The notes below the pieces were generated by a model that had not been told where the DNA came from, ran no database searches, and saw only the letters and a program-made list of their open reading frames with translations. Shown here piece after piece: positions 1 to 64,000 of a DNA stretch of 64,000 bases (positions are counted from its first letter, which is position 1; each line of letters starts with the position of its first letter). The stretch covers positions 1,354,948-1,418,947 of the forward strand of contig OY763937.1 in the NCBI GenBank assembly GCA_963667705.1, given 5' to 3'. The translations under genes were made by a program, and so were the position numbers. This stretch comes from Alphaproteobacteria bacterium. GTDB taxonomy: Bacteria; Pseudomonadota; Alphaproteobacteria; UBA828.

Positions 1-289
1 TAATTGCATTTAGAGAAATGCATCGGTTGCATCATCTCATCAAAGCAATATTTTACTACAAATACTTGTTTATCGACACAGAGAGACATCAGGAAGTGTA
101 GTAGGATAGTGGCAACGTGTTGGGAGGCCGGGAAAACAGACTCAAGATTGATCAGTGCCGTTGGGAAGCGTTCATAAGTGTTAACGATGGCCCAATAAAG
201 CTCCACGCGAGGCGTCTGGGTGGTCCGGTGGCGGCGGCGCAGAGTTGCGCCACTCATGTCCCCTTGTCTGTAGTGGCGAGGGGCGGTGA

Positions 290-622
290 ATGTACGGCGT
301 GGAGCTTTATGCGGGGGTTCGGCTTGCGGTTGTCGAGGAGGGCCTGAGGCACAGGGAAGCGGGCCTACGGTTCGGGATCGACCGCCGGACGGTGAACAAG
401 ATGCTGAGCTATTCGCCGTCGCCGGGGTACCGGCGGACCAGGCCGGTCAGGCGTCCGAAGCTGGAGGACTTCACCGGGATCATCGACGCGATCCTTGAGG
501 AGGACGTGGCCCCGGAGGTGCCGCGCAAGCAGCGGCACACGGCGTATCAGATGATCGAGACGCGCGACGAAAAGAGGCTGCTCCGGCTCCAGGACCAGCT
601 CGCCAAGGTCAGCCTACTGTGA
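290..622 (+). pseudogene. IS21-family transposase IstA N-terminal (HTH) fragment, truncated after about 100 aa
   Basis: Translation (ELYAGVRLAVVEEGLRHREAGLRFGIDRRTVNKML...RRTRPVRRPKLEDFTGIIDAILEED...RKQRHTA) matches the conserved N-terminus of IS21 IstA, then diverges and stops. An AT-rich segment precedes it. Confidence 0.5.
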
Positions 623-1210
623 TCGCCGACGAGCTCGGATACGTGCCCTGTCCGGCCTAGCAGCGTGTCGTAGGTCGCCACCCCGCCCGCATCGAGGACG
701 CCCAAAGGTTCTGGAGCCGGGCGGCGCAGGCGGCGGTGAGATTCCGGTGAACGGCCGCCTCGTCAGGCTGCGGCCTTGAAGCCATCGAAAGGCCACAAGA
801 TCAACCGCGTCGACGAGCCGCTGCCTTGGAACTGCCCGTCGACTGAAGATCGGGAAGCCCACAGCTGAACCTGCTCGTTCTGTCAAGCCGGGCGCTTACG
901 TTTGACCTTGTTGAGTTCCCGCATTGGCGCGGCGGCAGCGCTGAGAGCGGTGGAGGGGTCGATGAGACCCCGGGCGGGCGCCAGGCCGCGAACGCCGGCG
1001 CGCAGGCCGTTGAAACCTCACGGAATCGATTCCGTCATGACGTCGGGTCACTCGGTAACCGAACAATTACTTTTATTAGGTCGTAAGCGTTCGGCGGCCG
1101 GGGGACAGCTGGAACCAAGCTCGCGCTGAACAAGGGTTGCGGCCCAACCATCAAGTCCGTCTGCATTGTCATCCGCCGGTGAACGAAGCATTTGCGGGCC
1201 TGCATTGCAG

Positions 1211-2866
1211 TCATTGTCCACTTCGATCCGCCGCATTGACTTCGAGCGCCTCTCTCGCGATCCGCCGGGCCTCGTCCAGCGTTTCGACAACCCGACCTGC
1301 CGGCACTCCGCCGAGGATGTCGAGGCTGAGCAGCGTCGCGGCCACATCGTCTCGCAGCCCCATGACGATGCACTCGGTCCCGGACTCTGCGGCGATGTCC
1401 AGCAGTTTCCCGATCACCATGGCCGCGCTGTCGTCGATGTAGACGGTGTCCGAGAAGTCGAAGATGACGACCTCGTGTTCCTTGATGTCGAGGCCCACCA
1501 CGCTGACCAGCTTGTGAGACGAAGCGACGCTCAACGTGCCCCTCAGCGCCACCATGCCGACCCGGGCCGCGTGCGGGTCGTCCTGCGCGGGTGCCGTGCC
1601 GTCCGCGAAGAAGCTCGCCTCCAGCAGCGGCACGGATACCACGCTGTCGAGCTCCAGCCGTTCCAGCCGCCGGGCATGCACCATGCCGCCCGCGATCAGC
1701 CCGATGGCCACCGCGGTGATCAGATCCACGAACACCGTGAGGCAGAGTGTCGCCAGCATCACGATCAAGTGCTCGCGCCGCAGGCGATGAAACCGGGCGA
1801 GCATGCGCCAGTCGATGATGTCCCAGCCGACCTTGACCAGCACCCCGGCCAGCGCGGCAAGCGGGATCGGCTCGACGAGCCGCCCGAGGCCCAATACCAG
1901 GGCAAACAGGAGCAGCGCGCGCAGCGCGCCCGACACCGGCGTCGATCCTCCGGAGCGGATGTTGATGACCGTGCCCATGGTCGCCCCGGCACCGGGCAGC
2001 GCGCCGATCAGTCCTGCGGCCATGTTGCCGATGCCCTGGCCGATCAGCTCCCTGTCCGGGTTGTGACGGTTGCCGGTCATCGAATCGGCCACCAGCGAGG
2101 TCAGCAGGCTGTCGACCGAGCCGAGCAGGGCGAGGATGATGGCCGGCTGCAACGCATGCAGCAGGAAGTCGGCCGGCGGCAGGCCGAGTTGCAGGGTCGG
2201 CAGTCCGACCGGGATCGCGCCGATGACCGGCGCTTCCGTGAACCACAACACGCCCAGCGCCGTGCCGGCAGCCAGCGCCACAAGAGGGCCGGGTGCGAAG
2301 CGCGAGAACCTTCGCGGCCAGAGAAACCCCACCGCGAGCGTGACCGCACCGATGGCGAAGGCGCTGGTGTCGATATCGCTCACGGCCGCCGGAAGCGCCC
2401 GAGCTGCGCCCATCGGGCCGCCCGTTGCGCCCGAGGCGCCGAGCAGCGGCAGCGACTGCATCAGCATGATGATGACGCCGATACCGGACATGAAGCCCGA
2501 TACGACGACATGAGGCGTGTAGGCCACGAAACGGCCGATCTTCGACACGCCCAGAAGCACCTGCAGGAGGCCCGCAAGGACCACGACCGTCAGGGCTTCG
2601 GTGAGGCTCGACGCGTGGCTGGTGAGCACCACCGCCATTGCGACGGTCATCGGTGCGGTCGGACCGGAAATCTGCGAGCGCGTGCCGCCGAACACCGATG
2701 CGAAGAAGCCGACCGCGATGGCGCCATAGAGCCCGGCGGCCGCACCCATCCCGGAGGCGATACCAAAGCCAAGCGCGACAGGCAGCGCCACCACCATGGA
2801 GGTGACGCCGCCGAAGAGATCCCCGCGCAGCGTATCGAGGTCGTAGTTCAGGCGGAAACGATCCAT
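1211..2866 (-). CDS. SulP-family anion (sulfate) permease with C-terminal STAS domain
   Basis: 551-aa ORF. The N-terminus (LRGDLFGGVTSMVVALPVALGFGIASG) is the typical SulP TM1 region, followed by multiple hydrophobic helices. The C-terminus has a STAS-like block (VVIFDFSDTVYIDDSAAMVIGKLL). Confidence 0.9.
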   Translation of the reverse strand: MDRFRLNYDLDTLRGDLFGGVTSMVVALPVALGFGIASGMGAAAGLYGAIAVGFFASVFGGTRSQISGPTAPMTVAMAVVLTSHASSLTEALTVVVLAGLLQVLLGVSKIGRFVAYTPHVVVSGFMSGIGVIIMLMQSLPLLGASGATGGPMGAARALPAAVSDIDTSAFAIGAVTLAVGFLWPRRFSRFAPGPLVALAAGTALGVLWFTEAPVIGAIPVGLPTLQLGLPPADFLLHALQPAIILALLGSVDSLLTSLVADSMTGNRHNPDRELIGQGIGNMAAGLIGALPGAGATMGTVINIRSGGSTPVSGALRALLLFALVLGLGRLVEPIPLAALAGVLVKVGWDIIDWRMLARFHRLRREHLIVMLATLCLTVFVDLITAVAIGLIAGGMVHARRLERLELDSVVSVPLLEASFFADGTAPAQDDPHAARVGMVALRGTLSVASSHKLVSVVGLDIKEHEVVIFDFSDTVYIDDSAAMVIGKLLDIAAESGTECIVMGLRDDVAATLLSLDILGGVPAGRVVETLDEARRIAREALEVNAADRSGQ

Positions 2867-3641
2867 CCTCTTGCGCTCAGCCTGCTATCACGGGCACGGG
2901 CAACATCCGCGATAGAGGATGCGTTCGCCAAGCGGCTGCACGGGCCGGCAGTTGCACGGACAAATCGCGGCCAAGGCGGTGATCTGCGCCGCTGACATCG
3001 AGCGCGGCGCGTCCGCGATGATCCAGGTGACACCTTCGATGCAGGGCGGGATCCTCAAGAAGCTTCCGTAGTGACACGTCGTGCGAGAGGAGGGCAGCAG
3101 CGACGCCAGCTCGACCTCTGCCGGCCCCGAGAGCCTGCGTCGGCGGTTCCGCCGATCCGCCTGTCTGGAAGACGGTGTCCGGATCGCCCGAATACTTCCA
3201 TCGCCCCTTCTGGTGGCAAGTCCCACCGGCGCACCAGCCGTTCCGAATGATTGCGCCTTGCGGCGATCCACTCCTCCCCCTCCGCACTTGGTCCGGCCGG
3301 TCCTGATGAAGCGGACAGGATGAAGTAGCGCCGCAATCGTTAGCCGATCGGAAGATCAAATGGAGCGCGGCGTCCGCTCGGTTAGGCTTGTCTGCGAAGT
3401 GCCACTGCATCATTGTCGCCATCACCGCGTGACCGAACGGTAACTTGGGACCTGCTGGGCGCAAGGACTCGGAAACTCGGCGGTCGGGGAATAAGGGGCA
3501 AGGAAGGTGGGGTGGTGCGATTCGGTGCTGCTGTCGGGCGGGATGCGGAAGTGCGATGGCAGTCGGGCTCGGAGGGCCTCAGCCGCATCAAGGGTCGCGG
3601 CTGCGTGTTGCCAATAGGGTCGGCGTGAGCGCGGATATCGA

Positions 3642-5552
3642 TCACGCGGCCAGCGTGACCTCCTGCTCTGCCATATCGCCATCGTCCTCCAGGACATCAT
3701 CTCCTTCCTCTAGGATGTCGCCCCGATAGATCGATATGCCGGTGGCTTGTTCGATTAGCGTTAGCAGGCGTTCATGCCGGTCTGTCACAAAAGCTTCGAA
3801 ATCGTCTGCTCGCAAAAGCATCGGGTCGATCAAGTGCGTCTCTAGGTGATGCTGCAGTGTGTCAATTGGAATCGGCTCCTGCTTTCCGATTCCGTTTGTG
3901 AGTTTGGCAAGATATTGGGAGGGTGCGATTCCGCCAAGCCGCCTGTTGGTGCGGTACGAAAGCGGTGTCTTGTTGACGATCGAATCGTAAATCTTCCAGT
4001 CTTTTCCGTTTTTCTTGCACCAGTCACGGGGAAAAATGTGATGAATATCGACGTTTTCTCCGAAGAACACGGTGTGGTTAAATTGCTGACCAGAGCAAAA
4101 ATCCTTAGCGCCTTCCCGCATTAGAAGCGCGTTTACGCCCTTGTAGGCGGCGGACAAGCGCATTCGCATGCTAAACAAGCGGTCCGCGCGAAAGGTGGCT
4201 TCCGTGACCGTGGATGGCTCAGATCCACCGGCTATCCATTGCGGGACTTCGATGAAATCCTTCGCAATTCGGCTCTCGACGGTCGAGCCATAGAGTTCTC
4301 CGAACACTCCTGCCCAGTACCAGCGGAGTAACTTTTCGCGCGCTGAGGCGTCATGCCATTGGTCCCCGATTTCAGCGAGGATGGCTGCCAACGGTACGAT
4401 CTGCGATTGGTAAGGAAGATCGAATTCACGGTAGATGTATTGCATGTTCAGAAACTTGGCGGCTTCCATGAAACCGTGTTCGAGTTGTTTCTGATATTGC
4501 AGATAGGCGGACAGCGGCAGCGCTAGCAGGGCACGTCGATTGCCTGAGACCGCCGGCAATTCCTTGCCGGTCCTTCCGGCCGCCGCGGCCTCTCGGCGCA
4601 AGTCGCGAGTGTGGAAGAGAGAGATAGCCTGCAGAAAATCCGTGTTGCCGACTTTGGACAGAATGCCGAAATCTTGTCCTGGTGCGCTGTAGGCGGTCTC
4701 CAATCGGTGATGTCTGCCCGGGATACCATCCGAACCGTACCAGTCCTTTCTCAGTTCATGGCCTTCGGCGGCATACATGGCCGTGACGAGCTCGAAGGCA
4801 TCCAGAGGTTTGCCACCAGTGTTGACTTTTTCGAATACGACGCAAACGGCTTCCTTACTGGTTTGCTTGTCTAGAGCGATCACCGGAACATTGTATTTTG
4901 TGAATTGATCGATAATCTCCTCTTTGAATGACTTAATGATATTCCATTGCTCATTGAAATTTCCTGCTCGCATCGAATATTCGATGAAGTCTTTTTGCCA
5001 ATCGTCCCAATCGAAAATGTGAGATATGGGATACATCAAGTTCTCAAACTCTGCTTCGCGGCTGGACAAATCGAGTTCTACGTTGCGGTTGAATGCACTT
5101 CTGACGACGCGATCTTGCGGAATGCCAATTATAGCGTCTTCCCGGTCGGTATCTCGGTCGAGAGCGGACATGATGTCGATATAGAACCAGCGACTCACCT
5201 TCTTGCGTTTAGGGGTGACTGTTTTCACTACCCTATTGCGGATCGTCACTTGGTAAAGGGATGTCATGCGCTGCTGGCCATCGAGCAACAGGGATTGCGG
5301 CGATGCGCTGCTTGCATCCGATGGAGCACCCTCGATCGTTCGTGGTTTGAACTCTACCGCTCCACCATGTTGAAGGGTCATGAGCGCGCCGATCGGGAAA
5401 CCTCGAGAAACGGATGCTATGAGGCTCTTGATCCTGTCTTCGTCCCATACCCAACTTCTCTGGAAATCTGGCAATTGCAGTTCACCGTTGTGGCACTGGC
5501 GCAGTAGGATCTCGAGCGCGTACGGATTGGTCTGGAAGGTCGATCCCGGCAT
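3642..5552 (-). CDS. GmrSD-family Type IV (modification-dependent) restriction endonuclease, DUF262 + DUF1524
   Basis: N-terminal DUF262/ParB-like motifs (LPDFQRSWVWD, LLLDGQQR). C-terminal DUF1524/HNH-like block (DIHHIFPRDWCKK). Lower GC than the flanks. An ATG at 5552 has an AAAGGGA Shine-Dalgarno; the reported ORF start at 5588 is a TTG. Confidence 0.8.
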   Translation of the reverse strand: MPGSTFQTNPYALEILLRQCHNGELQLPDFQRSWVWDEDRIKSLIASVSRGFPIGALMTLQHGGAVEFKPRTIEGAPSDASSASPQSLLLDGQQRMTSLYQVTIRNRVVKTVTPKRKKVSRWFYIDIMSALDRDTDREDAIIGIPQDRVVRSAFNRNVELDLSSREAEFENLMYPISHIFDWDDWQKDFIEYSMRAGNFNEQWNIIKSFKEEIIDQFTKYNVPVIALDKQTSKEAVCVVFEKVNTGGKPLDAFELVTAMYAAEGHELRKDWYGSDGIPGRHHRLETAYSAPGQDFGILSKVGNTDFLQAISLFHTRDLRREAAAAGRTGKELPAVSGNRRALLALPLSAYLQYQKQLEHGFMEAAKFLNMQYIYREFDLPYQSQIVPLAAILAEIGDQWHDASAREKLLRWYWAGVFGELYGSTVESRIAKDFIEVPQWIAGGSEPSTVTEATFRADRLFSMRMRLSAAYKGVNALLMREGAKDFCSGQQFNHTVFFGENVDIHHIFPRDWCKKNGKDWKIYDSIVNKTPLSYRTNRRLGGIAPSQYLAKLTNGIGKQEPIPIDTLQHHLETHLIDPMLLRADDFEAFVTDRHERLLTLIEQATGISIYRGDILEEGDDVLEDDGDMAEQEVTLAA

Positions 5553-5941
5553 GGAATGAGGTCCCTTTGCAGAATTTGGCGTCGTCAAGGTCGCACGCTG
5601 GTCGATCCGGACCGGATCAGAGGCGGTCGACGCGTTCAGCCGACCGTACGGGAGTGGGATTCAAAGGATTGGCGTCAGGCTGTCAATGGCGTTGACCACG
5701 CGCTGTGGTGCATCGGCGGAGAGCCGGTCGGCGCTCATCTTGCACGCCGATGGATCTCAGGCAGTGGGATTCGGGTCGTCGATGATCGCCGGCACGCGGC
5801 TGCGTCTTGCGGCCTTCGGAGCGTGAATGCATCTTGCAGGATGCAGCGGAGCAACATGGGATCGGAGCAGCGGCGCGTGCACTGTTCAGTTGAACCAAGC
5901 GAATGGACTCGCGCACCGCACTCGCGGGTCCCTCGGACACG

Positions 5942-8818
5942 ATGACGCCGGACGCGTTCATCGCCAAGTGGCAGGCGTCGGAGCTGAAGGAACGGTCGGC
6001 GGCGCAAGAACACTTCATCGACCTGTGCCGCTTGCTTGGCGAGCCGACGCCGGCAGAAGCCGATCCGGCAGGCGAGCGGTACTGCTTCGAGCGCGGCGCG
6101 CGGAAGGATACCGGCGGCGATGGCTGGGCGGACGTGTGGAAGCGCGGCTGCTTCGCCTGGGAGTATAAAAGCCCCCGCGCTGACCTCGACGCAGCGTTCA
6201 ACCAGTTGCGTCAATACGCGCTTGCCCTTGAGAACCCGCCGCTGCTGATCGTCTCGGACATGGCGCGGTACCGCATCCGCACCAACTGGACGAACAGCGT
6301 GAGTGCGACGCATGAGTTCACTCTCGAAGATCTCGCGGATGGATCGATCCGCGACACGCTCAAATGGGCGATGTCGAACCCGGAGCGCCTGCGTCCGGGC
6401 GAGACGCGGCAGGCAGTGACGGAACGCGCGGCGGCGACCTTCGCCGAGCTTGCCCAAGGCTTGCGGGACCGGGGCCACGATGCGCAGACGGTGGCGCATT
6501 TCGTCAACCGCCTGGTGTTCTGCATGTTTGCCGAAGACGTGGGCCTGCTGCCCAACGATATGTTCACCCGGATGCTGGAACGCACGCGCCGCGACCCTGA
6601 CAGGTTCGTGGATTACGCGTCGCGGCTGTTCGGCGCGATGGCCACGGGCGGCGATGTGGGGTTCGAGCCGGTGGCATGGTTCAACGGCGGGCTGTTCGAC
6701 GACGACGCGGCCTTGCCGCTCGACCTGGAGGGGATCGAGACGGCGCTCAAGGCGGCGGCGCTCGACTGGTCGGAGATCGACCCGTCGATCCTGGGGACGC
6801 TGTTCGAGCGCGGCCTCGACCCGGACAAGCGCTCGCAGCTCGGGGCGCACTACACCGACCGGGACAAGATCATGCGGATCGTCGAGCCGGTGATCGTCCG
6901 TCCGCTGCTCGCGGAGTGGGAGATGGCGAAGGCCGGGATCGCGGCCACGGTGGAGCGCGCCGACGCGGCGGGCTCGCCGGCCGCGCGGACACGACTGCGA
7001 CGGCAGGCTGAACGGGCGCTGCGTACCTTTCTGGAACGGCTGCGGACGTTCACCGTGCTTGATCCTGCCTGCGGGTCGGGCAACTTCCTCTATCTCGCGC
7101 TGCAGGCGCTCAAGGACATCGAGCACCGGGTCCAGCTTGAAACGGAGATGATGGGCCTTGCGCGCGGGTTTCCGGCAGTCGGCCCGGCAAACGTGAGGGG
7201 CATCGAGATCAACGCCTACGCTGCTGAGCTCGCCCGCGTGTCGGTGTGGATCGGCGAAATCCAGTGGATGCGTCGCAACGGGTTTAGCAACTCGGCCGAT
7301 CCGATTCTCGATTCGCTCGATACCATCGAATGCCGCGACGCTATCCTCGCGCCGGACGGAAGCGAACCCGACTGGCCGGAGGCCGACACCGTGATCGGCA
7401 ACCCGCCGTTTCTCGGCGGAAAGCTGCTTATCGGCGGGCTGGGGGAGGATTACGTCGGCCGGATGTTTGCGGCGTGGAAGGGTCGCGTACCTCGCGAGGC
7501 CGATCTCGTCTGCTACTGGTTCGTGAAGGCGGGCGAGCAAATCGCATCAGGCAAGGCAACGCGCGCCGGCCTCGTCGCCACGAACTCAATACGCGGGGGC
7601 GCGAACCGCCGGGCCCTGCAGGCCGCGATCGATGGGCGCCCGATTTTCAATGCCTGGTCAGACGAGCCGTGGGTTATCGACGGTGCGGCAGTGCGGGTAT
7701 CGCTGGTCAGCTTCTCCGGCGCAGGAGATGCGTGCAGGCCTGAGAACCATCTGAACGGGAAGCCGGTGGACGAAATCCATTCTGACCTCACGGCCAGGCG
7801 CGGCGGTTTCGGGATCGATCTGACCGGAGCGAGGCGCATCCCCACGAACTTCGAGATTGCCTTCATGGGCGATACCAAAAGCGGCGCATTTGACGTTCCG
7901 GGCTATCTGGCCCGCGAATGGCTCCGCCTAGCGGCCAATCCGAACGGGCGGCCCAATGCCGACGTTGTCAAACCCTGGTTCAACGGCATGGATCTCACCC
8001 GCCGCCCGGCGGGCAAGTGGATCGTAGATTTCGGGTGGCAGATGACGGAAGCGGACGCCGCGCTTTATGAAGCGCCCTTCGAGTACGTTAAGGAACACGT
8101 GTGGCCGAAGCGGCGGAAGAACAGGGCTGCGTCAGTCAGAAGACTTTGGTGGCGGCACGAGCGTCCGCGTCCGGATATGTGGAAGGCGCTCGATAGCCTG
8201 ACTCGGTTCATCGCGACGCCCACAGTCGCCAAACACCGGTTGTTCGTCTGGCTCGATGCGGGCGTTTGTCCCGACCACCAGCTGATTGTCATCGCCCGCG
8301 ACGACGACGTAAGCTTCGGCATCCTGCACAGCCGGTTTCACGAGGCATGGTCGCTGCGGCTCGGGACTAGCCTGGAGGACAGGCCGCGATACACCCCGAC
8401 CACCACCTTCGAGACCTTTCCCTTCCCTGTCGGCCTCACGCCCGACATCCCCGCCGCGGACTACGCCGAAGATCCGCGCGCCATAGCCATCGCTGACGCC
8501 GCGCGGCGGCTGGCAGACTTGCGCGACCGCTGGCTCAACCCGCCCGAATGGGTGGAGTGGATGGATGAGCCGGTGCCGGGCTATCCGAAGCGTCCGGCCG
8601 CCCGCGACGAGGAGTCGGCGAGACACCTCAAGACGCGCACGTTGACCAACCTATATAACGCACGGCCACAATGGCTCGACGATGCCCACCAAGAGCTCGA
8701 TGCTGCCGTGGCGGCAGCCTACGGGTGGGATGCGGGGATTCCCGAGGAGGACGTGTTGGTTGAGTTGTCAGAACGCAATTTCGCCGCAAATGCTAAAGGA
8801 CACCTGAGGACATCGTGA
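5942..8818 (+). CDS. MmeI-family Type IIL/IIG restriction-modification fusion enzyme (N-terminal PD-ExK endonuclease + N6-adenine methyltransferase + TRD)
   Basis: The N-terminus aligns to the MmeI nuclease domain (EHFIDLCRLLGEP; D-x9-E-Y-K in GWADVWKRGCFAWEYKS; PPLLIVSDMARYRIRTN). Methyltransferase motif I is VLDPACGSGNFL and motif IV is NPPF (VIGNPPFLGGK). About 960-970 aa, comparable to MmeI (919 aa). The start could also be the ATG at 5903. Confidence 0.8.
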   Translation: MTPDAFIAKWQASELKERSAAQEHFIDLCRLLGEPTPAEADPAGERYCFERGARKDTGGDGWADVWKRGCFAWEYKSPRADLDAAFNQLRQYALALENPPLLIVSDMARYRIRTNWTNSVSATHEFTLEDLADGSIRDTLKWAMSNPERLRPGETRQAVTERAAATFAELAQGLRDRGHDAQTVAHFVNRLVFCMFAEDVGLLPNDMFTRMLERTRRDPDRFVDYASRLFGAMATGGDVGFEPVAWFNGGLFDDDAALPLDLEGIETALKAAALDWSEIDPSILGTLFERGLDPDKRSQLGAHYTDRDKIMRIVEPVIVRPLLAEWEMAKAGIAATVERADAAGSPAARTRLRRQAERALRTFLERLRTFTVLDPACGSGNFLYLALQALKDIEHRVQLETEMMGLARGFPAVGPANVRGIEINAYAAELARVSVWIGEIQWMRRNGFSNSADPILDSLDTIECRDAILAPDGSEPDWPEADTVIGNPPFLGGKLLIGGLGEDYVGRMFAAWKGRVPREADLVCYWFVKAGEQIASGKATRAGLVATNSIRGGANRRALQAAIDGRPIFNAWSDEPWVIDGAAVRVSLVSFSGAGDACRPENHLNGKPVDEIHSDLTARRGGFGIDLTGARRIPTNFEIAFMGDTKSGAFDVPGYLAREWLRLAANPNGRPNADVVKPWFNGMDLTRRPAGKWIVDFGWQMTEADAALYEAPFEYVKEHVWPKRRKNRAASVRRLWWRHERPRPDMWKALDSLTRFIATPTVAKHRLFVWLDAGVCPDHQLIVIARDDDVSFGILHSRFHEAWSLRLGTSLEDRPRYTPTTTFETFPFPVGLTPDIPAADYAEDPRAIAIADAARRLADLRDRWLNPPEWVEWMDEPVPGYPKRPAARDEESARHLKTRTLTNLYNARPQWLDDAHQELDAAVAAAYGWDAGIPEEDVLVELSERNFAANAKGHLRTS

Positions 8819-8825
8819 GCAGGCC

Positions 8826-9506
8826 ATGAACGCGAAACTGCTGGCCATGAACCTTATTCGGCATATCGGGGACCGAGTGTCGGAATTGGGGCAACCAATC
8901 GAACAGTTTTCTGGTTTTAGCGCACAAATCGATGCCCCCAGCGAAGAGATCGCGTATAACCTCCTAGAAGAACTACAAGAACGAAAACTCGTTATATTTA
9001 GCAGAGTCATAAGGGCATTTGAAGGCACTACGTTCACGAACGTCAATCTAAGCTTGGACGGCTGGGAGGAGTACGATAGGGAAAAGCTCGGTGCATTCGA
9101 TGGCAACTACGGGTTTATCGCCATGAAATTCGGCGATGAGCAGCTTGATATATTCGTTCGCGATGTGGTGAAACCAGCTATTCGAGAGCAGTTGGGAATT
9201 GATCTTGTAGACTTGCGCGATGTGGAGCAAGCAGGAGTTATCGACGACATCATGCGCGTAAAGATCAGAGACTCGAAGTTCGTTATCTCTGACCTCACTC
9301 ACGACAATCATGGAGCCTATTGGGAAGCGGGATACGCAGAAGGTTTGGGAAAGCCGGTGGTGTACATCTGCGACAGGGAGAAGTTCGAGAAAGTTGGCAC
9401 TCATTTTGATGTCAACCACTGCACAACTATCGCGTGGTCTACTGAGGACAGTGATGGATTTTGCTCCAGGTTGATCGCAACACTGCGTCGATCCTTGGAT
9501 CTGTAA
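8826..9506 (+). CDS. Nucleoside 2-deoxyribosyltransferase-like (PF05014/SLOG-fold) protein with about 100-aa N-terminal extension
   Basis: GFIAMKFGD and DLTHDNHGAYWEAGYAEGLGKPVVYIC match the NDT signature (YLAGPFF...DSGTAFELGYAYALGKPV), including the catalytic Glu. GC is about 47%. The gene starts 8 bp after the MmeI-like stop. Confidence 0.6.
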   Translation: MNAKLLAMNLIRHIGDRVSELGQPIEQFSGFSAQIDAPSEEIAYNLLEELQERKLVIFSRVIRAFEGTTFTNVNLSLDGWEEYDREKLGAFDGNYGFIAMKFGDEQLDIFVRDVVKPAIREQLGIDLVDLRDVEQAGVIDDIMRVKIRDSKFVISDLTHDNHGAYWEAGYAEGLGKPVVYICDREKFEKVGTHFDVNHCTTIAWSTEDSDGFCSRLIATLRRSLDL

Positions 9507-9770
9507 CCTAATGCCCTTGGCAATTCGGTGCAAGCACCCTCGATTCCACAAGCGCCGATTCACACTGGCTATCTTGACACTGCTGTGTCCCACTCTGAAC
9601 GTTGCCTGTTGGCGGCAGCTACCGACAAAAAACTTCACCTCCAAAATATCCGACGGTGTCCTTGCCACTGGAATTCCCGCGATCATGACAGCCATGCCGA
9701 GATCTCCCTCGTCTCACCATCGTCTCAAGGGCGGATGCGGCATGTACCCTTCCCGCTCAGGAACCCTGCA

Positions 9771-10664
9771 ATGGCTCTATACAAGTACGTGACTTTCAAA
9801 AACGCGATGCATGTTCTGGAGGGAACCATCCGGTTCACACAGCCAGGCGCCTTTAACGATCCATTCGAGATGGTTCCCGAACTTCATGTTCCCGAAGGCT
9901 TTGGCGGCGACAGAGAGATCAATATGTCATTCTCCGTTACTGCGCCGAGACGAGTAACGAGGGATTACGAATTGGCGCCCGACTTCGAGTCAGACCATTG
10001 CAGCGACAGCAATTCTCGCTCAATACGTTCATCACTCGATCAGACCATCGGTATTCTGTGCTTGTCGAAGAATCCTGCCTCACTGTTGATGTGGTCGTAC
10101 TACGCAGATCAGTACGCAGGAGCTGTTGTAGAATTCGATGACTCACACGACTTTTTTCGTGGTAGCTTTCCGATTGAGTACAGAGAGCATCGCCCGAAGT
10201 TGGACGTTAGCTACTATGAGTCCAACAATGAGCCTATTCCCGTCGCTGAACTTTGCGTAAAGCCAAAGGAATGGGAACACGAAAGAGAAGTCAGGGTAGC
10301 TCGAAGCCTGTCGGACTGCCAGCTAGTACAGGACACAAGTGCTGACGGATATCCGGTTTATGTAATGTCCATCCCTGTCGAGTGCGTCAAGGCAGTCACT
10401 ATGGGAGAACGCATGCCTGTTGAACATCAGCGTCACATTTGGGAAATGGTCAAAGACCGCAATCTCTCCCTTCATCTGGACGCGATATCCAACTGGGGCT
10501 ACGATCTCAGAAGAGATACTATCAAGCTACCAGGAATGAAGAGCCCTATTATCAGCCCTAGAACTGCACACATCTTCGTCCAGGACTCTGGACCAACAGG
10601 GGATATCGCTCGATGGCAACTCAAGTCCAATAAGTTAGCTCAATTTGTGAACGATACCCTATAG
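9771..10664 (+). CDS. DUF2971-family protein
   Basis: Begins MALYKYVTF...FTQPGAFNDPFE, which is the DUF2971 N-terminal signature (LYKY...FNDPFE). Low GC. An in-frame upstream extension to 9528 is judged non-coding. Confidence 0.65.
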   Translation: MALYKYVTFKNAMHVLEGTIRFTQPGAFNDPFEMVPELHVPEGFGGDREINMSFSVTAPRRVTRDYELAPDFESDHCSDSNSRSIRSSLDQTIGILCLSKNPASLLMWSYYADQYAGAVVEFDDSHDFFRGSFPIEYREHRPKLDVSYYESNNEPIPVAELCVKPKEWEHEREVRVARSLSDCQLVQDTSADGYPVYVMSIPVECVKAVTMGERMPVEHQRHIWEMVKDRNLSLHLDAISNWGYDLRRDTIKLPGMKSPIISPRTAHIFVQDSGPTGDIARWQLKSNKLAQFVNDTL

Positions 10665-11142
10665 ACTCTGGATACGATGAGATTGCTTTCATCGATTGCT
10701 TGTGTAGAGGCTCCAACCAACTCGCGAGCGACGTCATCTCGCCCAGGACGCTTTTGTAATTCGGGGATGTGCAGTAGGGGTTCGATCGATAGTAGCGATT
10801 GGTCGCTCTCCAATGAACATTGAGCGCTTCGTCGTTGGGTTCGCTGGATGGCTCTGGCGCGAGTTCTCAGCTCCAGCGTTTCGTGAGCTGGTCTAAGATG
10901 CTTATGCTTGGCGTACCAGAGTGGATTGAACCCCCAACTCCCAAAGGGACGAGGAAGTCTAGCTTGCTCTGAAAGCTCTCGGTCAACGGCGTCGGCCTCT
11001 CTTCTTGAGTGCTCACAAGACTATCAGGAGCAGGCGGCCTCCACACCATGTGGTGTGTTGCACGGGCTTTTATCCAGCGTACGATGGGCATTGATCGAGA
11101 ACACGGTCATGACCGTGCGAACCCATGGCGCGGGTGATCTGG

Positions 11143-12042
11143 CTATTTCGATAATTTAGCGTAGTACTGTACACCGAGGACATTCGCTATCTCTTGCAGC
11201 TCCTTGGGAAATACCCCGCCTACCGCCAGCAGACAATCTGCAACTGGAATTATGCGGTCATGAACCTGTTGAGCGCGCAAGACAGCCTTATATTTGACAC
11301 ACTGAAAGATGCCACGATGGAGTTCGTCGAATCCAGCGCTCGCAGTCTTCACTTCGACAGCAACCGCCTCCCTTTGAAAGTACACGTCTACTCTGTCGCC
11401 CGACCATAACGTGAACTCCTGAATGCCGCTATCGTCGGTCTTCAAGCCGACTACTGTCGGATTATTCGCAACTTGTTCTTTGAGCCTTTTGTGCGCGTTG
11501 CTTTCTGAGCCACTACTCCATCCGCCAGGATTAGGATGACGACGCTTCGATCTGGAACGCTTCCGCGAGCGCTTCGTTTCTTTGAGCCCGCACGCCCTAA
11601 GAACATCTCCCCACGACGGAAAGTCAAATATCTCGGTATGTGCCCGATCTATGATCGCTCGTTTTTTCCGGTCGGATAGTTTGGTTGGATCGACGTTACG
11701 ATCCAAGTAATCCTTACAAAAGCGCCTAATGTACTCGTTCGCGCCTTTTCCTGGCAAGTTGAGTTTTTCGTTTACCACCAAGAGATTGATTGGAGGTACC
11801 TTAGTACCGGTTTGATCCGCATAGTCCTTGCATGCATCGCCAATGGCTCCAGCGGGTCTACCATAAAGAACGGACATAACGTGTTGTCCCAAGCCTCTCT
11901 TCACAATTTCTTTATCCCAGCCACTATAAGTGATCGTCTGGCGTTTTCTGGCATATTCAACAAGAATGGGAAAACCAATTCGTGCCGTGCGTTTAGTCCA
12001 CGAGTTTCCTTCTAGTCTCCTAACTTTCATTTGATTTCCCAT
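11143..12042 (-). CDS. Hypothetical protein with C-terminal PD-(D/E)xK-like nuclease-fold motif and basic S/R/K-rich linker
   Basis: 299-aa ORF in the low-GC region. GDRVDVYFQ...AVAVEVK fits a D...(D/E)xK pattern. The linker KETKRSRKRSRSKRRHP separates two domains. No family recognised. Confidence 0.5.
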   Translation of the reverse strand: MGNQMKVRRLEGNSWTKRTARIGFPILVEYARKRQTITYSGWDKEIVKRGLGQHVMSVLYGRPAGAIGDACKDYADQTGTKVPPINLLVVNEKLNLPGKGANEYIRRFCKDYLDRNVDPTKLSDRKKRAIIDRAHTEIFDFPSWGDVLRACGLKETKRSRKRSRSKRRHPNPGGWSSGSESNAHKRLKEQVANNPTVVGLKTDDSGIQEFTLWSGDRVDVYFQREAVAVEVKTASAGFDELHRGIFQCVKYKAVLRAQQVHDRIIPVADCLLAVGGVFPKELQEIANVLGVQYYAKLSK

Positions 12043-12219
12043 GGTTTGTCTCTTGCAAGCTAAGTCTGAAGAGTGTTGGGCAGTTTAGACGTCGGCGGGG
12101 CTGAACCCAGCTCGCTGAGGTCAATCCGTGCTTCACATTCGCGATCGGGTCCAGTTAGTTGGCGCGCAGTGTACTACGTATGAGCTCGTTTGACGTACAA
12201 GACAAATGCCAACACGGGC

Positions 12220-12648
12220 TTACTCAAGACTCCGGGCTTGCACGGATTGAAAGCGTGCGAAGTCCCGATCATTGGTGAGAATCGTGTCGATGCCGTGCTC
12301 GCCGCAGAGCGCAGCAATCTGCGCGTCGAACATCAGGTTTCCGTGCGCATTACCTTGGAGGGCTGCTGCGATGAAATGGTCGAGAAACTCAGGGCCGGGC
12401 CGAACAAGCTCGCAACTCGGGGCGGCAACGATTCCCTGGATGAAGGCGGTGGCCTGGGCCACGGTGGACGGTGGATTGAACACACGCCGGTGCGTGACGA
12501 CCCGCATGAACTCGGTAACGCAGAAGATGGGAAGAGCCCACCGCTCCACGCCTTGAGCTAGCGCGGTGATCCGCGATGCTGCCGGGCCATGCAGCTCGGT
12601 TTCGCCGCGATGGGAGTAGATCAGGATGTTGGTGTCTACGGCGATCAC
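12220..12648 (-). CDS. vapC: PIN-domain toxin VapC
   Basis: MIAVDTNILIY... PIN motif with acidic residues (D5, E, D). 4-bp overlap with the upstream antitoxin gene. Confidence 0.85.
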   Translation of the reverse strand: MIAVDTNILIYSHRGETELHGPAASRITALAQGVERWALPIFCVTEFMRVVTHRRVFNPPSTVAQATAFIQGIVAAPSCELVRPGPEFLDHFIAAALQGNAHGNLMFDAQIAALCGEHGIDTILTNDRDFARFQSVQARSLE

Positions 12649-12881
12649 GCGCGGTCGATTACCTCGTATAGCGCGTCGCGGTCGGCGATGTCGACGTTGG
12701 GCGGTGATGTTCCGATGACCGTCTCAAGCCGCAATCGGAAACCGCGCTTTCTGCGGCGTGCATCCGAGAGCCGCGCGCGCAAGGCGTCCTCGACAAATCT
12801 GGTCAGCGTGATCCCTTCGCGCGCCGCCCGTCCCTTTGCCTGGCGCAGCACTTGATCGTTGAGATTGAGTGTGGTCTTCAT
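12645..12881 (-). CDS. vapB: VapB-type antitoxin (RHH/CopG-like)
   Basis: MKTTLNLNDQVLRQAKGRAAREGITLTRFVEDALR is typical of an RHH antitoxin. The stop overlaps the vapC start. Confidence 0.7.
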   Translation of the reverse strand: MKTTLNLNDQVLRQAKGRAAREGITLTRFVEDALRARLSDARRRKRGFRLRLETVIGTSPPNVDIADRDALYEVIDRA

Positions 12882-13994
12882 GCCAGCGTTGCCTAGTTGG
12901 AGAGCGTATGGCTGAACCATATCATGGGCGACGGAGCAAGGGAACGACTCATGGCTCGAGCCTGGTCGCCCGGAGACGTCTGCACGACGGCAGCGAGCGA
13001 TGTTCGTGTACTAAGGCCTTGGCGTTGAACTGGGAATCGTATGGGAATCAGCCGAATTCTACTTCCAGGGCGCTCAAGACCGCTCGTGACCTGATCGGCG
13101 TCCGAGCAACGGTGGACGGTGAAGAGACGGTGCCGCGCATGATCCGAGTCTGCAATCCCGGCCCAGCTTCGGCTGGAGCAAATTGTGGAGCCGCAAGAAC
13201 AGGTTATGGCACCCGAATTGCCGGATCGCGTCGAGTTTCTGGAGGGCCAACGCTTAGGCCGGCGCGGTTCACGCAGACCTGACCTTCAGATGGAACACCT
13301 GAAGTTATCTTCATTATGCGGTGAGAGCGCGACGAGACGGCGGTGGACGGGGCGACGCTGACGCTCATCTTCGACGGAGCGCTGGACAAGGCGTCGGTGC
13401 CGGCCGCGGTGCGCTTCGCAGTGGTGGGGACGAGGTCGGGGAGCCGAATTGCCTCCACCCGGTCTCCTCCGGCAACATCGAGACAGGTGCTCAACCGCTC
13501 GCTCGAGACCGTCCTTTGTGGCTCGCGGAGGATCTCATCCGTGTAGGAGATCGTCTCGATGCCTGTTGCCCGATCCACCATGTTTGCCTCGTAAACCCCG
13601 GACCCGCCTCTGCCACCCGGTATGCGCCCGGGGTCTCGCTCCTTTGAGCCCGATCCGGCCACGCCGGCTCTTGCGCGGCGGCGTTCCGCCTCCCGCGGAA
13701 GCCCCGTCGCAAGATCGCTCTGCGGGCCCTCTCTGCGTCTTCCTCTACTTTGCGGAAATCCGGCTCAAGCTTCTTCAGCCGGTCCACCAGATCGCCGAGG
13801 AGAACATTTCGCAAGATCAGTGGACAGGAGAGGTCTAGAGAGGACTGGAGGGACTGATAGTTTCTATTTCAATGTGTTACAGAATTGAGCAAATGGCTTG
13901 GCGTCCCCTGAGACCTTCTGAGCACCCGCTGGGTTGATTTCTCGTGTTGGCTAGAGTGGTGACATAGTCCGAACCAATCTCATGGATCCCGCCC

Positions 13995-15329
13995 ATGAAA
14001 CCTCCATCCGCCAAACGCGTCGCCCGCGTCAAGCTCACACTGACCAAGCGCGCCGTCCAGGCCATGACCCCCGGCGACAAACCGTGGATCGCATGGGACG
14101 ACAAGCTCACCGGATTCGGCGTCCAGGTTCACCCCAAAGGTGCCAAGTCGTTCCTCGTCAATTACCGCACCGGCGGCGGCGGTAGGAAGGCGCCCAACAA
14201 GCGCGTCGTCCTCGGCCGTTTCGGCAGGCTCTCGGTCGCCGAGGCCCGGAGAATGGCACACCAGGCCCTCGGCAAGGCCGCCGGCGGCGACGATCCGGCA
14301 GTGAAGCGCGCCACTGCGCGCGTCATGCCCCTGCTGGAGGCCATGCCCCTGCTCGAGCAGGCCTTCGAGGACTACATGAAAGTCAACCCCAAGCGGGCCG
14401 AGAGAACGAACAGGATGTACCGCGCCGAGTTCGCGAACTGCCTCGGCGACTGGCGCAGCCGTCCCCTTGATTCAATCCAGTGGCGCGACGTGGAGGAGCG
14501 TTTCTTCCGCCTCACCCGCGACCACGGCTGGGCCGGGGCCAACCGCGCGATCGCCCTGCTGCGCTCGGTCTACCGCCGGCCCTGCGTCGACATCGAGGGC
14601 CTGCATAATCCGGTCGATCTGTGGCTCGCCGGCGGCGGCGAGTACCATCGCCCGAGGCGGCGCAAGATCTCGAACCCGGCCGAGGTGCTGCCGCTCTGGC
14701 GGGCCGGGATCGAGGCCGTGGTGGTCACTCCCGCGTCGCGCGACGCCTTCTTCTTCGGGCTCTACACCGGCATGCGCGTCCAGGAGGTGCTGCCGCTGCG
14801 CTGGGAGCGCATCGACATGGAGGGCCTTTCCTTCCGGGTCGACGAGACCAAGACGGGCGAGCCGCTGGAGCTTCCCGTCACACGCCAACTGGCCACCCTC
14901 CTCGCCCGCCGCCGGGCGGAGAGCGAGGAGCTGCGCGGCAATCTTCGGGACTGGGTGTTCCCGTCCACCGTGAGCGGCTCCGGCCACGTCGCCAACCTGA
15001 GCCATCTCTATGCCAGGATCGGCGCGGCCGGCGGTGCGAAGTTCTGGTACCACGGCCTGCGCAACGCCTTCATCACCGTGGCCGAGCGCGACCTTCTGCT
15101 GCCGCGCACCCTGACCAAGCGTCTGGTCAACCACGCCCGGCCGGGCGACGTCATCGAGGGCTACGCCGCCGACTGGACCGTCGGGCAACTGCGGCGTCCC
15201 GCGCAACTGATCGCCGACCGCATCGAGGCGCTGATGAACAGCAGCACGCCGGACCAGGCCACTACGACGGCGGCCGCAACAGCCCCCGCCGACGCCGATG
15301 CCGTGGTGCGCACGGAGGCGACATCGTGA
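13995..15329 (+). CDS. Tyrosine-type site-specific integrase (DUF4102/P4-like N-terminal arm-binding domain)
   Basis: The N-terminus (LTKRAVQAMTPGDKPWIAWDDKLTGFGVQVHPKGAKSFLVNYR) is the DUF4102 integrase signature. The C-terminal catalytic region has WYHGLRN...GY. Confidence 0.85.
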   Translation: MKPPSAKRVARVKLTLTKRAVQAMTPGDKPWIAWDDKLTGFGVQVHPKGAKSFLVNYRTGGGGRKAPNKRVVLGRFGRLSVAEARRMAHQALGKAAGGDDPAVKRATARVMPLLEAMPLLEQAFEDYMKVNPKRAERTNRMYRAEFANCLGDWRSRPLDSIQWRDVEERFFRLTRDHGWAGANRAIALLRSVYRRPCVDIEGLHNPVDLWLAGGGEYHRPRRRKISNPAEVLPLWRAGIEAVVVTPASRDAFFFGLYTGMRVQEVLPLRWERIDMEGLSFRVDETKTGEPLELPVTRQLATLLARRRAESEELRGNLRDWVFPSTVSGSGHVANLSHLYARIGAAGGAKFWYHGLRNAFITVAERDLLLPRTLTKRLVNHARPGDVIEGYAADWTVGQLRRPAQLIADRIEALMNSSTPDQATTTAAATAPADADAVVRTEATS

Positions 15330-16570
15330 GCGCGCCCTCCGGCAAGCGCGTTGCGCTGAACAGGCTGACCCTGACGGTCCGCAGCGTGGACGCGCTCAAG
15401 CCGACAGAGCGGTCCTGGATCGCCTGGGACGACAGGCTGACCGGGTTCGGCGTGCGCGTGCAGCCGACCGGCCTCAAGTCCTTCGTCGTCAACTACCGTG
15501 CCGGCGACGGCGGGCGCAAGGCGCCCAACAGGCGCGTGGTGTTGGGCCGCCGCTGCGATATGTCGGTGACGGAGGCGCGGCGGAAGGCGCGGCGGATGCT
15601 GGCTGCGGTGGCCCGTGGCGAGGACCCGGCGGGCGGGCGCAGGCAGCAGCGCGCCATGCCCGTGCTGGAACGGGCCTTCGAGGACTTCATGAGCGTCAAT
15701 CCCGGGCGGGCCGCGGTCACCGAGAGGCTCTACCGCGAGGAGTTCGCCCGCCACTTCGCCGATTGGCGCGAGCGTCCCCTCGACGACATCGCGCGGCGCG
15801 ACGTGGAAGCCCTGTTCGTCCGGCTGACGGAAGACAGCGGCTGGTCGCCGGCCAACAGGGCGGTCTCGCTGTTGCGCTCGATCTATCGCAGGCCGTGCGT
15901 CGATTTCAAGGACCTGCGCAACCCGGTCGACCTATGGCTCGCGGGCGGCGGCAGGTATCACCGAAACAGGCGGCGCAGGATCTCCACCCCGGCGGAGGTC
16001 CTGCCGCGCTGGAAGAAGGGCATCGAGGACTCGGTGGGCACGCCGTGTGTGCGCGATGCCTTCTGGTTCGGCCTCTACACCGGCATGCGGCTGCGCGAGG
16101 TGCTGGCCCTGCGCTGGCGAAGCGTGGATCTGGCGGCGCTGGTCTTCCGGGTCGACAAGACCAAAGCGGGCACGCCTCTCGAACTGCCGGTCACCCGGCA
16201 ACTGGCAGCGATCCTCGAACGACGCCTCGCCGACGGTCCCGGCGAGTGGGTGTTCCCGTCGACCCTGCCCGGCGCGCTCGATCACATCGCGGACCTGTCG
16301 CAATACTACAAGCGCATCGGCGAGGCGGGCGGCGCGCGCTTCTGGTACAACGGCCTGCGCAACGTCTTCTTCACCGTGGCAGAGCGCGACCTGCTGCTGT
16401 CTCAGCCGCTGACCAAGCGGCTGGTGAACCACGCCCCGGCCTCCGACGTCACCGAGGGCTATGCGGCGGACTGGACCATCGAGCAGTTGCGCGAGCCGGC
16501 GCAGCGAATCGCGGATCGCATCGAGGCGCTGATGACGGGCGAGGGCGAGACCAGCGCCGGGCCCGCGTAG
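15326..16570 (+). CDS. Tyrosine-type site-specific integrase, paralog of the preceding gene
   Basis: GTG start overlaps the previous stop (GTGA). Same domain order and about 60% identity to the upstream integrase (LTVRSVDALKPTERSWIAWDDRLTGFGVRVQPTGLKSFVVNYR). Confidence 0.85.
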   Translation: MSAPSGKRVALNRLTLTVRSVDALKPTERSWIAWDDRLTGFGVRVQPTGLKSFVVNYRAGDGGRKAPNRRVVLGRRCDMSVTEARRKARRMLAAVARGEDPAGGRRQQRAMPVLERAFEDFMSVNPGRAAVTERLYREEFARHFADWRERPLDDIARRDVEALFVRLTEDSGWSPANRAVSLLRSIYRRPCVDFKDLRNPVDLWLAGGGRYHRNRRRRISTPAEVLPRWKKGIEDSVGTPCVRDAFWFGLYTGMRLREVLALRWRSVDLAALVFRVDKTKAGTPLELPVTRQLAAILERRLADGPGEWVFPSTLPGALDHIADLSQYYKRIGEAGGARFWYNGLRNVFFTVAERDLLLSQPLTKRLVNHAPASDVTEGYAADWTIEQLREPAQRIADRIEALMTGEGETSAGPA

Positions 16571-16699
16571 CTCGTTCGCTCTCTGGCCGGCCCCGCCCGG
16601 ACCGCAACCCCTTTTCCGCCTTCACGGCTCCAATAGGCCGTCGCCCACTCGTTCCGCGCCGCCCCGATCTTGCCACCCCGCCGGCGCCCGTGCACCGGC

Positions 16700-17200
16700 G
16701 AGAGATCCTATGAGGGCGACGCGGAGACCCGGCGCTGAAACTCCGGAATCTCCATCGGGTCCGCGCGTCCGTGAGCCCGGCGGCCTTGCGCACCTGCCAC
16801 CAGGGTTTCTGCAAGCCCTGCAAACAGGCACCTTCCTCGGTGCCGACGATTAGATAGGGGTTACCCTCGACCCGCTTGGCATTCGCCAGGACCTCGTGAT
16901 CCGGCCGTTCAGCGGGATCGTCTTGGCTCCAATTTTGGAATCCGGCAGATGAATTCGGTTACCACGGATATGCTCCCACTTCAGCGTCTGGATCTCCGAC
17001 AGGCGCACGCCGGCGTAGAGCAGCAGCTGGTACGCCGTCACCGCTGCAGGCGCGAACGCCTCCTCCTCATCTAAGGCCTCCCCCAGAGGTGTGAGTTCTT
17101 CCGCCGTCAGGAACCGCTCGCGCTTGCCCTCCAGGTACTTGCGGACGCGGTAGCACGGGTCTGAGCAATCGGGTCGTAGACTCTATACCTCAGTAAGCGA
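16700..17200 (-). pseudogene. Tyrosine integrase remnant (frameshifted, C-terminal catalytic region only)
   Basis: The minus strand translates to ...AVTAYQLLLYAGVRLSEIQTLKWEHIRGNRIHLPDSKIGAKTIPLN. After a frameshift it continues ...NPYLIVGTEEGACLQGLQKPWWQVRKAAGLTDAR. The integrase catalytic core is split over two frames. Confidence 0.5.
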
Positions 17201-17431
17201 GAACATCTTACTCACGATCACCCCGCAGCAGGGACGAGAAATGCCGTCTTAAACAAGGCCCATGCTTGAGCAGCACAGGCGCACGAAAGCCCCCAACATC
17301 GCCGCAACGGGTTCGGTCGATTGCGGACGGGAGGAAGGGGTTACCGGTGCGAGGCGCCTGCGTCGCGTCATTGACTCTCCGATGCCCGACTGACAACATG
17401 CCGTCATATTTCTTCGAAAAATGACGGCAGC

Positions 17432-18592
17432 ATGGCAGAAAAGACCTATCCGCGGCTGATCCGGCCGCCCGGGCAGAGCTTCTTTCTCCTCGGTGTCCGC
17501 GGTGTTGGCAAGAGCACCTGGGCGCGAACGCAGTTCCCCGATGCGCCGCACATCGACCTCCTCGACGAGGCGCGCTACCAGGACTACCTCGCCGATCCGT
17601 CCCTCTTCGCTGCGGATCTCCAGACCGTGCCGCCGGACAGTTGGGTGGTCGTCGACGAGATCCAGCGCCTTCCCAATCTCCTCAACGAAGTGCACCGGCA
17701 CATCGAGGAGCGGCGTCTCAACTTCGCCCTGCTCGGATCGAGCGCGCGAAAGCTCAAGGCGGCGGGCGTCAACCTGCTCGCCGGCCGGGCGCTGCACAAG
17801 ACCATGCATCCGCTGACCCCGGCCGAGCTCGGCGGCGACTTCGACCTCGAAGCCGTCCTCGCTTCTGGAACCATTCCCTTGGTCTGGGTCGCCGAGGAAC
17901 GGCGAGCGGTGCTCGACAGCTATGTCAGACTCTATCTCCGAGAGGAGGTTCGGGCGGAGGGGTTGGTTCGCAACCTCCCCGGCTTCGCGCGCTTCCTGCC
18001 GGTCGCCGCCCTCTACCACGGCCAAGTCGTCAACATATCCAGCATCGCGCGCGACTGCGGCGTCGCCCGCACCACCGTGCAAGGCTATCTGGACATTCTT
18101 GAGGACACCCTGCTTACGTTCCGCCTCCCTGCCTTCCAGCCGCGGCTGCGGGTGCGGGAGCGACGCCATCCGAAACTCTACTGGGTGGATCCCGGCCTGG
18201 TCCGTGCAGTGAAAAAGCTTCACGGACCGATCGCGCCCGAGGAACGTGGCGCGCTCCTGGAAGGCTGGGTCCTGCATCTTCTGCGGGCGCATGCAGAGGA
18301 GGGTGAACTGTTCGACGAGCTGCACTACTGGGCGCCGCACCCGGCGAACCGCACTGAGGTCGATTTCCTGCTGCGCCGGGGTAGAGAACTGGCGGCGATC
18401 GAGGTCAAGTCACAGCCGCGTTACCACACCGGCATGCTGCCGGGGCTGCGCGCAATCGCAGAGCTACCGGGTATCGCGCGACGCATCCTGGTCTACGGCG
18501 GCAAGCGGTCCTTCCAGACCGGGGACGGGATCGACGTGTGGCCCATCGATCGGCTGCAACAGGCACTCGCTGAGAGCACCCTGTGGCCCTAG
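17432..18592 (+). CDS. AAA+ ATPase, COG1373/DUF4143 family (ATP-binding protein)
   Basis: Walker A (LLGVRGVGKST) is followed by VVVDEIQRLPNLLNEV and the C-terminal DUF4143-like region. Confidence 0.8.
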   Translation: MAEKTYPRLIRPPGQSFFLLGVRGVGKSTWARTQFPDAPHIDLLDEARYQDYLADPSLFAADLQTVPPDSWVVVDEIQRLPNLLNEVHRHIEERRLNFALLGSSARKLKAAGVNLLAGRALHKTMHPLTPAELGGDFDLEAVLASGTIPLVWVAEERRAVLDSYVRLYLREEVRAEGLVRNLPGFARFLPVAALYHGQVVNISSIARDCGVARTTVQGYLDILEDTLLTFRLPAFQPRLRVRERRHPKLYWVDPGLVRAVKKLHGPIAPEERGALLEGWVLHLLRAHAEEGELFDELHYWAPHPANRTEVDFLLRRGRELAAIEVKSQPRYHTGMLPGLRAIAELPGIARRILVYGGKRSFQTGDGIDVWPIDRLQQALAESTLWP

Positions 18593-18797
18593 CTGCCCTC
18601 GCAGCTCACTTGGCTCAACACAGGCAATCTCGGAGTACGACCCTCCACCTGGGACCTGTGTCGCCTGGCTACCGGGCGATTCGCTAACGCCTCAAGCTTA
18701 TGGAGAATATGTGGCAGGTCTTCGGCGTAGTGATTGATCGCGTCAGCCGCCCGGCATTCCTCAATTCCTTGACCGATTACAAGGCCTGCAGTCCGCT

Positions 18798-19172
18798 TCA
18801 TCGCGAGGGCGCGAGGTCGTACTCTCGCACGAGCACGTCGGCCGGGAGCTTCCATTCCGCAGACAGAGCCCGGATCATCGGCAGGGTCAGCGGCCGGCGG
18901 CGACTTAGCACTTCCGAGGCATGCGGCTGCGACCCGATCACGGCGGCGAGGTCCTTCTGGCGATAGCCGCGTACTTCCATCGCATGTTCGATCATTGCGA
19001 CAGGATCCGGCGCTTCCACCGGCCAGCGACCCTCCTCGTAGGCCTCGACAAGGGTGACGAGAATCTCAAGCCAATCCCCTTCCGGGGTGTCCGGGGCTGC
19101 GCCCATAAGGCTCTCGATCGTCTCCAGCGCCGCATCGTAATCGGCCTCGCACCTGATTGGCCTTATGTTCAT
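18798..19172 (-). CDS. higA: HigA-family antitoxin (HTH, XRE-like)
   Basis: MNIRPIRCEADYDAALETIESLM...YRQKDLAAVIGSQPHASEVLSRRRPLTLPMIRALS matches HigA. GGAGGAGG Shine-Dalgarno lies 6 nt upstream of the ATG at 19172. Confidence 0.75.
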   Translation of the reverse strand: MNIRPIRCEADYDAALETIESLMGAAPDTPEGDWLEILVTLVEAYEEGRWPVEAPDPVAMIEHAMEVRGYRQKDLAAVIGSQPHASEVLSRRRPLTLPMIRALSAEWKLPADVLVREYDLAPSR

Positions 19173-19500
19173 GAGCGACCTCCTCCACCGTCGACGCATT
19201 GATCCGATCGTACTCGCCATGGCTTCCGACGAAGTGTCAATCGGCATTCAGAATATTGCCTGTTGTCCCCTCCACCGTGGAGTAGGCCCTTGGGGTCGGA
19301 CAGTACGACGCGGACGCGTTCCCGAGGAGACCGGGTGGAGCCGTTTCGACTCAGCGGGTGATCGCGCCAAGCGACGACACCGATAGTCACGTCGAGGAAG
19401 CGCTCGCGCCGCAGGAATGCCGACAACGGCAGGCCCAAGTCCATGCCCCCGCAATGCAGGGCGCAGTGTTCGCCGTCCGGACGTCGCAGTCCCTCGGCAC
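19169..19500 (-). pseudogene. higB: HigB/RelE-family toxin, degraded (frameshifts)
   Basis: Two reading frames carry consecutive HigB-like pieces: GIPAARA...KRLHPVSSG in one, LLHGGGDNRQYSECRLTLRRKPWRVRSDQ in the other (compare GNRKGFWSVWVNGNWRVIFRF). The frame junction lies in a G-run. The end overlaps the higA start by 4 nt. Confidence 0.4.
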
Positions 19501-19975
19501 GGGCGGCGCTCTCGTTCTGCAGTTCGATGGCGGAGAAGGTCTCCCAGAAGCGGGCGGCGGCGCGGACGAGCACGGTCTCAGCTCAGGGGGGGGGGTGACA
19601 GTTACCCCCAGGATTGCCCTGCGCTGCTCGCATTTCTGCATACGGCACGGGCATGTATCTGGCCTCAATAGGCATTTTCATTCTCGGCAGCGGGCTGCTA
19701 TCCGGGTTGGTCGAGAGACTGACAAAGGGCGGTCGAGCAGCCGATGAACGGGTTATGGCCAGGAGCCGTTTGGCGCCGTCGCCCGGCCGGGCTGACTGCG
19801 CGCTCAGCAGTTGTCGGGGAAAGTGGCCGATGATCATCGTGAGCGTCCGGTTCGAGCCAAGGCGGTTCCACCGCTCGTCACCGCCAGAGGGGCGATTGGG
19901 CTCGGTCTTCCACTCCCTGCGCGCTTCGACATCCCCGGTCCCCTTCCGCGCTTCGGAGCAACAGCGGTGAGGAAG

Positions 19976-20230
19976 ATGGACACTCGGGACGAAATTCAGG
20001 CTGCGCTTGACGCCGTCCTGCCCGAGTTCGTGAAACCCTGCGAGGCGGCCGCCATCCTGCGCGTGAGCACGAAGTCCCTCGAGCGCTACCGGACACATGG
20101 GGGCGGGCCCGCCCACTACATGTTCGGCATTTCCATCGTCTACGCCCTGGCCGACCTCGCCGATTGGGCGGCTGCGCAACGCTATCTCCACACCGGCCAG
20201 TTCCATACCCGCCAGCCGGGCACGCTCTGA
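19976..20230 (+). CDS. Excisionase/AlpA-like HTH (HTH_17) small DNA-binding protein
   Basis: ILRVSTKSLERYRTHGGGPAHYMFGISIVYALADLADWA matches the Xis/MerR-like HTH_17 pattern. GGTGAGGAAG Shine-Dalgarno lies upstream of the ATG. Confidence 0.6.
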   Translation: MDTRDEIQAALDAVLPEFVKPCEAAAILRVSTKSLERYRTHGGGPAHYMFGISIVYALADLADWAAAQRYLHTGQFHTRQPGTL

Positions 20231-20383
20231 TCGGGGTGATGTCGTGTCGGGATCGGTGCCGCCGGGGCAGCTGACGGTTTCGCGTGAATTCCGAATGTCC
20301 GCGCGTCCGAACCGACGCCGGCCCGGGCGCTCCCGCTGCACCGGCCGGCACGCCTGCCCGATCCACCGGTGGAGACCGGGCAG

Positions 20384-21061
20384 ATGAACATGATCGAAGC
20401 CGAGTTCCTGGACGCCATCTCGGCCTGGCTCACGCGCTCCGCAGTGGGCGACAGGAGGCTCGGCGAGCTCGCGCTCGACGATCCTGAGTTCGTCCCCGAC
20501 CTGAATGATGGTGCTTCGCCGGGTCTCGACGCGGTCGACCAAGTGCTCCGCTTCATGGACATTGCCCCCATCGGTCCGAGGTTCCGGCGGGAGGTCGAGG
20601 CATTCCTCATCGTCACCAGGACCGAGCCCGCCCTGCTCGGGACCAGAGCGATCGGAAAATCCTCGTTCGTGGGGGAGCTCCGAAGCGGAGCGTCGCCGAC
20701 GCTCGACAGCGTCGCTCGGGTGAGGTCCTGGATGCACGGCGCTGCCGATGATTTCCATCGCACCGGTATCGCGTGGCTGCTCGCAAGTGATGTCACGGTC
20801 CCGCCCTACGGGCTTGGCGCAGCGTTCCCGCCGTGGACCGATGACGACGAGCAGATCCCGAAGATTGATGAGGGGACCTTTCTCACCCCGCGCGAAGCGG
20901 CGAACGTCGTCGGGCTCTCACCCGCAGCGCTCCAGAGCTACCGGATCTCCGGCGACGGACCGGCGTTCCATAAGTTCGGGCGCCGGGTGTTGTACGCGCG
21001 CTTCGATCTCGACGTGTGGGCGAAAGCGAGGTTCGGGCAAAGATTGCTCAGCGCCGTCTGA
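20384..21061 (+). CDS. Hypothetical protein with duplicated N-terminal module and C-terminal excisionase-like HTH
   Basis: Two related about 50-aa modules (PEFVPDLNDGASPGLDAVDQVLRFMD and SSFVGELRSGASPTLDSVARVRSWMH). C-terminal LTPREAANVVGLSPAALQSYRISGDGPAFHKFGRRVLYARFDLDVWA. Confidence 0.6.
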   Translation: MNMIEAEFLDAISAWLTRSAVGDRRLGELALDDPEFVPDLNDGASPGLDAVDQVLRFMDIAPIGPRFRREVEAFLIVTRTEPALLGTRAIGKSSFVGELRSGASPTLDSVARVRSWMHGAADDFHRTGIAWLLASDVTVPPYGLGAAFPPWTDDDEQIPKIDEGTFLTPREAANVVGLSPAALQSYRISGDGPAFHKFGRRVLYARFDLDVWAKARFGQRLLSAV

Positions 21062-21234
21062 CAGCGCATGGCCCCGGTTCATACGCGCATCGAAAGCTGC
21101 CGTGATGAATGCGGACCCCACATCCCGGCCCTGTCCCGGTGCAGCCCGTGCCAGCGCAAACGGCGACGCACGGGTCTCTCAGTCCCCGCCAGCTATCGGC
21201 GCGAGCGGCTGAATCACAACCGGGGTGTGTTCCC

Positions 21235-22116
21235 ATGGCGACGCTAGACGATCTCATCCGACAGGCCGTTCAGTCGCATCTCTCGCGCTCGAAAATGAGC
21301 GAATGGAAACTGAGCGCGTTCGCGGTCGGCGATCCCTCGATCGTTCCGCGTCTCATGGCTGGCGGCTCGATGAGGCTCGACAAGGCCGACCAGTTGCTCT
21401 GCTACATGAACCAGGCGCCCATTGGTCCCGGCTTCGTCACCGAGGTCGAGGCGTTCCTCTCCGACACCGGAATCGAGCACCGCGAATTCGGGTCCATGGC
21501 CGCGGGACAACCCACGTTCGTGACGAAGCTCAGGAGCGGAGCGTCGCCGCGACTTTCCACCGTCGAGCAGGTGCAGGCCTGGATGTGCACCAACAGGAGC
21601 GTGTTCGAGCGCGGGCCTGTCGCACAGGAGCAAGGCGACGGCAGGAAGCCATCGCCTGCCCCCTCCTCCGGCACGGACGAGCACGGAACGCCAGCTGATG
21701 CGCCGGCCGACTCGCCTCCGTCCGACGACGTGCGCCCCCGCGGGACAACGGTTTACACGAAGGACGGTCCCAAGGTGATCCTTACCATCCGCGAGGCCGC
21801 GGCCCTGCTCACACTTTCACCTCGCACGCTGACGCGATATCGGGAGAAAGGTGGAGGCCCTCGCTATCTCGAGATCGCGGGGATGATCCGGTATGCGCGC
21901 GCCGACCTGCTGGAATGGGCGCATGACGGACAGGCGGGCGGGCCGACGCATTCGGAAGCGGCCCGCCCGCCGCCGACGGCGTCCGCGACGGTGTCGCCAC
22001 GGGACAGGAGACGACGCGGGCGCCGAAGGATGGGACTCAATCTTCCGCGCCCTCCCCGGCGTCATCGGTCGCGGTCCGCCGTGCGCCGCTCATCGTGCCT
22101 GCCGTCACACCTGTGA
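21235..22116 (+). CDS. Paralog of the preceding gene (duplicated N-terminal module + excisionase-like HTH); C-terminal extent uncertain
   Basis: SIVPRLMAGGSMRLDKADQLLCYMNQAPIGPGFVTEVEAFL and QPTFVTKLRSGASPRLSTVEQVQAWM mirror the 20384 gene. HTH is LTIREAAALLTLSPRTLTRYREKGGGPRYLEIAGMIRYARADLLEWA. The Arg-rich tail after the HTH may be out-of-frame noise. Confidence 0.55.
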   Translation: MATLDDLIRQAVQSHLSRSKMSEWKLSAFAVGDPSIVPRLMAGGSMRLDKADQLLCYMNQAPIGPGFVTEVEAFLSDTGIEHREFGSMAAGQPTFVTKLRSGASPRLSTVEQVQAWMCTNRSVFERGPVAQEQGDGRKPSPAPSSGTDEHGTPADAPADSPPSDDVRPRGTTVYTKDGPKVILTIREAAALLTLSPRTLTRYREKGGGPRYLEIAGMIRYARADLLEWAHDGQAGGPTHSEAARPPPTASATVSPRDRRRRGRRRMGLNLPRPPRRHRSRSAVRRSSCLPSHL

Positions 22117-22544
22117 GCCCGACCGCGCAGGCATCGCATCCGTGGGCAGAACCGGGCTCTCGCGCACTTGCAGGCGGCGCAACGGCTGGCAGCGGAAATC
22201 GAAGCGGTGAGAAGGCGGCAAGAACCGGCGCATGTCCCGACCATCCGCTGCACGAGCGATTGCGCCGTTCGACCCCTGAACCTTCGCGGCCTTCAACCCG
22301 CAATCATCCTCGAAGCCGCCGCCGCTTCCACGCCATCGAAGCGGAGCGATCCCTGTCCCACAAAGACTCTAGACGAGATGCTGTGAATATAGTGTGCTTT
22401 ATCGTCAGCTTTTTGTGCTTTTTTCGTTTGTTCTTGCCGTCGGAGCGCGATGCGCACCCGCATGGCGCCCGAATCTGGTTCCACACCGCCGGACGGCGCC
22501 GCTTGGCGAGCCGGCTCCAGTCCAGGCTCGGGAGAAGGAGGCCG

Positions 22545-24905
22545 ATGAACGGTACCGACCAGACGCATTCCGAGCTCAAGGCGCTCAGGGAGCGACTCTC
22601 CTCGCTCAGCGCCGCCATCCTGCGCATCAACGCGAGCCTCGACCTCACCACCGTTCTCCAGGAGGTCGTCGATACCGCCCGCGCGCTCACCACCGCGCGC
22701 TACGGCGTCATCGCCACTGTCGACGAAGCCGGCGATGTGCGCGAGTTCGTCACCTCGGGCTTCACCGATGAAGAGCACCTGCAGATGGCGCAGTGGTCCG
22801 ACGGGCCGCGGCTCTTCGAACACTTCCGCGACCTTCCGGGACCGCTGCGGCTCGCGGACCTCCCGGACTACGTCGGCAAGCTCGGCTTCTCCGCCGCCCT
22901 CATGCGCTCGAGGACCTTTCAGGGTACGCCGATGCGCCACCGGGGCGTGCACGTCGGCAACTTCTTCCTTGCCGAAAAGGGGGGCGCGCCGGCGTTCACG
23001 GACGAGGACGAGGAGGTGCTCATTCTCTTCGCTTCGCAGGCTGCGGCCGCGATCGCCAACGCGCGCACCCACCGAGAAGAGCAGCGCACGCGGGCCGACC
23101 TCGAAGTCCTCATCGAGACCTCGCCGGTCGGCGTCGTGGTGTTCGATGTCCGAACCGGCCGCCCGGTATCGCTCAACCGCGAGGCGCGACGCATCGTCGA
23201 AGGTCTGCGCACGGCGGGTCGCCCGGCGGAGGAGCTGCTGGAGGTGGCCTCCTTCCGCCGGGCCGACGGCCGCGAGGTTTCCTTGAGCGAGTTCCCCATC
23301 GCGCAACAGCTCGGCACCGGCGAGACGGTGCGCGCCGAGGAGGTCGTGCTCTCGGTGCCGGACGGGCGCAGCGTCCGGACGCTCATCAACGCCACGCCCA
23401 TCCCTGCCGACGGCGGCGGCATCAGCTCGGTGGTGGTCACCATGCAGGACCTCGCGCCGCTCGAGGCACTCGAACGGCAGCGCGCGGAGTTCCTCGGCAT
23501 GGTGAGCCACGAGCTGCGCGCACCCCTCGCCGCCATCAAGGGTTCGACCGCGACGCTGCTTGAGGACTCGGCTGACCTCGACGCTGCCGAGATGCACGAG
23601 TTCCACCGCATCATTCACGAACAGGCCGGGCACATGCGCGGCCTGATCGGCGCCCTGCTCGATGCGGGGCGCATCGAGGCGGGCACCCTTTCGGTCGCGC
23701 CGGAGCCGTCCAGGCTCGCCGCACTGGTGGACCGGGCCCGCAGCACGTTTCTCTCGGGCGGCGGCCGCCACACCGTTCAGATCGGCCTGCCGCCGGACCT
23801 TCCGAGCGTGATGGCCGACCGCAAGCGCATCGTCCAGGTGCTGAGCAACCTGCTCTCGAACGCCGCGCGGCACAGTCCGAAATCCTCTCCCATCCGCGTG
23901 GAGGCGGCGCGTGACGGAATGCACGTCGCGGTCTCGGTTTGTGACCAGGGCCGGGGGGTACCGCCCGAAATGCTGGGACAGCTCTTTCGCAAGCACGTCG
24001 CGCTCGCCGGGAGCGTCGCCGAAGGTGGGACCGCGGCGACAGGGCTCGGACTTGCGATCTGCAAGGGGCTTGTGGAGGCGCACGGAGGCCGCATCCGGGC
24101 CGAGAGCGCGGGTCCGGGGCAAGGCGCGCAGTTCACTTTCACGCTCCCGGTGGCCGAGGGTGAGGACGCGGGCGCCAGCGCCCGGTCCTCTCCGGGCCGC
24201 ACGCGTCCGCGCGGCACGGATCGGGAGAGGCCACGCGTCCTCGTCGTGGACGATGACCCGCAGACGCTGCGCTACGTGCGAGACGCGCTCACCGGAGCCG
24301 GCTACACCGTGCTGGTCACAGCCGAGCCCGGCGAGATCGCCGGCATCATCCGCGGCGAGAAGCCCCAGCTGGTCCTGCTCGACCTCATGCTGCCCGGCGC
24401 CGACGGCATCGAGCTGATGGCCAGGGTCCCGGAGCTCTCCGATCTGCCGGTCATCTTCATATCGGGCTACGGCCGCGACGAGACCATCGCGTGCGCCTTC
24501 GAGGCCGGCGCCGTCGACTACATCGTCAAGCCTTTCTCTCCGACGGAGCTCACCGCGCGCGTCGGAGCGGCGCTACGCAGCCGCATGGGCTCCGAGCCGT
24601 TCGTGCTCGGCGCCCTCGCCATCGACTACGAGCGGCGCCGGGTGAGCGTGGACGGGCGCACAGTCTCCCTCACCGCCACCGAGTACGAGCTGCTGCGCAT
24701 CCTCTCCGTCAACGCCGGACGGGTGGTGACGTCGGAGTCGTTGCTGCGCCAGGTGTGGGGCAACCGTGACCCCAGCGACTCCGAGCCGGTGCGGGCATTC
24801 GTAAAGAAGCTTCGCGCCAAGCTTGGCGACGACGCGGTGAACCCCTCCTATATCGTCAACGAGCGCGGCGTCGGCTACCGGATGGCGAGTTTGGGAGAGG
24901 AATGA
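22545..24905 (+). CDS. Hybrid sensor histidine kinase/response regulator with GAF, PAS, HisKA, HATPase_c, REC and C-terminal OmpR-type winged-helix DNA-binding domain
   Basis: GGAGAAGGAGG Shine-Dalgarno before ATG 22545. H-box SHELRAPLAAIKG. ATPase G-boxes are present. REC is VLVVDDDPQTLRYV...LLDLMLPGADG. The C-terminal trans_reg_C block is LTATEYELLRILS...VRAFVKKLRAKLGDD...YIVNERGVGYRM. An AT-rich promoter-like stretch lies upstream. Confidence 0.85.
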   Translation: MNGTDQTHSELKALRERLSSLSAAILRINASLDLTTVLQEVVDTARALTTARYGVIATVDEAGDVREFVTSGFTDEEHLQMAQWSDGPRLFEHFRDLPGPLRLADLPDYVGKLGFSAALMRSRTFQGTPMRHRGVHVGNFFLAEKGGAPAFTDEDEEVLILFASQAAAAIANARTHREEQRTRADLEVLIETSPVGVVVFDVRTGRPVSLNREARRIVEGLRTAGRPAEELLEVASFRRADGREVSLSEFPIAQQLGTGETVRAEEVVLSVPDGRSVRTLINATPIPADGGGISSVVVTMQDLAPLEALERQRAEFLGMVSHELRAPLAAIKGSTATLLEDSADLDAAEMHEFHRIIHEQAGHMRGLIGALLDAGRIEAGTLSVAPEPSRLAALVDRARSTFLSGGGRHTVQIGLPPDLPSVMADRKRIVQVLSNLLSNAARHSPKSSPIRVEAARDGMHVAVSVCDQGRGVPPEMLGQLFRKHVALAGSVAEGGTAATGLGLAICKGLVEAHGGRIRAESAGPGQGAQFTFTLPVAEGEDAGASARSSPGRTRPRGTDRERPRVLVVDDDPQTLRYVRDALTGAGYTVLVTAEPGEIAGIIRGEKPQLVLLDLMLPGADGIELMARVPELSDLPVIFISGYGRDETIACAFEAGAVDYIVKPFSPTELTARVGAALRSRMGSEPFVLGALAIDYERRRVSVDGRTVSLTATEYELLRILSVNAGRVVTSESLLRQVWGNRDPSDSEPVRAFVKKLRAKLGDDAVNPSYIVNERGVGYRMASLGEE

Positions 24906-25351
24906 CGGCCTGCCCTCTGCGCTCAATGCGAGGTGCGAATACGGCTTTGCGCGTCGCGGCAGCACACCGGTCCCGCCGCGCTCTGCGGAAACCGGAAACT
25001 CTTCGATGCCGCAGCGGCCGGCAACGGCCTGCTGTTCCGATTGGCGTCCGGCGTCCGGTTGCCTTACCGGCTACGCGCTCAGCCGGAATTCGGCCTGGCC
25101 CGCGACCTCGACTGACGGGGCAACACGAACTGCCGGGACAGCGGCGGGCATCAGCCGTCGGAGGCAAGCCTCGACACGCGGCAGCTCCTCCTCGCCGGGT
25201 CCCGTGATTTCCCGGGATGGGAGGTCGCCCCGGGCCGCCGGGCCCGGGCCCGTCTGGCGAGCCACCCTCGTATGCGCCGCGACGCTGGCTGTAGCGGTTC
25301 GCCCCTGGGTTAGTATGGACGCGGAATCGTCATCTGCTTGGGGTATGGACG

Positions 25352-26608
25352 ATGGTGGATGCGTTGGGGGCTGTCGCCAGTCTCGTCAAGCCGGCCGCCA
25401 TGCAGGCGCTGCTCGCCTGGGAGCGGCTCGAATCCGGCGTTGCCTACAATCCCGTCTCCGACGAGGCCGCGCGAGACCCCTACGCGGTCTATCGCAGGAT
25501 CAGGGACAGGGATCCCGTCCACCGCATGAGGCTGGTCGATGCCTGGGTCCTGGCCCGTTACGAGGACGCGGACGCCATGCTCCGCGACCACGCACGCTTC
25601 TCCAACGAGGACCGCCGCTTCCACGATACCGGGCTGACCACCCTGCTGGACATCGACCCGCCGGACCACACGCGGCTGCGCGCGCTCGTCTCCCGGGCGT
25701 TCACGCCGCGCTCGGTGAGGAGCTGGCACGGGCGCGTACAGGCGATCTCCGACCGGCTTCTGGACGCGGTCGCCGGCCAGGATCGTTTCGACCTGATCGC
25801 CGCCCTCGGCTACCCGCTGCCGGTGACCGTGATCGCCGAGATGCTGGGGGTGCCGGCGGAGGACATGGACCGCTTCGAGGGCTGGTCCAACGACATCGCG
25901 CTCATCGTGGAGCCCATTCTCTCGCCCGCGCAGGTCGAGGGCGTGCGGCGTGCGACAGAAGAGTTGTTCGCCTATTTCGAGACCATCGTGGAGGCGCGGC
26001 AGCGCGAGCCCCGGGACGATATCGTCAGCGCCCTGCTGGCGGCAGCGGAGGAAGGCGACAAGCTGACCCGCGAGGAGCTGTTGTCCACCATGCTGCTGAT
26101 CCTGGTGGCGGGCAACGAGACGACGCGCAATCTGATCGGCAACGGCATGCTGGCCCTGCTCCGTCATTCCGACCAGTTGCAGCGCCTGCGCGACGAGCCC
26201 GGCCTGCTGGAGCCGGCCGTCGACGAACTGCTGCGCTACGACAGCCCCGTCCAGCTCGACGGGCGCGTCCTCCGCGAAGACCTGGAGATGGGCGGCAAGC
26301 GCCTGCGAGCGGGCGAGAAGGTGATTGCCCTCCTCGGCGCGGCGAACCGGGACCCTGACGCGTTCCAGAACCCCGACGCGCTGGACATCGGGCGCAAGGA
26401 GAAGAGCCATCTTTCCTTCGGCCGGGGCATCCACTACTGCCTCGGCGCCTCGCTCGCGGTTCTGGAGGCGCGTATCGCGTTCCAGGGCCTGCTCGATCGT
26501 TTCCCGTCGATCCGCCTGGCGGCCGAGCCCCGGTACCGGGACGGCATCGTCCTCCGCGGCGTCGAGAACTTGTGGATCGAGGTCGAGCAGCGCGTCCGCC
26601 CCGCCTGA
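25352..26608 (+). CDS. Cytochrome P450
   Basis: Heme-binding loop FGRGIHYCLGASLA, ExxR (ELLRYD), and an AGNETT-like I-helix (VAGNETT). Confidence 0.85.
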   Translation: MVDALGAVASLVKPAAMQALLAWERLESGVAYNPVSDEAARDPYAVYRRIRDRDPVHRMRLVDAWVLARYEDADAMLRDHARFSNEDRRFHDTGLTTLLDIDPPDHTRLRALVSRAFTPRSVRSWHGRVQAISDRLLDAVAGQDRFDLIAALGYPLPVTVIAEMLGVPAEDMDRFEGWSNDIALIVEPILSPAQVEGVRRATEELFAYFETIVEARQREPRDDIVSALLAAAEEGDKLTREELLSTMLLILVAGNETTRNLIGNGMLALLRHSDQLQRLRDEPGLLEPAVDELLRYDSPVQLDGRVLREDLEMGGKRLRAGEKVIALLGAANRDPDAFQNPDALDIGRKEKSHLSFGRGIHYCLGASLAVLEARIAFQGLLDRFPSIRLAAEPRYRDGIVLRGVENLWIEVEQRVRPA

Positions 26609-26979
26609 ACCGGACACCGGGAGCCCTCAACACACCCCCCATCCGGCCAAAGGCAAGCCCCGGACGCGCCGCGCCGGCTCTATTGCATCGCCACGACTCG
26701 CGCCAGGCAGACCTTCGTGCTCGCGCGCTTCGACGGGCCGCGCCGAATACGGGGCGGGCCGATCGACCATGCGTCGGTGGCCCATCGCGGACAGGCTGCG
26801 CTACCGCCCGCGTCCCCGGAACCGTTGTACCGCCATGTGCGCCCCAGCCTGGAAGAGGTAGACTTGGGCTTCGCCGGTCGCCGGAGCGATTGGCACCCGA
26901 TCCACCGCGCCATCGCCGCACTCTCGCCCGGCGGTCCACTAGCGACGCGCATCACGGATCGGGGCATACGGGTGATCTC

Positions 26980-28338
26980 ATGGACATCCAGGACCTAATC
27001 ATCGACGACCGGAAGCGCGGGGTCTTCAGGGTCCATCGGTCGTGCATGACTTCCTCCGATTTGTTCCAGCGGGAACGCGAACTGATCTTCAATCGATGCT
27101 GGATCTACCTGGGACACGAATCGGAGGTGGAAAGGCCCGGAGACTACCGCCGCCGCACGATCGCTGGCCGGCCGCTCTTCTTTGTTCGCGGCAAGGACGG
27201 TCGGATACGGGTGTTCCTCAATACCTGCCCGCACCGGGGTGCCATGATATGCCGCCGCGATGCCGGGAATGCCCAAGTTCTGCGGTGCTTCTATCACGCC
27301 TGGACTTTCAACACCTGCGGCGAGCTGATCGGCGTTCCCAGAAGAGAGGCCTATGGCCCCGACTTCGACCCGAGCGAACTCGGCCTTAAAGAACCGCCCC
27401 GGGTGGACAGCTACCGGGGCTTCTACTTCGTGAGCTTCAACGCGCAGGGCGAAGACCTGGTCACCTACCTGGCGGGGGCCAGAGACTACCTCGACCTGGT
27501 CGTCGACCAGGCCGAGGAAGGTATGCGGGTGATTCCCGGTTCCAGCAAGTACGCCATGAAGGCCAACTGGAAGCTGCTGGCCGAGAACAGTCTCGATGGA
27601 TACCACCTGATCCCGACACATCGGACCTACGTAGACTACATGACCGGTCTCGGGACGGACGACAGCGGGGACACGCTGGCCGCCCGTCCCCCCGGCGCAG
27701 GGAAGGCCCTGGGCAAGGGCCACTGCGTGTCGGAGAACATAGCCAGAAACGGCCGTCCCATCGCCCGCTGGCACCCGATATTCGGCGAGGAGGCCAGGGA
27801 GCGCATAGCGCGCGTGCGCGAGCGCTTGGTGCAGAAATACGGAGAAGAGCGCGCCTACCGGATGGCCGACACCTCTCGAAATCTGCTCATCTATCCGAAC
27901 CTGCTGATCATGGACTTCGTGGCTATCAGCATCAGGTATATCGAGCCCCTGTCACCGGACAGAATGGAGGTCACGGCCTGGCATCTCGTGCCCAGAGAGG
28001 AATCGGGCGCGGTGCTGGCCGCCCGACTCGACAGCTACCTGACCTTCCTCGGACCGGGCGGCTTTGCCACACCGGATGACGTGGAAGCGCTGGAATCCTG
28101 CCAGGCCGGCTTCCGCGCTACCGAAGCCGAGTGGTCCGACATTTCGAGAGGCATGCTGACGCCCTCTCCAGGAACGGCAGATGAGCTCCAGATGCGGGGA
28201 TTCTGGCGGCAGTGGCACGCGAACATGCAGGGCCTGAATACGACCGACGTACAGGATGGGCAGCCCGGAACATCGCAACCCGCAGCGGCTTCTTCGGAAG
28301 CTGACGACCCTGGGCACTGTCGGACCGGCGAGCGATGA
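26980..28338 (+). CDS. Rieske non-heme iron ring-hydroxylating oxygenase, alpha subunit
   Basis: Rieske motif CPHRG...CFYHAW. Mononuclear iron ligands are in DGYHLIPTHRTY. Confidence 0.85.
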   Translation: MDIQDLIIDDRKRGVFRVHRSCMTSSDLFQRERELIFNRCWIYLGHESEVERPGDYRRRTIAGRPLFFVRGKDGRIRVFLNTCPHRGAMICRRDAGNAQVLRCFYHAWTFNTCGELIGVPRREAYGPDFDPSELGLKEPPRVDSYRGFYFVSFNAQGEDLVTYLAGARDYLDLVVDQAEEGMRVIPGSSKYAMKANWKLLAENSLDGYHLIPTHRTYVDYMTGLGTDDSGDTLAARPPGAGKALGKGHCVSENIARNGRPIARWHPIFGEEARERIARVRERLVQKYGEERAYRMADTSRNLLIYPNLLIMDFVAISIRYIEPLSPDRMEVTAWHLVPREESGAVLAARLDSYLTFLGPGGFATPDDVEALESCQAGFRATEAEWSDISRGMLTPSPGTADELQMRGFWRQWHANMQGLNTTDVQDGQPGTSQPAAASSEADDPGHCRTGER

Positions 28339-28829
28339 CGGCCGACAGCAGATGCGCGTTGCGGGCGACGGTCGAGGAATTCCTGTTCAGGGAAGCGGCA
28401 CTTCTGGATGAATGGAGGCTGGAGGAGTGGGTTGATCTGTTTACGGACGACGCCCGGTATGTGGTTCCCTCCACGGATTTGCCGGAAGGGGACCCCGGGC
28501 GCGATCTGGTGTTCATCGACGACGATATCATCCGTTTGCGCGCCCGGGCGGCGCGCTTGAACAGCCGCTATTCCCACCGCGAGCGCCCGCGGTCGCGAAC
28601 CCGCCGCTTCGTTTCCAACGTGCGCGTCGAAGAAACCGACGAGGGACACCTGTCGGTCTCCGCAAACGTCCTCGTCTACCGCTTCCGCAGCGGCGAGGGA
28701 GCGCCCTACGTCGGCGCCATTGAGTACGTCCTGAGGAAGGACGGCGGCGACCTGAGGATAGCGTATCGCCGCGCGGTGCTGGATCTGGAGGACCTCTCCT
28801 GGCACGGTGCGGTGAGCATCATCTTTTGA
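28335..28829 (+). CDS. Ring-hydroxylating oxygenase beta subunit (NTF2/SnoaL-like)
   Basis: ATGA overlap with the alpha subunit. EEFLFREAALLDEWRLEEWVDLFTDDARYVVP is the beta-subunit signature. Confidence 0.8.
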   Translation: MTADSRCALRATVEEFLFREAALLDEWRLEEWVDLFTDDARYVVPSTDLPEGDPGRDLVFIDDDIIRLRARAARLNSRYSHRERPRSRTRRFVSNVRVEETDEGHLSVSANVLVYRFRSGEGAPYVGAIEYVLRKDGGDLRIAYRRAVLDLEDLSWHGAVSIIF

Positions 28830-29108
28830 TGTCCCGTCAAGTGCGCGACTACCGTTGCGACGAGCCGGTCCACCATCCCCGTGAGCCCGGCTTCGCCGGG
28901 CCGGAGGGCGCGTTCTCCCGGGACCGCGCTTTCGCCGTCGACGATGCAGGCCTGGTGGATATCCGAGCCAGGGCGGATCGCCGCACGAACTGGGCCCCTA
29001 TAAGAAAAGTGCCGAGCACGTATAGGAAATAAATTGTCTGTATCGAGAGATCCGGGTGTAGAGTGGGGCTCTCATTTGGCATTCATCGCACGGACCACGA
29101 GGTGACTC

Positions 29109-29381
29109 ATGGAAGACCTGAAGGTGCGCAAGCTCCGTGAGAAGCTGGGAATCTCCGCCGAGGACCAGAGGGCAGCAGAAGGTAAGGCAATCAGCCCGAA
29201 TCTGCGGCAGAAGATCCCGGGCCATCCGGAGACAGGCGGCAATTTCGTCTCGGCGCCGTCCGCGGTGGCGGCAGGCCATCCGGGGACAGGCGGCAATTTC
29301 GTCTCGGCGCCGTCCGTGGTGGCGGCAGGCCATCCGGGATCAGGCGGCAATTTCGTCTCCGCGCCGTCCGTGACCGATTAG
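29109..29381 (+). CDS. Candidate RiPP precursor peptide: leader + 3 tandem 18-aa Cys-free Gly-rich core repeats
   Basis: GAGGTG Shine-Dalgarno before the ATG. Leader MEDLKVRKLREKLGISAEDQRAAEGKAISPNLRQKIP, then GHPETGGNFVSAPSAVAA / GHPGTGGNFVSAPSVVAA / GHPGSGGNFVSAPSVTD. It sits directly upstream of a radical SAM/SPASM gene. Confidence 0.6.
   Translation: MEDLKVRKLREKLGISAEDQRAAEGKAISPNLRQKIPGHPETGGNFVSAPSAVAAGHPGTGGNFVSAPSVVAAGHPGSGGNFVSAPSVTD
29220..29381 (+). repeat. 3 x 54-bp near-perfect tandem direct repeats (coding the core repeats of the precursor)
   Basis: ggccatccgg[a/g]gacaggcggcaatttcgtctcggcgccgtccg[c/t]ggtggcggca repeated with 2-4 mismatches. The third copy ends at the stop codon. 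Confidence 0.85.
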
Positions 29382-29650
29382 GCGGCGGCGGGAAGTCGCC
29401 TGCTTCAAGGGTCTGTTGCCTGCCCCTGAAGCTGGAGAGGCTTGAGGGAGTTACCGGCTTTCGCGGACGAAACGGTCGCCCGACGGTCGTGCGGCGCGCG
29501 CGCCGGGCGACCCGAGGCAGGCAGGCGGGCGCATGCCTCGAAGGAAGCGCGGTATCGTTCCCCGAAGACGGCCGCTGCCACGCTTGAGTTCGCCGCATCG
29601 CCGGGGCACGCGTTCAATGCAAGCCTCGACGGTCCGTTATTTGGCAGCAA

Positions 29651-30892
29651 TTGCCCACATGCGACGGCGGCACATTCGAGCTGACTCCAATGACCTCAGC
29701 GATGCAAGACTCGAAGACACTTGTCGCCACTGATAGAAGGACAGTGAGCTTCCGCAAACTCCAAACGCTGGAAGTCATATTGAAGATTACCGAACGCTGT
29801 AACTTGGATTGCGACTATTGCTATTTCTTCAACGCGGGGGACGACAGCTACAAGAGTCATGCGGCCTTCATATCAAATGACACGGTCGTACTTCTGGTGC
29901 AGCGGCTCAGGCAATTCTCCGAAGAGCACGAACTCCGGCGCATAGCGATTCACCTGCATGGCGGCGAACCGCTTCTGATGCCGAAGGCCCGGCTCGACAG
30001 TATCTGCGATGAGATCAGCTCTGGTCTGGCAGACATCGTCGACCTGTCGCTGACAATCCAGACCAACGGAATGCTGATCGACCTCGAGTGGATAGAGATT
30101 TTCAACAGACATGGCGTGGAGGTGGGTGTCAGCCTCGACGGGACGCAGGTGCACAACGACGCCCATCGTCTCGATCATCATGGCAGGTCGTCATACCAGG
30201 CGACCGTTCGCGGTCTGGCGCTGTGTCGGGAGCACCTGCATCGGTCTCCCATGGTCCTGGCCGTGATCGGGGAGAATTTCGATCCCAAAGAAATCTACGA
30301 ACACTTTCGACGTGACCTGCACGTGGGGCACATCGACTTCTTGCTCCCCGACCTGAACCACGACAATTTCGGTGGCGACGCGGAAGCGTACGGAGATTTC
30401 CTCATCGAGATTTTCGACATGATGGTGAATGACGAGGAGGCTGTAAGTGTCAGGTTCATCGATCATTTTCTGGCGCGAATCTACGGAAGCGGAAATTTTC
30501 TTTTCGCTACCGGGAGAGATGACCCGGACTATCTTCTGCTTACGGTATCGTCTGATGGCGGAGTCGGGCCGGACGACACGCTGAGATCCACGAAGTACTG
30601 GAGTGGATACGAATACAGGGATCTGAAGAGTTCCAGCCTCGAGGAAATCATTCAGGATCCATTGTTTCACGAATTCGAGTATTTCAAGAAGACACCTGCA
30701 TCTGCGTGTTCGGATTGCTGTTGGCGTGACGTCTGCGGCAGTGGTCAGCCGGTACACAGATATGCGAGCAGCAATGGATTCGACAACCCCACCGTCTATT
30801 GTGAAGGATTGGACAGGTTCTACACCCATGTGTTGAAATATTTAGCCTTGCACGGCGAGCCGTTGGAAAAGATCGGCGCGGACCTGATCTGA
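29651..30892 (+). CDS. Radical SAM enzyme with C-terminal SPASM domain (putative RiPP maturase)
   Basis: CNLDCDYCYF is a CxxxCxxC rSAM cluster. C-terminal CSDCCWRDVCGSGQ...YCEG is a SPASM-type Cys cluster. GC about 55%, below the backbone. The start could also be the ATG at 29690 or 29702. Confidence 0.85.
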   Translation: MPTCDGGTFELTPMTSAMQDSKTLVATDRRTVSFRKLQTLEVILKITERCNLDCDYCYFFNAGDDSYKSHAAFISNDTVVLLVQRLRQFSEEHELRRIAIHLHGGEPLLMPKARLDSICDEISSGLADIVDLSLTIQTNGMLIDLEWIEIFNRHGVEVGVSLDGTQVHNDAHRLDHHGRSSYQATVRGLALCREHLHRSPMVLAVIGENFDPKEIYEHFRRDLHVGHIDFLLPDLNHDNFGGDAEAYGDFLIEIFDMMVNDEEAVSVRFIDHFLARIYGSGNFLFATGRDDPDYLLLTVSSDGGVGPDDTLRSTKYWSGYEYRDLKSSSLEEIIQDPLFHEFEYFKKTPASACSDCCWRDVCGSGQPVHRYASSNGFDNPTVYCEGLDRFYTHVLKYLALHGEPLEKIGADLI

Positions 30893-30952
30893 GACGGTCG
30901 ACATGCTCGTGGCCTGCAGCATGGGGGCCCTTATGAATCGAGGCAATTCGCG

Positions 30953-31699
30953 GTGGCAACGCGTTTCCGCCCCGGTGCCGCCAAGTCTTCCATGAGAATC
31001 TACGTTGACCGCAGACTGGGTGATGTGGACGACGTGATTTCGTTCAGCGAAACGCTCGTCTATGCGCAAGAGTCTTATCCGGACGCTGTCGACTATCGAC
31101 CTAACGCAAGGTTGCCCGTCGACTTCCGAAGGCTGGATGAACTTGAGGTCGAAGAATACACCGCCTCTCTGGACGCGCTGACGATCGAGGACGAACTGGA
31201 CTTTGTTGCACTCTTCCCTTGCGATTTGAATTCCGAGAGTGAATTGGACTTCACGCCATTTCTCAGCCTGTCACCGGTTGTTGCGCTCGACCCTTCCATC
31301 GATCATGGGAATCATCCTTCGATTACGGTGGATCGCGAATCGGGTCTGAGGTTGGGGTTGCACCTCGACACATGGGATGGACTCGACGTGTCCTCGAGGT
31401 GGAAAAGCCGGAACCGGGTAGTCGTCAACAGGGGACCTGGAGACAGGCATGTCTATGTGGTACCTGTGCCGATCGAAGAAATGGCAGAGTGCGTGGCGTC
31501 ACCGGAACGCCTCCATCCCTGCGAAGTTGCCGACACATATATCCGGAATGGGCGGGGTATTCCCTGTTTGCGCATGCTCCAGTCGGCGAACGTCGCGTAC
31601 GTCTGCTGTACGGAGCGTCTTGTTCACGATGCGCGCGTGAGTCCAGGCGGCATCCGAGCGGAAAGCCGCCATTACCTGGGGCACTTCGTCAAGAATTAG
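30953..31699 (+). CDS. Hypothetical acidic protein downstream of the rSAM (possible RiPP-associated)
   Basis: 248-aa ORF in the same orientation, with an acidic N-terminal half. No recognisable family. Start is uncertain (GTG at 30953 or ATG at 30992). Confidence 0.4.
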   Translation: MATRFRPGAAKSSMRIYVDRRLGDVDDVISFSETLVYAQESYPDAVDYRPNARLPVDFRRLDELEVEEYTASLDALTIEDELDFVALFPCDLNSESELDFTPFLSLSPVVALDPSIDHGNHPSITVDRESGLRLGLHLDTWDGLDVSSRWKSRNRVVVNRGPGDRHVYVVPVPIEEMAECVASPERLHPCEVADTYIRNGRGIPCLRMLQSANVAYVCCTERLVHDARVSPGGIRAESRHYLGHFVKN

Positions 31700-31803
31700 C
31701 TCGCATGTGGCCTCGACGACCGCGGCGACAGGAATTCGCGGGGCGCCGCTGCTGCCCGCACCGCAAAAGCGCTCGAGGTGGACCGGTCAGCAGGGACGGG
31801 TCA

Positions 31804-32103
31804 CTATCCCGGACGACCCGTCCTCCACTCCCATGGCCGAACCTGAACGTCGGCGAAGACGTCCGCCTTGCCGTAGGGGCTGTCGGCCAGGAAAGCGCGC
31901 ACCGCCTCGAGAGAAGGCGCTTCTGCGATCAGGAGCAGGCCGACGATGGTCTCCGAGTCGTCGGAGAGGGTCGGGCCGGCGTTATGGACGACGACGCCGG
32001 GATGTTCGGGATGATTTCGCAGATAGTCCATATAGGCGCCCTGAATCTCGCTGCCCGACTCAACCCGTCCCGGCTTGTGAGTAACGAAAGCGACGACGTA
32101 CAT
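31804..32103 (-). CDS. YciI-like (Dabb-fold) protein
   Basis: MYVVAFVTHKPGRVESGSEIQGAYMDYLRNHPEHPGVVVHNAGPTLSDD...GLLLIAEAPSLEAVRAFLADSPY matches the YciI family. Confidence 0.7.
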   Translation of the reverse strand: MYVVAFVTHKPGRVESGSEIQGAYMDYLRNHPEHPGVVVHNAGPTLSDDSETIVGLLLIAEAPSLEAVRAFLADSPYGKADVFADVQVRPWEWRTGRPG

Positions 32104-32234
32104 CGGTCTTCTCCCTGTCCTATGGAAAACCTGTCTCGATCACGCTAGGCCGGCTCCTCGCACCCTGTCAATCGACGGCTCTGGACCGGCGTTCCGGACC
32201 TCATCCATGGCGCTCGGGCAACGGCGCAAACGGC

Positions 32235-34001
32235 CTACATACCTCGGGCAATCCTCGCCCCCGGCCGCTCCACACGGACGGTCACGATGTCTGTGTCGTG
32301 GTACTGCTGATGGCGGACGGAGGAGGCGAGGTGACGCAGCAGCCGCAGGGAGACTTCCCGCTCGATCATCGCGCCGGCGCTGGCCTCGCCCAGCAGCGCG
32401 ATCCGGTCCTGAATGTTCTCCTCGCCTTTCGAGGCGACGAACTCCAGCACGGCTCCGCCGTCCTCGCTGCGCGCGGTAAGAAGCAGACGCCGCCGCTCGC
32501 TGTCCCCACCGGGCTCGTCCTGTAGCTGCAGCGTCAGCAGCGTCTCTTCGCAGACGGCGTCGAGGCGGTCCATCATTTGCGCATCCCAGCCTCTTCGCGA
32601 TGCGAATGCGCCGATGAACGTGCGGATCTCGTGCAGGGCAGAGGGATCGAACGCCACCTCGATCCGGCGGCGGCGCGGCTTCGTCAGCTCGACCAACATG
32701 GTCATCACGATCGCCACGATGCCTCCGGTCAGCATCCCGTTCTTCAGGAGAGCGCCAGCGAACGCCGAGACATGCTCGGGAAAGATCGCCTCGCTCTGGA
32801 AGCCCACGCCGACCCAGAACGAAACCCCGGCGATCAGGCCTTTGCGGTAGTCGATCCCGTCCTGAATGATCACTCTCATGCCGATGATGAAGATCGTCGC
32901 CATCGTGACGCCGACGAACGCAGTGATGACCGGACCCGGGATGGCAAGGATCACGGCAAGCGCCTTGGGAACGAACGCCAGCACGATAAACACTGCCCCG
33001 AGCGCGAGGCCGATCCGGCGAGAGCTGATCCCGGTGACCTCGACCATGGACGCGCCCGTCGGCCGGAAGCCGAGCGGCATCGTGCCCGCCAGGCCCGACA
33101 GCAGGTTGCCCACACCGTCGGCGGCCACGGCGCCCTGCACCGCCCGGAAGTCCACCGCCCGGCTCTCGGCCCACGAGACGCGCTGGATCGCGACTGCGCC
33201 GCTGATGGTTTGAATCGTGCAGACCAGGGCGATGAACACGAAGGCGGGAAGCAGCGCCCAGAAGTCGGGCGCGAAATGCAGGTCCAGGGCCGACCATTCG
33301 GGCGTCGGAATACCGATCCACGAGGCCTGGACGATGCGGTCGACGTCGTAGAGACCGAACACGCCCGCGACGAACGAGCCCGCGACGATTCCGATGACCG
33401 GCGCCCACAGGCGTACCCGTCCCTTTGCCGTCAGCGCGATGCCGACGATGACGACCAGGGTCGCCGCCGCGCTGAGCGGGGCGGCCAGCGGCGGCGTGCC
33501 GCTCGGTACATTCTTCAATTGGTCGAACATTACCGGCATGATCGTCACCGGAGTGAGCATCAGGACCGTCCCCGTGACGGTCGGCGTGAGGACGCGCCGG
33601 AACAGCGACAGGCGTGCGGAGAAGACGAACTGGACCAGGGCGAGGGTAACGACCAGGGTCGCGAGCAACGCCGGGCCGCCCGCGGCGAGGGCGGCGATGC
33701 TGACCGCGATGGAAGCCCCGGACGTTCCGATCGCAAGGATGTAGCCTGCGCCGAACCGGCCGATCTGCCGCGCCTGGAGCATCGCGGTCGCGCCGCAGAG
33801 CGCGACGGAAGCGAACACGGCCCACAGCAGAACTTCCTCGGGTTGGCCGGCCGCCCTGAACACGACTGTCGGAATCATCACCGCGCCTGGCAGGACCAGG
33901 CAGGCAATCTGCAGGGCGAGGCCCACGCTGAGCGGGACCGGGATCTTCGCGTCGGGATGGCGGCGGCCTTCGGTGCGCCGATCGGACTCGTCGAGTCCCA
34001 T
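32235..34001 (-). CDS. APC-superfamily (NCS2/xanthine-uracil-permease-like) transporter with about 150-aa C-terminal cytoplasmic extension
   Basis: About 12 hydrophobic helices. Nucleobase-permease-like segments (LSVGLALQIACLVLPGAVMIPTVV; PGPVITAFVGVTMATIFIIGMRVI). Soluble C-terminal domain. The start is taken at the internal ATG (MGLDESDRR). Confidence 0.55.
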   Translation of the reverse strand: MGLDESDRRTEGRRHPDAKIPVPLSVGLALQIACLVLPGAVMIPTVVFRAAGQPEEVLLWAVFASVALCGATAMLQARQIGRFGAGYILAIGTSGASIAVSIAALAAGGPALLATLVVTLALVQFVFSARLSLFRRVLTPTVTGTVLMLTPVTIMPVMFDQLKNVPSGTPPLAAPLSAAATLVVIVGIALTAKGRVRLWAPVIGIVAGSFVAGVFGLYDVDRIVQASWIGIPTPEWSALDLHFAPDFWALLPAFVFIALVCTIQTISGAVAIQRVSWAESRAVDFRAVQGAVAADGVGNLLSGLAGTMPLGFRPTGASMVEVTGISSRRIGLALGAVFIVLAFVPKALAVILAIPGPVITAFVGVTMATIFIIGMRVIIQDGIDYRKGLIAGVSFWVGVGFQSEAIFPEHVSAFAGALLKNGMLTGGIVAIVMTMLVELTKPRRRRIEVAFDPSALHEIRTFIGAFASRRGWDAQMMDRLDAVCEETLLTLQLQDEPGGDSERRRLLLTARSEDGGAVLEFVASKGEENIQDRIALLGEASAGAMIEREVSLRLLRHLASSVRHQQYHDTDIVTVRVERPGARIARGM

Positions 34002-34377
34002 GCCTGATCCCCGTTGCCTGCGGAGAGCGCAGCGACGACCGCCATGCATCGTCGCGGACGCGTTCGCCGCTCACATTCAACGGCAAACGCACCTGCTCCG
34101 CAAAGGAACGCTGGCCGTGGAGCATCGATAGGTTGTTCTCGAGCGACCGAAGTCTTCTGGCGGGTGTATTGGCTGGTATCCCTGGAGGTGGTGTAAGGCG
34201 TTGGGGTGGACAAATTGGGATGCCCGAAACCCGAAGCCCCTTGGTGTTCTGCGCGTTTAGGGAGTCACGGCCAGCCGGAATCCCCGAACTCGACCGCGTT
34301 GAGCCGGGCCGGACGGAAGGTCGACGATGCTGAAGGACGCCGCCGGGTGTACTCCCCGGGACGGGGGCGATTCCCGA

Positions 34378-36456
34378 TCAGGCGATGGCGCGTTCCAGGC
34401 GGACCTCTTCCACCCTGTAGGGCACGTCGGCGATGGCGCCGGCGTCGAGCTCGCGGGCGAAGCGGTGACCCTCGTAGACCGCGTGCTGGATCGTCCCGGC
34501 GGCAACGCAGTCGCCGACGCGTGCGAGGGTCCTGATCCCGGCCGCCTCCAGCGTCTCCGGCGCGGCCGAGAGCTCGCGATAGAGCGCGTCGTTCGGCAGC
34601 CGCGAGGTGGCGAGAACCAGCGACTGGTAGGAGAGGTGCCGCCGCGTCTCCTCGTGATAGACGTTGTAGATCTCGATGCTGTTGTCGCCGATGTTGGCGA
34701 TGTTGTGGTCGGTGATGAGCTCGATGCCCAAGGAGAGGACCCGGCTCATGATCTTCTCCATCTCGAGCGTGTATTCGGTCCAGCGCGAGAGCTCCATCAG
34801 CGGCGTGACGATGGTCACCTCGTGGCCGGCGGCGCGCAGCTTCTCGGCGATGACGCCGCCCATGTAGTAGTGGTCGTCGTCGAACACGACGATGGGGCCC
34901 TCGAGCTCCGTCCCGCCCATCACGTCGTCGGGCGTGAAGACCCTGCGCCCCTCGCTGCCGGGGATCGCATGGGCGTTGGTATAGGCGACGCCGTCGCCGC
35001 GCCAGCGGGACCCAGTCGCCATGACGACGGTCTCGGCGCCGTAGTCGAGCACGTCCTGCGCCGAGAGGCGGGTGCCGGTGTGAACTTCCACGTTCTTCAT
35101 CTTCGCGATCTGGCTCACGCGCCAGTCGCGCACCCGCCCCCACGTGGCGAGGCCGGGCAGCGCGCTCTCCCGCGTCACGCGGCCGCCGACCTCGGGCTCC
35201 GCCTCGACCAGGTGGACCGTGTAGCCGCGCTGGCCGAGGGCGCGGGCGCACTCCAGCCCCGCGGGGCCGGCGCCGACTACCAGCACGCCGTCGTCCGATC
35301 CCTTCGCCTCGATGGTCTCCGGATGCCAGCCGCGCCGCCACTCCTCGCCCGCGGTCGGGTTCTGCGTACAGCGGAAGAGGCTGACCGTGTTCTCGGAAGC
35401 GACGCACATGTTGCAGCCGATACACTCGCGGATGTCCTCGTTGCGACCCTCCTCGATCTTCGCCGGCAGGAAGGGGTCGGCGATGGAGGGGCGCGCGGCG
35501 CCGATGAAGTCCGTCACGCCGCCATTGATCTGCGCGATCATCGTGTCGGGCGAGGTGTAGCGCCCGACCGTCACGACCGGCCGGTCGGTCTTCTGCTTGA
35601 CGAAGGCTACGTAGGGTTCCTGGAAGGCCTCGTCGGCGAAACGTGAAGTGGCGGAATCCTGGGCCCAGTCGCTGATGTTCACGTCCCAGAGGTCGGGCAG
35701 GTCCGAGAACATCTCGACCACCGCCTGGCCTTCCTCCTGCCACCTGATGCCGTGCTCGCCGCGGTTCTCGTCGACGGCGAGCCGGAGCGCGACCGCCGCC
35801 TTGTCGCCGACCGCCTCCTTGGTGTCCTCCAGCAGCTCGCCGATCAGGCGCGCGCGGTTCTCGACGCTGCCGCCGTACTCGTCGGTGCGGTGATTGGTGT
35901 GGGGCGAGAGGAAGTGCTGCGGCAGGGCGATGTCGTGGGCGGCATAGACGTAGACGATGTCATAGCCGACGTTGACCGCGCGCTGCGCTGCCTCCACCTG
36001 CCAGCGTCGGAATTCCTTGATGTCCGCCTTGTCCATCTCGCGGCCCATGATCGGGTCCCAGTTGTAGTGGACCGTGGCGGGCGAGGGGCCGAGCGGGAAC
36101 TCCTTGGTCTTGCGGTTGGAGAAGCCGGTCCCGTTGTGGACCAGCTCCACGGCCGCGAGCACGCCGTATTCGTGCATGGTGTCGACCCAGCCGCGCAGCT
36201 GCTCGGCGTAGTAGTCGTTCCACAGCCGGCGCTCGCCGTAGGGCGCAGCGCAGGAGGTGGGATGGATGCTGCACTGCTCGGTGGAGATGACGGCCCATCC
36301 GCCCTGGGCCTTCATGCGCCGATGCGCGACGTCCCCGTGGTGCTCGGTGTATCCCATCGCGTTGCAATGGGGCACCTGATAGAAGCGGTTCTTCGCGATC
36401 TTGGGGCCGATCTTGATCGGCGTGAAAAGCACGTCGTAACGGGGGTCGCGCGCCAT
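34378..36456 (-). CDS. TMADH-like (OYE TIM-barrel FMN + 4Fe-4S + FAD/NAD-binding) flavoprotein oxidoreductase, paralog 1
   Basis: N-terminal old-yellow-enzyme block (FTPIKIGPKIAKNRFYQVPHC). Fe-S Cys cluster CIGCNMCVA...C. C-terminal dinucleotide fold (VLVVGAGPAGLECA). Length 692 aa, typical of trimethylamine/dimethylamine/histamine dehydrogenases and N-methylproline demethylase. Confidence 0.85.
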   Translation of the reverse strand: MARDPRYDVLFTPIKIGPKIAKNRFYQVPHCNAMGYTEHHGDVAHRRMKAQGGWAVISTEQCSIHPTSCAAPYGERRLWNDYYAEQLRGWVDTMHEYGVLAAVELVHNGTGFSNRKTKEFPLGPSPATVHYNWDPIMGREMDKADIKEFRRWQVEAAQRAVNVGYDIVYVYAAHDIALPQHFLSPHTNHRTDEYGGSVENRARLIGELLEDTKEAVGDKAAVALRLAVDENRGEHGIRWQEEGQAVVEMFSDLPDLWDVNISDWAQDSATSRFADEAFQEPYVAFVKQKTDRPVVTVGRYTSPDTMIAQINGGVTDFIGAARPSIADPFLPAKIEEGRNEDIRECIGCNMCVASENTVSLFRCTQNPTAGEEWRRGWHPETIEAKGSDDGVLVVGAGPAGLECARALGQRGYTVHLVEAEPEVGGRVTRESALPGLATWGRVRDWRVSQIAKMKNVEVHTGTRLSAQDVLDYGAETVVMATGSRWRGDGVAYTNAHAIPGSEGRRVFTPDDVMGGTELEGPIVVFDDDHYYMGGVIAEKLRAAGHEVTIVTPLMELSRWTEYTLEMEKIMSRVLSLGIELITDHNIANIGDNSIEIYNVYHEETRRHLSYQSLVLATSRLPNDALYRELSAAPETLEAAGIRTLARVGDCVAAGTIQHAVYEGHRFARELDAGAIADVPYRVEEVRLERAIA

Positions 36457-36593
36457 CAGTCATCTCCCTGCCGCCGACGGCGAACGACGGGACCGCGAAG
36501 GCCCGTCGTCACGCACACCGTGTCGAGACGCCCGGCAGCGCGCGCCCGGCGCGGAGGTGCGCGGCGCGACGCCGTCCGGACGTGAAAGCCTCC

Positions 36594-36974
36594 CTAGGCG
36601 GCCATCTGCTCCGCGTCGGGATCGTGAATGAAGAACACCTTGCGGACGGGCTCCTCGATGACCCAGGTCACCGTCTCGCCCTTCGACGTGTAGAAGATGT
36701 CGCCGGCCGTGTAGGTATGGGTGGTGCCGTCCTGCTCGGTCACGTGGATCTTGCCCTGCAGCAGGGTGCAGATCTCGTCGCCGGGGTAGGTGTATTCGAA
36801 CTTGCCCGGCGTGCACTGCCATACGCCCGCCATCGTCCGCGTGCCGAAGCCGCCGAGATCGAAGCGTCCCTCGTGCACCGGGTTGCCTTCGAGCACCTTC
36901 ACGAAGGGCAGCTCGCCCAGCGGCGGCCACGGCTCGAGGCCGCCCTCGTCCTTCAGCGTCACATAGTCGAGCAT
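36594..36974 (-). CDS. Cupin-domain protein (cupin_3/DUF861-like)
   Basis: 126 aa with the two-His cupin beta-barrel motif region (GVWQCTPGKFEYTYPGDEICTLLQGKIHVT). Confidence 0.75.
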   Translation of the reverse strand: MLDYVTLKDEGGLEPWPPLGELPFVKVLEGNPVHEGRFDLGGFGTRTMAGVWQCTPGKFEYTYPGDEICTLLQGKIHVTEQDGTTHTYTAGDIFYTSKGETVTWVIEEPVRKVFFIHDPDAEQMAA

Positions 36975-37094
36975 CTCGTTCTCCTCTCCTCAGTGGATCT
37001 CGTTCTCTTCCAGTCTACCCGGCCCATCGCTCGAGCCATCCTTCACATCTCAAACGCTTCGCCGGCGCGACGCAAGAGCGCAGGCCGGCGGCCC

Positions 37095-39269
37095 TCAGGC
37101 CAGCTTGGGGAAGGTCTCGTGGCCCCAGACCTGACGTTCGCGAATCCACGGGCGCGGGTATTGCGGGTCGTCGGACTCGAACTCGCGGGCCAGCCTGTGG
37201 CCGTCGAAGACGGCGTTGGCGACGATGCGCGGGGCGTGGCAATCGCCGATCCGATAGACCGACTGGATGCCCTGTCCGGCCCACTCGGTCTGGCGCGCCT
37301 TGACCTCGCGGAACACCCCGTCGTTGCTCAGCCGGGCCGTGCACAGCACCACGCTGTCGCATTCGAGCTCGGTCGTCTCGGTGCCGGCGCGGCGCGAGTA
37401 CTCGCCCTTCTTCGGCGTGAGCGTGCGCACGTAGCCGTCGCGATAGAGGTAGAAGATGGTGAGCTTGACGGCGTTGCCGATCTCCACCTTGTCGGCCCAG
37501 TGGAGCGTGTGCTGCTCGATGCTCTTCTCGTGCATCATGCGGCGGATGTCGTGGATCTCCTCGGTGTAGACGCAGTGCGGGGCCACGTTGTCCATGCTGG
37601 TGACGATGGTGACCTCCTTGCCCTGGTCGGCCAGCAGCTCCGCCATGCTGACGCCGGTGAAATAGCCCTCGTAGTCGAGCACCACCACGCGCTCGCCGGT
37701 CTCCTTGCCGGCCATGACCTGCTCGGGCGTACAGATTTCCGGGAGCGCGGCATCGGCGCCCTCCAGCGGGGCCTGGGTCACGCCGCCGAGGCCGTTGGTG
37801 GACCAGCGCGCGCCGGTGGCGAAGACCACCTTGTCGGCGCCGTATTCCAGCACGTCGTCGGCGCTCATCTCGCCGACCCCGGTGTGGACCTCGACGTTCC
37901 TGAGCTTGTCGAGCTGGCCCTGTCGGTAGCTGATGACGCGGCCCCACTCGCCGAGATGGGGGTAGCGCATGATGTCGCGCATGCAGCCGCCGATCTCGTC
38001 CGCCGCCTCGCGCAGGTGCACGTCGTAGCCCCGCTCGCCGAGCACGCGCGCGCACTCCATTCCCGCCGGGCCGGCGCCGACGACGAGCACCGAGCAGGGG
38101 TCAGGCGCGGGCTCGAACTTCTCGGGATGCCAGCCGCGCCGGTACTCCTCCATCGACGTGGCGTTCTGGGTGCAGATCAGCGGCGTCGTCTGCCACCACT
38201 TGGAAAGGCAGATGTTGCAGCCGATGCACTCGCGGATGTCGTCGGTGCGGCCTTCCTCGATCTTCTGCGGCAGGAAGGGATCGGCGATCGAGGGACGCGC
38301 CGCGCCGATGAAGTCGGCCTGGCCGGACTTGATGATCTGGACCATCTCGTCGGGGCTGGTGACGCGGCCGGCGCTCACCACCGGCGCGTTGCACGCCTTC
38401 TTGGCCTCCCTGATCCAGGGTGCCATGTAGTTGGAGGCGGTAGAGCGCGAGGCGGCAATTTCCAGTGCGAGCTCGGAATAGCGGCCGACCTTCATGTCCC
38501 AGACGTCGCAGAGACCCTCCCGCTCGTGGAGCTCGATGAAGCGGATGCCTTCGTCCCAGACCTCGAGGCCGTCCGCCCCGTCCATGGTGTCGACCGAATA
38601 GCGATAGCCGACGGCGCAGTCGTCGCCGATGGCCTTCTTGGTCGCCTCCGCCACCTCGAGCGCGAAGCGGGCGCGGTTCTCGAACGATCCGCCGTACTTG
38701 TCCGTCCTCCTGTTGTAGTAGGGCTGCAGGAACTGGTTCATGATCATCGAATCCGAGACCAGGTTCTCGACGATATCGAAGCCCGCATCGCGGGCGCGGA
38801 TTGCGGCGTCGACGTGCATCTGGATCACGGCCCGGATGTCGTCCTCGTCCATCTCGGCGGTGCTCGCAAGCGGGATCGCCTCCGACGGCGCCTGGGTGGG
38901 GACACGGCTGATCGCCCGGGATTCACCGCTCTGCGAGTGCAGGCCCGCGTAATAGAGCTCGACGCCGGCCAGCGCGCCGTGCGCGTGGATGCTGTCGGTC
39001 ACGTGGCGCAGGCTGATGACGTCGCCCTCGTCCCAGAGGCGGGCGGAGCAATGCGGCGAATCGTCGGATTCGGGGTGGATCGCGGTGTACTCGATGCACA
39101 CCGTCCCCCAGCCGCCCTCCGCCTTCATGGCGCGGAACGCCGCCTGGGTGCCGGGGAGCTCGGAGCCGGCACTGTTGCAGTGTGGCGTCTGCCAGAATCT
39201 GTTTTTCGTTGTCTTCGGGCCGACGGTTACCGGTTCGAACAGGATGTCGTGCTCCGGATTCCTCGGCAT
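37095..39269 (-). CDS. TMADH-like flavoprotein oxidoreductase, paralog 2
   Basis: Same architecture: FEPVTVGPKTTKNRFWQTPHC; CIGCNICLS; VLVVGAGPAGMECA. 724 aa. Confidence 0.85.
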   Translation of the reverse strand: MPRNPEHDILFEPVTVGPKTTKNRFWQTPHCNSAGSELPGTQAAFRAMKAEGGWGTVCIEYTAIHPESDDSPHCSARLWDEGDVISLRHVTDSIHAHGALAGVELYYAGLHSQSGESRAISRVPTQAPSEAIPLASTAEMDEDDIRAVIQMHVDAAIRARDAGFDIVENLVSDSMIMNQFLQPYYNRRTDKYGGSFENRARFALEVAEATKKAIGDDCAVGYRYSVDTMDGADGLEVWDEGIRFIELHEREGLCDVWDMKVGRYSELALEIAASRSTASNYMAPWIREAKKACNAPVVSAGRVTSPDEMVQIIKSGQADFIGAARPSIADPFLPQKIEEGRTDDIRECIGCNICLSKWWQTTPLICTQNATSMEEYRRGWHPEKFEPAPDPCSVLVVGAGPAGMECARVLGERGYDVHLREAADEIGGCMRDIMRYPHLGEWGRVISYRQGQLDKLRNVEVHTGVGEMSADDVLEYGADKVVFATGARWSTNGLGGVTQAPLEGADAALPEICTPEQVMAGKETGERVVVLDYEGYFTGVSMAELLADQGKEVTIVTSMDNVAPHCVYTEEIHDIRRMMHEKSIEQHTLHWADKVEIGNAVKLTIFYLYRDGYVRTLTPKKGEYSRRAGTETTELECDSVVLCTARLSNDGVFREVKARQTEWAGQGIQSVYRIGDCHAPRIVANAVFDGHRLAREFESDDPQYPRPWIRERQVWGHETFPKLA

Positions 39270-39505
39270 TACTTGACCTCCCTGACCGTACTATTGAAGG
39301 CGAGCAAAGTATTGATTTTCTTGAGCCTCCTGCAACGATACACCAACGCACAAGCAATTCAAGGCGCGGCGGCGACGGCTCCAGCCCATTCGACGCCGTG
39401 CGGATACCCGCCCTTGCTCCGCGGCGTCCTGCGGTTGCACTCTGGGCGCACGACAGTCGGACGGGGCCGGCGGGCGCCCGGGATGCGACCGGAAAGGACG
39501 GTGCC

Positions 39506-41026
39506 ATGGCAGACGCTGATTACGACGCGATCATCGTGGGCGCGGGCCACAACGGTCTGGTCGCCGCCTACTACCTCGCGCGCGCCGGGCGCAAGGTGCT
39601 GCTCTGCGAGCGCCGGCCCTTCGTCGGCGGCGCCTGCGCCACCGAGGAGTTCTTCGACGGCTACCGCGTGTCGACCTGCTCCTACGTCATGTGGAAGCTG
39701 GAGCAGAAGGTGCGCGACGACATGGGGCTCGACGCGCGTGGGCTCACCATGCACCTGATCGACCCGCCCGTGTTCTTCCCCTACGAGGACGGCTCGCACG
39801 CCTTCCTGCACTACGAGATGGAGCCCACGCTCGAATCCATCGCCCGGCTGAATGAGCGCGACGCCGAGCGCTTTTCCGAATGGGTGGACCTCTGGGGCCG
39901 GGCGACCGGGCTGGTGCAGCCCTACATGCTGGAGGACCCGCCCACGCTCACCGACATCTGGGAGCGCGCCAGGGCGCAGGGCGACGAGGCCGTGCTGGAG
40001 CGCTTCCTGACCGGCTCGCTGGTCGATCTCGCGGCCGACTACTTCGAGGACGAGCGCGTGCGCGCGATGATGCTCTACGTGCAGGACATCGCCGACCCCT
40101 ACGCGCCCGGCAGCGCCTGGGCCGAGACCTTCTTCCAGTTCGGCGCCGCCGGCGGGCACGGCTTCTACGTGGTCGAGGGCGGCATGGGCTCGATCACGCA
40201 GTACATGGCCGAGGCGGTCGAGGAGCAGGGCGGCGAGATCCGCTGCGATGCCCCGGTCGCGCAGGTGCTGGTGGAGAACGGCACCGCCACCGGCATCCGC
40301 CTCGCCTCGGGCGAGGAAATCCGCGCGCACTTGGTGCTGTCCAACGCCGACCCCAAGCGCACCTACCGCACTCTCTTCGCGCCCGATGACCTGCCGGGCG
40401 ACCTGGCCAAGCGCGTCGAGCGGCTCAAGACCGACACCGGCTACTTCAAGTTCCATTGCGTGATGGACGAGCCGCCGGACGTTTCCGGCTATCTCGACGG
40501 CTACGACGGCCCGCCCGTCTCCTACATCCTGATCGCGCCGAGCCTGGATCACTACGCCCGCGCAGGGGCCGAGATGCGTGCCGGCGAGCCCTGCAGCGAG
40601 CCGATCTGTCACCTGCAGGTGCCCACCTTCTACGACAAGACCTTGACCGAGAAGGACGGCCACATCTGCTCGATCTGGGGACTCTACGCGCCGCCGCGGC
40701 TGGCGCAGGGGACCTGGGACGAACGGCGTGAGGAGGTGGGCGAGGGCGTGATCGACTACGTGACCCGCTTCGTCCCCAACTTCCGCTCCGCCATCCGCGA
40801 ATGGATGTTCATGAGCCCGTGGGACATCGAGCAGCGCACCGGGATCACCGACGGGGCGATCCGCCACCTCGACGTGGTGCCGAGCCAGTTCCTCGGCGGC
40901 CGGCCCGGCTACGACACCGAGATCCGCAACTTCTACCTCTGCGGCGGCGGCACGCATCCCGCGGGCGAGGTCACCGGCGCGCCCGGCCACAACGCCGCCC
41001 ACCACATCCTGCGCTCCAACGCCTGA
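39506..41026 (+). CDS. FAD-dependent oxidoreductase, phytoene-desaturase-related (COG1233)
   Basis: N-terminal GxGxxG (YDAIIVGAGHNGLVAAYYLARAG) and C-terminal FAD-binding motif (FYLCGGGTHPAG). AAGGA Shine-Dalgarno before the ATG. Confidence 0.8.
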   Translation: MADADYDAIIVGAGHNGLVAAYYLARAGRKVLLCERRPFVGGACATEEFFDGYRVSTCSYVMWKLEQKVRDDMGLDARGLTMHLIDPPVFFPYEDGSHAFLHYEMEPTLESIARLNERDAERFSEWVDLWGRATGLVQPYMLEDPPTLTDIWERARAQGDEAVLERFLTGSLVDLAADYFEDERVRAMMLYVQDIADPYAPGSAWAETFFQFGAAGGHGFYVVEGGMGSITQYMAEAVEEQGGEIRCDAPVAQVLVENGTATGIRLASGEEIRAHLVLSNADPKRTYRTLFAPDDLPGDLAKRVERLKTDTGYFKFHCVMDEPPDVSGYLDGYDGPPVSYILIAPSLDHYARAGAEMRAGEPCSEPICHLQVPTFYDKTLTEKDGHICSIWGLYAPPRLAQGTWDERREEVGEGVIDYVTRFVPNFRSAIREWMFMSPWDIEQRTGITDGAIRHLDVVPSQFLGGRPGYDTEIRNFYLCGGGTHPAGEVTGAPGHNAAHHILRSNA

Positions 41027-41103
41027 AGCCTCTGCCCCGCCTCGTGAACCCGCCGCGCCGCTGATACACTCGCGCGCGCCGGGCACGGAGGGGGCTTCAC
41101 GCG

Positions 41104-43551
41104 ATGGACCAGGCGTTTCCCGACCAGGCGCGCGTCGTCGTCATCGGCGGCGGGGCGATCGGCTGCGCGACCGCCTACCATCTGGCGAAGCACGGCGCCG
41201 AGGATGTCGTCCTGGTCGAGAAGGCCAAGCTCACCTCGGGCTCGACCTGGCATGCGGCCGGCGCCTTCGCGCAGTTCCGCACCGACCCCAACGCCGGCAG
41301 GCTCATGGCCTATGGCGCCGACCTCTACGCCTCGCTCGAGGCCGAGACCGGCCAGGCCACGGGCTGGCGTCAGACCGGCGGCATGCGCGTCGCCTCCAAC
41401 CGCGACCGCCGATGCGAGTACGAGCGAGCGATCACGACTGCGCGCTCCTTCGGCGTCGAGATGGAGCTGATATCGGCGCAGGAGGCGCAGGCGCTCTTTC
41501 CCTTCATGACCATCGACCACGTGGATTGCGCGCTCTACATCCCCTCCGACGGCGCGCTCAGCCCGTCGGACACCTGCATGGCGCTGGCCAAGGGGGCGCG
41601 CCAGTACGGCGCCCGCCTCCTCGAGGAATGCGCGGTCACGGGCTTCGAGATCGAGCGCGGCCGCGTCGCCGCCGTCAACACCGAGCGCGGCACCATCCGC
41701 TGCGAGATCGCGGTGATCTGCTGCGGCATCTGGTCGCGCGAGATCGGGCGGCTCGCGGGCGTGAATGTCCCGATCCAGCCCTCGCACCACTGCTACTTCA
41801 TCACCGAGCCGATCGAGGGCGTGAGCCGCGACATCCCGACCACGCGGGACCCCGACCTCTGGCACTACATCCGCGAGGAGGTGGGCGGCCTGCTCGTCGG
41901 CCAGTACGACCCCGACCCCATCCCCTTCGTCGAGCCGATCCCTGCAGACCATGAGTTCAAGCTCATGCCGGAGAACCTCGACCACTTCATGCCGCGGCTG
42001 GAGGGACTGCTCGACTGGATACCGGTGCTCAAGACCGTTGGCATCAAGTCCTGGTTCAACGGCCTGGAGTCCTTCACCGAGGACCAGAACCCGGTGATGG
42101 GGGAGGCGCCGGAGGTGCAGGGCGTCTTCGTCAGCGCCGGCTTCAACGCCTACGGGCTCACTGGCTGCGGCGGCGCCGGCATGGCGCTCGGCGAGTGGAT
42201 TCTGAACGGCGAGCCGCCCTACGACATCTGGAGCTTCGACATCCGCCGTTTCGGCGGCTACCACCGCGCCGACAGCCAGGTGCTGGCGCGCTCGCTGGAG
42301 GGGCAGGGCCACCACTACACCATCGTCTGGCCGCGCGAGGAGATGAAGGCCGGCCGTCCGCTCCGGCGCAGTGCGATCTACGACCGGCTCGCGGCCAACC
42401 GCGCCTGCTTCGGTGCCAAGTTCGGCTGGGAGAGGCCCAACTGGTTCGCGCCCGAAGGGGTGGAGCCGGTGGAGATCGAGAGCTTTGGGCGCCCCAACTG
42501 GCACGCGCACGTCGCCCGCGAGCACGCGGCCTGCCGCGACGCCGCGGCGCTCTTCGACCAGTCGTCCTTCGCCAAGTTCGCGCTGGTCGGGCGCGATGCC
42601 GAGGCCTGCCTGCAGCGCATCTGCGCCGGCGACGTCGGCAAGCCGCCGGGGCGGATCACGTACACGCAGATGCTCAACCGTCACGGCGGCATCGAGTGCG
42701 ACCTCACCGTCGCGCGGATCGCCGAGGACTCCTTCTGCGTCGTGACCGGCACCGGCTTCGCCACCCACGACTTCGATCACATCGGCCGCAACATCGATCC
42801 GGAGGCCCACGCCTCGCTGGTGGACATCACCTCGGCCTACGGGACGCTCGCCCTGATGGGGCCGCGGTCGCGGGCTATCCTCGCCTCGGTGGCCGAAGGC
42901 GACGTGGGCGCGAAGGCCTTTCCCTTCGGCGCGGTGCGGGAGATCTACGTGGCCGGCGCGCCCGTCCGTGCCATGAGACTTACCTTCGTGGGCGAGCTCG
43001 GCTGGGAGCTGCACGTGCCGACCGAGTACCTGGTCACGGTCTACGACGTACTGAAGGAAGCCGGCGCCGCGCACGGCCTGCGCGACGCGGGCTACCGCGC
43101 CATCGACAGCCTGCGGCTGGAGAAGGGCTATCGCGTCTGGGCTGCGGACATCGGCCCCGACTTCAACCCGCTGGAGGCGGGCCTCGGCTTCGCGGTCGCC
43201 TTCGACAAGCCCACCCCCTTCATCGGCCAGGACGCCGTGCAGAGGCAGCGGGAGCGGCCGCTCACCCGCCGCCTCGCGACTTTCACCATCGACGACGACC
43301 CCGAGGTGCAGCTCTGGGGCCGCGAGACCATCATCCGCGACGGCGAGCGCGTCGGCTGGCTCGCGTCCGCCGGCTTCGGCCACACCGTCGGTCGCAGCAT
43401 CGGCATGGGCTACGTGCGGAACGCGGACGGCGTGAGCGACGACTACCTCGAGAGCGGCACGTATACGCTCGAGGTGGCGACCCGCGAGGTGCCGGCCGAG
43501 CTCCACCTGCGCCCGCTCTACGACCCCGCCGGCGACCGGGTGAAGGCGTGA
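41104..43551 (+). CDS. Dimethylglycine/sarcosine dehydrogenase-family protein (FAD-dependent DAO domain + GcvT aminomethyltransferase/folate-binding domain)
   Basis: 815 aa. N-terminal VVVIGGGAIGCATAYHLAK and the DAO fold. C-terminal GcvT-like domain (GYRAIDSLRLEKGY). Confidence 0.85.
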   Translation: MDQAFPDQARVVVIGGGAIGCATAYHLAKHGAEDVVLVEKAKLTSGSTWHAAGAFAQFRTDPNAGRLMAYGADLYASLEAETGQATGWRQTGGMRVASNRDRRCEYERAITTARSFGVEMELISAQEAQALFPFMTIDHVDCALYIPSDGALSPSDTCMALAKGARQYGARLLEECAVTGFEIERGRVAAVNTERGTIRCEIAVICCGIWSREIGRLAGVNVPIQPSHHCYFITEPIEGVSRDIPTTRDPDLWHYIREEVGGLLVGQYDPDPIPFVEPIPADHEFKLMPENLDHFMPRLEGLLDWIPVLKTVGIKSWFNGLESFTEDQNPVMGEAPEVQGVFVSAGFNAYGLTGCGGAGMALGEWILNGEPPYDIWSFDIRRFGGYHRADSQVLARSLEGQGHHYTIVWPREEMKAGRPLRRSAIYDRLAANRACFGAKFGWERPNWFAPEGVEPVEIESFGRPNWHAHVAREHAACRDAAALFDQSSFAKFALVGRDAEACLQRICAGDVGKPPGRITYTQMLNRHGGIECDLTVARIAEDSFCVVTGTGFATHDFDHIGRNIDPEAHASLVDITSAYGTLALMGPRSRAILASVAEGDVGAKAFPFGAVREIYVAGAPVRAMRLTFVGELGWELHVPTEYLVTVYDVLKEAGAAHGLRDAGYRAIDSLRLEKGYRVWAADIGPDFNPLEAGLGFAVAFDKPTPFIGQDAVQRQRERPLTRRLATFTIDDDPEVQLWGRETIIRDGERVGWLASAGFGHTVGRSIGMGYVRNADGVSDDYLESGTYTLEVATREVPAELHLRPLYDPAGDRVKA

Positions 43552-43579
43552 GCGCCGGCGGCAACCGGGTGCACGATAC

Positions 43580-44551
43580 ATGAGCGACAAGCCCCTCTCC
43601 GATGACGAGGTCTATTCGCTGGTCGGCGGCTCGCGCGGCATGGAGGCGCGCAGCGGCGCCGCGATCGAGCGCGCCCGCGCACTCCCGATCTGGAACGGTC
43701 CGGTGGAGCCCGCGCTGCTGAGCGGGGGCCTCAGCAACATCAACCTGACCGTGGAGGATGCGGGCCAGCGCTTCGTGATCCGTGTCGGCGAGGACGAGCC
43801 CTTCTTCGGCGTCTCGCGCGCGCACGAGCTTCAGGCCTTTCGCGCGGCCCATGCGGCGGGCGTCGCGCCCGAGGTGGTCCATGCCGAGCCCGGCCTGCTG
43901 GTGATCCGCTTCATCGAGGGCCGCTCCCTGCTGCCGGCCGACATGCACGAGCCCGAGCGCCTGCTCAAGGCGGCCCGCCTCTTCCGCCAGCTCCACCGCG
44001 AGGCGCACAGGCACCTGGAATCGCCGGGCTTCATGTTCTGGCCCTTCCAGCACCACCGCTGGTACATCCGGCTGCTGCAGGAGCGTTCCGACCGGCTCTA
44101 CGAGCGCTGGCGCGACATGCTGCCGGCGCTGGCGGCGGCGAACGAGGCGCTGGAGCGCGCCATCGGCCCGGCCAACGTCGTCTTCGGCCACAACGACCTC
44201 AACCCGCAGAACATCATGGACGATGGCGAGCGGCTCTGGTTCGTGGACTGGGAGTTCGGCGGCTTCGTGGTGGACCTCTTCGACCTCGGCGTGCTGGCCA
44301 TGAACATCGAGATCAGGCCGGACGAGATCGACCCCTACCTCGAGGCCTACTTCGAGGCGCCGGTCACGGACGAGCTGCGCTATCGCTTCGCCGCCGCGAC
44401 CGTCACCGCCGCGCTGCGCGAGACCACCTGGAGCTTCGTCTCCGAGGTGATGGACAAGCCGATCGACTTCGACTTCCGCATCTATTCCACCATGAACGCG
44501 GAGCGCTACGAGCGCATGTACGCCGAGTTCCGCAGCACCTGCGGCACCTGA
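43580..44551 (+). CDS. Choline/ethanolamine-kinase-like phosphotransferase (APH family)
   Basis: Catalytic loop HNDLNPQNIM and VDWEF metal-binding motif. Confidence 0.75.
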   Translation: MSDKPLSDDEVYSLVGGSRGMEARSGAAIERARALPIWNGPVEPALLSGGLSNINLTVEDAGQRFVIRVGEDEPFFGVSRAHELQAFRAAHAAGVAPEVVHAEPGLLVIRFIEGRSLLPADMHEPERLLKAARLFRQLHREAHRHLESPGFMFWPFQHHRWYIRLLQERSDRLYERWRDMLPALAAANEALERAIGPANVVFGHNDLNPQNIMDDGERLWFVDWEFGGFVVDLFDLGVLAMNIEIRPDEIDPYLEAYFEAPVTDELRYRFAAATVTAALRETTWSFVSEVMDKPIDFDFRIYSTMNAERYERMYAEFRSTCGT

Positions 44552-44570
44552 GGCCGGCGAGGAGCGAGCG

Positions 44571-45458
44571 ATGAGCGAAGAGAGACAGCCCGACGAGATC
44601 TGCCGCGTCGCCGTGGAAGGCGGCGAGGTGGCCGTCTACAGCTTCGGCACCGGCGAGCGGGTTCTGCTCGTTCTCCACGGCGGCCCCGGCCTTCCCTGCG
44701 ACTACGTGCGCGACAGCCACTCGGTGCTGGCGGATCACGGCTGGCGCGTGGTGGCCTACGACCAGCTCGGCTGCGGCCAGTCCGACAAGCCGGGCGACAC
44801 CTCGCTCTTCAACGTGGCTCGCTACGTGGACGAGGTCGAGGCGGTGCGCGCCGCTTTGGGTCTGGGCCGGGTGCACCTCCTCGGGCAGTCCTGGGGGACC
44901 TGGCTGGGAACCGACTACTGCCTCAAGTACCAGGAGAACGTCGCGTCCTACGTGATCGCGAACGGCTCGGGCTGCGTACCGCACACGGTGGCGGAGATGC
45001 GCCGCCTGCGGGCTGCGCTGGGGCCCGAGACGGTCGCCATGATGCAGCGTCACGAGGCTCAGGGGACCACCGACCACCCCGCCTACGAGGCCGCCATCAC
45101 CATCCTCTACCGCCGCCACCTGTGCCGGTGCGACGACTGGCCGGCGCCGCTGCAGCGCTCGCTCGACGGCATCAACATGGATGTCTACGGCACCATGTGG
45201 GGGCCCAACGAGTTCTGCTGCGTCGGCACGCTCAAGGACTGGGACCGGCTGGAGGAGATGCGGCGCATCACCGTGCCCTGCCTGATCGTGAGCGGCCTGC
45301 ACGACGAGCTGACGCCGGAAGGGGCCATGCTGATGCAGGACGTGCTGCCGAACGCGGAGAGCGTCGTCTTCCCCAACAGCTCGCACACGCCCTTCTTCGA
45401 GGAGCCGGAGGCCTACTTCGCGGCGCTGCGCGACTTCCTCGACCGCCAGCCCGGCTGA
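44571..45458 (+). CDS. Alpha/beta hydrolase, proline-iminopeptidase-like (S33)
   Basis: HGGPG oxyanion motif and nucleophile elbow GQSWGT. Confidence 0.8.
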   Translation: MSEERQPDEICRVAVEGGEVAVYSFGTGERVLLVLHGGPGLPCDYVRDSHSVLADHGWRVVAYDQLGCGQSDKPGDTSLFNVARYVDEVEAVRAALGLGRVHLLGQSWGTWLGTDYCLKYQENVASYVIANGSGCVPHTVAEMRRLRAALGPETVAMMQRHEAQGTTDHPAYEAAITILYRRHLCRCDDWPAPLQRSLDGINMDVYGTMWGPNEFCCVGTLKDWDRLEEMRRITVPCLIVSGLHDELTPEGAMLMQDVLPNAESVVFPNSSHTPFFEEPEAYFAALRDFLDRQPG

Positions 45459-45471
45459 CCGATCCCGCCCC

Positions 45472-46257
45472 TCAGTGCACGCTGAGGCCGGCGCAGACGT
45501 TGATCGCCTGGCCGGTCACGTAGCGCCCGGGCTCGCCCGCGAGGTAGACCGCCATCTCGGCGATGGCGGTGGGCGGGATGATGGCGCTCAGCATGTTGGT
45601 GCGCATGCTCTCATCGAAGACTTTCGCGTAGGGCTCGTCGAGATCGCGCGCGATGTCCTCGTGCAGCTCCACCGCCATCTTGGTGTCGATCCAGCCGGGG
45701 CAGATGGCGTTGACCCGGATGTTGTGCTCGCCCACCTCGGCGGCGAGGCAGCGCACGAAGCCCACCAGGCCGTGCTTGGTGGCGTTGTAGGCGGTCCACT
45801 CCGCGTCCGCGGTCTTGGCGTTGGTCGACGCATTGAAGAGCTGCACGCCGCCCGCGCCCTGCTCGATCATCGTCGGCAGCGTGTGCTTGGAGATCAGGAA
45901 TGGCGCCTTCAGGTTGACCCCCATGATCCAGTCCCACATGGACTCGTCCATGTCGACGACCTTCTTGTAGTCGGCGACGCCTGCGTTGTTCACCACCACG
46001 TCGATGCCGCCGAGCCTCTCGATGGCGGTCCTGCACATCGCCTCGATCGCCGCGGCCTCGGTCAGGTCGGCCGGTGCTGCGAAGGCCTTGCCGCCGGCGG
46101 CGGCGATCGCCTCCAGCGTCTCCGCCGCCCGCTCCTCGCTCCGCGCATGGACCGCCACGGTGGCGCCCTCTGCCGCGTACGCCTCGGCGATCGCGCGGCC
46201 GATGCCGCTTGCCGCGCCCGTGACCAGCGTTCTCTTGCCCTCCAGACCCACTCTCAT
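45472..46257 (-). CDS. SDR-family oxidoreductase
   Basis: TGAASGIGRAIA cofactor motif and YxxxK (YNATK). Confidence 0.85.
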   Translation of the reverse strand: MRVGLEGKRTLVTGAASGIGRAIAEAYAAEGATVAVHARSEERAAETLEAIAAAGGKAFAAPADLTEAAAIEAMCRTAIERLGGIDVVVNNAGVADYKKVVDMDESMWDWIMGVNLKAPFLISKHTLPTMIEQGAGGVQLFNASTNAKTADAEWTAYNATKHGLVGFVRCLAAEVGEHNIRVNAICPGWIDTKMAVELHEDIARDLDEPYAKVFDESMRTNMLSAIIPPTAIAEMAVYLAGEPGRYVTGQAINVCAGLSVH

Positions 46258-46297
46258 GGCTCTCTCCCCGAAGCTGTCGGCGTCGTGACCCCGTAGT

Positions 46298-47014
46298 CTA
46301 GGCGACGCCGAGGTAGGTGTGCTGAACCTTGTCGTTCTCGCGCAGCTCCGCCGCCGGACCCTCGAGAACGATCCGCCCCGTTTCCATGACGAAGCCCTTT
46401 TGCGCCAGCGCGAGCGCGAGACGGGCGTTCTGCTCGACCAGCACGATGGTCCGCTTCTCCGTGTGCAGCGCGCGGATGATGCGGGCGATCTCGCGGCACA
46501 TGATGGGCGAGAGCCCGAGCGAGGGCTCGTCCATCAGGATCACGTCGGGCCGCGACATGAGCGCCCGGCCCATGGCGAGCATCTGCTGCTCCCCGCCCGA
46601 GAGCGTGCCGGCGAGCTGATTGGCGCGCTCCTGCAGGCGCGGGAAGCGCCGGAAGATGTCGTCGAAGTCGGCGCGGAGCGCGGCGGCGTCCTTGCGCAGG
46701 TAGGCGCCCATCTCCAGGTTCTCGCGCACCGTCATCATGGGGAAGACACGGCGCCCCTCCGGCACGTGGGCGATGCCGAGCCCGGCAATCCTCTCCGGCG
46801 AGGCGCCGTCGATGCGCTTGCCGCCGAGGCGGATTTCGCCGCCGCTGAGGCGCTCGAGGCCCGAGATCGCGCGCAGCGTCGTCGACTTGCCCGCACCGTT
46901 GGCGCCGATCAGGGTGACGATCTCGCCTTCGCCGACGCCGATGGAGATGCCCTTCACGGCCTCGATCTTGCGGTAGCGGACCGAGATGTTGTCGAGCTCA
47001 AGCAGCAAATTCAT
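46298..47014 (-). CDS. livF: Branched-chain amino acid-type ABC transporter ATP-binding protein (LivF-like)
   Basis: Walker A GANGAGKST, signature LSGGEQQ, Walker B ILMDEP. Confidence 0.85.
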   Translation of the reverse strand: MNLLLELDNISVRYRKIEAVKGISIGVGEGEIVTLIGANGAGKSTTLRAISGLERLSGGEIRLGGKRIDGASPERIAGLGIAHVPEGRRVFPMMTVRENLEMGAYLRKDAAALRADFDDIFRRFPRLQERANQLAGTLSGGEQQMLAMGRALMSRPDVILMDEPSLGLSPIMCREIARIIRALHTEKRTIVLVEQNARLALALAQKGFVMETGRIVLEGPAAELRENDKVQHTYLGVA

Positions 47015-47783
47015 CGTCCCCCAGGATGTCCTCGGAACCGAGATAGGCCTCGATCACCTCCGGGTTGGAAACGATCTCCGCCGGGACGCCCTCCGCCAGC
47101 TTCTTACCGAAATTGAGGACCGTGATGTATTCGCAGAGCCCCATCACGGTCTTCATGTCGTGCTCGACCAGCAGGATCGTGATGTTCCATTCGTCGCGCA
47201 GCTTGCGGATGATCCGGGTCATGCGCTCGGTCTCGGCCGGGTTCATGCCGGCCACGGGCTCGTCCAGCATGAGGATGCGGGGCTCGGTGGCGAGCGCCAT
47301 GGCGACGCCGAGCGCGCGCTGGTGGCCGTGCGAGAGATTGGGCGCGAGCTCGTCCCTGAACTCGTCGAGGCCGATGAAGTCGAGGATCTCCAGCGCCCGC
47401 GCCTCGTTGGCCCTTTCCATGCCGCGCGCGGTGCCGACGATCGCGCCGAACAGGCTCTCGCGCGCGTGCAGGTGACGCGCGATCGACACGTTCTCCAGCA
47501 CGGTGAAGTCGCTGAACATCGCCGAGCGCTGAAAGGTGCGCACGCCCCCCTTGCCCGCGATGCGGCTGGGGCGGAGGCCCGTGAGCCTGGCGCCGTCGAG
47601 AAAGACATCGCCCGAGGTCGGCCTGTAGGTGCCCGAGATGACGTTGAAGAGCGTGGTCTTGCCCGCGCCGTTGGGCCCGATGATGCCGCGGATTTCGCCC
47701 TCCTCGACCGTCATGTCGAGCTCGGCGACGGCCAGCAGGCCGCCGAAGCGCTTGCTCACGTTCCTGACCTCGAGAAGCGGCAC
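46998..47783 (-). CDS. livG: Branched-chain amino acid-type ABC transporter ATP-binding protein (LivG-like)
   Basis: GTG start after GGAG. GPNGAGKTT, LSHGHQRAL, LMLDEP. Overlaps the livF start. Confidence 0.8.
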   Translation of the reverse strand: MPLLEVRNVSKRFGGLLAVAELDMTVEEGEIRGIIGPNGAGKTTLFNVISGTYRPTSGDVFLDGARLTGLRPSRIAGKGGVRTFQRSAMFSDFTVLENVSIARHLHARESLFGAIVGTARGMERANEARALEILDFIGLDEFRDELAPNLSHGHQRALGVAMALATEPRILMLDEPVAGMNPAETERMTRIIRKLRDEWNITILLVEHDMKTVMGLCEYITVLNFGKKLAEGVPAEIVSNPEVIEAYLGSEDILGDDEFAA

Positions 47784-47794
47784 GTCTCCGGCCC

Positions 47795-48841
47795 CTAGGT
47801 TCGCGACGCGAAGGTGGTGAGCCACGCGCGCAGGCGCTCGAACTGGCGGCCCGGCGGCGTGCGCAGTGCAGTGCCCACCTTGGGGACCAGGCTTTCGATC
47901 CCGCCCGGCAGGAAGATCAGGAAGAAGATCAGCACGCCGCCGAACATCAGCGGCCGCCACTCGAGCAGCGGCCGGCTCCACTCGAAGGCGATGGTCACCA
48001 CCACCAGCCCGATGATCGGCCCCCAGAAGGTGGCGGTGCCGCCCACCACCACCCAGATGATCAGGTAGATCATCGTGGTCAGGTCGAAGTTGCGCGGGTC
48101 GATCGCGCCCATCCGGTAGGCCAGCAGGGCGCCCGCGATGCCGGCGAAGAACGAGCCCGTGATGAAGGCGAGGCTGCGGTAGCGCGCCACGTCGATGCCG
48201 ACGCACTCGGCCAGCAGGTCGTCGCTGTGGATCGACTTCCAGGCGTTGCCGATGCGCGAGCGGTCCAGCCTCCACATGATGAAGACGGCGGCCAGCATGA
48301 CGATGAAGCAGGTGAAGTAGAAGGGCACCGGCGGCGAGAGCCTGAGCCCCACGATCTCCGGCGAGGGGATGTTGATGATGCCGCGCGTGCCGCCGAAGGG
48401 GAACTGCACCTTCACCCAGATCAGCCGTACCAGCTCGCCCATGGCGAAGGAGGCGATGAAGAAGCCGAAGCCCGCCGTGCGCAGCAGCGGCACGATGAAG
48501 GCGGCCCCCACGATTGCCGCGGTGATCCCCGCCATCGGCACGACCACGCCGAAGGGCAGGCCCGCGTGCTTGGCGATCAGCGCAGCACCGTAGGCGCCCG
48601 CGCCCATCAGCACGACGTGGGCGAAGCTCCAGTCCCCGGTGGTGGTGATGAGCCGGTAGCTCGTCACCATGATGACGTTGATGAAGAAGACGATGGCGAT
48701 CTCGCGGTGATAGGGCTTCAGCTCGAAGCCGAGCACGCAGAGCGCGGCGAGCACCGCGGCGAGAACCAGCAGCGGAGCGAAGCGCCGCATCGCGATCCCG
48801 ACTTCCAGGCCCGCGCTTGCTGGTTCGCTAGGCACGCTCAC
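47795..48841 (-). CDS. livM: Branched-chain amino acid-type ABC permease (LivM-like)
   Basis: 348-aa polytopic membrane protein with the LivM-like conserved loop. Confidence 0.85.
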   Translation of the reverse strand: MSVPSEPASAGLEVGIAMRRFAPLLVLAAVLAALCVLGFELKPYHREIAIVFFINVIMVTSYRLITTTGDWSFAHVVLMGAGAYGAALIAKHAGLPFGVVVPMAGITAAIVGAAFIVPLLRTAGFGFFIASFAMGELVRLIWVKVQFPFGGTRGIINIPSPEIVGLRLSPPVPFYFTCFIVMLAAVFIMWRLDRSRIGNAWKSIHSDDLLAECVGIDVARYRSLAFITGSFFAGIAGALLAYRMGAIDPRNFDLTTMIYLIIWVVVGGTATFWGPIIGLVVVTIAFEWSRPLLEWRPLMFGGVLIFFLIFLPGGIESLVPKVGTALRTPPGRQFERLRAWLTTFASRT

Positions 48842-49696
48842 GGCCGAGGAGCCCCTGTGGCCGGACGATCAGGGTGAGCGCCATGAAGCCGACGCCGACC
48901 ATGGTCGCGATCAGGTTGTCGGTCACCGTGGTGACGAAGGTATGGATGAAGCCGAGGATGACCGCGGCCAGGATCGCGCCCTCGATGCTGGCCATCCCGC
49001 CCACGATGACCACGACGAAGGCAATCAGGATGACGCCGTGCCCCATGTAGGGCGTCACGGAATGGATCGGCGCCATCAGCGCGCCCGCGAGCCCGGCCGA
49101 GGCGCCGGCGAGCGCCATCGCCAGCATGGTCATGCGGTTGGTGCGGATGCCCTGCAGGGCGGCGATTTCCGGGTCCTGCGCGCAGGCCCTGAGCGCCTTG
49201 CCCAGCTTCACGCGGTAGAGGAAGTAGCGCAGCGTGAGCAGCATGGCGAACGCGCAGGGGATCACGATCAGGCGCTGCCAGCCGAGGGTGGCGTCGCCGA
49301 TCTCGGCGGCGCCCATGTAGGGCGTCGTATGCTCTTGGCGATGCCGACACCCCAGATTTGTCCCGCGAGCACCTGCAGCACGAACGCAAGCCCCGCAGTC
49401 GCCATGAAGCCTGCAAGGATGTTCTTCCGCGTCGGCCGGAAGATCAGGCGTTCCGTCACCACCCCGAACAGGGCGACGATCGGGATCGCGAGCACGACCG
49501 CCAGGGGAAAGGGAAGGCCCGCGAGCGAGTAGAGGACGTAGACGCAGTAGGCGCCGACCATGAAGAACTCGCCGTGGGCGAAGTTCGCCATCTTCATGAC
49601 GCCGAAGGCGAGCGCGAGGCCGACCGCGACCAGCGCGTAGATCGACGACGCCACCACCGAATTCAACAGCGTCTGGATCAGGGTGGCGGCGTCCAT
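48828..49696 (-). pseudogene. livH: Branched-chain amino acid-type ABC permease (LivH-like), split over two frames by an apparent frameshift near 49330
   Basis: The N-terminal half (MDAATLIQTLLNSVVASSIYALVAVGLALAFGV...IWGVGIAKSI) and C-terminal half (PYMGAAEIGDATLGWQRLIV...) are contiguous in sequence but in different frames. This could be a sequencing error. Confidence 0.5.
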
Positions 49697-49819
49697 GCGA
49701 CCGGGCTCCGCGCAACGGTCTCCGAGCTATGCGGAGGCCGTTGGACCGTAGGTTGTCGCCGAATCAGGAAGGGCGGGGCGGGCGTTCATGACGTGTTTCG
49801 CCCGCCCCGTTGCGCACGC

Positions 49820-51130
49820 CTACTGGCGCTGATCCCACATCTGGCCGCGATCCCGCACATGGGCAATGATCGTGTCCTTGTGGGCGTCGAACCAGGGCTC
49901 GAAGCGCATCATCGAGACGATGCGCTTGCACTTGCAGTCGGGGTCGAAGACGTTGGTCGGGATCGGGTGCGACATCATGTTCTTGATGCCCCACATGTCC
50001 TCGCCCGAAATCAGCGCCGGACCCTCGATGGTCATGATCGCCTTTTCGGCGCGCACGGCTTCGAGCACCGCGTCGGGATCGGTGCTGCCGGCCTTCTGCA
50101 CGCCGTGCAGGTAGACCTGGACGATCGGCATGTAGAGCCAGTCGATCCCGGTCATCGGCGCGTTCACGTCCTCCGGCGCGCCGTCGCCGAAGCGGGCCTG
50201 CCAGTCGTCGACGAAGCGGCTCTGCATCGAGGGGTTGCCCCACCAGGGGTCGTCCATGGTCGGATAGCTGTCATAGCCGCCGACCTTCGCGGCCCACTCC
50301 ACCGGCACCTTCTGCAGCACCGACTCCCACTCGATGTAGTTCGCGTTGACGGGGCCTTCGAAGCCCTGCAGGTAGAGCTGCTCCATCACCAGCGGAATGA
50401 AGTCCGGCCAGGTGATGTTGAGCGCAACGGCATCGGGCTTGGCCGCCAGCAGCGCGGTGACGACCGGCGCGAAGTCGGTGGTCTCGGGCGAGAAGTGCTC
50501 GTCGTAGACGATCTCCCACCCCGCCGCCTTGGCCGCGCCGACCTCCCAGGCCTGCCCGACGAAGGTGACTGCGTCCTCCTGCGCGATGACCCCGTAGGTC
50601 TTCAGCTCGGGATACACGTTCTTGATGTAGAGCGGCCGCATCATCTCGCCGCGCGGGAACGCATCCTCGCCGGCCATCACGTAGGGGCGGTTGGGGTTGA
50701 TGTCAGTGGACGCCAGCGGCGTATAGAACACGCCATTCTCCATGAGGAAGGGAATCTGGGCGTCCCCGGTCGTGCCGCCGACGCCGGTCACCAGCTTGAC
50801 CTCGTTCTCGAAGACGAGCTGCTTCGCACCCTGCAGCGCCTTGCTGGGAACATACTCGTTGTCGAACTGGTGTATCTCGATCATGTGGTGCTTGTCGCCG
50901 ACCTGGAGTCCGCCTTCCGAGTTGATCCAGTCGGCCAGGATCTTCAGGCCGGTGAGCCCGGGCAGTCCCCAGCCCGCGACCGGACCCGACAGCGGCGCGT
51001 TGAAGCCGATGCCGATGGGATCGCCCATGTGGCCGTCCGCCTTCGCGCTGGACATCGTGCCGAAGGCGACGGCGCCGGCGATGGCGAGGACTCCTATCGA
51101 CCGAAGGGCCGTTCTGCTCATCAAGGTCAT
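49820..51130 (-). CDS. livK: ABC transporter periplasmic substrate-binding protein (LivK/amide-type, family 4)
   Basis: AGGGAGG Shine-Dalgarno before ATG 51130. Signal peptide MTLMSRTALRSIGVLAIAGAVAFG. Mature domain is typical of Leu/Ile/Val-binding-like proteins. Confidence 0.85.
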   Translation of the reverse strand: MTLMSRTALRSIGVLAIAGAVAFGTMSSAKADGHMGDPIGIGFNAPLSGPVAGWGLPGLTGLKILADWINSEGGLQVGDKHHMIEIHQFDNEYVPSKALQGAKQLVFENEVKLVTGVGGTTGDAQIPFLMENGVFYTPLASTDINPNRPYVMAGEDAFPRGEMMRPLYIKNVYPELKTYGVIAQEDAVTFVGQAWEVGAAKAAGWEIVYDEHFSPETTDFAPVVTALLAAKPDAVALNITWPDFIPLVMEQLYLQGFEGPVNANYIEWESVLQKVPVEWAAKVGGYDSYPTMDDPWWGNPSMQSRFVDDWQARFGDGAPEDVNAPMTGIDWLYMPIVQVYLHGVQKAGSTDPDAVLEAVRAEKAIMTIEGPALISGEDMWGIKNMMSHPIPTNVFDPDCKCKRIVSMMRFEPWFDAHKDTIIAHVRDRGQMWDQRQ

Positions 51131-51365
51131 GATGCCTCCCTTTCTCTTGGCTGGTATCTGCATTCTTGTCTTCTGGACCAGCATCTTACGCGAACCATAG
51201 CCGTGGCGGACAAGCGGTTCAAGGCGACCCCATCTGCAGCGGGATGCCCGTCCCGCCCGTCCTTGCGGCCCGTGACGCCCTCTTGTATCTACCGCTGCTG
51301 CCAAGCGGGAGAACCATGTTGACCCTACCCCCCACGCAACCGGGCGCGAGCGCGCACGGGCAGCA

Positions 51366-53387
51366 ATGAGCGACCGCACGCGGGTGGGGGTCGAGGTCGG
51401 CGGCACCTTCACCGACCTCGTCGCCTTCGAGGCGGGCGGGGTACGCATCACCAAGGTGCCGAGCACGCCGCAGGCGCCGCACCGGGGCGCGATCGCAGCG
51501 CTCGACGAATCGGGTCTCGCGCTGGAGGCCGCCGACGATCTCGTGCACGGCTCGACCGTGGCTACCAACGCGGTGCTCGAGCGCAGGGGCGCGAAGGTGG
51601 CGTTCTTCGCCACGGAGGGCTTCCGCGACCTGCTCGCGCTTCAGCGGCAGAGCCGGCGCTCCATCTACGACATCCGCTACCGCAAGCCGGAGCCGGTGGT
51701 GCCGCGCCGCGACACCTTCGACATCCCCGAGCGCACCGGCCCGCACGGCGAGGTGGTCACCCCCCTCGACGAGGAGGCGGCGCGGCACCGCGTGCGCCAG
51801 GCGTTGCAGGGCGGCGGCTACGAATCCGTCGCGATCTGCCTGCTCAACAGCTACGCCAACCCCGCCCACGAGCGCCGCGTGGCGGAGATGATCGCCGAGC
51901 GCTTCCCCGGCACCGGTATCACCTGCTCCTGCGACGTGACCCGCGAGTTTCGCGAGTACGAGCGCGCCTCCACCACCACCCTCGCGGCCTACGTGCAGCC
52001 GGTCATCGACCGCTACCTCGGCGCGTTCGAGCGCGCGCTCGGCAAGCGCGGCTTCGCGGGCCGCTTCAGCCTGATGCAGTCCAACGGCGGCAGGCTGCCC
52101 GCGAGCGGCATGGCGGGCAACGCCATCACCTCGCTCTACTCAGGCCCGGCGGCGGGCGTGATGGGGGCGATCCGGCAGGCGGGGCGCTCGGGCTACAGCA
52201 ACCTCATCACCTTCGACATGGGGGGCACGAGCACCGACGTCTGCCTGGTGCAGGAGGGCACGCCGGTGCTCACCAGCGACGCCGAGATCGACGGGCTGCC
52301 CATTCGCATTCCGGTGCTAGACATCGTGACGGTGGGGGCCGGCGGCGGCTCCATCGTCTGGCGCGACGACGGCGGCATGCTGCGCGTCGGCCCGCGCTCG
52401 GCCGGCGCCGAGCCGGGCCCCGCCTGCTACCGGCGCGGCGGCGCCGATCCCACCATCACCGATGCGCACCTGGTGCGCGGCACGGTGCTCGCCGACACCT
52501 TCCTCGGCGGGCGCATGGCGGTGGACCCCGCGCTCAGCCGGGACGCCTTCGCTGCGCTCGCGACGCACGCCGACCGCGGCGTGGAGCAGGTCGCCGACGA
52601 CGCGATCCGCGTCGCCGAGCACAACATCGTCCGCGCGATACAGCTGGTCTCGACCGAGCGCGGCCGCGACCCGCGCGACTACGTATTGGTTCCCTTCGGC
52701 GGCGCGGGGCCGCTGCACGCCGCGCGTGTCGCCGAGGTGCTCGGCATCTCCAGCATCGTCATCCCGCCGGCCGCCGGCGTGCTCTCTGCCTTCGGCCTCG
52801 TCGCCTCGGACTTCGTGCGCTACGAAAGCCGCACGGTGCGCTTCGCCCTCGACGAGGCGGGCGCGGCGGAGCGCGTGCGCGAGCAATTCGCGGCCATGCG
52901 CGCGGACGCGGAGGCCGCCTTCGGCGCGCTCGGGCTCACGCGCGGGCTCGTCTACACCCACACGCTCGAGATGCGCTACGTGGGCCAGGCCTTCGAGGTT
53001 GCCGTTCAGCTCGACGCCGAAGAGATCGCCCGTCTCGACGCTGCTCACCTGCGCGAGCGCTTCAACGACGCGCACCACCGCATCTTCGAGTTCGACGATT
53101 CCCGCACAAACCGGCCGGAGATCGTCTCCTTCCGGCTTGGCATCGCCTCGCCGCCGCCGTCAGTCCCCGCTCTCGCCGGCACGGACGAGGCGCCGCACGA
53201 GGCCCCGGTCGCGCTCTTCGACGGCGGCGAGCGCCGAGAGGCCCGCCGGCTCAACCGCAGCGCCCTGCTGAAGGCGGGCACGAGCGAGGGGCCGTTGCTC
53301 ATCGCCGACGACACGTCGACCGCCTACGTGCCACCGGGCTGGCGCGCAACGGTGGACTCGCATCACAATGTCATCCTGACGCGCTGA
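51366..53387 (+). CDS. hyuA: Hydantoinase/oxoprolinase family, A subunit (HyuA-like)
   Basis: N-terminus VGVEVGGTFTDLV (ATPase fold). 673 aa. Confidence 0.85.
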   Translation: MSDRTRVGVEVGGTFTDLVAFEAGGVRITKVPSTPQAPHRGAIAALDESGLALEAADDLVHGSTVATNAVLERRGAKVAFFATEGFRDLLALQRQSRRSIYDIRYRKPEPVVPRRDTFDIPERTGPHGEVVTPLDEEAARHRVRQALQGGGYESVAICLLNSYANPAHERRVAEMIAERFPGTGITCSCDVTREFREYERASTTTLAAYVQPVIDRYLGAFERALGKRGFAGRFSLMQSNGGRLPASGMAGNAITSLYSGPAAGVMGAIRQAGRSGYSNLITFDMGGTSTDVCLVQEGTPVLTSDAEIDGLPIRIPVLDIVTVGAGGGSIVWRDDGGMLRVGPRSAGAEPGPACYRRGGADPTITDAHLVRGTVLADTFLGGRMAVDPALSRDAFAALATHADRGVEQVADDAIRVAEHNIVRAIQLVSTERGRDPRDYVLVPFGGAGPLHAARVAEVLGISSIVIPPAAGVLSAFGLVASDFVRYESRTVRFALDEAGAAERVREQFAAMRADAEAAFGALGLTRGLVYTHTLEMRYVGQAFEVAVQLDAEEIARLDAAHLRERFNDAHHRIFEFDDSRTNRPEIVSFRLGIASPPPSVPALAGTDEAPHEAPVALFDGGERREARRLNRSALLKAGTSEGPLLIADDTSTAYVPPGWRATVDSHHNVILTR

Positions 53388-53449
53388 GCCCGGGCCTCCG
53401 GTCGCCGGAGCCTGAAGACGGCGCGCGAACAGAGGCGAGGGCAGGGCCC

Positions 53450-55081
53450 ATGGCGCTCGACCAGGTCGACCAGGCGATCATCTCCCAGGCGCTGATCGCC
53501 GCGGCGAAGGAGATGGGGATCAAGCTCGTGCGCTCGGCCTACTCGCCGATCGTGCGTGAGGCAAACGACTGCTCCGCCGCGCTGCTCGACGTGCACGGCA
53601 ACGTGGTGAGCCAGGCGGAGCTCATCCCCATGCAGCTCGGCCCCATCGGCACCACCTTCCGCCCCTGTGCCGAGCTCTATCCGCCGGAGACGCTCGAGCC
53701 CGGCGACTTCTACATCAACAATCACCCCTACCACGGCGGCCAGCACGTCCCCGACATCTTCATCTTCACGCCCATCTTCTTCGGCGACCGGCTCGTGGGC
53801 TTCAGCTCCACCGTCGCCCATCACCTCGACCTCGGCGGCGGGGCGCCCGGCCTCAACATGGCGGCCGGCGACGTCTACCAGGAGGGCCTGATCTTTCCAC
53901 CGAGCCGCTACAACGTGAACCGCGACTGGAACGGCGGCCCCTTCGAGCGCCTGGTGCGCGCCAACGTGCGCGTGCCGGAGAAGACCATCGGCGACTGCAA
54001 CGCGCAGTTCGCGGCGAACGGGGTGGGCACGCGGCGGGTCGTCGAGCTCTGCGAGAAGTTCGGCGCGGACGCGGTCATGCAGGCGATGGCGGGGCTGCTC
54101 GACTATGCCGAGCAGCGCATGCGCGCCGCGATCGCCGCAGCACCCGACGGCGTCTACCACGGCGAGGACCAGCTCGACAGCGACGGGGTGGGCGACACGC
54201 CGCTGGTGGTACGCGCGCGGGTGGAGATCGCGGGCGACACCGTCTCCGTCGACTACGAGGGCACCTGCGACCAGGTCTCCACCAACGTGAATTGCCCCTT
54301 CGCCTCGACCATCGCGGCCGGGCTCAGTTGCGTGAAATCGGTGCTCACCAGCCCCGACATCCCCTTCAACGAAGGGGCGAAGCGGCCCATCGACATCGCC
54401 GCCCCCTACGGCTCGCTGCTCAATCCGCGCCCGCCGGCGCCGGTGCGTGCGCGCATGCTGTCCGCCTACCGCGCGTATAACGCGGTGATGAAGGCGTTGG
54501 CGCAAGCGGTGCCCGAGCAGGTGATGGCGGCCGGCTTCGACACCACCCACGCCACCTGCCTCTCCCACCTCGGCGAGGAGGGGTACGGCATCTACCTCGA
54601 GATCTTCGGCGGCGGCTACGGCGCGAGTGCGGCGGGCGATGGCTGCGACGCCGTGGACAGCCCGCTGTCGAACTGCTCGAACATCCCGATCGAGGCCATC
54701 GACATGGAGCACGAATTCTTCCGGGTGGTGGAGTATGCGCTGGTGCCCGGCTCGGGCGGCGGCGGCGAAGCCCGCGGCGGGCTCGGGCTCAGGCGCGTCT
54801 ACGAGGTGCTGGCCGACGATGTCGAGTACCAGTCCTACTCCGATCGCTTCACGATCGCGCCGGAGGGGCTGTTCGAGGGCGAGGACGGCGGGGAGGCGTT
54901 CGTCAGCGTGCTGCGCGGCAACGAGAAGTTCACGCTCGGCTCGAAGACGAGCTTTCGCCTGGCGAAGGGCGACCGTCTGGTGATGAGCACCGGCGGCGGC
55001 GCTGGCTACGGCGACCCCGGCCGGCGCTCGGCGGAAAGGAGCGCGCAGGACCGCGACGACGGCGCGCTCGCTGCCTCCTAG
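53450..55081 (+). CDS. hyuB: Hydantoinase B/oxoprolinase family (HyuB-like)
   Basis: DPITLEV-like N-terminus (QAIISQALIAAAKEMG...SPIVREANDCSAALLD). 543 aa. Confidence 0.85.
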   Translation: MALDQVDQAIISQALIAAAKEMGIKLVRSAYSPIVREANDCSAALLDVHGNVVSQAELIPMQLGPIGTTFRPCAELYPPETLEPGDFYINNHPYHGGQHVPDIFIFTPIFFGDRLVGFSSTVAHHLDLGGGAPGLNMAAGDVYQEGLIFPPSRYNVNRDWNGGPFERLVRANVRVPEKTIGDCNAQFAANGVGTRRVVELCEKFGADAVMQAMAGLLDYAEQRMRAAIAAAPDGVYHGEDQLDSDGVGDTPLVVRARVEIAGDTVSVDYEGTCDQVSTNVNCPFASTIAAGLSCVKSVLTSPDIPFNEGAKRPIDIAAPYGSLLNPRPPAPVRARMLSAYRAYNAVMKALAQAVPEQVMAAGFDTTHATCLSHLGEEGYGIYLEIFGGGYGASAAGDGCDAVDSPLSNCSNIPIEAIDMEHEFFRVVEYALVPGSGGGGEARGGLGLRRVYEVLADDVEYQSYSDRFTIAPEGLFEGEDGGEAFVSVLRGNEKFTLGSKTSFRLAKGDRLVMSTGGGAGYGDPGRRSAERSAQDRDDGALAAS

Positions 55082-55129
55082 CCCGCCGCGGCGACGCTTC
55101 CCGAACCGCGGACGCGGGGGAATCATCCA

Positions 55130-56047
55130 TTGACCACACACGGGATGGTCCAGACCGGCTCCACGCGCACCTTCATGTGGTTCTGCATGGGTCCGGTCCT
55201 GCTGCTGCTGGTCATCGTGGCGGTCGCGCCTGTTACCTTCGCCATCATCGACAGTCTGCGCGACCTCTCGCTGGCCATGCCGAGCAAGCGCGGCCAGTTC
55301 GTGGCGCTCGACAACTACCGCGACCTCCTGGGCTCGGACGGGAACTTCTATCGCTCGCTGGGCCACACGGCGATCTTCATGATGATCGCCGTGCCCATCG
55401 AGCTTGCGCTCGGGCTCCTCATCGCGCTCTGGATCAACCGGGAGTTCGCGGGGCGTCGGCTGGTCCTCACCATCCTCATGATCCCGACCATGATCGCGCC
55501 GGTGGTGGTCGGCATGATCTGGCGCTTCTTCCTGATGCCGAGCTTCGGCGTGATGACGGTCTACCTCAATCGCCTCGGGCTCTTCGAGGAGACCAGCGTC
55601 TTCTCCGGGCCGATCACCGCCTTCGGCGCGCTCATCATCATCGACATCTGGGAATGGACGCCCTTCATCATGCTGATCATGCTGGCGGGGCTGAGCGCGC
55701 TGCCCCAGGCCCCCATCGAGGCGGCGACCATCGACGGGGCCTCGCGCTGGCAGATCTTCCGCCACGTCCAGCTGCCCATGCTGGGGCCGCTCATCGTCGT
55801 CGCTGTCATGCTTCGCGCCATCGACGCCAGCAAGGTGTTCGACACCATCTACGTGCTCACGGGCGGCGGGCCCGGCAACGCGACCGAGGTGATCTCCACC
55901 TTCGCCTACCGAACCAACTTCATCCGCTGGGACCTCGGCTACGGGGCCGCGGTCTGTCTTGTGCTCGCCTTCGCCTCGCTGGTGGTGGCGGCGCTCTTCT
56001 TCAAGACGGTGAGCGGCAAGGCCAAGGCCGTGGACGAGACGCCATGA
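55130..56047 (+). CDS. ABC transporter permease (MalF/UgpA-like, binding-protein-dependent family 1)
   Basis: Six TM helices. EAA-like loop (IDGASRWQIFRHVQLPML). Confidence 0.8.
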   Translation: MTTHGMVQTGSTRTFMWFCMGPVLLLLVIVAVAPVTFAIIDSLRDLSLAMPSKRGQFVALDNYRDLLGSDGNFYRSLGHTAIFMMIAVPIELALGLLIALWINREFAGRRLVLTILMIPTMIAPVVVGMIWRFFLMPSFGVMTVYLNRLGLFEETSVFSGPITAFGALIIIDIWEWTPFIMLIMLAGLSALPQAPIEAATIDGASRWQIFRHVQLPMLGPLIVVAVMLRAIDASKVFDTIYVLTGGGPGNATEVISTFAYRTNFIRWDLGYGAAVCLVLAFASLVVAALFFKTVSGKAKAVDETP

Positions 56048-56874
56048 ACCGGCGCGGCCTCATCACGCACAGGCTCGTCGGCTTCGCGGTGCCTCTGCTG
56101 CTGCTGCTGGCAGTGGCGCTGATCCCCTACATCTGGATTCTGCTCGCCAGTTTCAAGACGCGCGGCGAGCTGATCTCGCCCGAGCCGAAGTGGGTCTTCG
56201 ATCCCACGACGATCAACTACACCGAAATCATCTACAGGGGGTTCGACGGCTACCTGCTGAACTCCGTGATCATCGGCTTCTCGAGCACGGCGCTCACCGT
56301 CTTCGTAGGCACCCTCGCGGCCTACGGCTTCTCCCGCTTCAAGATTCCGGCCGGCAACCACCTCTTCTTCTACATCCTGGCGACCCGGCTCGGCCCGCCG
56401 GTGGCCTACGCGTTGCCGATGTACCTGATCTTCCGGGAGCTCGGCCTCGTCAACACTTATGCCGGCGTGATCCTCGCGCACACCACCTTCAATCTTGTCC
56501 TGGTGGTCTGGATGATGCGCTCGTTCTTCGACGACGTGCCGCGCGAGGTCGAGGAGGCGGCCTATCTCGACGGCTGCGGGCACTTCCGGGTGCTGTGGAC
56601 GATCACCATACCGATGACCTACCCCGGCCTCGCCGCGGTCTCCATCTTCGTCCTGATCTTCTCCTGGAACGAGCTGCTTTTCGCCCTGATCCTCACCGGC
56701 GGCGACACGCGCCCGCTGACCGTCATGATCCCCTCGCTCGTCCTACACACGGGCACGCAGTGGGGCCAGGTCGCCTCGGCCTCGATCATCCAGAGCATCC
56801 CCGTGCTCGTCTTCATCTTCTTCATCCAGAAGAAGCTGGTTCAGGGGCTTACCTTCGGCGCCGTCAAGGGTTAG
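56044..56874 (+). CDS. ABC transporter permease (MalG/UgpE-like)
   Basis: ATGA overlap with the upstream permease. EAAYLDGCGHFRVLWTITIPM EAA motif. Confidence 0.85.
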   Translation: MNRRGLITHRLVGFAVPLLLLLAVALIPYIWILLASFKTRGELISPEPKWVFDPTTINYTEIIYRGFDGYLLNSVIIGFSSTALTVFVGTLAAYGFSRFKIPAGNHLFFYILATRLGPPVAYALPMYLIFRELGLVNTYAGVILAHTTFNLVLVVWMMRSFFDDVPREVEEAAYLDGCGHFRVLWTITIPMTYPGLAAVSIFVLIFSWNELLFALILTGGDTRPLTVMIPSLVLHTGTQWGQVASASIIQSIPVLVFIFFIQKKLVQGLTFGAVKG

Positions 56875-57950
56875 GCGCGGAGGCGCATTCCCGAGTCGGT
56901 ATCGAAGGCCATGATGTTGGCCGGCTCGGCCCAGAGGCTGATGTCGCGGCCGTGGGTGACGCCGTCGTTGCGGGGGAGCCGTGCGACAAGCGTGGGCCCT
57001 GCCGTCGACACCTCGAGGATGGTCTCCGCGCCGAGATGCTCCACCGCCTCGACCCGGCCGGCGAGCTCGACGGCGCCTGCGCTCGGCTGCAAGTCCAGGA
57101 ACTCGGGCCGGATGCCGAGGGTGACGGCGTCCGTACCGCCTGCCGGATGCGCGGCCGGGAGGGAGAGGTCGAGCCCCTCGGCGCGAAACGCGATGGCGCC
57201 GTCGCGCGCACCGGCCGCGCCTTCGACGAGGTTCATGGCGGGGCTGCCGATGAAGCCCGCGACGAAGGCGTCGTCGGGGTCGTCGTAGACCTCCAGCGGT
57301 GTGCCGACCTGGCGAATCTCGCCCTCGTGCATCACCACGATGCGGTCGCCCATGGTCATCGCCTCGATCTGGTCGTGGGTCACGTAGATCATGGTGGTGT
57401 CGAGGCGATGGTGCAGCTTGATGAGCTCGCCGCGCATGGCGACGCGGAGCTTGGCGTCGAGGTTCGACAGCGGCTCGTCGAAGAGGAACACGGCGGGGTC
57501 GCGCACGATCGCCCGGCCGAGCGCGACGCGCTGCTGCTGCCCGCCCGAGAGCGTCTTGGGCTTGCGCGGAAGCTCCTCGGTGAGCCCGAGGGTGGCCGCC
57601 ACCTCGCGCACGCGGGCGTCGATCTCCTCGCGCGGGAGCTTCCTGATCTTGAGCGCGAAGCCCATGTTCTCCGCCACCGTCATGTGCGGGTAGAGCGCGT
57701 AGGACTGGAACACCATCGCCACGTTGCGGTCCTTCGCGTGGACTTGGGCCACGTCGATGTCGCCGATGAAGATGCTGCCCGAGGTCACCGTCTCAAGCCC
57801 TGCGATCATGCGCAGGCAGGTGGTCTTGCCGGAGCCGGAGGGGCCGACCAGGACGACGAACTCGCCGGACCCGATGGTGAGGTCGACGGCATCAACCGCC
57901 ACCACCGAGCCGAAGCGCTTGGTCAGGCTCTCGAGGCGCACGTCGGTCAT
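56871..57950 (-). CDS. ABC transporter ATP-binding protein (MalK/UgpC-like, with C-terminal TOBE/regulatory domain)
   Basis: GPSGSGKTT, LSGGQQQRVALGRA, FLFDEP, and a C-terminal MalK-like domain. Confidence 0.85.
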   Translation of the reverse strand: MTDVRLESLTKRFGSVVAVDAVDLTIGSGEFVVLVGPSGSGKTTCLRMIAGLETVTSGSIFIGDIDVAQVHAKDRNVAMVFQSYALYPHMTVAENMGFALKIRKLPREEIDARVREVAATLGLTEELPRKPKTLSGGQQQRVALGRAIVRDPAVFLFDEPLSNLDAKLRVAMRGELIKLHHRLDTTMIYVTHDQIEAMTMGDRIVVMHEGEIRQVGTPLEVYDDPDDAFVAGFIGSPAMNLVEGAAGARDGAIAFRAEGLDLSLPAAHPAGGTDAVTLGIRPEFLDLQPSAGAVELAGRVEAVEHLGAETILEVSTAGPTLVARLPRNDGVTHGRDISLWAEPANIMAFDTDSGMRLRA

Positions 57951-57951
57951 C

Positions 57952-58108
57952 AGATCACGCCCAGATAGATGAACTCGGCCACGATGAAGATCGCGACGCC
58001 CCAGAAGCGCACCTCGCCCGGCGTCAGCCACCGCTTTCGCGTGTTCCACACCCCGATCCCGAGCATGAGGGGCACGCACACCGCGGCGACGAGGAAGTGT
58101 TCCAGCAA
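57952..58108 (-). CDS. Small hydrophobic ORF (possible DUF2160-like membrane peptide) translationally coupled to the ABC ATPase
   Basis: Translation (L)LEHFLVAAVCVPLMLGIGVWNTRKRWLTPGEVRFWGVAIFIVAEFIYLGVI. Its stop overlaps the ATPase ATG (TGATGA). The same frame continues upstream after a single TAG. Confidence 0.3.
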
Positions 58109-58506
58109 TGCCTAGTCCCGCGCCGCGCGCCCGGCAGGACGGAAGCGGATCACGAAGGGCAGGCTCGCCAACAGGGGGAAGACGAAGAGGCCGACAGGCA
58201 CCACCACGAAGAACGACACCTCCGCCTCGATCATCGCGCCGCAGCCGATGGCGAGGAGCATGCAGTAGAGGATCGCCCACAGGGAGGCGCGGAGGTTGGT
58301 GCGGTCGATCAAGCCGGAGGTCCCGGAAACCAAGGTCGTCGCATTCAATCGGCCGGCGCAAAACCCGTCAAGCACGCTCGGCGGCGGTGGGCAGCCAGCA
58401 GCCATCGGGGCCGCGTGGTTCGTCTGCCGTGATCGATCGTGCTAGCCTTTTTCCGGACCGTCTGCCGCGCGCGCCGCCGGTTTCCCGGCAGGGGGGGGAG
58501 GGGCCC

Positions 58507-59856
58507 ATGGAGGGAATGGAGCGCTACCTCAAGCTCGACGAGGGCCTCGTCAGCCGCCGCATCTTCTTCGACCCGGAGGTCTACCGGCTGGAGCTCGAGC
58601 GCATCTTCGCGCGCTGCTGGCTCTTCCTCGGCCACGAGTCGCACATCCCCGAGCCCGGCGACTACATGACGGCCTACATGGGCGAGGACCCGGTCATCGT
58701 CTGCCGCGGCGACGACGGAACGGTGCGCGCCTTCCTCAACTCATGCCGCCATCGCGGCATGAAGGTGTGCCGGGCCGACCGCGGCAACGCGCGCCAGTTC
58801 ACCTGCAGCTTCCACGGCTGGACCTACGCCAACACCGGCCGGCTCAAGGGCGTGCCGCTGGAGCACGATGCCTACGGCGACCGCCTCGACCGCGACCGCT
58901 GGGGCCTGCTCGAGGTACCCAAGCTCGCGCTCTACGGCGGCATGATCTTCGGCAACTGGGACGCGGGCGCAGACAGCCTCGACGACTTCCTGGGCGAGCT
59001 GCGCTGGTACCTGGACGTGATGATCGAGCGCCAGGTAGGCGGGCTCGAGTTCGTTCCCGGGTGCCAGCGCTATTCGCTGGACGCCAACTGGAAGATCGCG
59101 AGCGAGAACTTCACCGGCGACACCTACCATCTGCCCTATTCGCACGGGTCGATGTACAAGCTCGACATCCCGCAGATCAATCCGGCCAACCCGAGCTTCC
59201 GCGGGCGCGAGGACGCGTACTTCAACATCGGCCTCGACAACGGCCACGGCATGACCGGCGTGGTCTTCGGCGGCGAGCGCTACGACGTGGACCGCGAACT
59301 CGCGAAGAGCTACGGCCCCGAGGTGGTGGAGTACGTGGAGGAGTGCCAGCAGCGCCTGCTCAAGGCGTTGCCCAGGCACCAGGCCGGTGTCTACGCGCTC
59401 TCCTTCAGCAACATGTTCCCCAATCTCTCGTTCAACGACTTCAGCGCGCTCAGGCCGATCGGCTTCTACCTGTGGGTGCCCAAGGGGCCGCAGCGGTTGG
59501 AGGCCTGGAACTGGTGCGCGCTCGACCGGGATGCGCCGAAGGCGATCAAGGAGCAGGCGCGCGTCGACTTCACGCGCATCCAGGCGGTCAGCGGCATCGC
59601 CGCGCAGGACGACACCGAGAACTTCGAGCAGGTGACCGAGGCCACGCGCGGCGTGGTGGGCCAGCGGCTGGACTTCAACTACCAGATGAACGTCGGCCAG
59701 CCCCTGCTGCAGGGGCCGGGGGGCTGCCCCGGGCGCTTCGCCCCCTACATCTCGGAGACCAACCAGCTCAACTTCTACCAGCACTGGGCGACGCTGCTCG
59801 ATGCGCCCTGGTCGGGTCGGACGCATGGTCGACGCCGCGCTGCAGCACCGCGTTGA
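58507..59856 (+). CDS. Rieske non-heme iron ring-hydroxylating oxygenase, alpha subunit (paralog 2)
   Basis: CRHRG...CSFHGW Rieske motif. Fe ligands DTYHLPYSH. Confidence 0.85.
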   Translation: MEGMERYLKLDEGLVSRRIFFDPEVYRLELERIFARCWLFLGHESHIPEPGDYMTAYMGEDPVIVCRGDDGTVRAFLNSCRHRGMKVCRADRGNARQFTCSFHGWTYANTGRLKGVPLEHDAYGDRLDRDRWGLLEVPKLALYGGMIFGNWDAGADSLDDFLGELRWYLDVMIERQVGGLEFVPGCQRYSLDANWKIASENFTGDTYHLPYSHGSMYKLDIPQINPANPSFRGREDAYFNIGLDNGHGMTGVVFGGERYDVDRELAKSYGPEVVEYVEECQQRLLKALPRHQAGVYALSFSNMFPNLSFNDFSALRPIGFYLWVPKGPQRLEAWNWCALDRDAPKAIKEQARVDFTRIQAVSGIAAQDDTENFEQVTEATRGVVGQRLDFNYQMNVGQPLLQGPGGCPGRFAPYISETNQLNFYQHWATLLDAPWSGRTHGRRRAAAPR

Positions 59857-60322
59857 GCAGTTTCTCTACCGCGAGGTGCGCCTGCTGAGCGAGCTGCGCT
59901 TCGAGGAGTGGCTCGACCTCTTCACCGACGATGCCCGCTACTGGATGCCGGCGCGCGAGACGGTCGGCGACCGGCCCGACGCCGTGGCCGCCGACGGCGA
60001 GATGGCCTTCTTCGACGACGACAAGCCCTTTCTCGCCGCGCGCATCGAGCGGCTGCGTTCGTCGCTGGCCCACGCCGAGCAGCCGCCGTCCAGGATGCGC
60101 TACTTCGTCTCCAACGTGGAGGTCGAGGAAGCCGGCGGCGAGGAGCTCGACGTGCGCTGCAACCTGCTGGTCCACCAGTCGCGCCTGGAGCGGACGGAGG
60201 TGCTCTATGTCGGGCGCCGCGAAGACCGGCTGCGTCCCGAGGGTGACACCTGGCGCATCGCGCTACGCAAGGTAATCCTCGACCAGACGCTGATCCCAAG
60301 AACCATGTCGACGTTCTTCTGA
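59825..60322 (+). CDS. Ring-hydroxylating oxygenase beta subunit (paralog 2)
   Basis: VEQFLYREVRLLSELRFEEWLDLFTDDARYWMP parallels the 28335 gene. The start could be 59801. Confidence 0.75.
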   Translation: MVDAALQHRVEQFLYREVRLLSELRFEEWLDLFTDDARYWMPARETVGDRPDAVAADGEMAFFDDDKPFLAARIERLRSSLAHAEQPPSRMRYFVSNVEVEEAGGEELDVRCNLLVHQSRLERTEVLYVGRREDRLRPEGDTWRIALRKVILDQTLIPRTMSTFF

Positions 60323-60363
60323 ACCCCGGCACGTGTCGCCGCGGCGCCCCAGCGGAGGGACCC

Positions 60364-62430
60364 ATGACCCGCGATCCCCGTTTCGACGTCCTCTTCGAGC
60401 CCGTGCAGATCGGCCCGGTGACGGCGCGCAACCGCTTCTTCCAGGTGCCGCACTGCAGCGGCATGGGCCACCTGCTGCCGCGCTCCGACGCCGCCATGCG
60501 CAGCATGAAGGCCGAGGGTGGATGGGCCGTCGTCTGCACCGAGCAGTGCTCCTTTCACCCCCATGCCGAGGCCGCGCCGTACCCCGAGACCAAGCTGTGG
60601 GATCAGGACGACGTCATCCGCATGCGGCACTGGACCGATGCGATCAAGGCGCACGGCGCCCTCGCCGGCACCGAGATCGTCAGCAACGCCTCTGCGCTCG
60701 CCAACTACTACAGCCGGGAGATTCCGCTCGGGCCGTCGCACACGCCGGTCACCTACAGCCCCGACCCGGTGCAGGCGCGCGCCATGGACCTCGACGACAT
60801 CCGCGAATTCCGCCGCTGGCACCGCGACGGCATCCTGCGCGCGAGGGATGCGGGCTTCGACCTGATCTACGTCTATTGCGGCCACGACATCGCCATGCCG
60901 ATGGACTTCCTCTCGCGCCGCCGCAACCGCCGCACTGACGCCTACGGCGGCTGCCTGGAGAACCGCGTCAGGCTGCTGCGCGAGCTGCTGGAGGACACGG
61001 TGGAGGCGGTGGGCGGCAGCGTGGCGATCGGGCTGCGCTTCGCCACCGACGAGATGCTCGGCCCCGACGGCATCACCTGGGAGGACGAGGGCTGCAGGGT
61101 GGTCGAGATGCTGGCCGACCTGCCCGACCTCTGGGACGTGAACGTCAGCGACTGGACCCACGATTCCGCGAGCTCGCGCTTCACCTCTGAGGGCTACCAG
61201 GAGCCCTACATCGCCTTCGTGAAGGGTATCGTGAAGAAGCCCGTCGTCTCCGTCGGCCGCTATACCTCGCCGGAGACCATGCTCTCGCTGGTCACGCGCG
61301 GGATCGCCGACTTCGTCGGCTGCGCCCGCCCCTCGATCGCCGACCCCTTCATACCCCGCAAGATCGAGGAGGGGCGCCTCGACGACATCCGCGAGTGCAT
61401 CGGCTGCAACGTCTGCGTCACCGGGCAGCACAAGCAGACGCCGATGCGCTGTACGCAGAACCCGACCGTCGGCGAGGAGTGGCGGCGCGGTTGGCATCCC
61501 GAGAGGATCGAGCCCAGGGGCTCCGACTCCTCGGTGCTGGTGGTGGGCGCCGGGCCGGCCGGCCTCGAATGCGCGCTCGCGCTGGGCCAGCGCGGCTACC
61601 GCGTCGGACTCGCCGAGGCCACGCGCGCGCTCGGCGGCCGCGTCAGCGACGAGTCCGCGCTGCCGGGACTCGCCGAATGGGCGCGGGTGCGGGACTACCG
61701 CACCTACCAGATCGAGAAGCTGCACGACGTGGTCGAGGTCTTCCGCGAGAGCGAGATGACGGCCGAGACGGTGCTCGAGGCCGGCTACCGGCACGTGGCC
61801 GTTGCCACCGGCGCACGCTGGCGCAGGGACGGCATCGGCCGCGCCATCATTGCGGCGCCTGTGCCCGGCAGCGACGGTGCTCACGTGCTCACGCCCAACG
61901 ACCTCTTCGCCGGCACCGTGCCGGCCTCGCCGGTGGTGGTGTTCGACGACGACCACTACTACATGGGCGCCTCGCTCGCGGAGAAGCTCGTGGGCGACGG
62001 CCTCGAGGTCATCCTCGTGACACCCGGTCCGGTGGTCGCGGCCTGGGCCGAGGAGGCGCTCGAGCAGCACGGCATCCAGTCCAACCTCGTCAAGGTCGGC
62101 GTGAGGATCGTCACCGGCCACACGCTCACGCGGATTGATGCGGGCGGGGTGCAGGTGGCGGGCATCTACGGCGAGGGCGAGACATCGCTCGCGTGCGCCT
62201 CGGTCGTGATGGTCACCGCGCGGCTGCCCAACGATGCGCTCTACTACACGCTCAGGGAGGCGCCCGAGCGCCTCGCCGACGCCGGCATCCACTCGGTCAG
62301 GCGGATCGGCGACGCCCTCGGCCCCGGCTTGATCGCCGCCGCGGTGTGGAGCGGACACCGCTACGCCCGCGAGCTGGACGCGCCGCCGCCCGGCGACGTT
62401 CCCTTCAAGCGCGAACTGGTGTTCGTGTGA
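60364..62430 (+). CDS. TMADH-like flavoprotein oxidoreductase, paralog 3
   Basis: FEPVQIGPVTARNRFFQVPHC; CIGCNVCVT; VLVVGAGPAGLECA. 688 aa. Confidence 0.85.
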   Translation: MTRDPRFDVLFEPVQIGPVTARNRFFQVPHCSGMGHLLPRSDAAMRSMKAEGGWAVVCTEQCSFHPHAEAAPYPETKLWDQDDVIRMRHWTDAIKAHGALAGTEIVSNASALANYYSREIPLGPSHTPVTYSPDPVQARAMDLDDIREFRRWHRDGILRARDAGFDLIYVYCGHDIAMPMDFLSRRRNRRTDAYGGCLENRVRLLRELLEDTVEAVGGSVAIGLRFATDEMLGPDGITWEDEGCRVVEMLADLPDLWDVNVSDWTHDSASSRFTSEGYQEPYIAFVKGIVKKPVVSVGRYTSPETMLSLVTRGIADFVGCARPSIADPFIPRKIEEGRLDDIRECIGCNVCVTGQHKQTPMRCTQNPTVGEEWRRGWHPERIEPRGSDSSVLVVGAGPAGLECALALGQRGYRVGLAEATRALGGRVSDESALPGLAEWARVRDYRTYQIEKLHDVVEVFRESEMTAETVLEAGYRHVAVATGARWRRDGIGRAIIAAPVPGSDGAHVLTPNDLFAGTVPASPVVVFDDDHYYMGASLAEKLVGDGLEVILVTPGPVVAAWAEEALEQHGIQSNLVKVGVRIVTGHTLTRIDAGGVQVAGIYGEGETSLACASVVMVTARLPNDALYYTLREAPERLADAGIHSVRRIGDALGPGLIAAAVWSGHRYARELDAPPPGDVPFKRELVFV

Positions 62431-62472
62431 TACGGTTCAACCGACCGGAGACATGAAAGGGAGGTCTCACCG

Positions 62473-63867
62473 ATGAACAGGCCAACGAGCAAAAGCCTGA
62501 AGCCGCTTCTTCTGGCCGCCGTGCTCGTGGTGGGCACGAGCGGGGCGCTGGCGTCGACGGAGGCGTCCGCGTGGTCGCTGGAGGAAGCCGCCAAGCCCTA
62601 CGCCGGCACCGAGGTGCGGGGGATCTGCGACGGCTACTCGCCCTGCCTCGCCTACACCGAGATGGCCAAGAAGTTCGAGGAGCTGACGGGGATCAAGGTG
62701 ATCCTGGAGGTGGCGGACCTCGAGGCGGTCTGGCGCCAGGTGCTGGCCGACCAGCTCACCGGCGGGGAGTACTACGACATCTTTCCCGCCGCCAACAACC
62801 AGACGGTGGCCTTCGCCGCGCCGGGCTTCACCGCCGACCTCAACCAGTTCATGAACGATCCCGCCCTGCGCGATCCCGCGGTCAAGACTGAGGACTTCGT
62901 TCAGGCCCATTTCGAGATTTCGGGCCACTACAACGACGAGCTCGTCTCGGTGCCCTACCACTACCTGCCGCCCTATGCGGCCTACCGCACGAGCATCGCC
63001 AACGACCCGACCGAGCAGGCCAACTTCGAGGCGGCCTACGGCTACGCCATGCCGCTCCCGCCCACGACATGGGAGCAGTTCCGCGATCTCGCCGAGTTCT
63101 TCACCCGGGAGAAGGGCGAGACGCTGGCCGGCCAGACGCTCGAAACGAACTTCTACGGCACGATCGCGGCCTTCAAGCGCCACCTCACGGTCTTCTACGA
63201 CTACGAGCGCATCCTGATCGCGATGGGCGGCGAGTACGTGGACGCGGACCTGAACGTCGCCATCGACCGCGACGACACCGCCGTCAAGGCGCTGCAACTC
63301 ATGCTCGACCTGCGCGCGTTCGCCCCGCCCGGCCATACCGAGGCGACGTGGGACACGGAATATTCCGAGATGTGCAGCGGCAACGTGTTCATGATCTTCA
63401 CCTGGGGCGACACGACGCCCTATCTCGAGATTCCCGGCGATTGCCCGGCCTCGGCCGGCGACATGACCTACTTCCCCCATCCGGGCAACCACGTGACGGC
63501 GGCCTACGGGCAGTCGTGGATGATCCCCAAGAGCGCACAGAACAAGGAGGCCGCCTGGCTCTTCATCCAGTGGCTGCTCACCAGGGAGGTCCAGAACGAG
63601 TGCCTGCCGCTCGGCTGCCTCGCCGTCCGCAGCGACGTGCTCGGCGACCCGCAGTGGCAAGAGGAAGGCTGGGAGAACCGCCAGCGTGAAGCCATCCACA
63701 TCTGGCTGGACGAGAACGGCCTGCTCTACGACCTGCCCAACACGCCCAACTGGTTCGTGTGGCAGGACATCATCATCGAGGAGCTGAGCGCCGCCGGCGC
63801 CGACCAGAAGGATGCGGCATCCGCCATCGCCGACATCGCCCAGCGCATGCGCGAAGCGGTCGAGTAG
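62473..63867 (+). CDS. ABC transporter extracellular solute-binding protein (family 1), likely partner of the 55130-57950 transporter
   Basis: AAGGGAGG Shine-Dalgarno. Signal peptide (KPLLLAAVLVVGTSGALA). 464 aa. Confidence 0.85.
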   Translation: MNRPTSKSLKPLLLAAVLVVGTSGALASTEASAWSLEEAAKPYAGTEVRGICDGYSPCLAYTEMAKKFEELTGIKVILEVADLEAVWRQVLADQLTGGEYYDIFPAANNQTVAFAAPGFTADLNQFMNDPALRDPAVKTEDFVQAHFEISGHYNDELVSVPYHYLPPYAAYRTSIANDPTEQANFEAAYGYAMPLPPTTWEQFRDLAEFFTREKGETLAGQTLETNFYGTIAAFKRHLTVFYDYERILIAMGGEYVDADLNVAIDRDDTAVKALQLMLDLRAFAPPGHTEATWDTEYSEMCSGNVFMIFTWGDTTPYLEIPGDCPASAGDMTYFPHPGNHVTAAYGQSWMIPKSAQNKEAAWLFIQWLLTREVQNECLPLGCLAVRSDVLGDPQWQEEGWENRQREAIHIWLDENGLLYDLPNTPNWFVWQDIIIEELSAAGADQKDAASAIADIAQRMREAVE

Positions 63868-63889
63868 CGATCAGCCGCCTTAACGCGAT

Positions 63890-63912
63890 GGCCCCGCCCA
63901 ATGGGCGGGGCC
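63890..63912. terminator. Bidirectional rho-independent terminator hairpin between convergent genes
   Basis: GGCCCCGCCC-aat-GGGCGGGGCC is a perfect 10-bp stem, followed by a ttctcc run. Confidence 0.5.
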
Positions 63913-63946
63913 ATTCTCCCTGGGCCGGCGCGCCGGCAGCAGCGGG

Positions 63947-64000
63947 TCAGTGCCGGCTCGCCTCGCCGAGCACCGCCGTCTTCATGATCGTGCTGTCGTC
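63947..64000 (-). CDS. 3' end of an unidentified minus-strand gene running off the window
   Basis: The reverse strand reads ...DDSTIMKTAVLGEASRH-stop. Only 17 codons are visible. Confidence 0.3.
   Translation of the reverse strand, partial: DDSTIMKTAVLGEASRH

Follow-up and report, generated by a model that had tools for sequence, protein, structure and literature searches.

Genes found inside restriction–modification (R-M), BREX or Hma systems often serve in defence. An anticodon nuclease, PrrC (and likewise RloC), is encoded within a Type Ic hsd locus and serves as a backup, to EcoprrI in the case of PrrC, once the restriction enzyme is inhibited. The effectors of type II retrons (Retron-Eco1/Ec86, Sen2 RcaT) combine nucleoside deoxyribosyltransferase (NDT)-like and winged-helix DNA-binding domains in one small protein (PMC7736814). 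In Lactococcus, a DUF2971 gene alone provides phage resistance as Aristaios, a plasmid single-gene antiphage system (PMC11381338), and DUF2971 has been described as a DarT-like ADP-ribosyltransferase (PMC11381338; PMC12522546).

Here, a window of 64,000 nucleotides from an alphaproteobacterial genome was analysed. A first-pass annotation had read three adjoining low-GC ORFs, hereafter genes A, B and C, as one candidate defence module joined to the 3' end of an MmeI-like R-M gene. The survey of homologous loci (numbered L001 onwards) showed that A, B and C are three separate cargo pieces and form no conserved cassette. The true conserved partner of gene A is the upstream R-M gene, which the annotation had treated as context only.

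Island layout and cargo

The three ORFs exist as described, at 8826–9506 (+, 226 aa), 9528–10664 (+) and 11143–12042 (−, 299 aa), and since each has hundreds to thousands of conserved homologues, they are real genes. The homologous part of the second ORF begins at the ATG at 9771, as called in the sister contig L085 too, which gives gene B (9771–10664, +) a length of 297 aa. The reported low GC content was borne out but its value of 47% was not: the interval 8826–12042 has 50.5% GC and the ORFs 48.8–49.4%, compared with 65.7% for the window. The proposed lateral origin and defence-island setting were upheld, as were the fold or domain guesses for all three products (NDT-like, DUF2971 and PD-(D/E)xK).

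The island contains a GmrSD-type Type IV restriction enzyme (3642–5588, −; 648 aa, 52.8% GC; Pfam GmrSD_N, 7e-30) followed by the MmeI-like Type IIL R-M enzyme (5903–8818, +; 971 aa, 65.6% GC), which matches Pfam MmeI_Mtase, MmeI_hel, MmeI_TRD and MmeI_C and PADLOC REase_MTase_IIG (997 bits) and has an intact nuclease motif, GWADVWKRGCFAWEYK. The ATG of gene A lies 7 nt after the stop codon of this gene (8816–8818), so the close spacing noted earlier is correct. Beyond A and B, a 414-bp insertion (10678–11091) that is missing from L085 by blastn precedes gene C (11143–12042, −); neither blastn against L085 nor a self search revealed a repeat, match or notable ORF in it. The ORFs had been placed between the Type IIL enzyme and a Type IV enzyme, but the sole Type IV gene, GmrSD, is found on the upstream side of the MmeI-like gene. 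The third ORF is instead followed downstream by a PIN toxin with a small upstream putative antitoxin (12220–12920, −; 12220–12648, Pfam PIN 2e-13, and 12645–12920, DUF6364 3.5e-5, below cut-off) and two tandem tyrosine integrases (13995–16570, +; 13995–15329 and about 15330–16570), each with Arm-DNA-bind_3 and Phage_integrase domains. Housekeeping genes restart at about 22 kb of the window. No tRNA gene marking an integration site was found in the window, and a promoter and terminator scan of 8400–12400 gave nothing above the shuffled expectation.

Comparison with related islands showed which parts of this order are stable. In L081, the nearest relative with longer flanks, GmrSD also adjoins the MmeI-like gene and the window is colinear at 88.8% DNA identity; L081 keeps the order GmrSD–MmeI–A, the DNA homology stops 19 nt past the stop codon of gene A, and other genes follow. 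Close MmeI homologues in L168 and L170 are accompanied by different cargo and then by the same tandem integrase pair. The interval 8826–12042 is best explained as a slot for variable cargo within an integrative defence island that has the order GmrSD, MmeI-like, A, B, C, PIN pair and two integrases, and the tandem integrases mark a mobile-island backbone common to other MmeI loci.

The view that the three genes act together with the MmeI-like enzyme, as a single system for defence, draws on their contiguity, their similarly low GC and the repetition of the A–B–C order in L085, and on L092, where a C homologue (41% identity) has a distant DUF2971 gene immediately upstream. At about 90% DNA identity, however, L085 represents the same island and is therefore not an independent observation, and outside it B and C never accompanied A. 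No B or C homologue was present in any of the 80 genome loci carrying an A homologue, or in L081 and L084, and no A homologue was present in 80 metagenome loci carrying a C homologue. An iterated DUF2971 profile matched only in L085 and L092 among about 170 loci, and gene C had no recurrent neighbour among its loci. Moreover, other genes replace B and C right after A in L081, and gene C runs convergently towards A and B, with 478 bp, including the insertion, between it and B; in Lactococcus a DUF2971 gene acts alone (PMC11381338). The one-system reading was thus largely refuted by the neighbourhood survey, and we consider it highly improbable. Where low-GC genes adjoin in a defence island, they often represent separate cargo and not an operon, and caution is warranted in reading them as one. 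A new three-gene defence system is unsupported by the evidence, and the result that remains is more modest and testable.

Family of gene A and its R-M neighbours

Gene A encodes a predicted DNA-binding protein with a nucleotide-cleaving fold, in which residues 1–88 form a winged helix and residues 92–226 a TIR/NDT-fold domain. The motif reported earlier, GAYWEAGYAEGLGKPV, is present, and the domain preceding it comprises about 90 aa. The active-site motif E-x-G-Y-A-x-x-x-G-K-P-V corresponds to the NDT signature, with the nucleophile Glu at a helix start of a flavodoxin-like fold. The nucleophile had been assigned to E172, but the residue aligned with the NDT nucleophile (E98 of 1f8x) is E167, in an hhalign match that is weak (E 0.044, 28 columns). 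Residues D140, D156, N161, E167, E172, K176 and H193-F-D-x-N-H198 are invariant, and across phyla no variation is seen in the catalytic-site residues, or in the NDT nucleophile position and the acidic residues around it. Among the nearest relatives by fold are DNPH1 and MilB, and the fold is also common to the SLOG sensor of ThsA.

Matches of gene A to curated NDT and TIR sequence models fell below their thresholds. The PF05014 score was 22.7 bits, under the Pfam gathering threshold of 28.8, and five long-form homologues scored 20.5–24.8 bits; only a distant Leptospira homologue reached 29.2, and roughly half of the close homologues have a precomputed PF05014 match. No Pfam TIR model was matched. 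A domain-level match was obtained to the PADLOC protein model 'Effector', described as TIR (PDLC00733), and ten family members scanned against PADLOC gave no match beyond such domain-level TIR models. The NCBIfam match was at chance level (E 0.007, 15 bits, cut-off 650), and searches of A, B and C against PDB sequences, as single sequences and as profiles, returned nothing significant.

The family is large and uncharacterised; its roughly 4,700 members fall, at E ≤ 1e-30, into about 740 clusters of 50% identity, and its architecture consists of an optional zinc ribbon, the winged helix and the NDT/TIR-fold domain. Most members have the additional N-terminal zinc ribbon (long form), and the window copy is a short form. 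No family member was found in the 50,697 phage genomes of INPHARED, and IMG/VR gave two weak matches only. The GC content of gene A is always much below that of its host. In L173–L178, IS elements and a group II intron surround the gene; the RVT_1/GIIM gene near it belongs to this intron, which GIIM marks, and is no retron reverse transcriptase. A search for flanking direct or inverted repeats, as expected of a cassette or attC-like site, gave only chance-level results.

The junction of gene A with the 3' end of the MmeI-like gene turned out to be recurrent and non-random. Family A lay within, or directly after, R-M genes in at least 32 of the 80 loci: Type IIL genes accounted for 22 of these plus three remnants and one distant case, Type ISP for three, Type I for two and a position between methyltransferases for one, with L179 (Type ISP) as an extra case. 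In 22 of the 80 loci, the strand of A also carried an MmeI-like gene upstream of it, with a gap of 8–66 nt in 13 loci and direct abutment on the long form in five more, and only the MmeI 3' end was left beside A in the three remnants. A Type ISP enzyme was found directly upstream of A in L002 and L179, 930 bp upstream in L069 and as a remnant in L058. In L054 and L060 the order is hsdM–hsdS–A–hsdR with overlapping stop and start codons, and in L047 A has a large methyltransferase on either side. Same-strand junctions, ranging from a 4-nt overlap to 66 nt, thus recur in three R-M architectures. A Leptospira plasmid carries a distant A-like gene beside a large methyltransferase, but this case was set aside, as the enzyme is unrelated to MmeI. 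No literature report linking MmeI-type enzymes with an NDT- or TIR-like partner gene was found. These results established that family A is recurrently embedded in, or attached 3' of, R-M genes of several types.

About 60% of the A loci had no adjoining R-M gene, and some lay between housekeeping genes (gyrA, sulfatases). A 68-nt leader (8758–8825, +) co-travels with gene A; in this window the MmeI-like ORF ends inside it, with roughly its last 10 codons and its stop. L001 and L084 lack an MmeI gene but are still homologous to the leader and gene A, and their homology to the window is confined to this segment (8758/8762–9509). Furthermore, three of three sampled close MmeI homologues had no A, which indicates that A is dispensable for the R-M enzyme. 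The co-phylogeny of A and MmeI was slight (Spearman 0.11; the Pearson value of 0.39 reflects a few close pairs), which argues against a tight co-evolving protein complex. A role of A as a substitute for a lost MmeI nuclease was rejected, as the nuclease motif is intact in both A-linked and unlinked MmeI genes.

Candidate roles of gene A

From its predicted domains and its position, we infer that gene A encodes an R-M-embedded N-glycosidase effector. It would form a second layer beside the R-M enzyme, kept silent by its DNA-binding N-terminus or by contact with that enzyme, and would be triggered when infection goes on despite restriction or when restriction is blocked. The Rossmann-like domain would then cleave, via E167, the N-glycosidic bond of NAD+ or of a (deoxy)nucleotide, and the phage would be starved or the infection aborted. 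The explanation as a whole, in which a variable cargo slot holds three independent genes and A is the R-M-embedded second-layer effector, is one that we hold with moderate confidence. More tentative, and on balance doubtful, is the proposal that family A represents an unrecognised class of R-M-embedded immune effectors, either an NAD+/nucleotide N-glycosidase guarding Type IIL, Type ISP and Type I enzymes or a DNA-acting NDT-fold enzyme. In the guard variant, A may fire its nucleotide/NAD+ N-glycosidase once a Type IIL, Type ISP or Type I enzyme is blocked; in the more radical variant, A may be the first NDT-fold enzyme on DNA itself, excising bases from restriction-escaping phage DNA.

Three other readings of gene A were weighed against the second-layer effector. 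The one closest to the radical variant holds that the winged helix and zinc ribbon bind DNA and that the NDT-fold domain removes a base, modified or not, from invading DNA, complementing R-M systems evaded by hypermodified phage DNA. It is consistent with the predicted fusion of two nucleic-acid-binding modules to a fold that cleaves N-glycosidic bonds, with the action of the relatives DNPH1 and MilB on modified pyrimidine nucleotides, and with the location of A in a slot where R-M systems often have a modification-dependent partner. However, gene A matched no DNA-glycosylase family by sequence or fold, we know of no NDT or TIR-fold enzyme that acts on polymeric DNA, and NDT pockets enclose a free nucleoside or nucleotide; DNA as the substrate is thus unlikely. 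The pairing of a DNA-binding with a ligand-binding domain is also the classical layout of a one-component regulator, in which the winged helix would sit on an operator and the Rossmann-like domain would sense a nucleotide, tuning the neighbouring R-M or defence genes with no catalysis. Tight operonic linkage to R-M genes and the fold shared with the ThsA sensor would fit such a role, but the NDT nucleophile position and its acidic surroundings would hardly be expected to stay invariant across phyla, A lies downstream of the R-M gene and not ahead of it, the majority of loci offer no R-M gene to regulate, and close MmeI homologues manage without A. We judge a purely regulatory function to be distinctly unlikely.

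A function outside defence, as a salvage or housekeeping N-glycosidase or as a selfish hitch-hiker brought near R-M genes only by recombination-prone islands, would account for the loci flanked by housekeeping genes, for a GC content always far under that of the host, as expected of a frequently transferred gene, and for the mobile elements around A in L173–L178. Against it, the same-strand junctions recur with three different R-M architectures, and insertion between hsdS and hsdR is hard to account for by island co-residence alone. In addition, salvage NDTs have no DNA-binding domains, and the phage genomes of INPHARED yielded no match. A role unconnected with defence therefore appears rather unlikely, and the second-layer effector is the reading carried forward below. 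The interest of the locus rests on gene A, an abundant small-protein family inserted repeatedly into R-M operons of three architectures.

Comparison with described systems

In gene C, a basic linker joins a helical domain at the N-terminus to a PD-(D/E)xK nuclease domain at the C-terminus, and the gene product is a predicted stand-alone nuclease. The C-terminal domain has the core fold and the D...ExK...QxxxY motif of the superfamily and in this resembles NucS, AF1548, Can2 and Shedu-type nucleases; unlike these, gene C has no CARF domain, no Shedu N-terminal domains and no NucS N-terminal domain. Its helical domain carries a conserved PPINLLVVN...PGxG motif with no family assignment, and gene C may be an enzyme of the restriction type whose N-terminal domain reads DNA. 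Neither gene B nor gene C matched NCBIfam.

Gene B is a stand-alone DUF2971 protein of the Aristaios/PDC-S31 type and a predicted DarT-like ADP-ribosyltransferase. The original DUF2971 assignment was confirmed, with a Pfam score that is marginal (21.3 bits, 0.7 below the cut-off of 22.0) and clear matches to phrog_1762 (2e-39) and to PADLOC PDLC04990 (4e-33), the model of the single-gene candidate PDC-S31. Like Aristaios and PDC-S31, it has the DUF2971 domain, an ExE ADP-ribosyltransferase motif (WEHEREVR) and an end-to-end match to the PDC-S31 profile (positions 8–253 of 259); the protein is distant from the Lactococcus Aristaios protein, to which it is likened via the family profile and the motif.

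Gene A differs from each of the systems that it partly resembles. Compared with TIR effectors (PDLC00733 'Effector', Thoeris ThsB and SARM1-type NADases), its active-site motif is that of NDTs and Pfam TIR models are not matched. Neither a CD-NTase-type cyclase nor a ThsA domain was found in the 25 commonest Pfam families of 114 A-adjacent genes at loci without an MmeI gene, and no cyclase or ThsA-like domain was among the Pfam matches of the scanned island ORFs. Compared with the NDT/DNPH1/MilB family (PF05014), the window copy falls below the gathering threshold and has the additional winged helix, joined by the zinc ribbon in long forms, and the genomic setting is that of conflict systems and not of salvage. 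The effectors of type II retrons share with A the presence of both an NDT-like and a winged-helix domain in one small protein, but their domain order is reversed, the NDT-like domain being N-terminal (PMC7736814), and no sequence similarity to A was detectable. Moreover, no reverse-transcriptase domain was among the Pfam matches of the scanned island ORFs, and no retron reverse transcriptase or ncRNA was found beside A. If gene A acts as proposed, an NDT-like N-glycosidase would be added to the immune effectors outside retrons.

In genomic organisation, A has a parallel in PrrC. As in the PrrC paradigm, family A is nested in or operonic with R-M genes across lineages, and A is a single extra gene that the R-M enzyme can dispense with; its position in L054 and L060, between hsdS and hsdR, is the one that prrC occupies. 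Unlike PrrC, A has no ABC ATPase and no anticodon-nuclease domain, having a winged helix and an NDT/TIR fold instead, and it accompanies mostly single-chain enzymes of Types IIL and ISP. A PrrC-like dependence on blocked restriction is, for A, a proposal. If A is a second-line effector, the PrrC principle of pairing restriction with a suicide or backup module inside the locus would also hold for Type IIL and Type ISP enzymes, single polypeptides that are very common.

Three low-GC genes in a mobile island

Listing of ORFs and inspection of the window sequence placed the three ORFs of the first-pass annotation at 8826–9506 (gene A, plus strand, 226 aa), 9528–10664 (containing gene B, plus strand), and 11143–12042 (gene C, minus strand, 299 aa), and the original observation was largely correct. 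The ATG of A lies 7 nt after the stop codon (8816–8818) of the MmeI-like Type IIL restriction-modification gene (5903–8818, plus strand). Homology of B begins at the ATG at 9771, giving a protein of 297 aa, and the same gene call is found in the sister contig. The GC content was 48.8% for A, 49.4% for B, 48.9% for C, and 50.5% for 8826–12042 overall, compared with 65.6% for the MmeI-like gene and 65.7% for the whole window; GC3 was 0.56 in A and 0.81 in MmeI. A putative 93-codon ORF (9511–9792) fills the A–B spacer and overlaps the start of B, and a 93-aa gene is likewise called between A and B in the sister island L085. The 414 bp between B and C (10678–11091) are missing from L085, and neither repeats, database matches, nor a convincing ORF were found in them.

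Downstream of C are a PIN toxin gene and its small partner (12220–12920, minus strand), then two tyrosine integrases in tandem (13995–16570), and housekeeping genes return near 22 kb. The tandem integrase pair also adjoins close MmeI homologues in two further loci (L168 and L170) with different genes between, indicating a mobile island in which the interval serves as a slot for variable cargo. The cassette had been described as sitting between a Type IIL and a Type IV enzyme; the sole Type IV enzyme, GmrSD (3642–5588, minus strand), is located upstream of MmeI and not past C. Two other sizeable island ORFs, 1166–2995 (609 aa) and 19583–20758 (391 aa), have no Pfam match.

Distribution of A, B, and C

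Scanning one genome from each species yielded 80 loci with A homologues, and B or C homologues were present in none of them. In addition, a metagenome scan yielded 80 loci with C homologues; A occurred in 0 of the 80, and no recurrent neighbour of C was found among them. An iterated DUF2971 profile gave two matches only in all fetched loci, L085 and L092. The gene order of L085 is MmeI′–A–B–C–PIN′, colinear with the window at 89–91% DNA identity, indicating that L085 represents this island in a sister strain. In L092, an unrelated metagenome contig, a distant DUF2971 gene (3579–4466) lies just 5′ of, and codirectional with, a C homologue (4545–5444; 41% identity). This only other DUF2971–C adjacency in approximately 170 loci could be chance or a weak B–C link and, as a single case, was treated as a lead. 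Therefore, with the trio repeated only in the sister island, the proposal that A, B, and C form a single module was not supported.

Contig L081, the next relative, matches the window collinearly across GmrSD, MmeI, and A (88% identity); homology ends 19 nt past the A stop, followed in L081 by an RNase_T/BRCT gene and other cargo. L001 and L084 have A and 68 nt upstream in common with the window, and nothing more. In the closest relatives of A (82–89% DNA identity), a gene that joins a DEDD exonuclease (RNase_T) to a BRCT domain is directly 3′ of A (L001, 3199–4071; L081, 6035–6901; L084, 10821–11231), where the window has the DUF2971 gene, and the A-to-RNase_T spacer is conserved.

Gene B matched PADLOC PDC-S31 over the entire profile (4e-33) and phrog_1762 (2e-39), and missed the Pfam DUF2971 cut-off by 0.7 bits. 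DUF2971 has been predicted to act as a DarT-like ADP-ribosyltransferase (PMC12522546), and Aristaios, a single DUF2971 gene, is sufficient alone to protect Lactococcus (PMC11381338). B adds a new member to a single-gene family already known as candidate or validated. C, which had no family match in four libraries although 168 homologues were found, is an unclassified stand-alone nuclease; its D219, E230, K232, Q247, K250, and Y251 are invariant.

Fold and family of gene A

The sole Pfam match of A was Nuc_deoxyrib_tr, below threshold (22.7 vs. 28.8 bits), and PADLOC gave a domain-level match to the protein model 'Effector', described as TIR (2e-9). The AlphaFold model, built from 26 homologues (mean pLDDT 82.9), comprises an N-terminal winged helix (residues 1–88) followed by a Rossmann-like domain at the C-terminus. 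The sequence of L. leichmannii NDT was checked against 1f8x and aligned to the A family profile. In this alignment, weak overall with a clear motif, E-A-G-Y-A-E-G-L-G-K-P-V of A pairs with E-L-G-Y-A-L-S-Q-G-K-Y-V of NDT, such that nucleophile E98 falls on E167, and E172, previously named as the nucleophile, pairs with Leu. Both E167 and E172 are invariant. Gene A shows an NDT/TIR-type fold with invariant catalytic-type residues and DNA-binding-type N-terminal modules.

When 1.84 billion cluster representatives were searched with the A profile, 743 clusters fell in the family at E ≤ 1e-30, and relaxing the cut-off to E ≤ 1e-10 gave 4,722. Almost all representatives measure 315–340 aa; the window's 226-aa A, a single 50%-identity cluster, is a rarer, truncated form, most members being approximately 100 aa longer. 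Conserved in these extra residues are a zinc ribbon (CPxC...CxxCG) and a helix (LT..QRA.LSH.LR), as seen among L020–L079 (e.g. L049, 9692–10675, and L073, 9698–10699) and representatives P0361–P0509. CxxC...CxxCG was found in 38 of 42 long-form loci. In PADLOC 2.0, the long forms matched only the TIR-effector model at domain level, so no model specific to the family was found there. Moreover, the literature search found no publication in which an accessory gene of NDT- or TIR-like type is connected with MmeI or Type IIG enzymes.

The GC content of A was below that of the host in all 80 genomes, by a few points in some and usually by approximately 10–20 (typically 43–58% vs. 55–73%), whereas the MmeI-like gene beside A always matches host GC. 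This pattern fits frequent transfer. No A homologue was found in 50,697 phage genomes.

Gene A beside restriction-modification genes and its proposed role

Of the 80 genomes, 22 have an MmeI-like gene, 65–76% identical to the window's, 5′ of A and in the same orientation. The gap is 8–66 nt in 13 loci, and in five further loci an apparent gap of 310–350 nt is really the N-terminal extension of A. Three more loci (L010, L023, and L045) have only the final 45 to 95 codons of the MmeI gene left 5′ of A, and the MmeI-like gene of L055 is a distant one. A Type ISP enzyme (Mrr_cat_2, helicase, ISP_coupler, N6_Mtase, and Type_ISP_C domains) precedes A in four loci: the two genes are 5 nt apart in L002, overlap by 4 nt in L179, and lie 930 bp apart in L069, and L058 retains a remnant of the enzyme. 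Furthermore, L054 and L060 show the order hsdM–(x)–hsdS–A–hsdR with overlapping stop and start codons, and two large N6_N4 methyltransferases flank A in L047. A is therefore recurrently embedded in restriction-modification operons, being within or adjacent to such genes in at least 32 of 80 loci (21 of 38 for the short form). Other neighbours include NACHT and PNP-STAND NTPases, AAA_15/21 ATPases, RES toxins, and IS elements, and in some loci ordinary housekeeping genes.

In six loci, mostly from Latescibacterota (L009, L013, L014, L019, L020, and L080), an ABC-type ATPase (AAA_15/AAA_21, PADLOC AbiLi/AriA-like; ~390–510 aa, median ~400) is directly 3′ of A, at ~10–70 nt. A gene of ~330–370 aa comes next in four of the six, and in L009 and L080 the string follows MmeI–A, giving four genes in a row. 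A 7-nt tandem repeat run (GAGGCAA/GAGGCGA) lies immediately 3′ of another A homologue (L011, 10690–10790).

The restriction-modification enzyme does not require A. Beside close MmeI homologues (85–87% identical), A was absent in 3 of 3 sampled, and the MmeI nuclease motif is intact both with and without A, indicating that A is an optional add-on and not a subunit. In the A tree, MmeI-linked and unlinked genes are interspersed, and A–MmeI co-phylogeny is weak, which points to repeated shuffling. In L168, the place of A after a close MmeI homologue is taken by an unrelated 264-aa gene (7898–8692; no Pfam match), its start overlapping the stop of MmeI. In this MmeI clade, the 3′ end may serve generally as a site where accessory genes dock.

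The noteworthy part of the locus is A, which belongs to a large family, as yet uncharacterised, that is embedded in restriction-modification loci. We infer that A would be a second-line effector, in which E167 would cut the N-glycosidic bond of NAD+ or a (deoxy)nucleotide; the protein would stay silent until infection was sensed via its DNA-binding modules or the state of the adjacent restriction-modification enzyme. Alternatively, A could be a DNA-acting glycosidase, a ligand-sensing regulator, or a non-defence hitch-hiker.

The analogues of such a second-line effector would be the TIR NADases and the retron type II NDT effectors, which contain the same domains in reversed order. In its embedding logic, A resembles PrrC: the hsdS–A–hsdR slot of L054 and L060 is the position of prrC in EcoprrI.

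Follow-up and report, generated by a model that had tools for sequence, protein, structure and literature searches.

Three consecutive genes in the window, by which we mean the whole stretch of 64,000 nucleotides analysed here, end in the same type of helix-turn-helix (HTH), and two of them carry in front of it a long N-terminal part that repeats itself. The question that this locus raises is what these N-terminal parts are and what the three genes do together. We name the genes g1, g2 and g3. All three open reading frames are confirmed, and they are neighbours in series on the + strand:

19976-20230, + strand: g1, 84 aa; single-domain RdfS-like winged HTH, candidate excision factor
20384-21061, + strand: g2, 225 aa, subfamily A; putative Cro-like module A, putative Cro-like module B, linker, RdfS-like winged HTH
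21235-22116, + strand: g3, 293 aa as read, subfamily B; architecture as in g2

The g2 frame opens at a GTG at 20369; the conserved start is the ATG at 20384, with a GGAGA 8-9 nt upstream in 9 loci, and 20384 is most likely where the protein begins. The database homologs of g1 are 84-87 aa long, and g3 is identical to database protein P0109. Proteins g2 and g3 align over their full length (score 291, 36% identity) and by that alignment are paralogs, as an earlier note on this DNA had proposed.

The C-terminal domains are of a recognizable type. The Pfam model HTH_17 (PF12728), with a gathering cut-off of 27 bits, scores 30.5 bits in g1, 32.8 in g2 and 37.3 in g3, which bears out the earlier note's description of three tandem genes with HTH_17/AlpA-like ends. 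Local HMM mapping places the domain in the two longer proteins as follows:

20861-21031, + strand: RdfS-type winged HTH of g2 (HTH_17 at residues 171-220)
21760-21927, + strand: RdfS-type winged HTH of g3

The closest solved relative of the winged HTH in all three proteins is RdfS of the Mesorhizobium element ICEMlSymR7A (PDB 8dgl), which heads the transfer genes on its integrative element and is both an excision factor and a transcription regulator. The family profile finds RdfS at E 2.9e-13, and g1 finds it at E 1.9e-4; RdfS is also the best Foldseek match of the predicted g2 model (TM 0.71-0.73, rmsd 1.4 Å, 42% identity), which the Pukovnik Xis and the GIsul2 excisionase also match. The C-terminal domains of g2 and g3 share 43-47% identity with g1, which also matches phrog_66 (excisionase and transcriptional regulator) at 4.2e-6. 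According to the part of the RdfS report available to us, RdfS binds attP and promoters and controls excision (PMC11963761).

In these respects the cluster resembles the AlpA/Xis/HTH_17 excisionases of P4-type islands, which likewise combine HTH_17 and phrog_66 matches with a place beside Arm-DNA-bind_3 integrases. Here two integrases, int1 and int2, lie 3.4-6 kb upstream of g1-g3, within one shared unit. However, those excisionases are normally single domains of ~60-100 aa, one per island, whereas here there are three RdfS-like proteins in a row for two integrases; g1 is of the usual size, and g2 and g3 are not, having two extra domains each. RdfS itself has 89 aa, a single domain to which one helix is added, in contrast to g2 and g3, where ~120 aa of two tandem, putatively Cro-like domains and a ~45-aa linker precede the winged HTH.

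The genes belong to an island. A core of ~8.9 kb (~13022-21927) is shared, at 93-95% identity, with a locus in another genome, L085. In order, the core includes:

13022-13994, no strand: non-coding leader at the left edge of the shared segment; the blastn match to L085 (93%) starts exactly at 13022
13995-15329, + strand: int1, a P4-type tyrosine integrase of 444 aa (Pfam Arm-DNA-bind_3 1.1e-15, Phage_integrase 2.7e-10) with an HGLRN box
15326-16570, + strand: int2, a tandem paralog of int1, 414 aa; its GTG start overlaps the int1 stop by 4 nt
16850-17182, - strand: fragment of a third integrase (Phage_integrase E 2.4e-4, profile positions 2-72 only), in a stretch absent from L085
17432-18592, + strand: AAA_14/DUF4143 ATPase (Pfam DUF4143 3.3e-33, AAA_14 1.9e-15), present in L085 and part of the shared unit
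18798-19247, - strand: HigA-like protein with a weak XRE-type HTH (HTH_3 E 0.034; E 0.0012 in the L085 ortholog), divergent from g1-g3

GC3-based gene picking finds no credible gene in the leader, where the attachment or arm sites ahead of int1 may lie. Protein int2 is 64% identical to int1 over residues 4-415, and its L085 copy, 93% identical, is recorded with Arm-DNA-bind_3 and Phage_integrase. GInt or recombinase-in-trio elements have three consecutive tyrosine recombinase genes at one end, as described in the accessible part of their report (PMC5385486); the arrangement here is two intact tandem integrases and an opposite-strand fragment. The hybrid histidine kinase next to the shared unit is only 76% identical to that of L085, and it is inverted in the window relative to both L001 and L085. 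The difference between 93-95% for the 8.9 kb unit and 76% for the neighbouring kinase therefore points to recent mobility, and by this comparison the unit spreads horizontally between genomes. The earlier note had placed the cluster next to integrases and toxin-antitoxin genes, and the surroundings are indeed those of an integrase-bearing island with toxin-antitoxin genes adjoining g1-g3.

The N-terminal part of g2 and g3 consists of two copies of one module:

20393-20557, + strand: g2 module A, residues 4-58 (AF2 helices 3-19, 23-31, 36-41, 48-57), from self-alignment and hhalign
20570-20734, + strand: g2 module B, residues 63-117 (AF2 helices 64-78, 82-90, 95-100, 107-120)
21235-21594, + strand: g3 double module, putatively Cro-like, placed by local HMM mapping

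The internal local alignments of g2 and g3 score 68 and 67, compared with means of 22 and 21 for shuffled sequences (sd ~4; z 10.8 and 12.2). When the family profiles of module A and module B are compared with hhalign, 55 columns align with a probability of 99.4% and an E-value of 2.8e-21. The internal duplication noticed earlier is real, and the module length has to be corrected from about 50 to ~55 aa. With g2 as the query we retrieved 119 clusters, and the double-module profile run against 50%-identity representatives finds 2314 of them at E<=1e-3, 278 at <=1e-10 and 81 at <=1e-30. The worry that the repeat might be a low-complexity artefact without conservation in homologs does not hold, given the shuffles, the profile-profile alignment and the conservation of the module across the family. 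No model in Pfam, NCBIfam or PHROGs matches the module and no source gives it a name, so that the label of an unrecognised regulatory family, put forward in the earlier note, is a fair one. A literature search for fusions of XRE and excisionase domains returned nothing relevant. The g2/g3 family is an undescribed family of probable mobile-element regulators, and not a new kind of system.

The structure prediction proposed in the earlier note is confident for the N-terminal modules of g2 (pLDDT 92.9, pTM 0.82), and each module is predicted as a compact four-helix domain. Nearly all of the top 50 Foldseek neighbours of the module in the PDB are XRE/Cro-CI HTH domains (TM 0.6-0.73, rmsd ~2 Å, probability up to 0.95), and the named ones include HipB, HigA, DdrO, C.AhdI, SinR, ClgR, P22 c2 and the 434 repressor. 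In BFVD, the top neighbours are mostly CI repressors and further HTH proteins of the Cro/C1 or XRE type; one of them, a phage double-HTH protein of 137 aa, aligns over 134 columns (TM 0.69/0.64). Over the PDB and BFVD together, the N-terminal domain finds matches with TM 0.6-0.78, rmsd 1.4-2.7 Å and probabilities up to 0.99, but with E-values of 0.01-3. The family profile aligns to the HTH of HipB(Lp) gapless and in register (E 0.075). The sequence models speak against the likeness: the Pfam XRE families (HTH_3, HTH_31 and relatives) give nothing at E<=1 on whole g2 and g3; a scan of 20 individual members gives scattered single matches in one member each (HTH_3 0.17, CUT 0.051, dnstrm_HI1420 0.04); and hhalign finds no significant similarity between the module and the N-terminal HTH domains of 43 ICE S24 repressors.

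In predicted structure the modules look like the helix-turn-helix of phage Cro/CI proteins. The likeness in predicted fold extends to lambda-type Cro/CI and to XRE domains such as those of HipB, 434 repressor, P22 c2 and SinR, with differences in detail. XRE domains have five helices whereas each module has a predicted four; a conserved GDPxFV motif stands where XRE domains have the turn and the start of the recognition helix; and XRE/Cro proteins act as homodimers, whereas g2 and g3 have both domains in one chain. The two tandem modules probably form a single-chain pseudo-dimer, and by analogy with these neighbours they could bind DNA.

Our preferred reading, to which we give a probability of roughly 0.55, is that g1-g3 supply the DNA-binding control functions of a small integrative island, with g1 a plain excision factor and g2 and g3 composite Cro-like and excisionase regulators. 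The island core would then comprise two tandem P4-type integrases, the ATPase and the divergent HigA-like HTH gene, followed by g1-g2-g3. Here g1 would be a minimal recombination directionality factor of the RdfS/Xis type, and g2 and g3 would each have two tandem Cro/CI-type HTH domains joined by a flexible linker to an RdfS-type winged HTH. The winged HTH would bind and bend att or promoter DNA, as RdfS does, and the doubled Cro-like head would bind operator DNA in the promoter region of the island, so that a single polypeptide could couple a Cro-like transcriptional switch to excision. The three proteins would by this account affect excision or transcription, each in the service of one integrase or the other.

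A first alternative concerns the DNA-binding role of the doubled modules, and the relatives bear on it. The modules could instead be an oligomerisation or protein-contact scaffold, comparable to the extra alpha-1 helix of RdfS, that builds a filament of winged HTH domains on att DNA or docks to the integrase or repressor; we regard this as unlikely. The added N-terminal helix of RdfS is needed for oligomerisation, excision and transfer, as far as the available part of the RdfS report goes (PMC11963761). A scaffold would also agree with the lack of a significant XRE sequence model, and with the invariant positions of the module, which are mostly core hydrophobics and glycines, and not the polar residues typical of recognition helices. 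The gapless, in-register alignment to HipB argues against it, and so do two relatives. Protein P0126 has the double module ahead of a Peptidase_S24 domain (Pfam 2.2e-10), the place that the DNA-binding domain occupies in CI/LexA repressors, where it precedes the S24 peptidase domain; this fusion would be left without a DNA-binding domain if the modules bound no DNA. In a Bradyrhizobium phage-plasmid, a 72-aa single-module protein with no other domain is divergent from the adjoining S24 peptidase gene, that is, in the Cro position. Judged by architecture and context in these relatives, it would be the modules that bind DNA in repressors or Cro-type proteins.

The wider family is found almost only in metagenome-assembled genomes, from several phyla, and has subfamilies 36-52% identical to each other. 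A tblastn search with the module has no match in reference phage records and one weak match in reference plasmids. The survey of homolog contexts that the earlier note had suggested finds that about half of the relatives sit beside an S24 repressor and an F-type operon: some 43-50 of the 86 loci have the gene for the fused protein flanked by a divergent CI-like S24 repressor on one side and by an F-type traL-E-K-B-V-C operon on the other. These ICE-type fused genes are ~1 kb from the end of multi-copy elements, and in 33 loci the start of the gene has a conserved promoter-like block with palindromes; the conserved putative promoter of this type reads TTGTCAA-N17-TAYGTT. The window order, one or more integrases followed by g1, A and B (sometimes C), is also that of L001, L002, L083 and L085.

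Control of SXT/R391-type ICEs involves the repressor SetR, CroS and an F-type T4SS. The ICE-type relatives appear to follow a similar plan, in which an S24 repressor is combined with a first gene divergent from it and with F-type transfer genes in an operon, and they differ in that the gene in the Cro position encodes a three-domain protein. The facing of a CI-like repressor by the fused protein also recalls P2 Cox, which is both an excisionase and a regulator of the lysis-lysogeny switch opposite the repressor. A further precedent is Apl of phage 186, one protein that steers excision and also works at the lysis-lysogeny promoters, facing the repressor, in the portion of the Apl report available to us (PMC7498355). 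The likeness to Cox and Apl is by description, and in those proteins a single small HTH does both jobs, whereas in g2 and g3 the jobs would be split between separate domains if our reading holds.

More tentatively, and with clearly less confidence than in the preferred reading, the comparison may be extended to a fused Cro-Xis regulator in which a Cro-type pseudo-dimer and an RdfS-type excision factor let one polypeptide both flip a CI-like switch and drive excision or transfer. Such a protein could be the master control of undescribed F-type conjugative elements, and of small hitch-hiking islands, that cross phyla in uncultured, apparently marine host-associated bacteria. A sponge origin of the names of the metagenome-assembled genomes finds no confirmation in the text of PMC8163846.

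A connection between the two kinds of element underlies a different explanation of g2 and g3, which we find somewhat less plausible still than the scaffold. In it, g2 and g3 would serve cross-talk: lacking transfer machinery, the island would use its paralogs of the master regulator of F-type conjugative elements from the same communities to sense or hijack the induction of a helper, so that excision is timed to it. Several observations would suit such an arrangement: genes for a T4SS or a relaxase are absent from the window, members of the family stand at the head of F-type tra operons in roughly half of the related loci, the identity between subfamilies is of the order given above, and the unit is mobile between genomes. 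Yet it is derived from context alone; the window shows no helper element, and the records for the 4.15 Mb contig from which the window comes list no further family member. Clusters of the window type also always have their own g1 and usually their own integrases.

A point against the preferred reading is the irregular end of g3:

21928-22116, + strand: g3 tail, the last 63 aa, aberrant and arginine-rich, which other family members do not have

The identity of L085 to the window ends at 21927, inside g3, and the homologs of g3 stop 10-25 aa past the winged HTH domain. We considered the right end of the shared segment as an element end inside g3, and dropped it, as L085 retains the native g3 end (LTKRRDG, as in P0103). 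For the same reason, the break in g3 is a rearrangement specific to the window. By these alignments, the tail comes from reading on past the point of rearrangement into sequence that lies upstream of the hybrid histidine kinase, and the native C-terminal end of g3 has been lost in the window copy.

This tail, the nearby integrase fragment and the box of int2, where NGLRN replaces HGLRN and the His of the HxxR box is lost, could all be signs of decay. It is improbable, in our judgement, that the cluster is a decaying remnant, in which the regulator was duplicated in tandem and the copies then drifted, so that g3 is by now truncated and no function is left. The Ka/Ks values of g1, g2 and g3 against their orthologs are 0.26-0.53, every domain is intact, the A and B paralogs keep their order in several genomes, and the copy in another genome is 93-95% identical. 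Least probable is that the repeated module senses a small molecule or a signal and gates the excisionase domain, the "sensor-like" role suggested earlier: apart from the missing annotation of the module nothing speaks for it, and the predicted compact four-helix HTH fold of ~55 aa has no cavity-forming elements or anything else to suggest a ligand pocket, its structural neighbours (Cro/CI/XRE) are DNA-binding domains, and in relatives the module takes the place of DNA-binding domains.

Two features of the DNA stand out upstream of g1:

19585-19612, no strand: hairpin G10 - TGACAGTTA - C5, at the junction where the g1-g3 module begins
19915-19955, + strand: candidate regulatory site, consisting of two direct repeats that contain CGCTTCG, spaced 27 nt from each other within an almost unvarying block close to the start of g1 on its upstream side

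The homology with L001 and L003 begins at 19606-19620 despite the different upstream genes there, and the block at 19915-19955 is conserved in 5 of the 5 aligned loci. Against the preferred reading, no sigma-70, promoter or terminator consensus is found around g1-g3, no recognisable operator in the window, and no convincing direct repeats for att sites, whether across the whole window or at either end of the shared segment. There is no tRNA in the window or in most related loci, and there are no Rfam families in the window. As for a divergent switch, the ICE-type relatives have their divergent S24 gene; the window has no S24 repressor, and its only such feature is the HigA-like gene with the weak HTH_3 match, 730 bp from the cluster.

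Excision and Cro-like switching are usually the work of separate small proteins, or of one domain that serves for both. A conserved three-domain fusion, if true, would be a compact way of coupling the decision to activate to the physical excision, and it would give a handle on the control of conjugative elements and of defence-carrying islands in uncultured bacteria. A profile for the ~55-aa module would give an annotation to a few thousand proteins at present listed as hypothetical, and in metagenome-assembled genomes it would flag where mobile elements have their switch regions. Against the preferred reading, some members of the family lie in the chromosome, downstream of dnaK-dnaJ, where no mobile element is visible, and the family is therefore not strictly an excision device.

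Three excisionase-like genes, g1, g2 and g3, lie in tandem on the + strand at 19976-22116, and each is an open reading frame whose product exceeds the HTH_17 gathering score in Pfam, in keeping with how the earlier note had described them. Excisionase matches to the three in NCBIfam are all below threshold. The adjoining integrases and toxin-antitoxin genes that had been reported are likewise in place, since int1, int2 and a VapBC pair all lie upstream of g1-g3.

Features of the island and of the excisionase-like genes
12220-12920, - strand: VapBC, upstream of the integrases
13995-15329, + strand: int1, P4-type tyrosine integrase with HGLRN
15326-16570, + strand: int2, integrase 64% identical to int1, with a 4-nt overlap (GTGA)
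16850-17182, - strand: partial third integrase with only the N-terminal part of the catalytic domain (Pfam Phage_integrase, E 2.4e-4)
19976-20230, + strand: g1, open reading frame of 84 aa
start at 20384, + strand: g2, 225 aa, set by a conserved ATG and an identical database protein
21235-22116, + strand: g3, open reading frame of 293 aa, identical to database protein P0109

The g2 reading frame opens at a GTG (20369), and the alignment of nine related loci places the conserved ATG at 20384, with GGAGA ahead of it; the identical database protein P0001 (225 aa) begins at that ATG. The proposed paralogy of g2 and g3 is borne out by an end-to-end alignment at 36% identity. Identity of the g1 domain to the C-terminal domains of the other two is 43-47%, and all three belong to phrog_66, "excisionase and transcriptional regulator" in PHROGs. 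The description of these C-termini as HTH_17/AlpA-like stands. Besides the Pfam matches, the nearest solved relative by both profile and model is RdfS, the excision factor of the Mesorhizobium symbiosis ICE (PDB 8dgl). A profile of 62 family members matches it with E 2.9e-13, g1 alone with 1.9e-4, and it is the top PDB neighbour of the g2 AlphaFold model (mean pLDDT 84; TM 0.71-0.73, rmsd 1.4 A, 42% identity); Pukovnik Xis, BldC, MerR-type heads and the GIsul2 excisionase rank next. According to PMC11963761, RdfS stimulates excision, acts as a transcriptional regulator, and attaches to DNA at attP and at promoters.

The N-termini of g2 and g3 consist of two copies, A and B, of a module. The internal duplication is real: the copies align with scores of 68 (g2) and 67 (g3), where shuffled sequences average about 21-22 (z of 10.8 and 12.2), and the family profiles of copies A and B match with an hhalign probability of 99.4% and E 2.8e-21. 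This match covers 55 columns, so that the repeat holds but its length is about 55 aa instead of the 50 aa first suggested. As had been noted, the module cannot be assigned to a known domain: it has no model in Pfam, NCBIfam or PHROGs. Scanned singly, 20 members give scattered weak matches (HTH_3 0.17, CUT 0.051, an XRE-type antidote family 0.04). The sole sequence-level link is to the HTH of HipB(Lp), gap-free and in register with E 0.075; hhalign comparison with the HTH of the S24 repressors adjoining relatives is not significant.

The predicted structure is more informative. The N-terminal 124 residues of g2 are modelled (pLDDT 92.9, pTM 0.82) as two copies of a four-helix unit, whose top 50 PDB neighbours are nearly all Cro/CI/XRE HTH domains (TM 0.6-0.73, rmsd about 2 A). 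They include HipB, HigA, DdrO, C.AhdI, SinR, ClgR, P22 c2, the 434 repressor, and POU and CUT domains. In the viral library, HTH proteins of Cro/C1 or XRE type, CI repressors among them, make up most of the top neighbours, and one, a 137-aa phage double-HTH protein, is matched across 134 columns. Taken alone, the Foldseek E-values (0.01-3) are not significant. Two relatives independently support this reading by context. On the Bradyrhizobium sp. ISRA432 plasmid NZ_CP094518, phage-like and 46.6 kb long, a 72-aa protein annotated as hypothetical (4980-5198 of locus L086) consists of a single copy of the module and is divergent from an S24-family peptidase gene, which is the Cro position. In the second, P0126 (L087 8001-8762), the double module precedes a Peptidase_S24 domain (Pfam 2.2e-10). 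CI and LexA bear their DNA-binding domain in front of Peptidase_S24, and P0126 looks like a LexA/CI-like repressor with a double-module head; it is found on two contigs of more than 1 Mb, and its L087 neighbourhood is chromosomal with metabolic genes. We therefore read the module as a probable Cro/CI-type HTH of divergent sequence, and infer that it binds DNA.

A search with g2 returns 119 clusters, none of them named. The double-module profile finds 2314 representatives at E<=1e-3, of which 278 reach <=1e-10 and 81 reach <=1e-30; many short or odd-tailed matches appear to come from gene calls that are truncated or frameshifted. A scan with one genome per species gives 99 relatives, from which we kept 80 loci, all 80 from metagenome-assembled genomes. 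The hosts are mostly Alphaproteobacteria, with Gammaproteobacteria, Binatia, Thermodesulfobacteriota and one acidobacterium, spanning five or more phyla or classes, and often carry more than one copy (3-5 in several genomes). Several bin names resemble those from sponge and coral microbiome studies. Phage records contain no relative, and 72,556 plasmids only the Bradyrhizobium match. A single reading frame encodes both the double module and the RdfS-like domain at almost all loci.

These genes occur in three contexts. In the first (about 43-50 of 86 loci, ICE-type), the fused gene has a divergent CI-like S24 repressor on one side and, on the other, a small unknown gene that leads into an F-type transfer operon in the order traL, E, K, B, V, C, S26 peptidase, traW. 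Comparison of copies within genomes shows that the gene belongs to repeated elements of more than 11 kb, which end about 1 kb away from it. ICE-type gene starts share a promoter-like block, TTGTCAA-N17-TAYGTT, ending 5-12 nt before the ATG; its general form, TTRTCRA-N15-18-TWYSKT, has 39 matches in 3.2 Mb, 33 of them at these starts (L084 9909-10000 and 32 other loci, such as L012, L027, L046 and L062). Palindromes such as TAGGTT..AACCTA overlap its -35 element, and the motif pattern points to an almost leaderless transcript and to an operator for a repressor. The second context is that of the window: integrase(s), a g1-like gene, subfamily A (g2), subfamily B (g3) and sometimes a 204-aa subfamily C, with defence or toxin-antitoxin cargo nearby (L001, L002, L083, L085). 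In the third, some copies are chromosomal, as in L011, L028 and L036, where a family member at about 10000 directly follows dnaK, dnaJ and a Meth_synt_2-like gene (a BCCT transporter comes next in L028). No mobile-element genes are visible near these copies, by Pfam annotation on L028 alone, and they may be domesticated.

We favour, with a probability of roughly 55%, a reading in which g1 would be the plain excision factor of the island, and g2 and g3 composite regulators, each linking two Cro-like domains, paired in a single chain, to an RdfS-type domain, that would couple control of a promoter with att-site architecture. Apl of phage 186 (PMC7498355) is a precedent for excision and switch regulation by one protein, and the likeness is that both jobs reside in one protein. 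The doubled head might instead serve as a scaffold for oligomerisation or protein contacts, comparable to the extra N-terminal helix that RdfS oligomerisation requires (PMC11963761); this is unlikely. Somewhat less probable still is that the island carries paralogs of an ICE master regulator so as to ride on a helper element; the ICE-type relatives do head transfer operons, and the island has two integrases of its own. Decay of the g1-g3 cluster is improbable: Ka/Ks is 0.26-0.53 for g1-g3 against orthologs from three other loci, which indicates purifying selection on these genes. The earlier suggestion of a sensor-like module we reject as scarcely credible, given structural neighbours of Cro/CI/XRE type and relatives in the Cro position or fused to S24. 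The idea of an unrecognised regulatory family fares better. All domains are of known fold classes and mobile-element control is a conventional setting, so this is no new kind of system. What is new is a conserved domain family named in no source, its tandem duplication and fusion to an excisionase domain, and its consistent placement at the switch region of F-type elements of uncultured bacteria.

In the window, int2 has NGLRN for the HGLRN of int1, Asn for His, and has therefore lost the His of the HxxR box. Tandem integrases also occur in L001 and L002, only about 27% identical to these. L085, a locus of another metagenome, lacks a 260-bp stretch (16788-17047) that overlaps the third-integrase fragment. 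The fragment is followed by an AAA_14/DUF4143 ATPase and a HigA-like gene divergent from g1 (weak HTH_3 match). A unit of about 8.9 kb (13022-21927) with the two integrases, ATPase, HigA-like gene and g1-g3 is 93-95% identical to L085 1496-10692 over 13022-16787 and 17048-21927, whereas the hybrid histidine kinase next to it shares only 76% identity and lies inverted (+ strand in the window, - strand in L001 and L085). The difference in identity suggests recent horizontal transfer of the unit, although the kinases may not be orthologs. Homology of L001 and L003 to the window begins only at about 19606, with different genes upstream, and g1-g3 thus behave as a module; a hairpin, G10 - TGACAGTTA - C5 (19585-19612), lies at this junction of exchangeable modules. 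At the other end, g3 departs from the family consensus right after its winged HTH (..DLLEW) and continues for 63 arginine-rich codons toward the kinase (21918-22116). L085 and P0103, a database protein, keep the native short tail (LTK/MRRDG..), so a rearrangement in the window probably has its breakpoint here.

Two direct repeats containing CGCTTCG, 27 nt apart (19915-19955), lie 20-60 nt upstream of g1 within a block nearly invariant in five loci, a possible binding site or unusual promoter. We found no att repeat, tRNA or Rfam family in the window, and no promoter or terminator around g1-g3. Between about 3.6 and 32 kb GC3 stays at 0.56-0.89, versus 0.92-0.96 beyond 34 kb. Between a sulfate permease and the integrases, a low-GC block (3642-12920; GC 0.50-0.61, GC3 down to 0.56) has defence-type genes: GmrSD-like, an MmeI-like enzyme, deoxyribosyltransferase-like, DUF2971 and then VapBC. 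At 29220-29381 a small + strand reading frame contains a 54-nt unit three times in tandem, with the later copies 96% and 76% identical to the first; downstream of it lies a radical SAM gene of low GC3.

Follow-up and report, generated by a model that had tools for sequence, protein, structure and literature searches.

From its sequence, the locus analysed here is a real biosynthetic gene cluster for a RiPP of the triceptide class, that is, the already known class of peptides bearing three-residue cyclophanes. It lies in a 64-kb window (the whole stretch of DNA that was analysed) and comprises a repeat-bearing precursor gene, a radical SAM (rSAM) gene and a third gene, ORF3. An earlier, sequence-only reading had proposed a RiPP locus whose rSAM enzyme would install C-C crosslinks on the aromatic side chains of Cys-free repeats, and all computational tests that were run agree with it. 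We envisage a pathway of three steps. First, the sequence itself gives a 90-aa precursor made of a conserved leader and three [A/S/T]-G-G-N-F-V-S-A-P units. Second, the rSAM enzyme would take a hydrogen from the Ser C-beta, which would then be bonded to the ring of the Phe two positions before it, leaving one Phe-Val-Ser cyclophane per unit (-2 Da), as MscB does on F-x-S. Third, ORF3 would hydroxylate the Gly-Gly pair at the C-alpha of its first residue, upon which the N-C-alpha bond would break; the small residue in front would end in a C-terminal amide, and the next fragment would start with a glyoxylyl group. The leader would thus be removed, and the units possibly separated, without any peptidase. 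Crosslink and cleavage are both inferred from homology and motif analogy, and we do not hold them equally firmly: homology makes the Phe-to-Ser-C-beta cyclophane likely, while oxidative Gly-Gly cleavage by ORF3 is put forward tentatively. Taken as a whole, namely a triceptide cluster with Phe-Ser cyclophanes, oxidative Gly-Gly cleavage and horizontal spread of the cassette, the proposal appears reasonably probable.

The precursor gene (29109..29381, forward strand) was assigned from its ORF call, ribosome-binding site, homologues and position directly upstream of the rSAM gene. Its Shine-Dalgarno sequence, called strong in the sequence-only reading, is a GAGGTG whose last base lies 4 nt 5' of the ATG. 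The leader, conserved across homologues as MEDLKVRKLREKLGIS..DQ..A.GKA.SPNL..KI, is followed by three GGNFVSAP core units at 29235..29258, 29289..29312 and 29343..29366 (all forward strand), located by a six-frame regex scan and a logo of 264 units; the same scan returned no further copies in the 64-kb window. By analogy, each core unit is a candidate Gly-Gly cleavage site joined to a putative F-V-S cyclophane motif. Together with their linkers, the units form a 54-bp tandem repeat array (29220..29372, forward strand), the single array reported by Tandem Repeats Finder (period 54, 2.8 copies, 94% matches, score 265). The near-identity of the 54-bp repeats was described correctly, but the concerted evolution suggested from it finds weak support, as the repeats of the window, aligned with those of the related locus L001, show positional orthology and a few genome-specific shared changes.

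Leader and core are both conserved among about 95 precursor homologue clusters, in which linkers, tails and copy number (1-5) vary around the invariant unit [A/S/T]-G-G-N-F-[V/I/L]-S-A-[P/A]. In the 264-unit logo, G0, G1 and S5 stand at 100% and N2 and F3 at no less than 98%, every unit carries F-[V/I/L]-S (F at least 98%, S 100%), and the invariant Gly-Gly follows A, S or T. The three 18-aa repeats of the earlier reading can indeed be read as described, but the unit under conservation is [AST]GGNF[VIL]SA[PA] and not GHP...VAA; the His of GHP is a variable linker residue and not a conserved crosslink partner. Among 57 units from 26 loci, 42 distinct 21-mers code for the stretch GGNFVSA, which shows that selection acts on the peptide and that the motif is no product of chance. 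The sequence-only reading had also hinged on the small ORF having homologues beside rSAM genes elsewhere, and so it does: the ORF is conserved as a peptide across genomes of 43-67% GC and sits directly 5' of the rSAM gene in all 24 species-level loci. It matches no NCBIfam or Pfam model, and none of 27 precursors (0/27) matches the models for Gly-rich-repeat, Xye or Fxs precursors at E <= 1.

The full trio of precursor, rSAM and ORF3 occurs in 21 of the 24 species-level MAGs, and precursor plus rSAM in 24/24. The rSAM proteins share 66-93% identity across MAGs labelled Gammaproteobacteria, Alphaproteobacteria, Binatia and Thermodesulfobacteriota (labels as deposited), and several of the carriers bear sponge or coral MAG names, with differing phylum labels. 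The lowered GC content noted earlier for the rSAM gene and the next ORF (about 55%) was confirmed, with 52-56% over the two genes vs 65-72% around them, and GC3 values of 0.67 (rSAM) and 0.64 (ORF3) vs 0.90-0.93 in backbone genes. Across loci, the deficit of the cassette relative to its flanks amounts to 5-10 GC points in high-GC hosts and disappears in hosts of 43-46% GC. The low GC3 suggests horizontal spread of the cassette among bacteria associated with sponges and corals; in combination, the sponge and coral MAGs, the several phylum labels and the atypical codon GC point to a horizontally shared trait, which could matter to holobiont life.

The cassette is flanked by genes that might extend it. 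Upstream lie the alpha (26980..28338; PF00355 and PF00848) and beta (28335..28829; PF00866) subunits of a Rieske ring-hydroxylating dioxygenase, both on the forward strand, and downstream, on the reverse strand, a YciI-like protein of 99 aa (31804..32103; PF03795) and an NCS2 (xanthine/uracil-type) permease of 604 residues (32235..34049). The permease exceeds the cutoff of NCBIfam NCS2_1 and matches PF00860 at residues 44-416, while its last 190 aa or so form a C-terminal extension that carries no annotation. We regard it as unlikely, although worth serious attention, that the cluster exceeds three genes and that these neighbours join the pathway, for instance in aromatic ring oxidation or in export or import of the product. 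Speaking for such a role, they stay close to the cassette despite shuffled order and orientation: the Rieske alpha gene adjoins it in 14/24 loci and in L028, in four order/orientation arrangements, the beta subunit being distributed likewise, and the YciI-like gene and the permease lie within 10 kb of the rSAM gene in 19/24 and 20/24 loci, respectively, each also in L028. Otherwise, the flanks share only genes of one subgroup of related loci and, in 9 loci, a TRAP transporter. Furthermore, identities of the neighbour genes to those of the window track the rSAM identities, and their GC3 is intermediate (0.75-0.81, with 0.78 for the Rieske alpha gene), under that of the backbone. Against it, neither Rieske pairs at 74-78% identity nor any of the relatives at 53-64% are accompanied by rSAM, cupin, YciI or permease genes, and the pair is absent from the eight low-GC loci L015-L022. 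The beta-subunit gene also ends in a terminator-like hairpin, although such sites are no commoner than in shuffled controls. The best NCBIfam match of the alpha subunit is BenA (306 bits, far under the cutoff of 781). Rieske enzymes of the BenA/anthranilate type, like YciI proteins and NCS2 permeases, typically serve in the catabolism and uptake of small molecules, which likewise counts against their participation.

Returning to the three-gene pathway, ORF3 (30992..31699, forward strand) is assigned by profile match and predicted ligands as a MicC-family alpha-ketoglutarate/Fe(II) oxygenase of 235 aa. Its open frame reaches up to a GTG at 30953, and the ATG at 30992 is the most likely start because the homologues are 235 aa long. 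When a profile of 34 ORF3 homologues was compared with all PDB sequences, MicC (9VKM_A) was the sole significant match (E 4.6e-7); it is confined to the C-terminal 130 residues of ORF3, the N-terminal 100 having no counterpart. A MicC fragment in turn matches distant relatives drawn from the ORF3 profile at E 1e-34 to 1e-20. The predicted Fe ligands H124, D126 and H212 align with H160, D162 and H253 of MicC (a 20-residue tag offset in the chain numbering being assumed), the predicted 2OG-binding residue R152 with R188, and Y203 with Y244. All 34 close and 144 distant relatives keep these ORF3 residues. In MicC, the alpha-ketoglutarate C5-carboxylate anchors R188 and K266 are both essential (PMC12912966); K266 falls past the region aligned with ORF3. 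In fold, ORF3 is a DSBH protein for which KdoO ranks high among the matches, as also reported for MicC (PMC12912966), and its Foldseek matches in the PDB are weak (best E 8e-3). MicC-family domains were moreover found fused to cyclophane rSAMs of the GrrM/OscB type. By its sequence relationships, ORF3 thus belongs to the MicC family as a divergent member.

MicC cuts its triceptide precursor, which has to be ADP-ribosylated beforehand, in a protease-like manner at Gly8 of HAS|GGFTKDL, and the substrate variant G8A stays uncut (PMC12912966). The units of the present precursor, [AST]|GG-N-FVS, share with the MicC site (S7|G8-G9-F-T-K) the succession of a small residue, Gly-Gly and a Phe cyclophane motif. 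By this analogy, the earlier suggestion that the ORF opening at 30953 might remove the leader fits. Cutting at every Gly-Gly would, as computed, give products of 9 to 21 residues, varying by species, which speaks against the proposal.

Alternatively, the triceptide cluster would stand, but ORF3 would serve as a tailoring hydroxylase, acting for instance on the C-beta of the invariant Asn as FIH and AspH do, or on Val, Pro or Phe, and unlinked host peptidases would remove the leader. The Asn beside the cyclophane motif is 98% conserved, the kinship of ORF3 with MicC is distant, and functional diversification of MicC homologues is considered probable by the authors of the MicC study (PMC12912966). 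In addition, the loci L002, L010 and L011 retain Gly-Gly even though a search over 10 kb found no homologue of ORF3 there; Gly-Gly therefore is not maintained solely for ORF3. Set against this, MicC is the sole characterised sequence relative and its catalytic residues are conserved in ORF3, the small residue with Gly-Gly fits the MicC site, and no conserved peptidase is found near the cassette. In this regard, the sequence-only reading had seen neither transporter nor peptidase; a conserved NCS2 permease does adjoin, whereas flank comparison revealed no peptidase gene common to the loci. On these grounds we consider a purely tailoring ORF3 rather improbable.

A bolder version of oxidative cleavage would be a protease-free multi-core pathway, in which the MicC-like oxygenase cuts every Gly-Gly of the cyclised precursor and frees the leader together with 1-5 copies of a short, glyoxylyl-capped Phe-Val-Ser cyclophane peptide amidated at its C-terminus. 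The cassette would be an island that passes between phyla within sponge and coral holobionts, with its Rieske, YciI-like and NCS2 proteins tailoring or moving the peptide. This full scenario is doubtful; if true, such a role for these proteins would be unprecedented for RiPPs.

The crosslinking step relies on the rSAM enzyme (29702..30892, forward strand; 396 aa), a peptide maturase of the triceptide synthase type according to NCBIfam, PDB and Cys-pattern comparisons. Its open frame reaches up to a TTG at 29651 and offers an ATG at 29690 as an alternative, and the ATG at 29702 is the most likely start because homologues measure 391-396 aa. The CX3CX2C motif CNLDCDYC at residues 33-40 shows no variation among 56 close and 61 distant homologues, and the Radical_SAM model PF04055 scores 59 bits (cutoff 29.5). 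The C-terminal Cys group (C336/C339/C340/C345/C367) is present as well, so that both Cys features of the sequence-only reading stand, but its SPASM assignment holds in part: no Cys is found between residues 175 and 336, the SPASM Cys motif lacks its first half with CX2CX5C...C remaining, and PF13186 gives 19.4 bits (E 0.0013), below its gathering cutoff of 21.5. The same reduced pattern occurs in ChlB and XyeB-like relatives. The best NCBIfam matches are YhhB (287 bits, cutoff 445), XyeB (277/450) and FxsB (265/370), followed at lower scores by anSME (153/349), GrrM (117/310) and AmcB (104/425); none of the named 3-CyFE models (YhhB, XyeB, FxsB, GrrM/OscB, AmcB) is matched at its curated cutoff. 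The closest solved structure is the rSAM domain of ChlB (9GM3), matched over residues 26-379 at E 6e-50 and 32% identity, with C336, C339, C345 and C367 aligned to the C-terminal Cys of ChlB, compared with 1e-18 for anSME. About 60 close rSAM homologue clusters are separated by an identity gap, from 66% to 41%, from everything else, and identity to any characterised or neighbouring family is 32-41%. The nearest relatives outside (about 40% identity) belong to canonical RiPP clusters, in which Phe-repeat precursors are accompanied by an S9 peptidase and a C39-ABC exporter. By these comparisons, the enzyme groups with the three-residue cyclophane (triceptide) synthases, within none of the named families.

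This position outside the named families, at 32-41% identity, leaves some room for other radical chemistry on the repeats, be it another crosslink position, a C-O or C-N link or epimerisation, and the relatives WprB (C-gamma) and DarE (ether) illustrate the chemical diversity of the clade. We nonetheless judge such chemistry quite improbable, since F and S are fixed at i and i+2 around a V, I or L, the pattern expected of an omega1-X2-X3 cyclophane, and F-x-S has been proven as a substrate motif for MscB, a related enzyme of the FxsB family that joins Phe-C4 to Ser-C-beta (PMC11002830). A non-RiPP locus, with an anSME or other SPASM enzyme beside a non-coding or unrelated repeat ORF, could draw on the 153 bits of the anSME model and on the many sulfatases carried by sponge symbionts, but it is effectively refuted and retains a vanishing likelihood, as that score lies far under its cutoff (TIGR03942) and well under the cyclophane models, ChlB matches far better, the seven-Cys SPASM motif is incomplete and the adjacent small ORF is conserved as a peptide throughout. 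The condition that the sequence-only reading had set against itself, grouping of the rSAM with non-RiPP SPASM enzymes, does not apply.

The triceptide cluster represents a previously unannotated and well-populated family, with about 60 rSAM, 95 precursor and 98 oxygenase clusters, that no NCBIfam or Pfam precursor or oxygenase model covers. It would offer a natural test of MicC-type oxidative Gly cleavage as a general substitute for leader peptidases, on a substrate that is simple here, with identical repeats and no ADP-ribosylation, and the short invariant core GNFVSAP would lend itself readily to synthesis or expression for activity assays.

Among known systems, the resemblance to Gly-rich-repeat rSAM (GRRM; GrrM/OscB) loci suggested earlier extends to a repeat-bearing, Gly-containing precursor beside a cyclophane rSAM, but membership was rejected, with 117 bits vs 310 for GrrM (TIGR04261) and a precursor lacking any NCBIfam match, Gly-rich-repeat models included. 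XyeB and YhhB (TIGR04496, NF041707) are the top curated families, aligned over nearly their whole models, yet the enzyme stays far under both cutoffs, and the motifs modified by their characterised members contain Trp, Tyr or His, with a basic residue or Asn at X3. With the FxsB family (MscB, ChlB) it shares the F-x-S motif, here F-V-S, and the four C-terminal Cys of ChlB, but it scores below the FxsB cutoff and the locus has no HExxH-type hydroxylase domain. The present precursor also lacks the FxSxx-COOH layout. The uncharacterised Nitrospirillum cluster L025 likewise places a Phe-repeat precursor (...GGDFDLSFDLSFDLSFDLSFDLSFS) directly upstream of its rSAM (P0072, 39% identity, among the nearest outside relatives), but with another repeat motif and no MicC-like gene, and with an S9 peptidase, HlyD and a C39-ABC exporter instead. 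The remaining comparison is with the minviopeptin (mic) cluster of Mucilaginibacter inviolabilis, comprising the precursor MicA, the rSAM MicB, the oxygenase MicC and the ADP-ribosyltransferase MicD (PMC12912966; PDB 9VKM). MicB is PasB/daropeptide-like, whereas the present rSAM is XyeB/YhhB/FxsB/ChlB-like; ORF3 and MicC are distant, matching in the C-terminal half only; MicD has no counterpart here, where no enzyme for the ADP-ribosylation needed by MicC was found; three different motifs there contrast with 1-5 near-identical units here; and the hosts are Bacteroidota or Actinomycetota there, but sponge and coral MAGs labelled Proteobacteria or Binatia here. In both systems, nevertheless, a small residue and Gly-Gly stand just before the Phe cyclophane motif, neither has a peptidase, and a cyclophane-forming rSAM is paired with a MicC-family oxygenase that keeps the Fe triad and the essential Arg.

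The precursor gene (29109-29381, + strand; 90 aa, with GAGGTG ahead of its start) encodes three near-identical peptide repeats, detected by Tandem Repeats Finder as one array at 29220-29372 (period 54, 2.8 copies, 94% matches), and the succession of a repeat-bearing 90-aa ORF, a radical SAM (rSAM) ORF and a third ORF (ORF3) is as the sequence-only reading had described it. An exact look-up of this precursor retrieved no record; a search of 5.8 billion proteins yielded 95 clusters of homologues that share the leader MEDLKVRKLREKLGIS..DQ..A.GKA.SPNL..KI. The core unit, GGNFVSAP in the window, is present in 1-5 copies per precursor (mode 3), and copy number clearly differs between lineages. Taken from 91 precursors, 264 units give the logo [A/S/T]-G-G-N-F-[V/I/L]-S-A-[P/A], with both Gly and the Ser conserved at 100% and Asn and Phe at at least 98%; linkers space the units at 10, 11, 16 or 22 residues, the C-terminal tails are likewise variable, and 24 of the 91 precursors terminate exactly in ...SAP. 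In 26 loci, 57 GGNFVSA units are encoded by 42 different 21-mers with all synonymous codons in use, and therefore selection acts on the peptide. None of 27 precursors matched an NCBIfam or Pfam model, and a literature search for GGNFVSA or NFVSAP found nothing relevant, the sponge cyclophane papers retrieved being also without the motif.

Two earlier proposals on the repeats did not hold in full. The His of "GHP", put forward as a crosslink partner, is ruled out because it sits in a variable linker and is not conserved. The near-identity of the repeats was confirmed; concerted evolution is at most weak, and a strong form of it is rejected, since between the window and locus L001 orthologous copies keep their positional identity, with a few genome-specific shared changes. 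Four database precursors (P0196, P0206, P0210 and P0214) shift to the +1 frame midway (e.g. ...GRQFRLCAVRGR...) and are frameshifted copies or repeat-region assembly errors.

The rSAM gene (29702-30892, +; 396 aa, with the start placed at ATG 29702 because of homologue lengths) encodes the motif CNLDCDYC and a C-terminal Cys group, in which C336, C339, C345 and C367 are conserved and C340 only within the close family; no Cys occurs between residues 175 and 336. Of the SPASM-type Cys cluster previously assigned, the Cys group stands, but a full SPASM domain does not, as the Pfam model reached 19.4 bits against a cutoff of 21.5. The first half of SPASM is absent, and C102, kept in 98-100% of close and distant homologues, is possibly an auxiliary-cluster ligand. 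When the enzyme was compared with the NCBIfam rSAM families, the best matches were the cyclophane maturases YhhB, XyeB and FxsB (287, 277 and 265 bits), with near-full model alignment and all under their curated cutoffs (445, 450 and 370); anSME reached 153 bits and GrrM/OscB 117 bits. Membership of the GRRM type is rejected, given the low GrrM score and the lack of NCBIfam matches to the precursors. Among solved structures, the characterised triceptide synthase ChlB (9GM3) was by a wide margin the best match, through its radical SAM domain (E 6e-50, 32% identity over residues 26-379), with all four C-terminal Cys aligned, and anSME came next (1e-18). The rSAM family comprises about 60 clusters at 66-93% identity, after which identity drops to 41%; the next relatives are XyeB-like, score 300-333 bits, under the cutoff, and reside in canonical RiPP clusters. 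By sequence comparison, the locus has the structural and contextual features of a triceptide-synthase system, under the cutoff of every named subfamily, and the central proposal of a RiPP cluster is supported.

Triceptide synthases join an aromatic residue to the C-beta two residues on, in omega1-X2-X3 motifs (PMC11499958), and in the FxsB family MscB forms a bond from Phe-C4 to Ser-C-beta (PMC11002830). The invariant Phe and Ser, which enclose a variable V/I/L, match the motif exactly, from which we infer that each unit would carry one Phe-Val-Ser cyclophane. Phe-repeat precursors also occur elsewhere: in L025, a Nitrospirillum locus, a precursor at 5710-5934 (+), ending in ...GGDFDLSFDLSFDLSFDLSFDLSFS, is followed by a XyeB-like rSAM (39% identical to that of the window), an S9 peptidase, a HlyD-type protein and a C39-ABC exporter, and seems to represent a further triceptide family with Phe repeats, as yet uncharacterised. 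In locus L026 (5404-12874), a 68-aa peptide is grouped with two rSAM genes, an M61 peptidase and an S9-like hydrolase; this cluster adjoins a phage-type integrase and a DUF5906 gene and may lie on a mobile element.

ORF3 (30992-31699, +; 235 aa, with the start at ATG 30992 again chosen because of homologue lengths) had no Pfam or NCBIfam match, whether as a single sequence or as a family of 34, and its exact look-up gave a sole match on a 1.6-kb contig. Its homologues form 98 clusters at 60-100% identity, and its profile recovered 1018 relatives from 1.84 billion representatives; the distant ones are typically 260-290 aa long, lack Pfam or NCBIfam annotation and align to about residues 100-232 of ORF3, where G122, H124, D126, R142, N146, G148, R152, Y203, T207, H212 and D213 are near-invariant. 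Against all PDB sequences the profile had a single significant match, 9VKM (MicC; E 4.6e-7), and a 135-residue MicC fragment matched the same distant relatives (E 1e-34 to 1e-20). These matches identify the ORF3 family as a divergent lineage within the MicC family. In the minviopeptin triceptide cluster MicC, formerly annotated as hypothetical, serves as the alpha-ketoglutarate/Fe(II) enzyme, with a KdoO-like fold, the triad H160-D162-H253 and essential R188 and K266 (PMC12912966). HMMER aligned H124, D126 and H212 of ORF3 with H180, D182 and H273 of the 9VKM chain, which are the published triad assuming a 20-residue N-terminal tag on the crystallised chain; with the same assumed offset, the counterparts of R152 and Y203 are R188 and Y244, and K266 lies beyond the aligned region. 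In the triad and in R152, ORF3 has features expected of a MicC-family enzyme. In a Foldseek search of the PDB, 9VKM was not among the best 50 matches to ORF3, the best of which were weak.

Neither Pfam nor NCBIfam holds a model for the MicC-family oxygenases, which number about 1000 members. Among the best 144 of the 1018 relatives, seven are 578-994 aa long, and in the three scanned, P0316 (994 aa), P0379 (718 aa) and P0408 (687 aa), the MicC-family domain is C-terminal to an rSAM above the GrrM/OscB cutoff. These fusions are an independent link of Gly-rich-repeat cyclophane systems with MicC-family oxygenases. Other long MicC-family relatives are P0422, P0431, P0448 and P0451.

By analogy, the most likely mechanism is cyclophane formation followed by oxidative cleavage at Gly. 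The leader would guide the rSAM, for which an N-terminal RRE domain is excluded because the radical SAM domain begins near residue 26, and each F-V-S would be closed to a cyclophane; ORF3 would then hydroxylate the C-alpha of the first Gly in [A/S/T]-G-G, whereupon the N-C-alpha bond would break. The putative site resembles that of MicC in its small residue, Gly-Gly and Phe cyclophane motif, with an extra Asn here, and a G8A variant of the MicC substrate is not cut (PMC12912966). Such cleavage would account for the invariance of both Gly, for the absence of any conserved peptidase near the cassette across the loci, and for the tight coupling of the two genes, as the oxygenase gene overlaps the rSAM gene or lies less than about 10 nt away in four loci (L005, L007, L012 and L013). 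Substantial caveats apply to this reading: the homology of ORF3 to MicC is remote and confined to the catalytic half, MicC needs prior ADP-ribosylation of its substrate, for which there is no counterpart here, and its authors expect functional diversification among homologues (PMC12912966). Moreover, three loci (L002, L010 and L011) keep Gly-Gly with no ORF3 homologue within 10 kb. The main rival is that ORF3 is a tailoring hydroxylase acting, for example, on the invariant Asn. Under oxidative cleavage, which we favour, the sequence is compatible with a cut at the leader junction only or at every unit.

In a scan of one genome per GTDB species, 24 species carried the rSAM (66-93% identity), all of them MAGs, with the precursor directly upstream in 24/24 loci and the oxygenase directly downstream in 21/24. 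The close relative L002, with an rSAM at 89% identity, lacks the MicC-like gene; no long ORF lies 3' of the rSAM (11200-14900), and an integrase-like fragment is found at 14172-14867 (-), so that cassette decay or rearrangement may be involved. The record titles label the carriers as Gamma- and Alphaproteobacteria, Rhodospirillales, Pseudomonadales, Binatia and Thermodesulfobacteriota. The isolate names SB06xx_bin, RHO, COS and Plut among them hint at sponge or coral hosts, as we take the last three prefixes to denote. MAGs of the SB06xx series come from the sponge Ircinia ramosa (PMC11706023; PMC7883664). The low GC of the rSAM gene and ORF3, pointed out before, is evident at 52-56% against 65-72% in the surroundings, and their GC3 is 0.67 and 0.64, compared to 0.90-0.93 for the flanking cytochrome P450 (25352-26608, +) and OYE/FMN-FAD oxidoreductase (34378-36456, -; 692 aa) genes, which are probably host backbone as they are not kept beside the cassette in other loci. 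Host GC of the 24 loci ranges from 43% to 67%, and in high-GC hosts the rSAM-oxygenase segment lies 5-10 GC points under its flanks, a difference that vanishes in low-GC hosts; this host-dependent dip, together with that in GC3, supports horizontal spread of the cassette.

Three neighbours recur within 10 kb of the rSAM, in L028 as well as in many of the 24 loci: a Rieske dioxygenase alpha/beta pair (26980-28829, +; BenA/anthranilate-like, far under cutoffs) in 14/24 loci, a YciI-like gene (31804-32103, -) in 19/24 and an NCS2 permease (32235-34049, -) in 20/24. They occur in several orders and orientations and have intermediate GC3. A TRAP transporter is found in the flanks of nine loci, other shared genes are limited to one subgroup of related loci, and no further flank genes recur among the 24. 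An obligate Rieske-cassette linkage is rejected, as the Rieske pair stands alone in metagenome loci. Pairs sharing 74-78% identity, and every relative at 53-64%, are found without the cassette, and eight low-GC loci lack the pair. These genes travel with the cassette and may or may not work with it. The permease product has an unannotated C-terminal extension of about 190 aa (~417-604), without a Pfam match and kept in ~600-aa homologues elsewhere. The 320-nt spacer between precursor and rSAM showed no attenuator fold beyond shuffled controls (z-score -0.21), a scan of 26-35 kb at Rfam gathering thresholds gave no matches, and a search for transcription signals turned up no promoter-like sites and no more terminator-like sites than in shuffled controls.

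The sponge- and coral-associated distribution of the locus is notable, and its precursor offers a simple substrate for testing oxidative, peptidase-free processing. The pairing of triceptide clusters with MicC-type enzymes was described in 2026 for Bacteroidota and Actinomycetota (PMC12912966). Judged from its genes, the locus studied here would work like such a cluster, and its three genes represent a new precursor family, a new subfamily of 3-CyFE enzymes and a divergent one of MicC.
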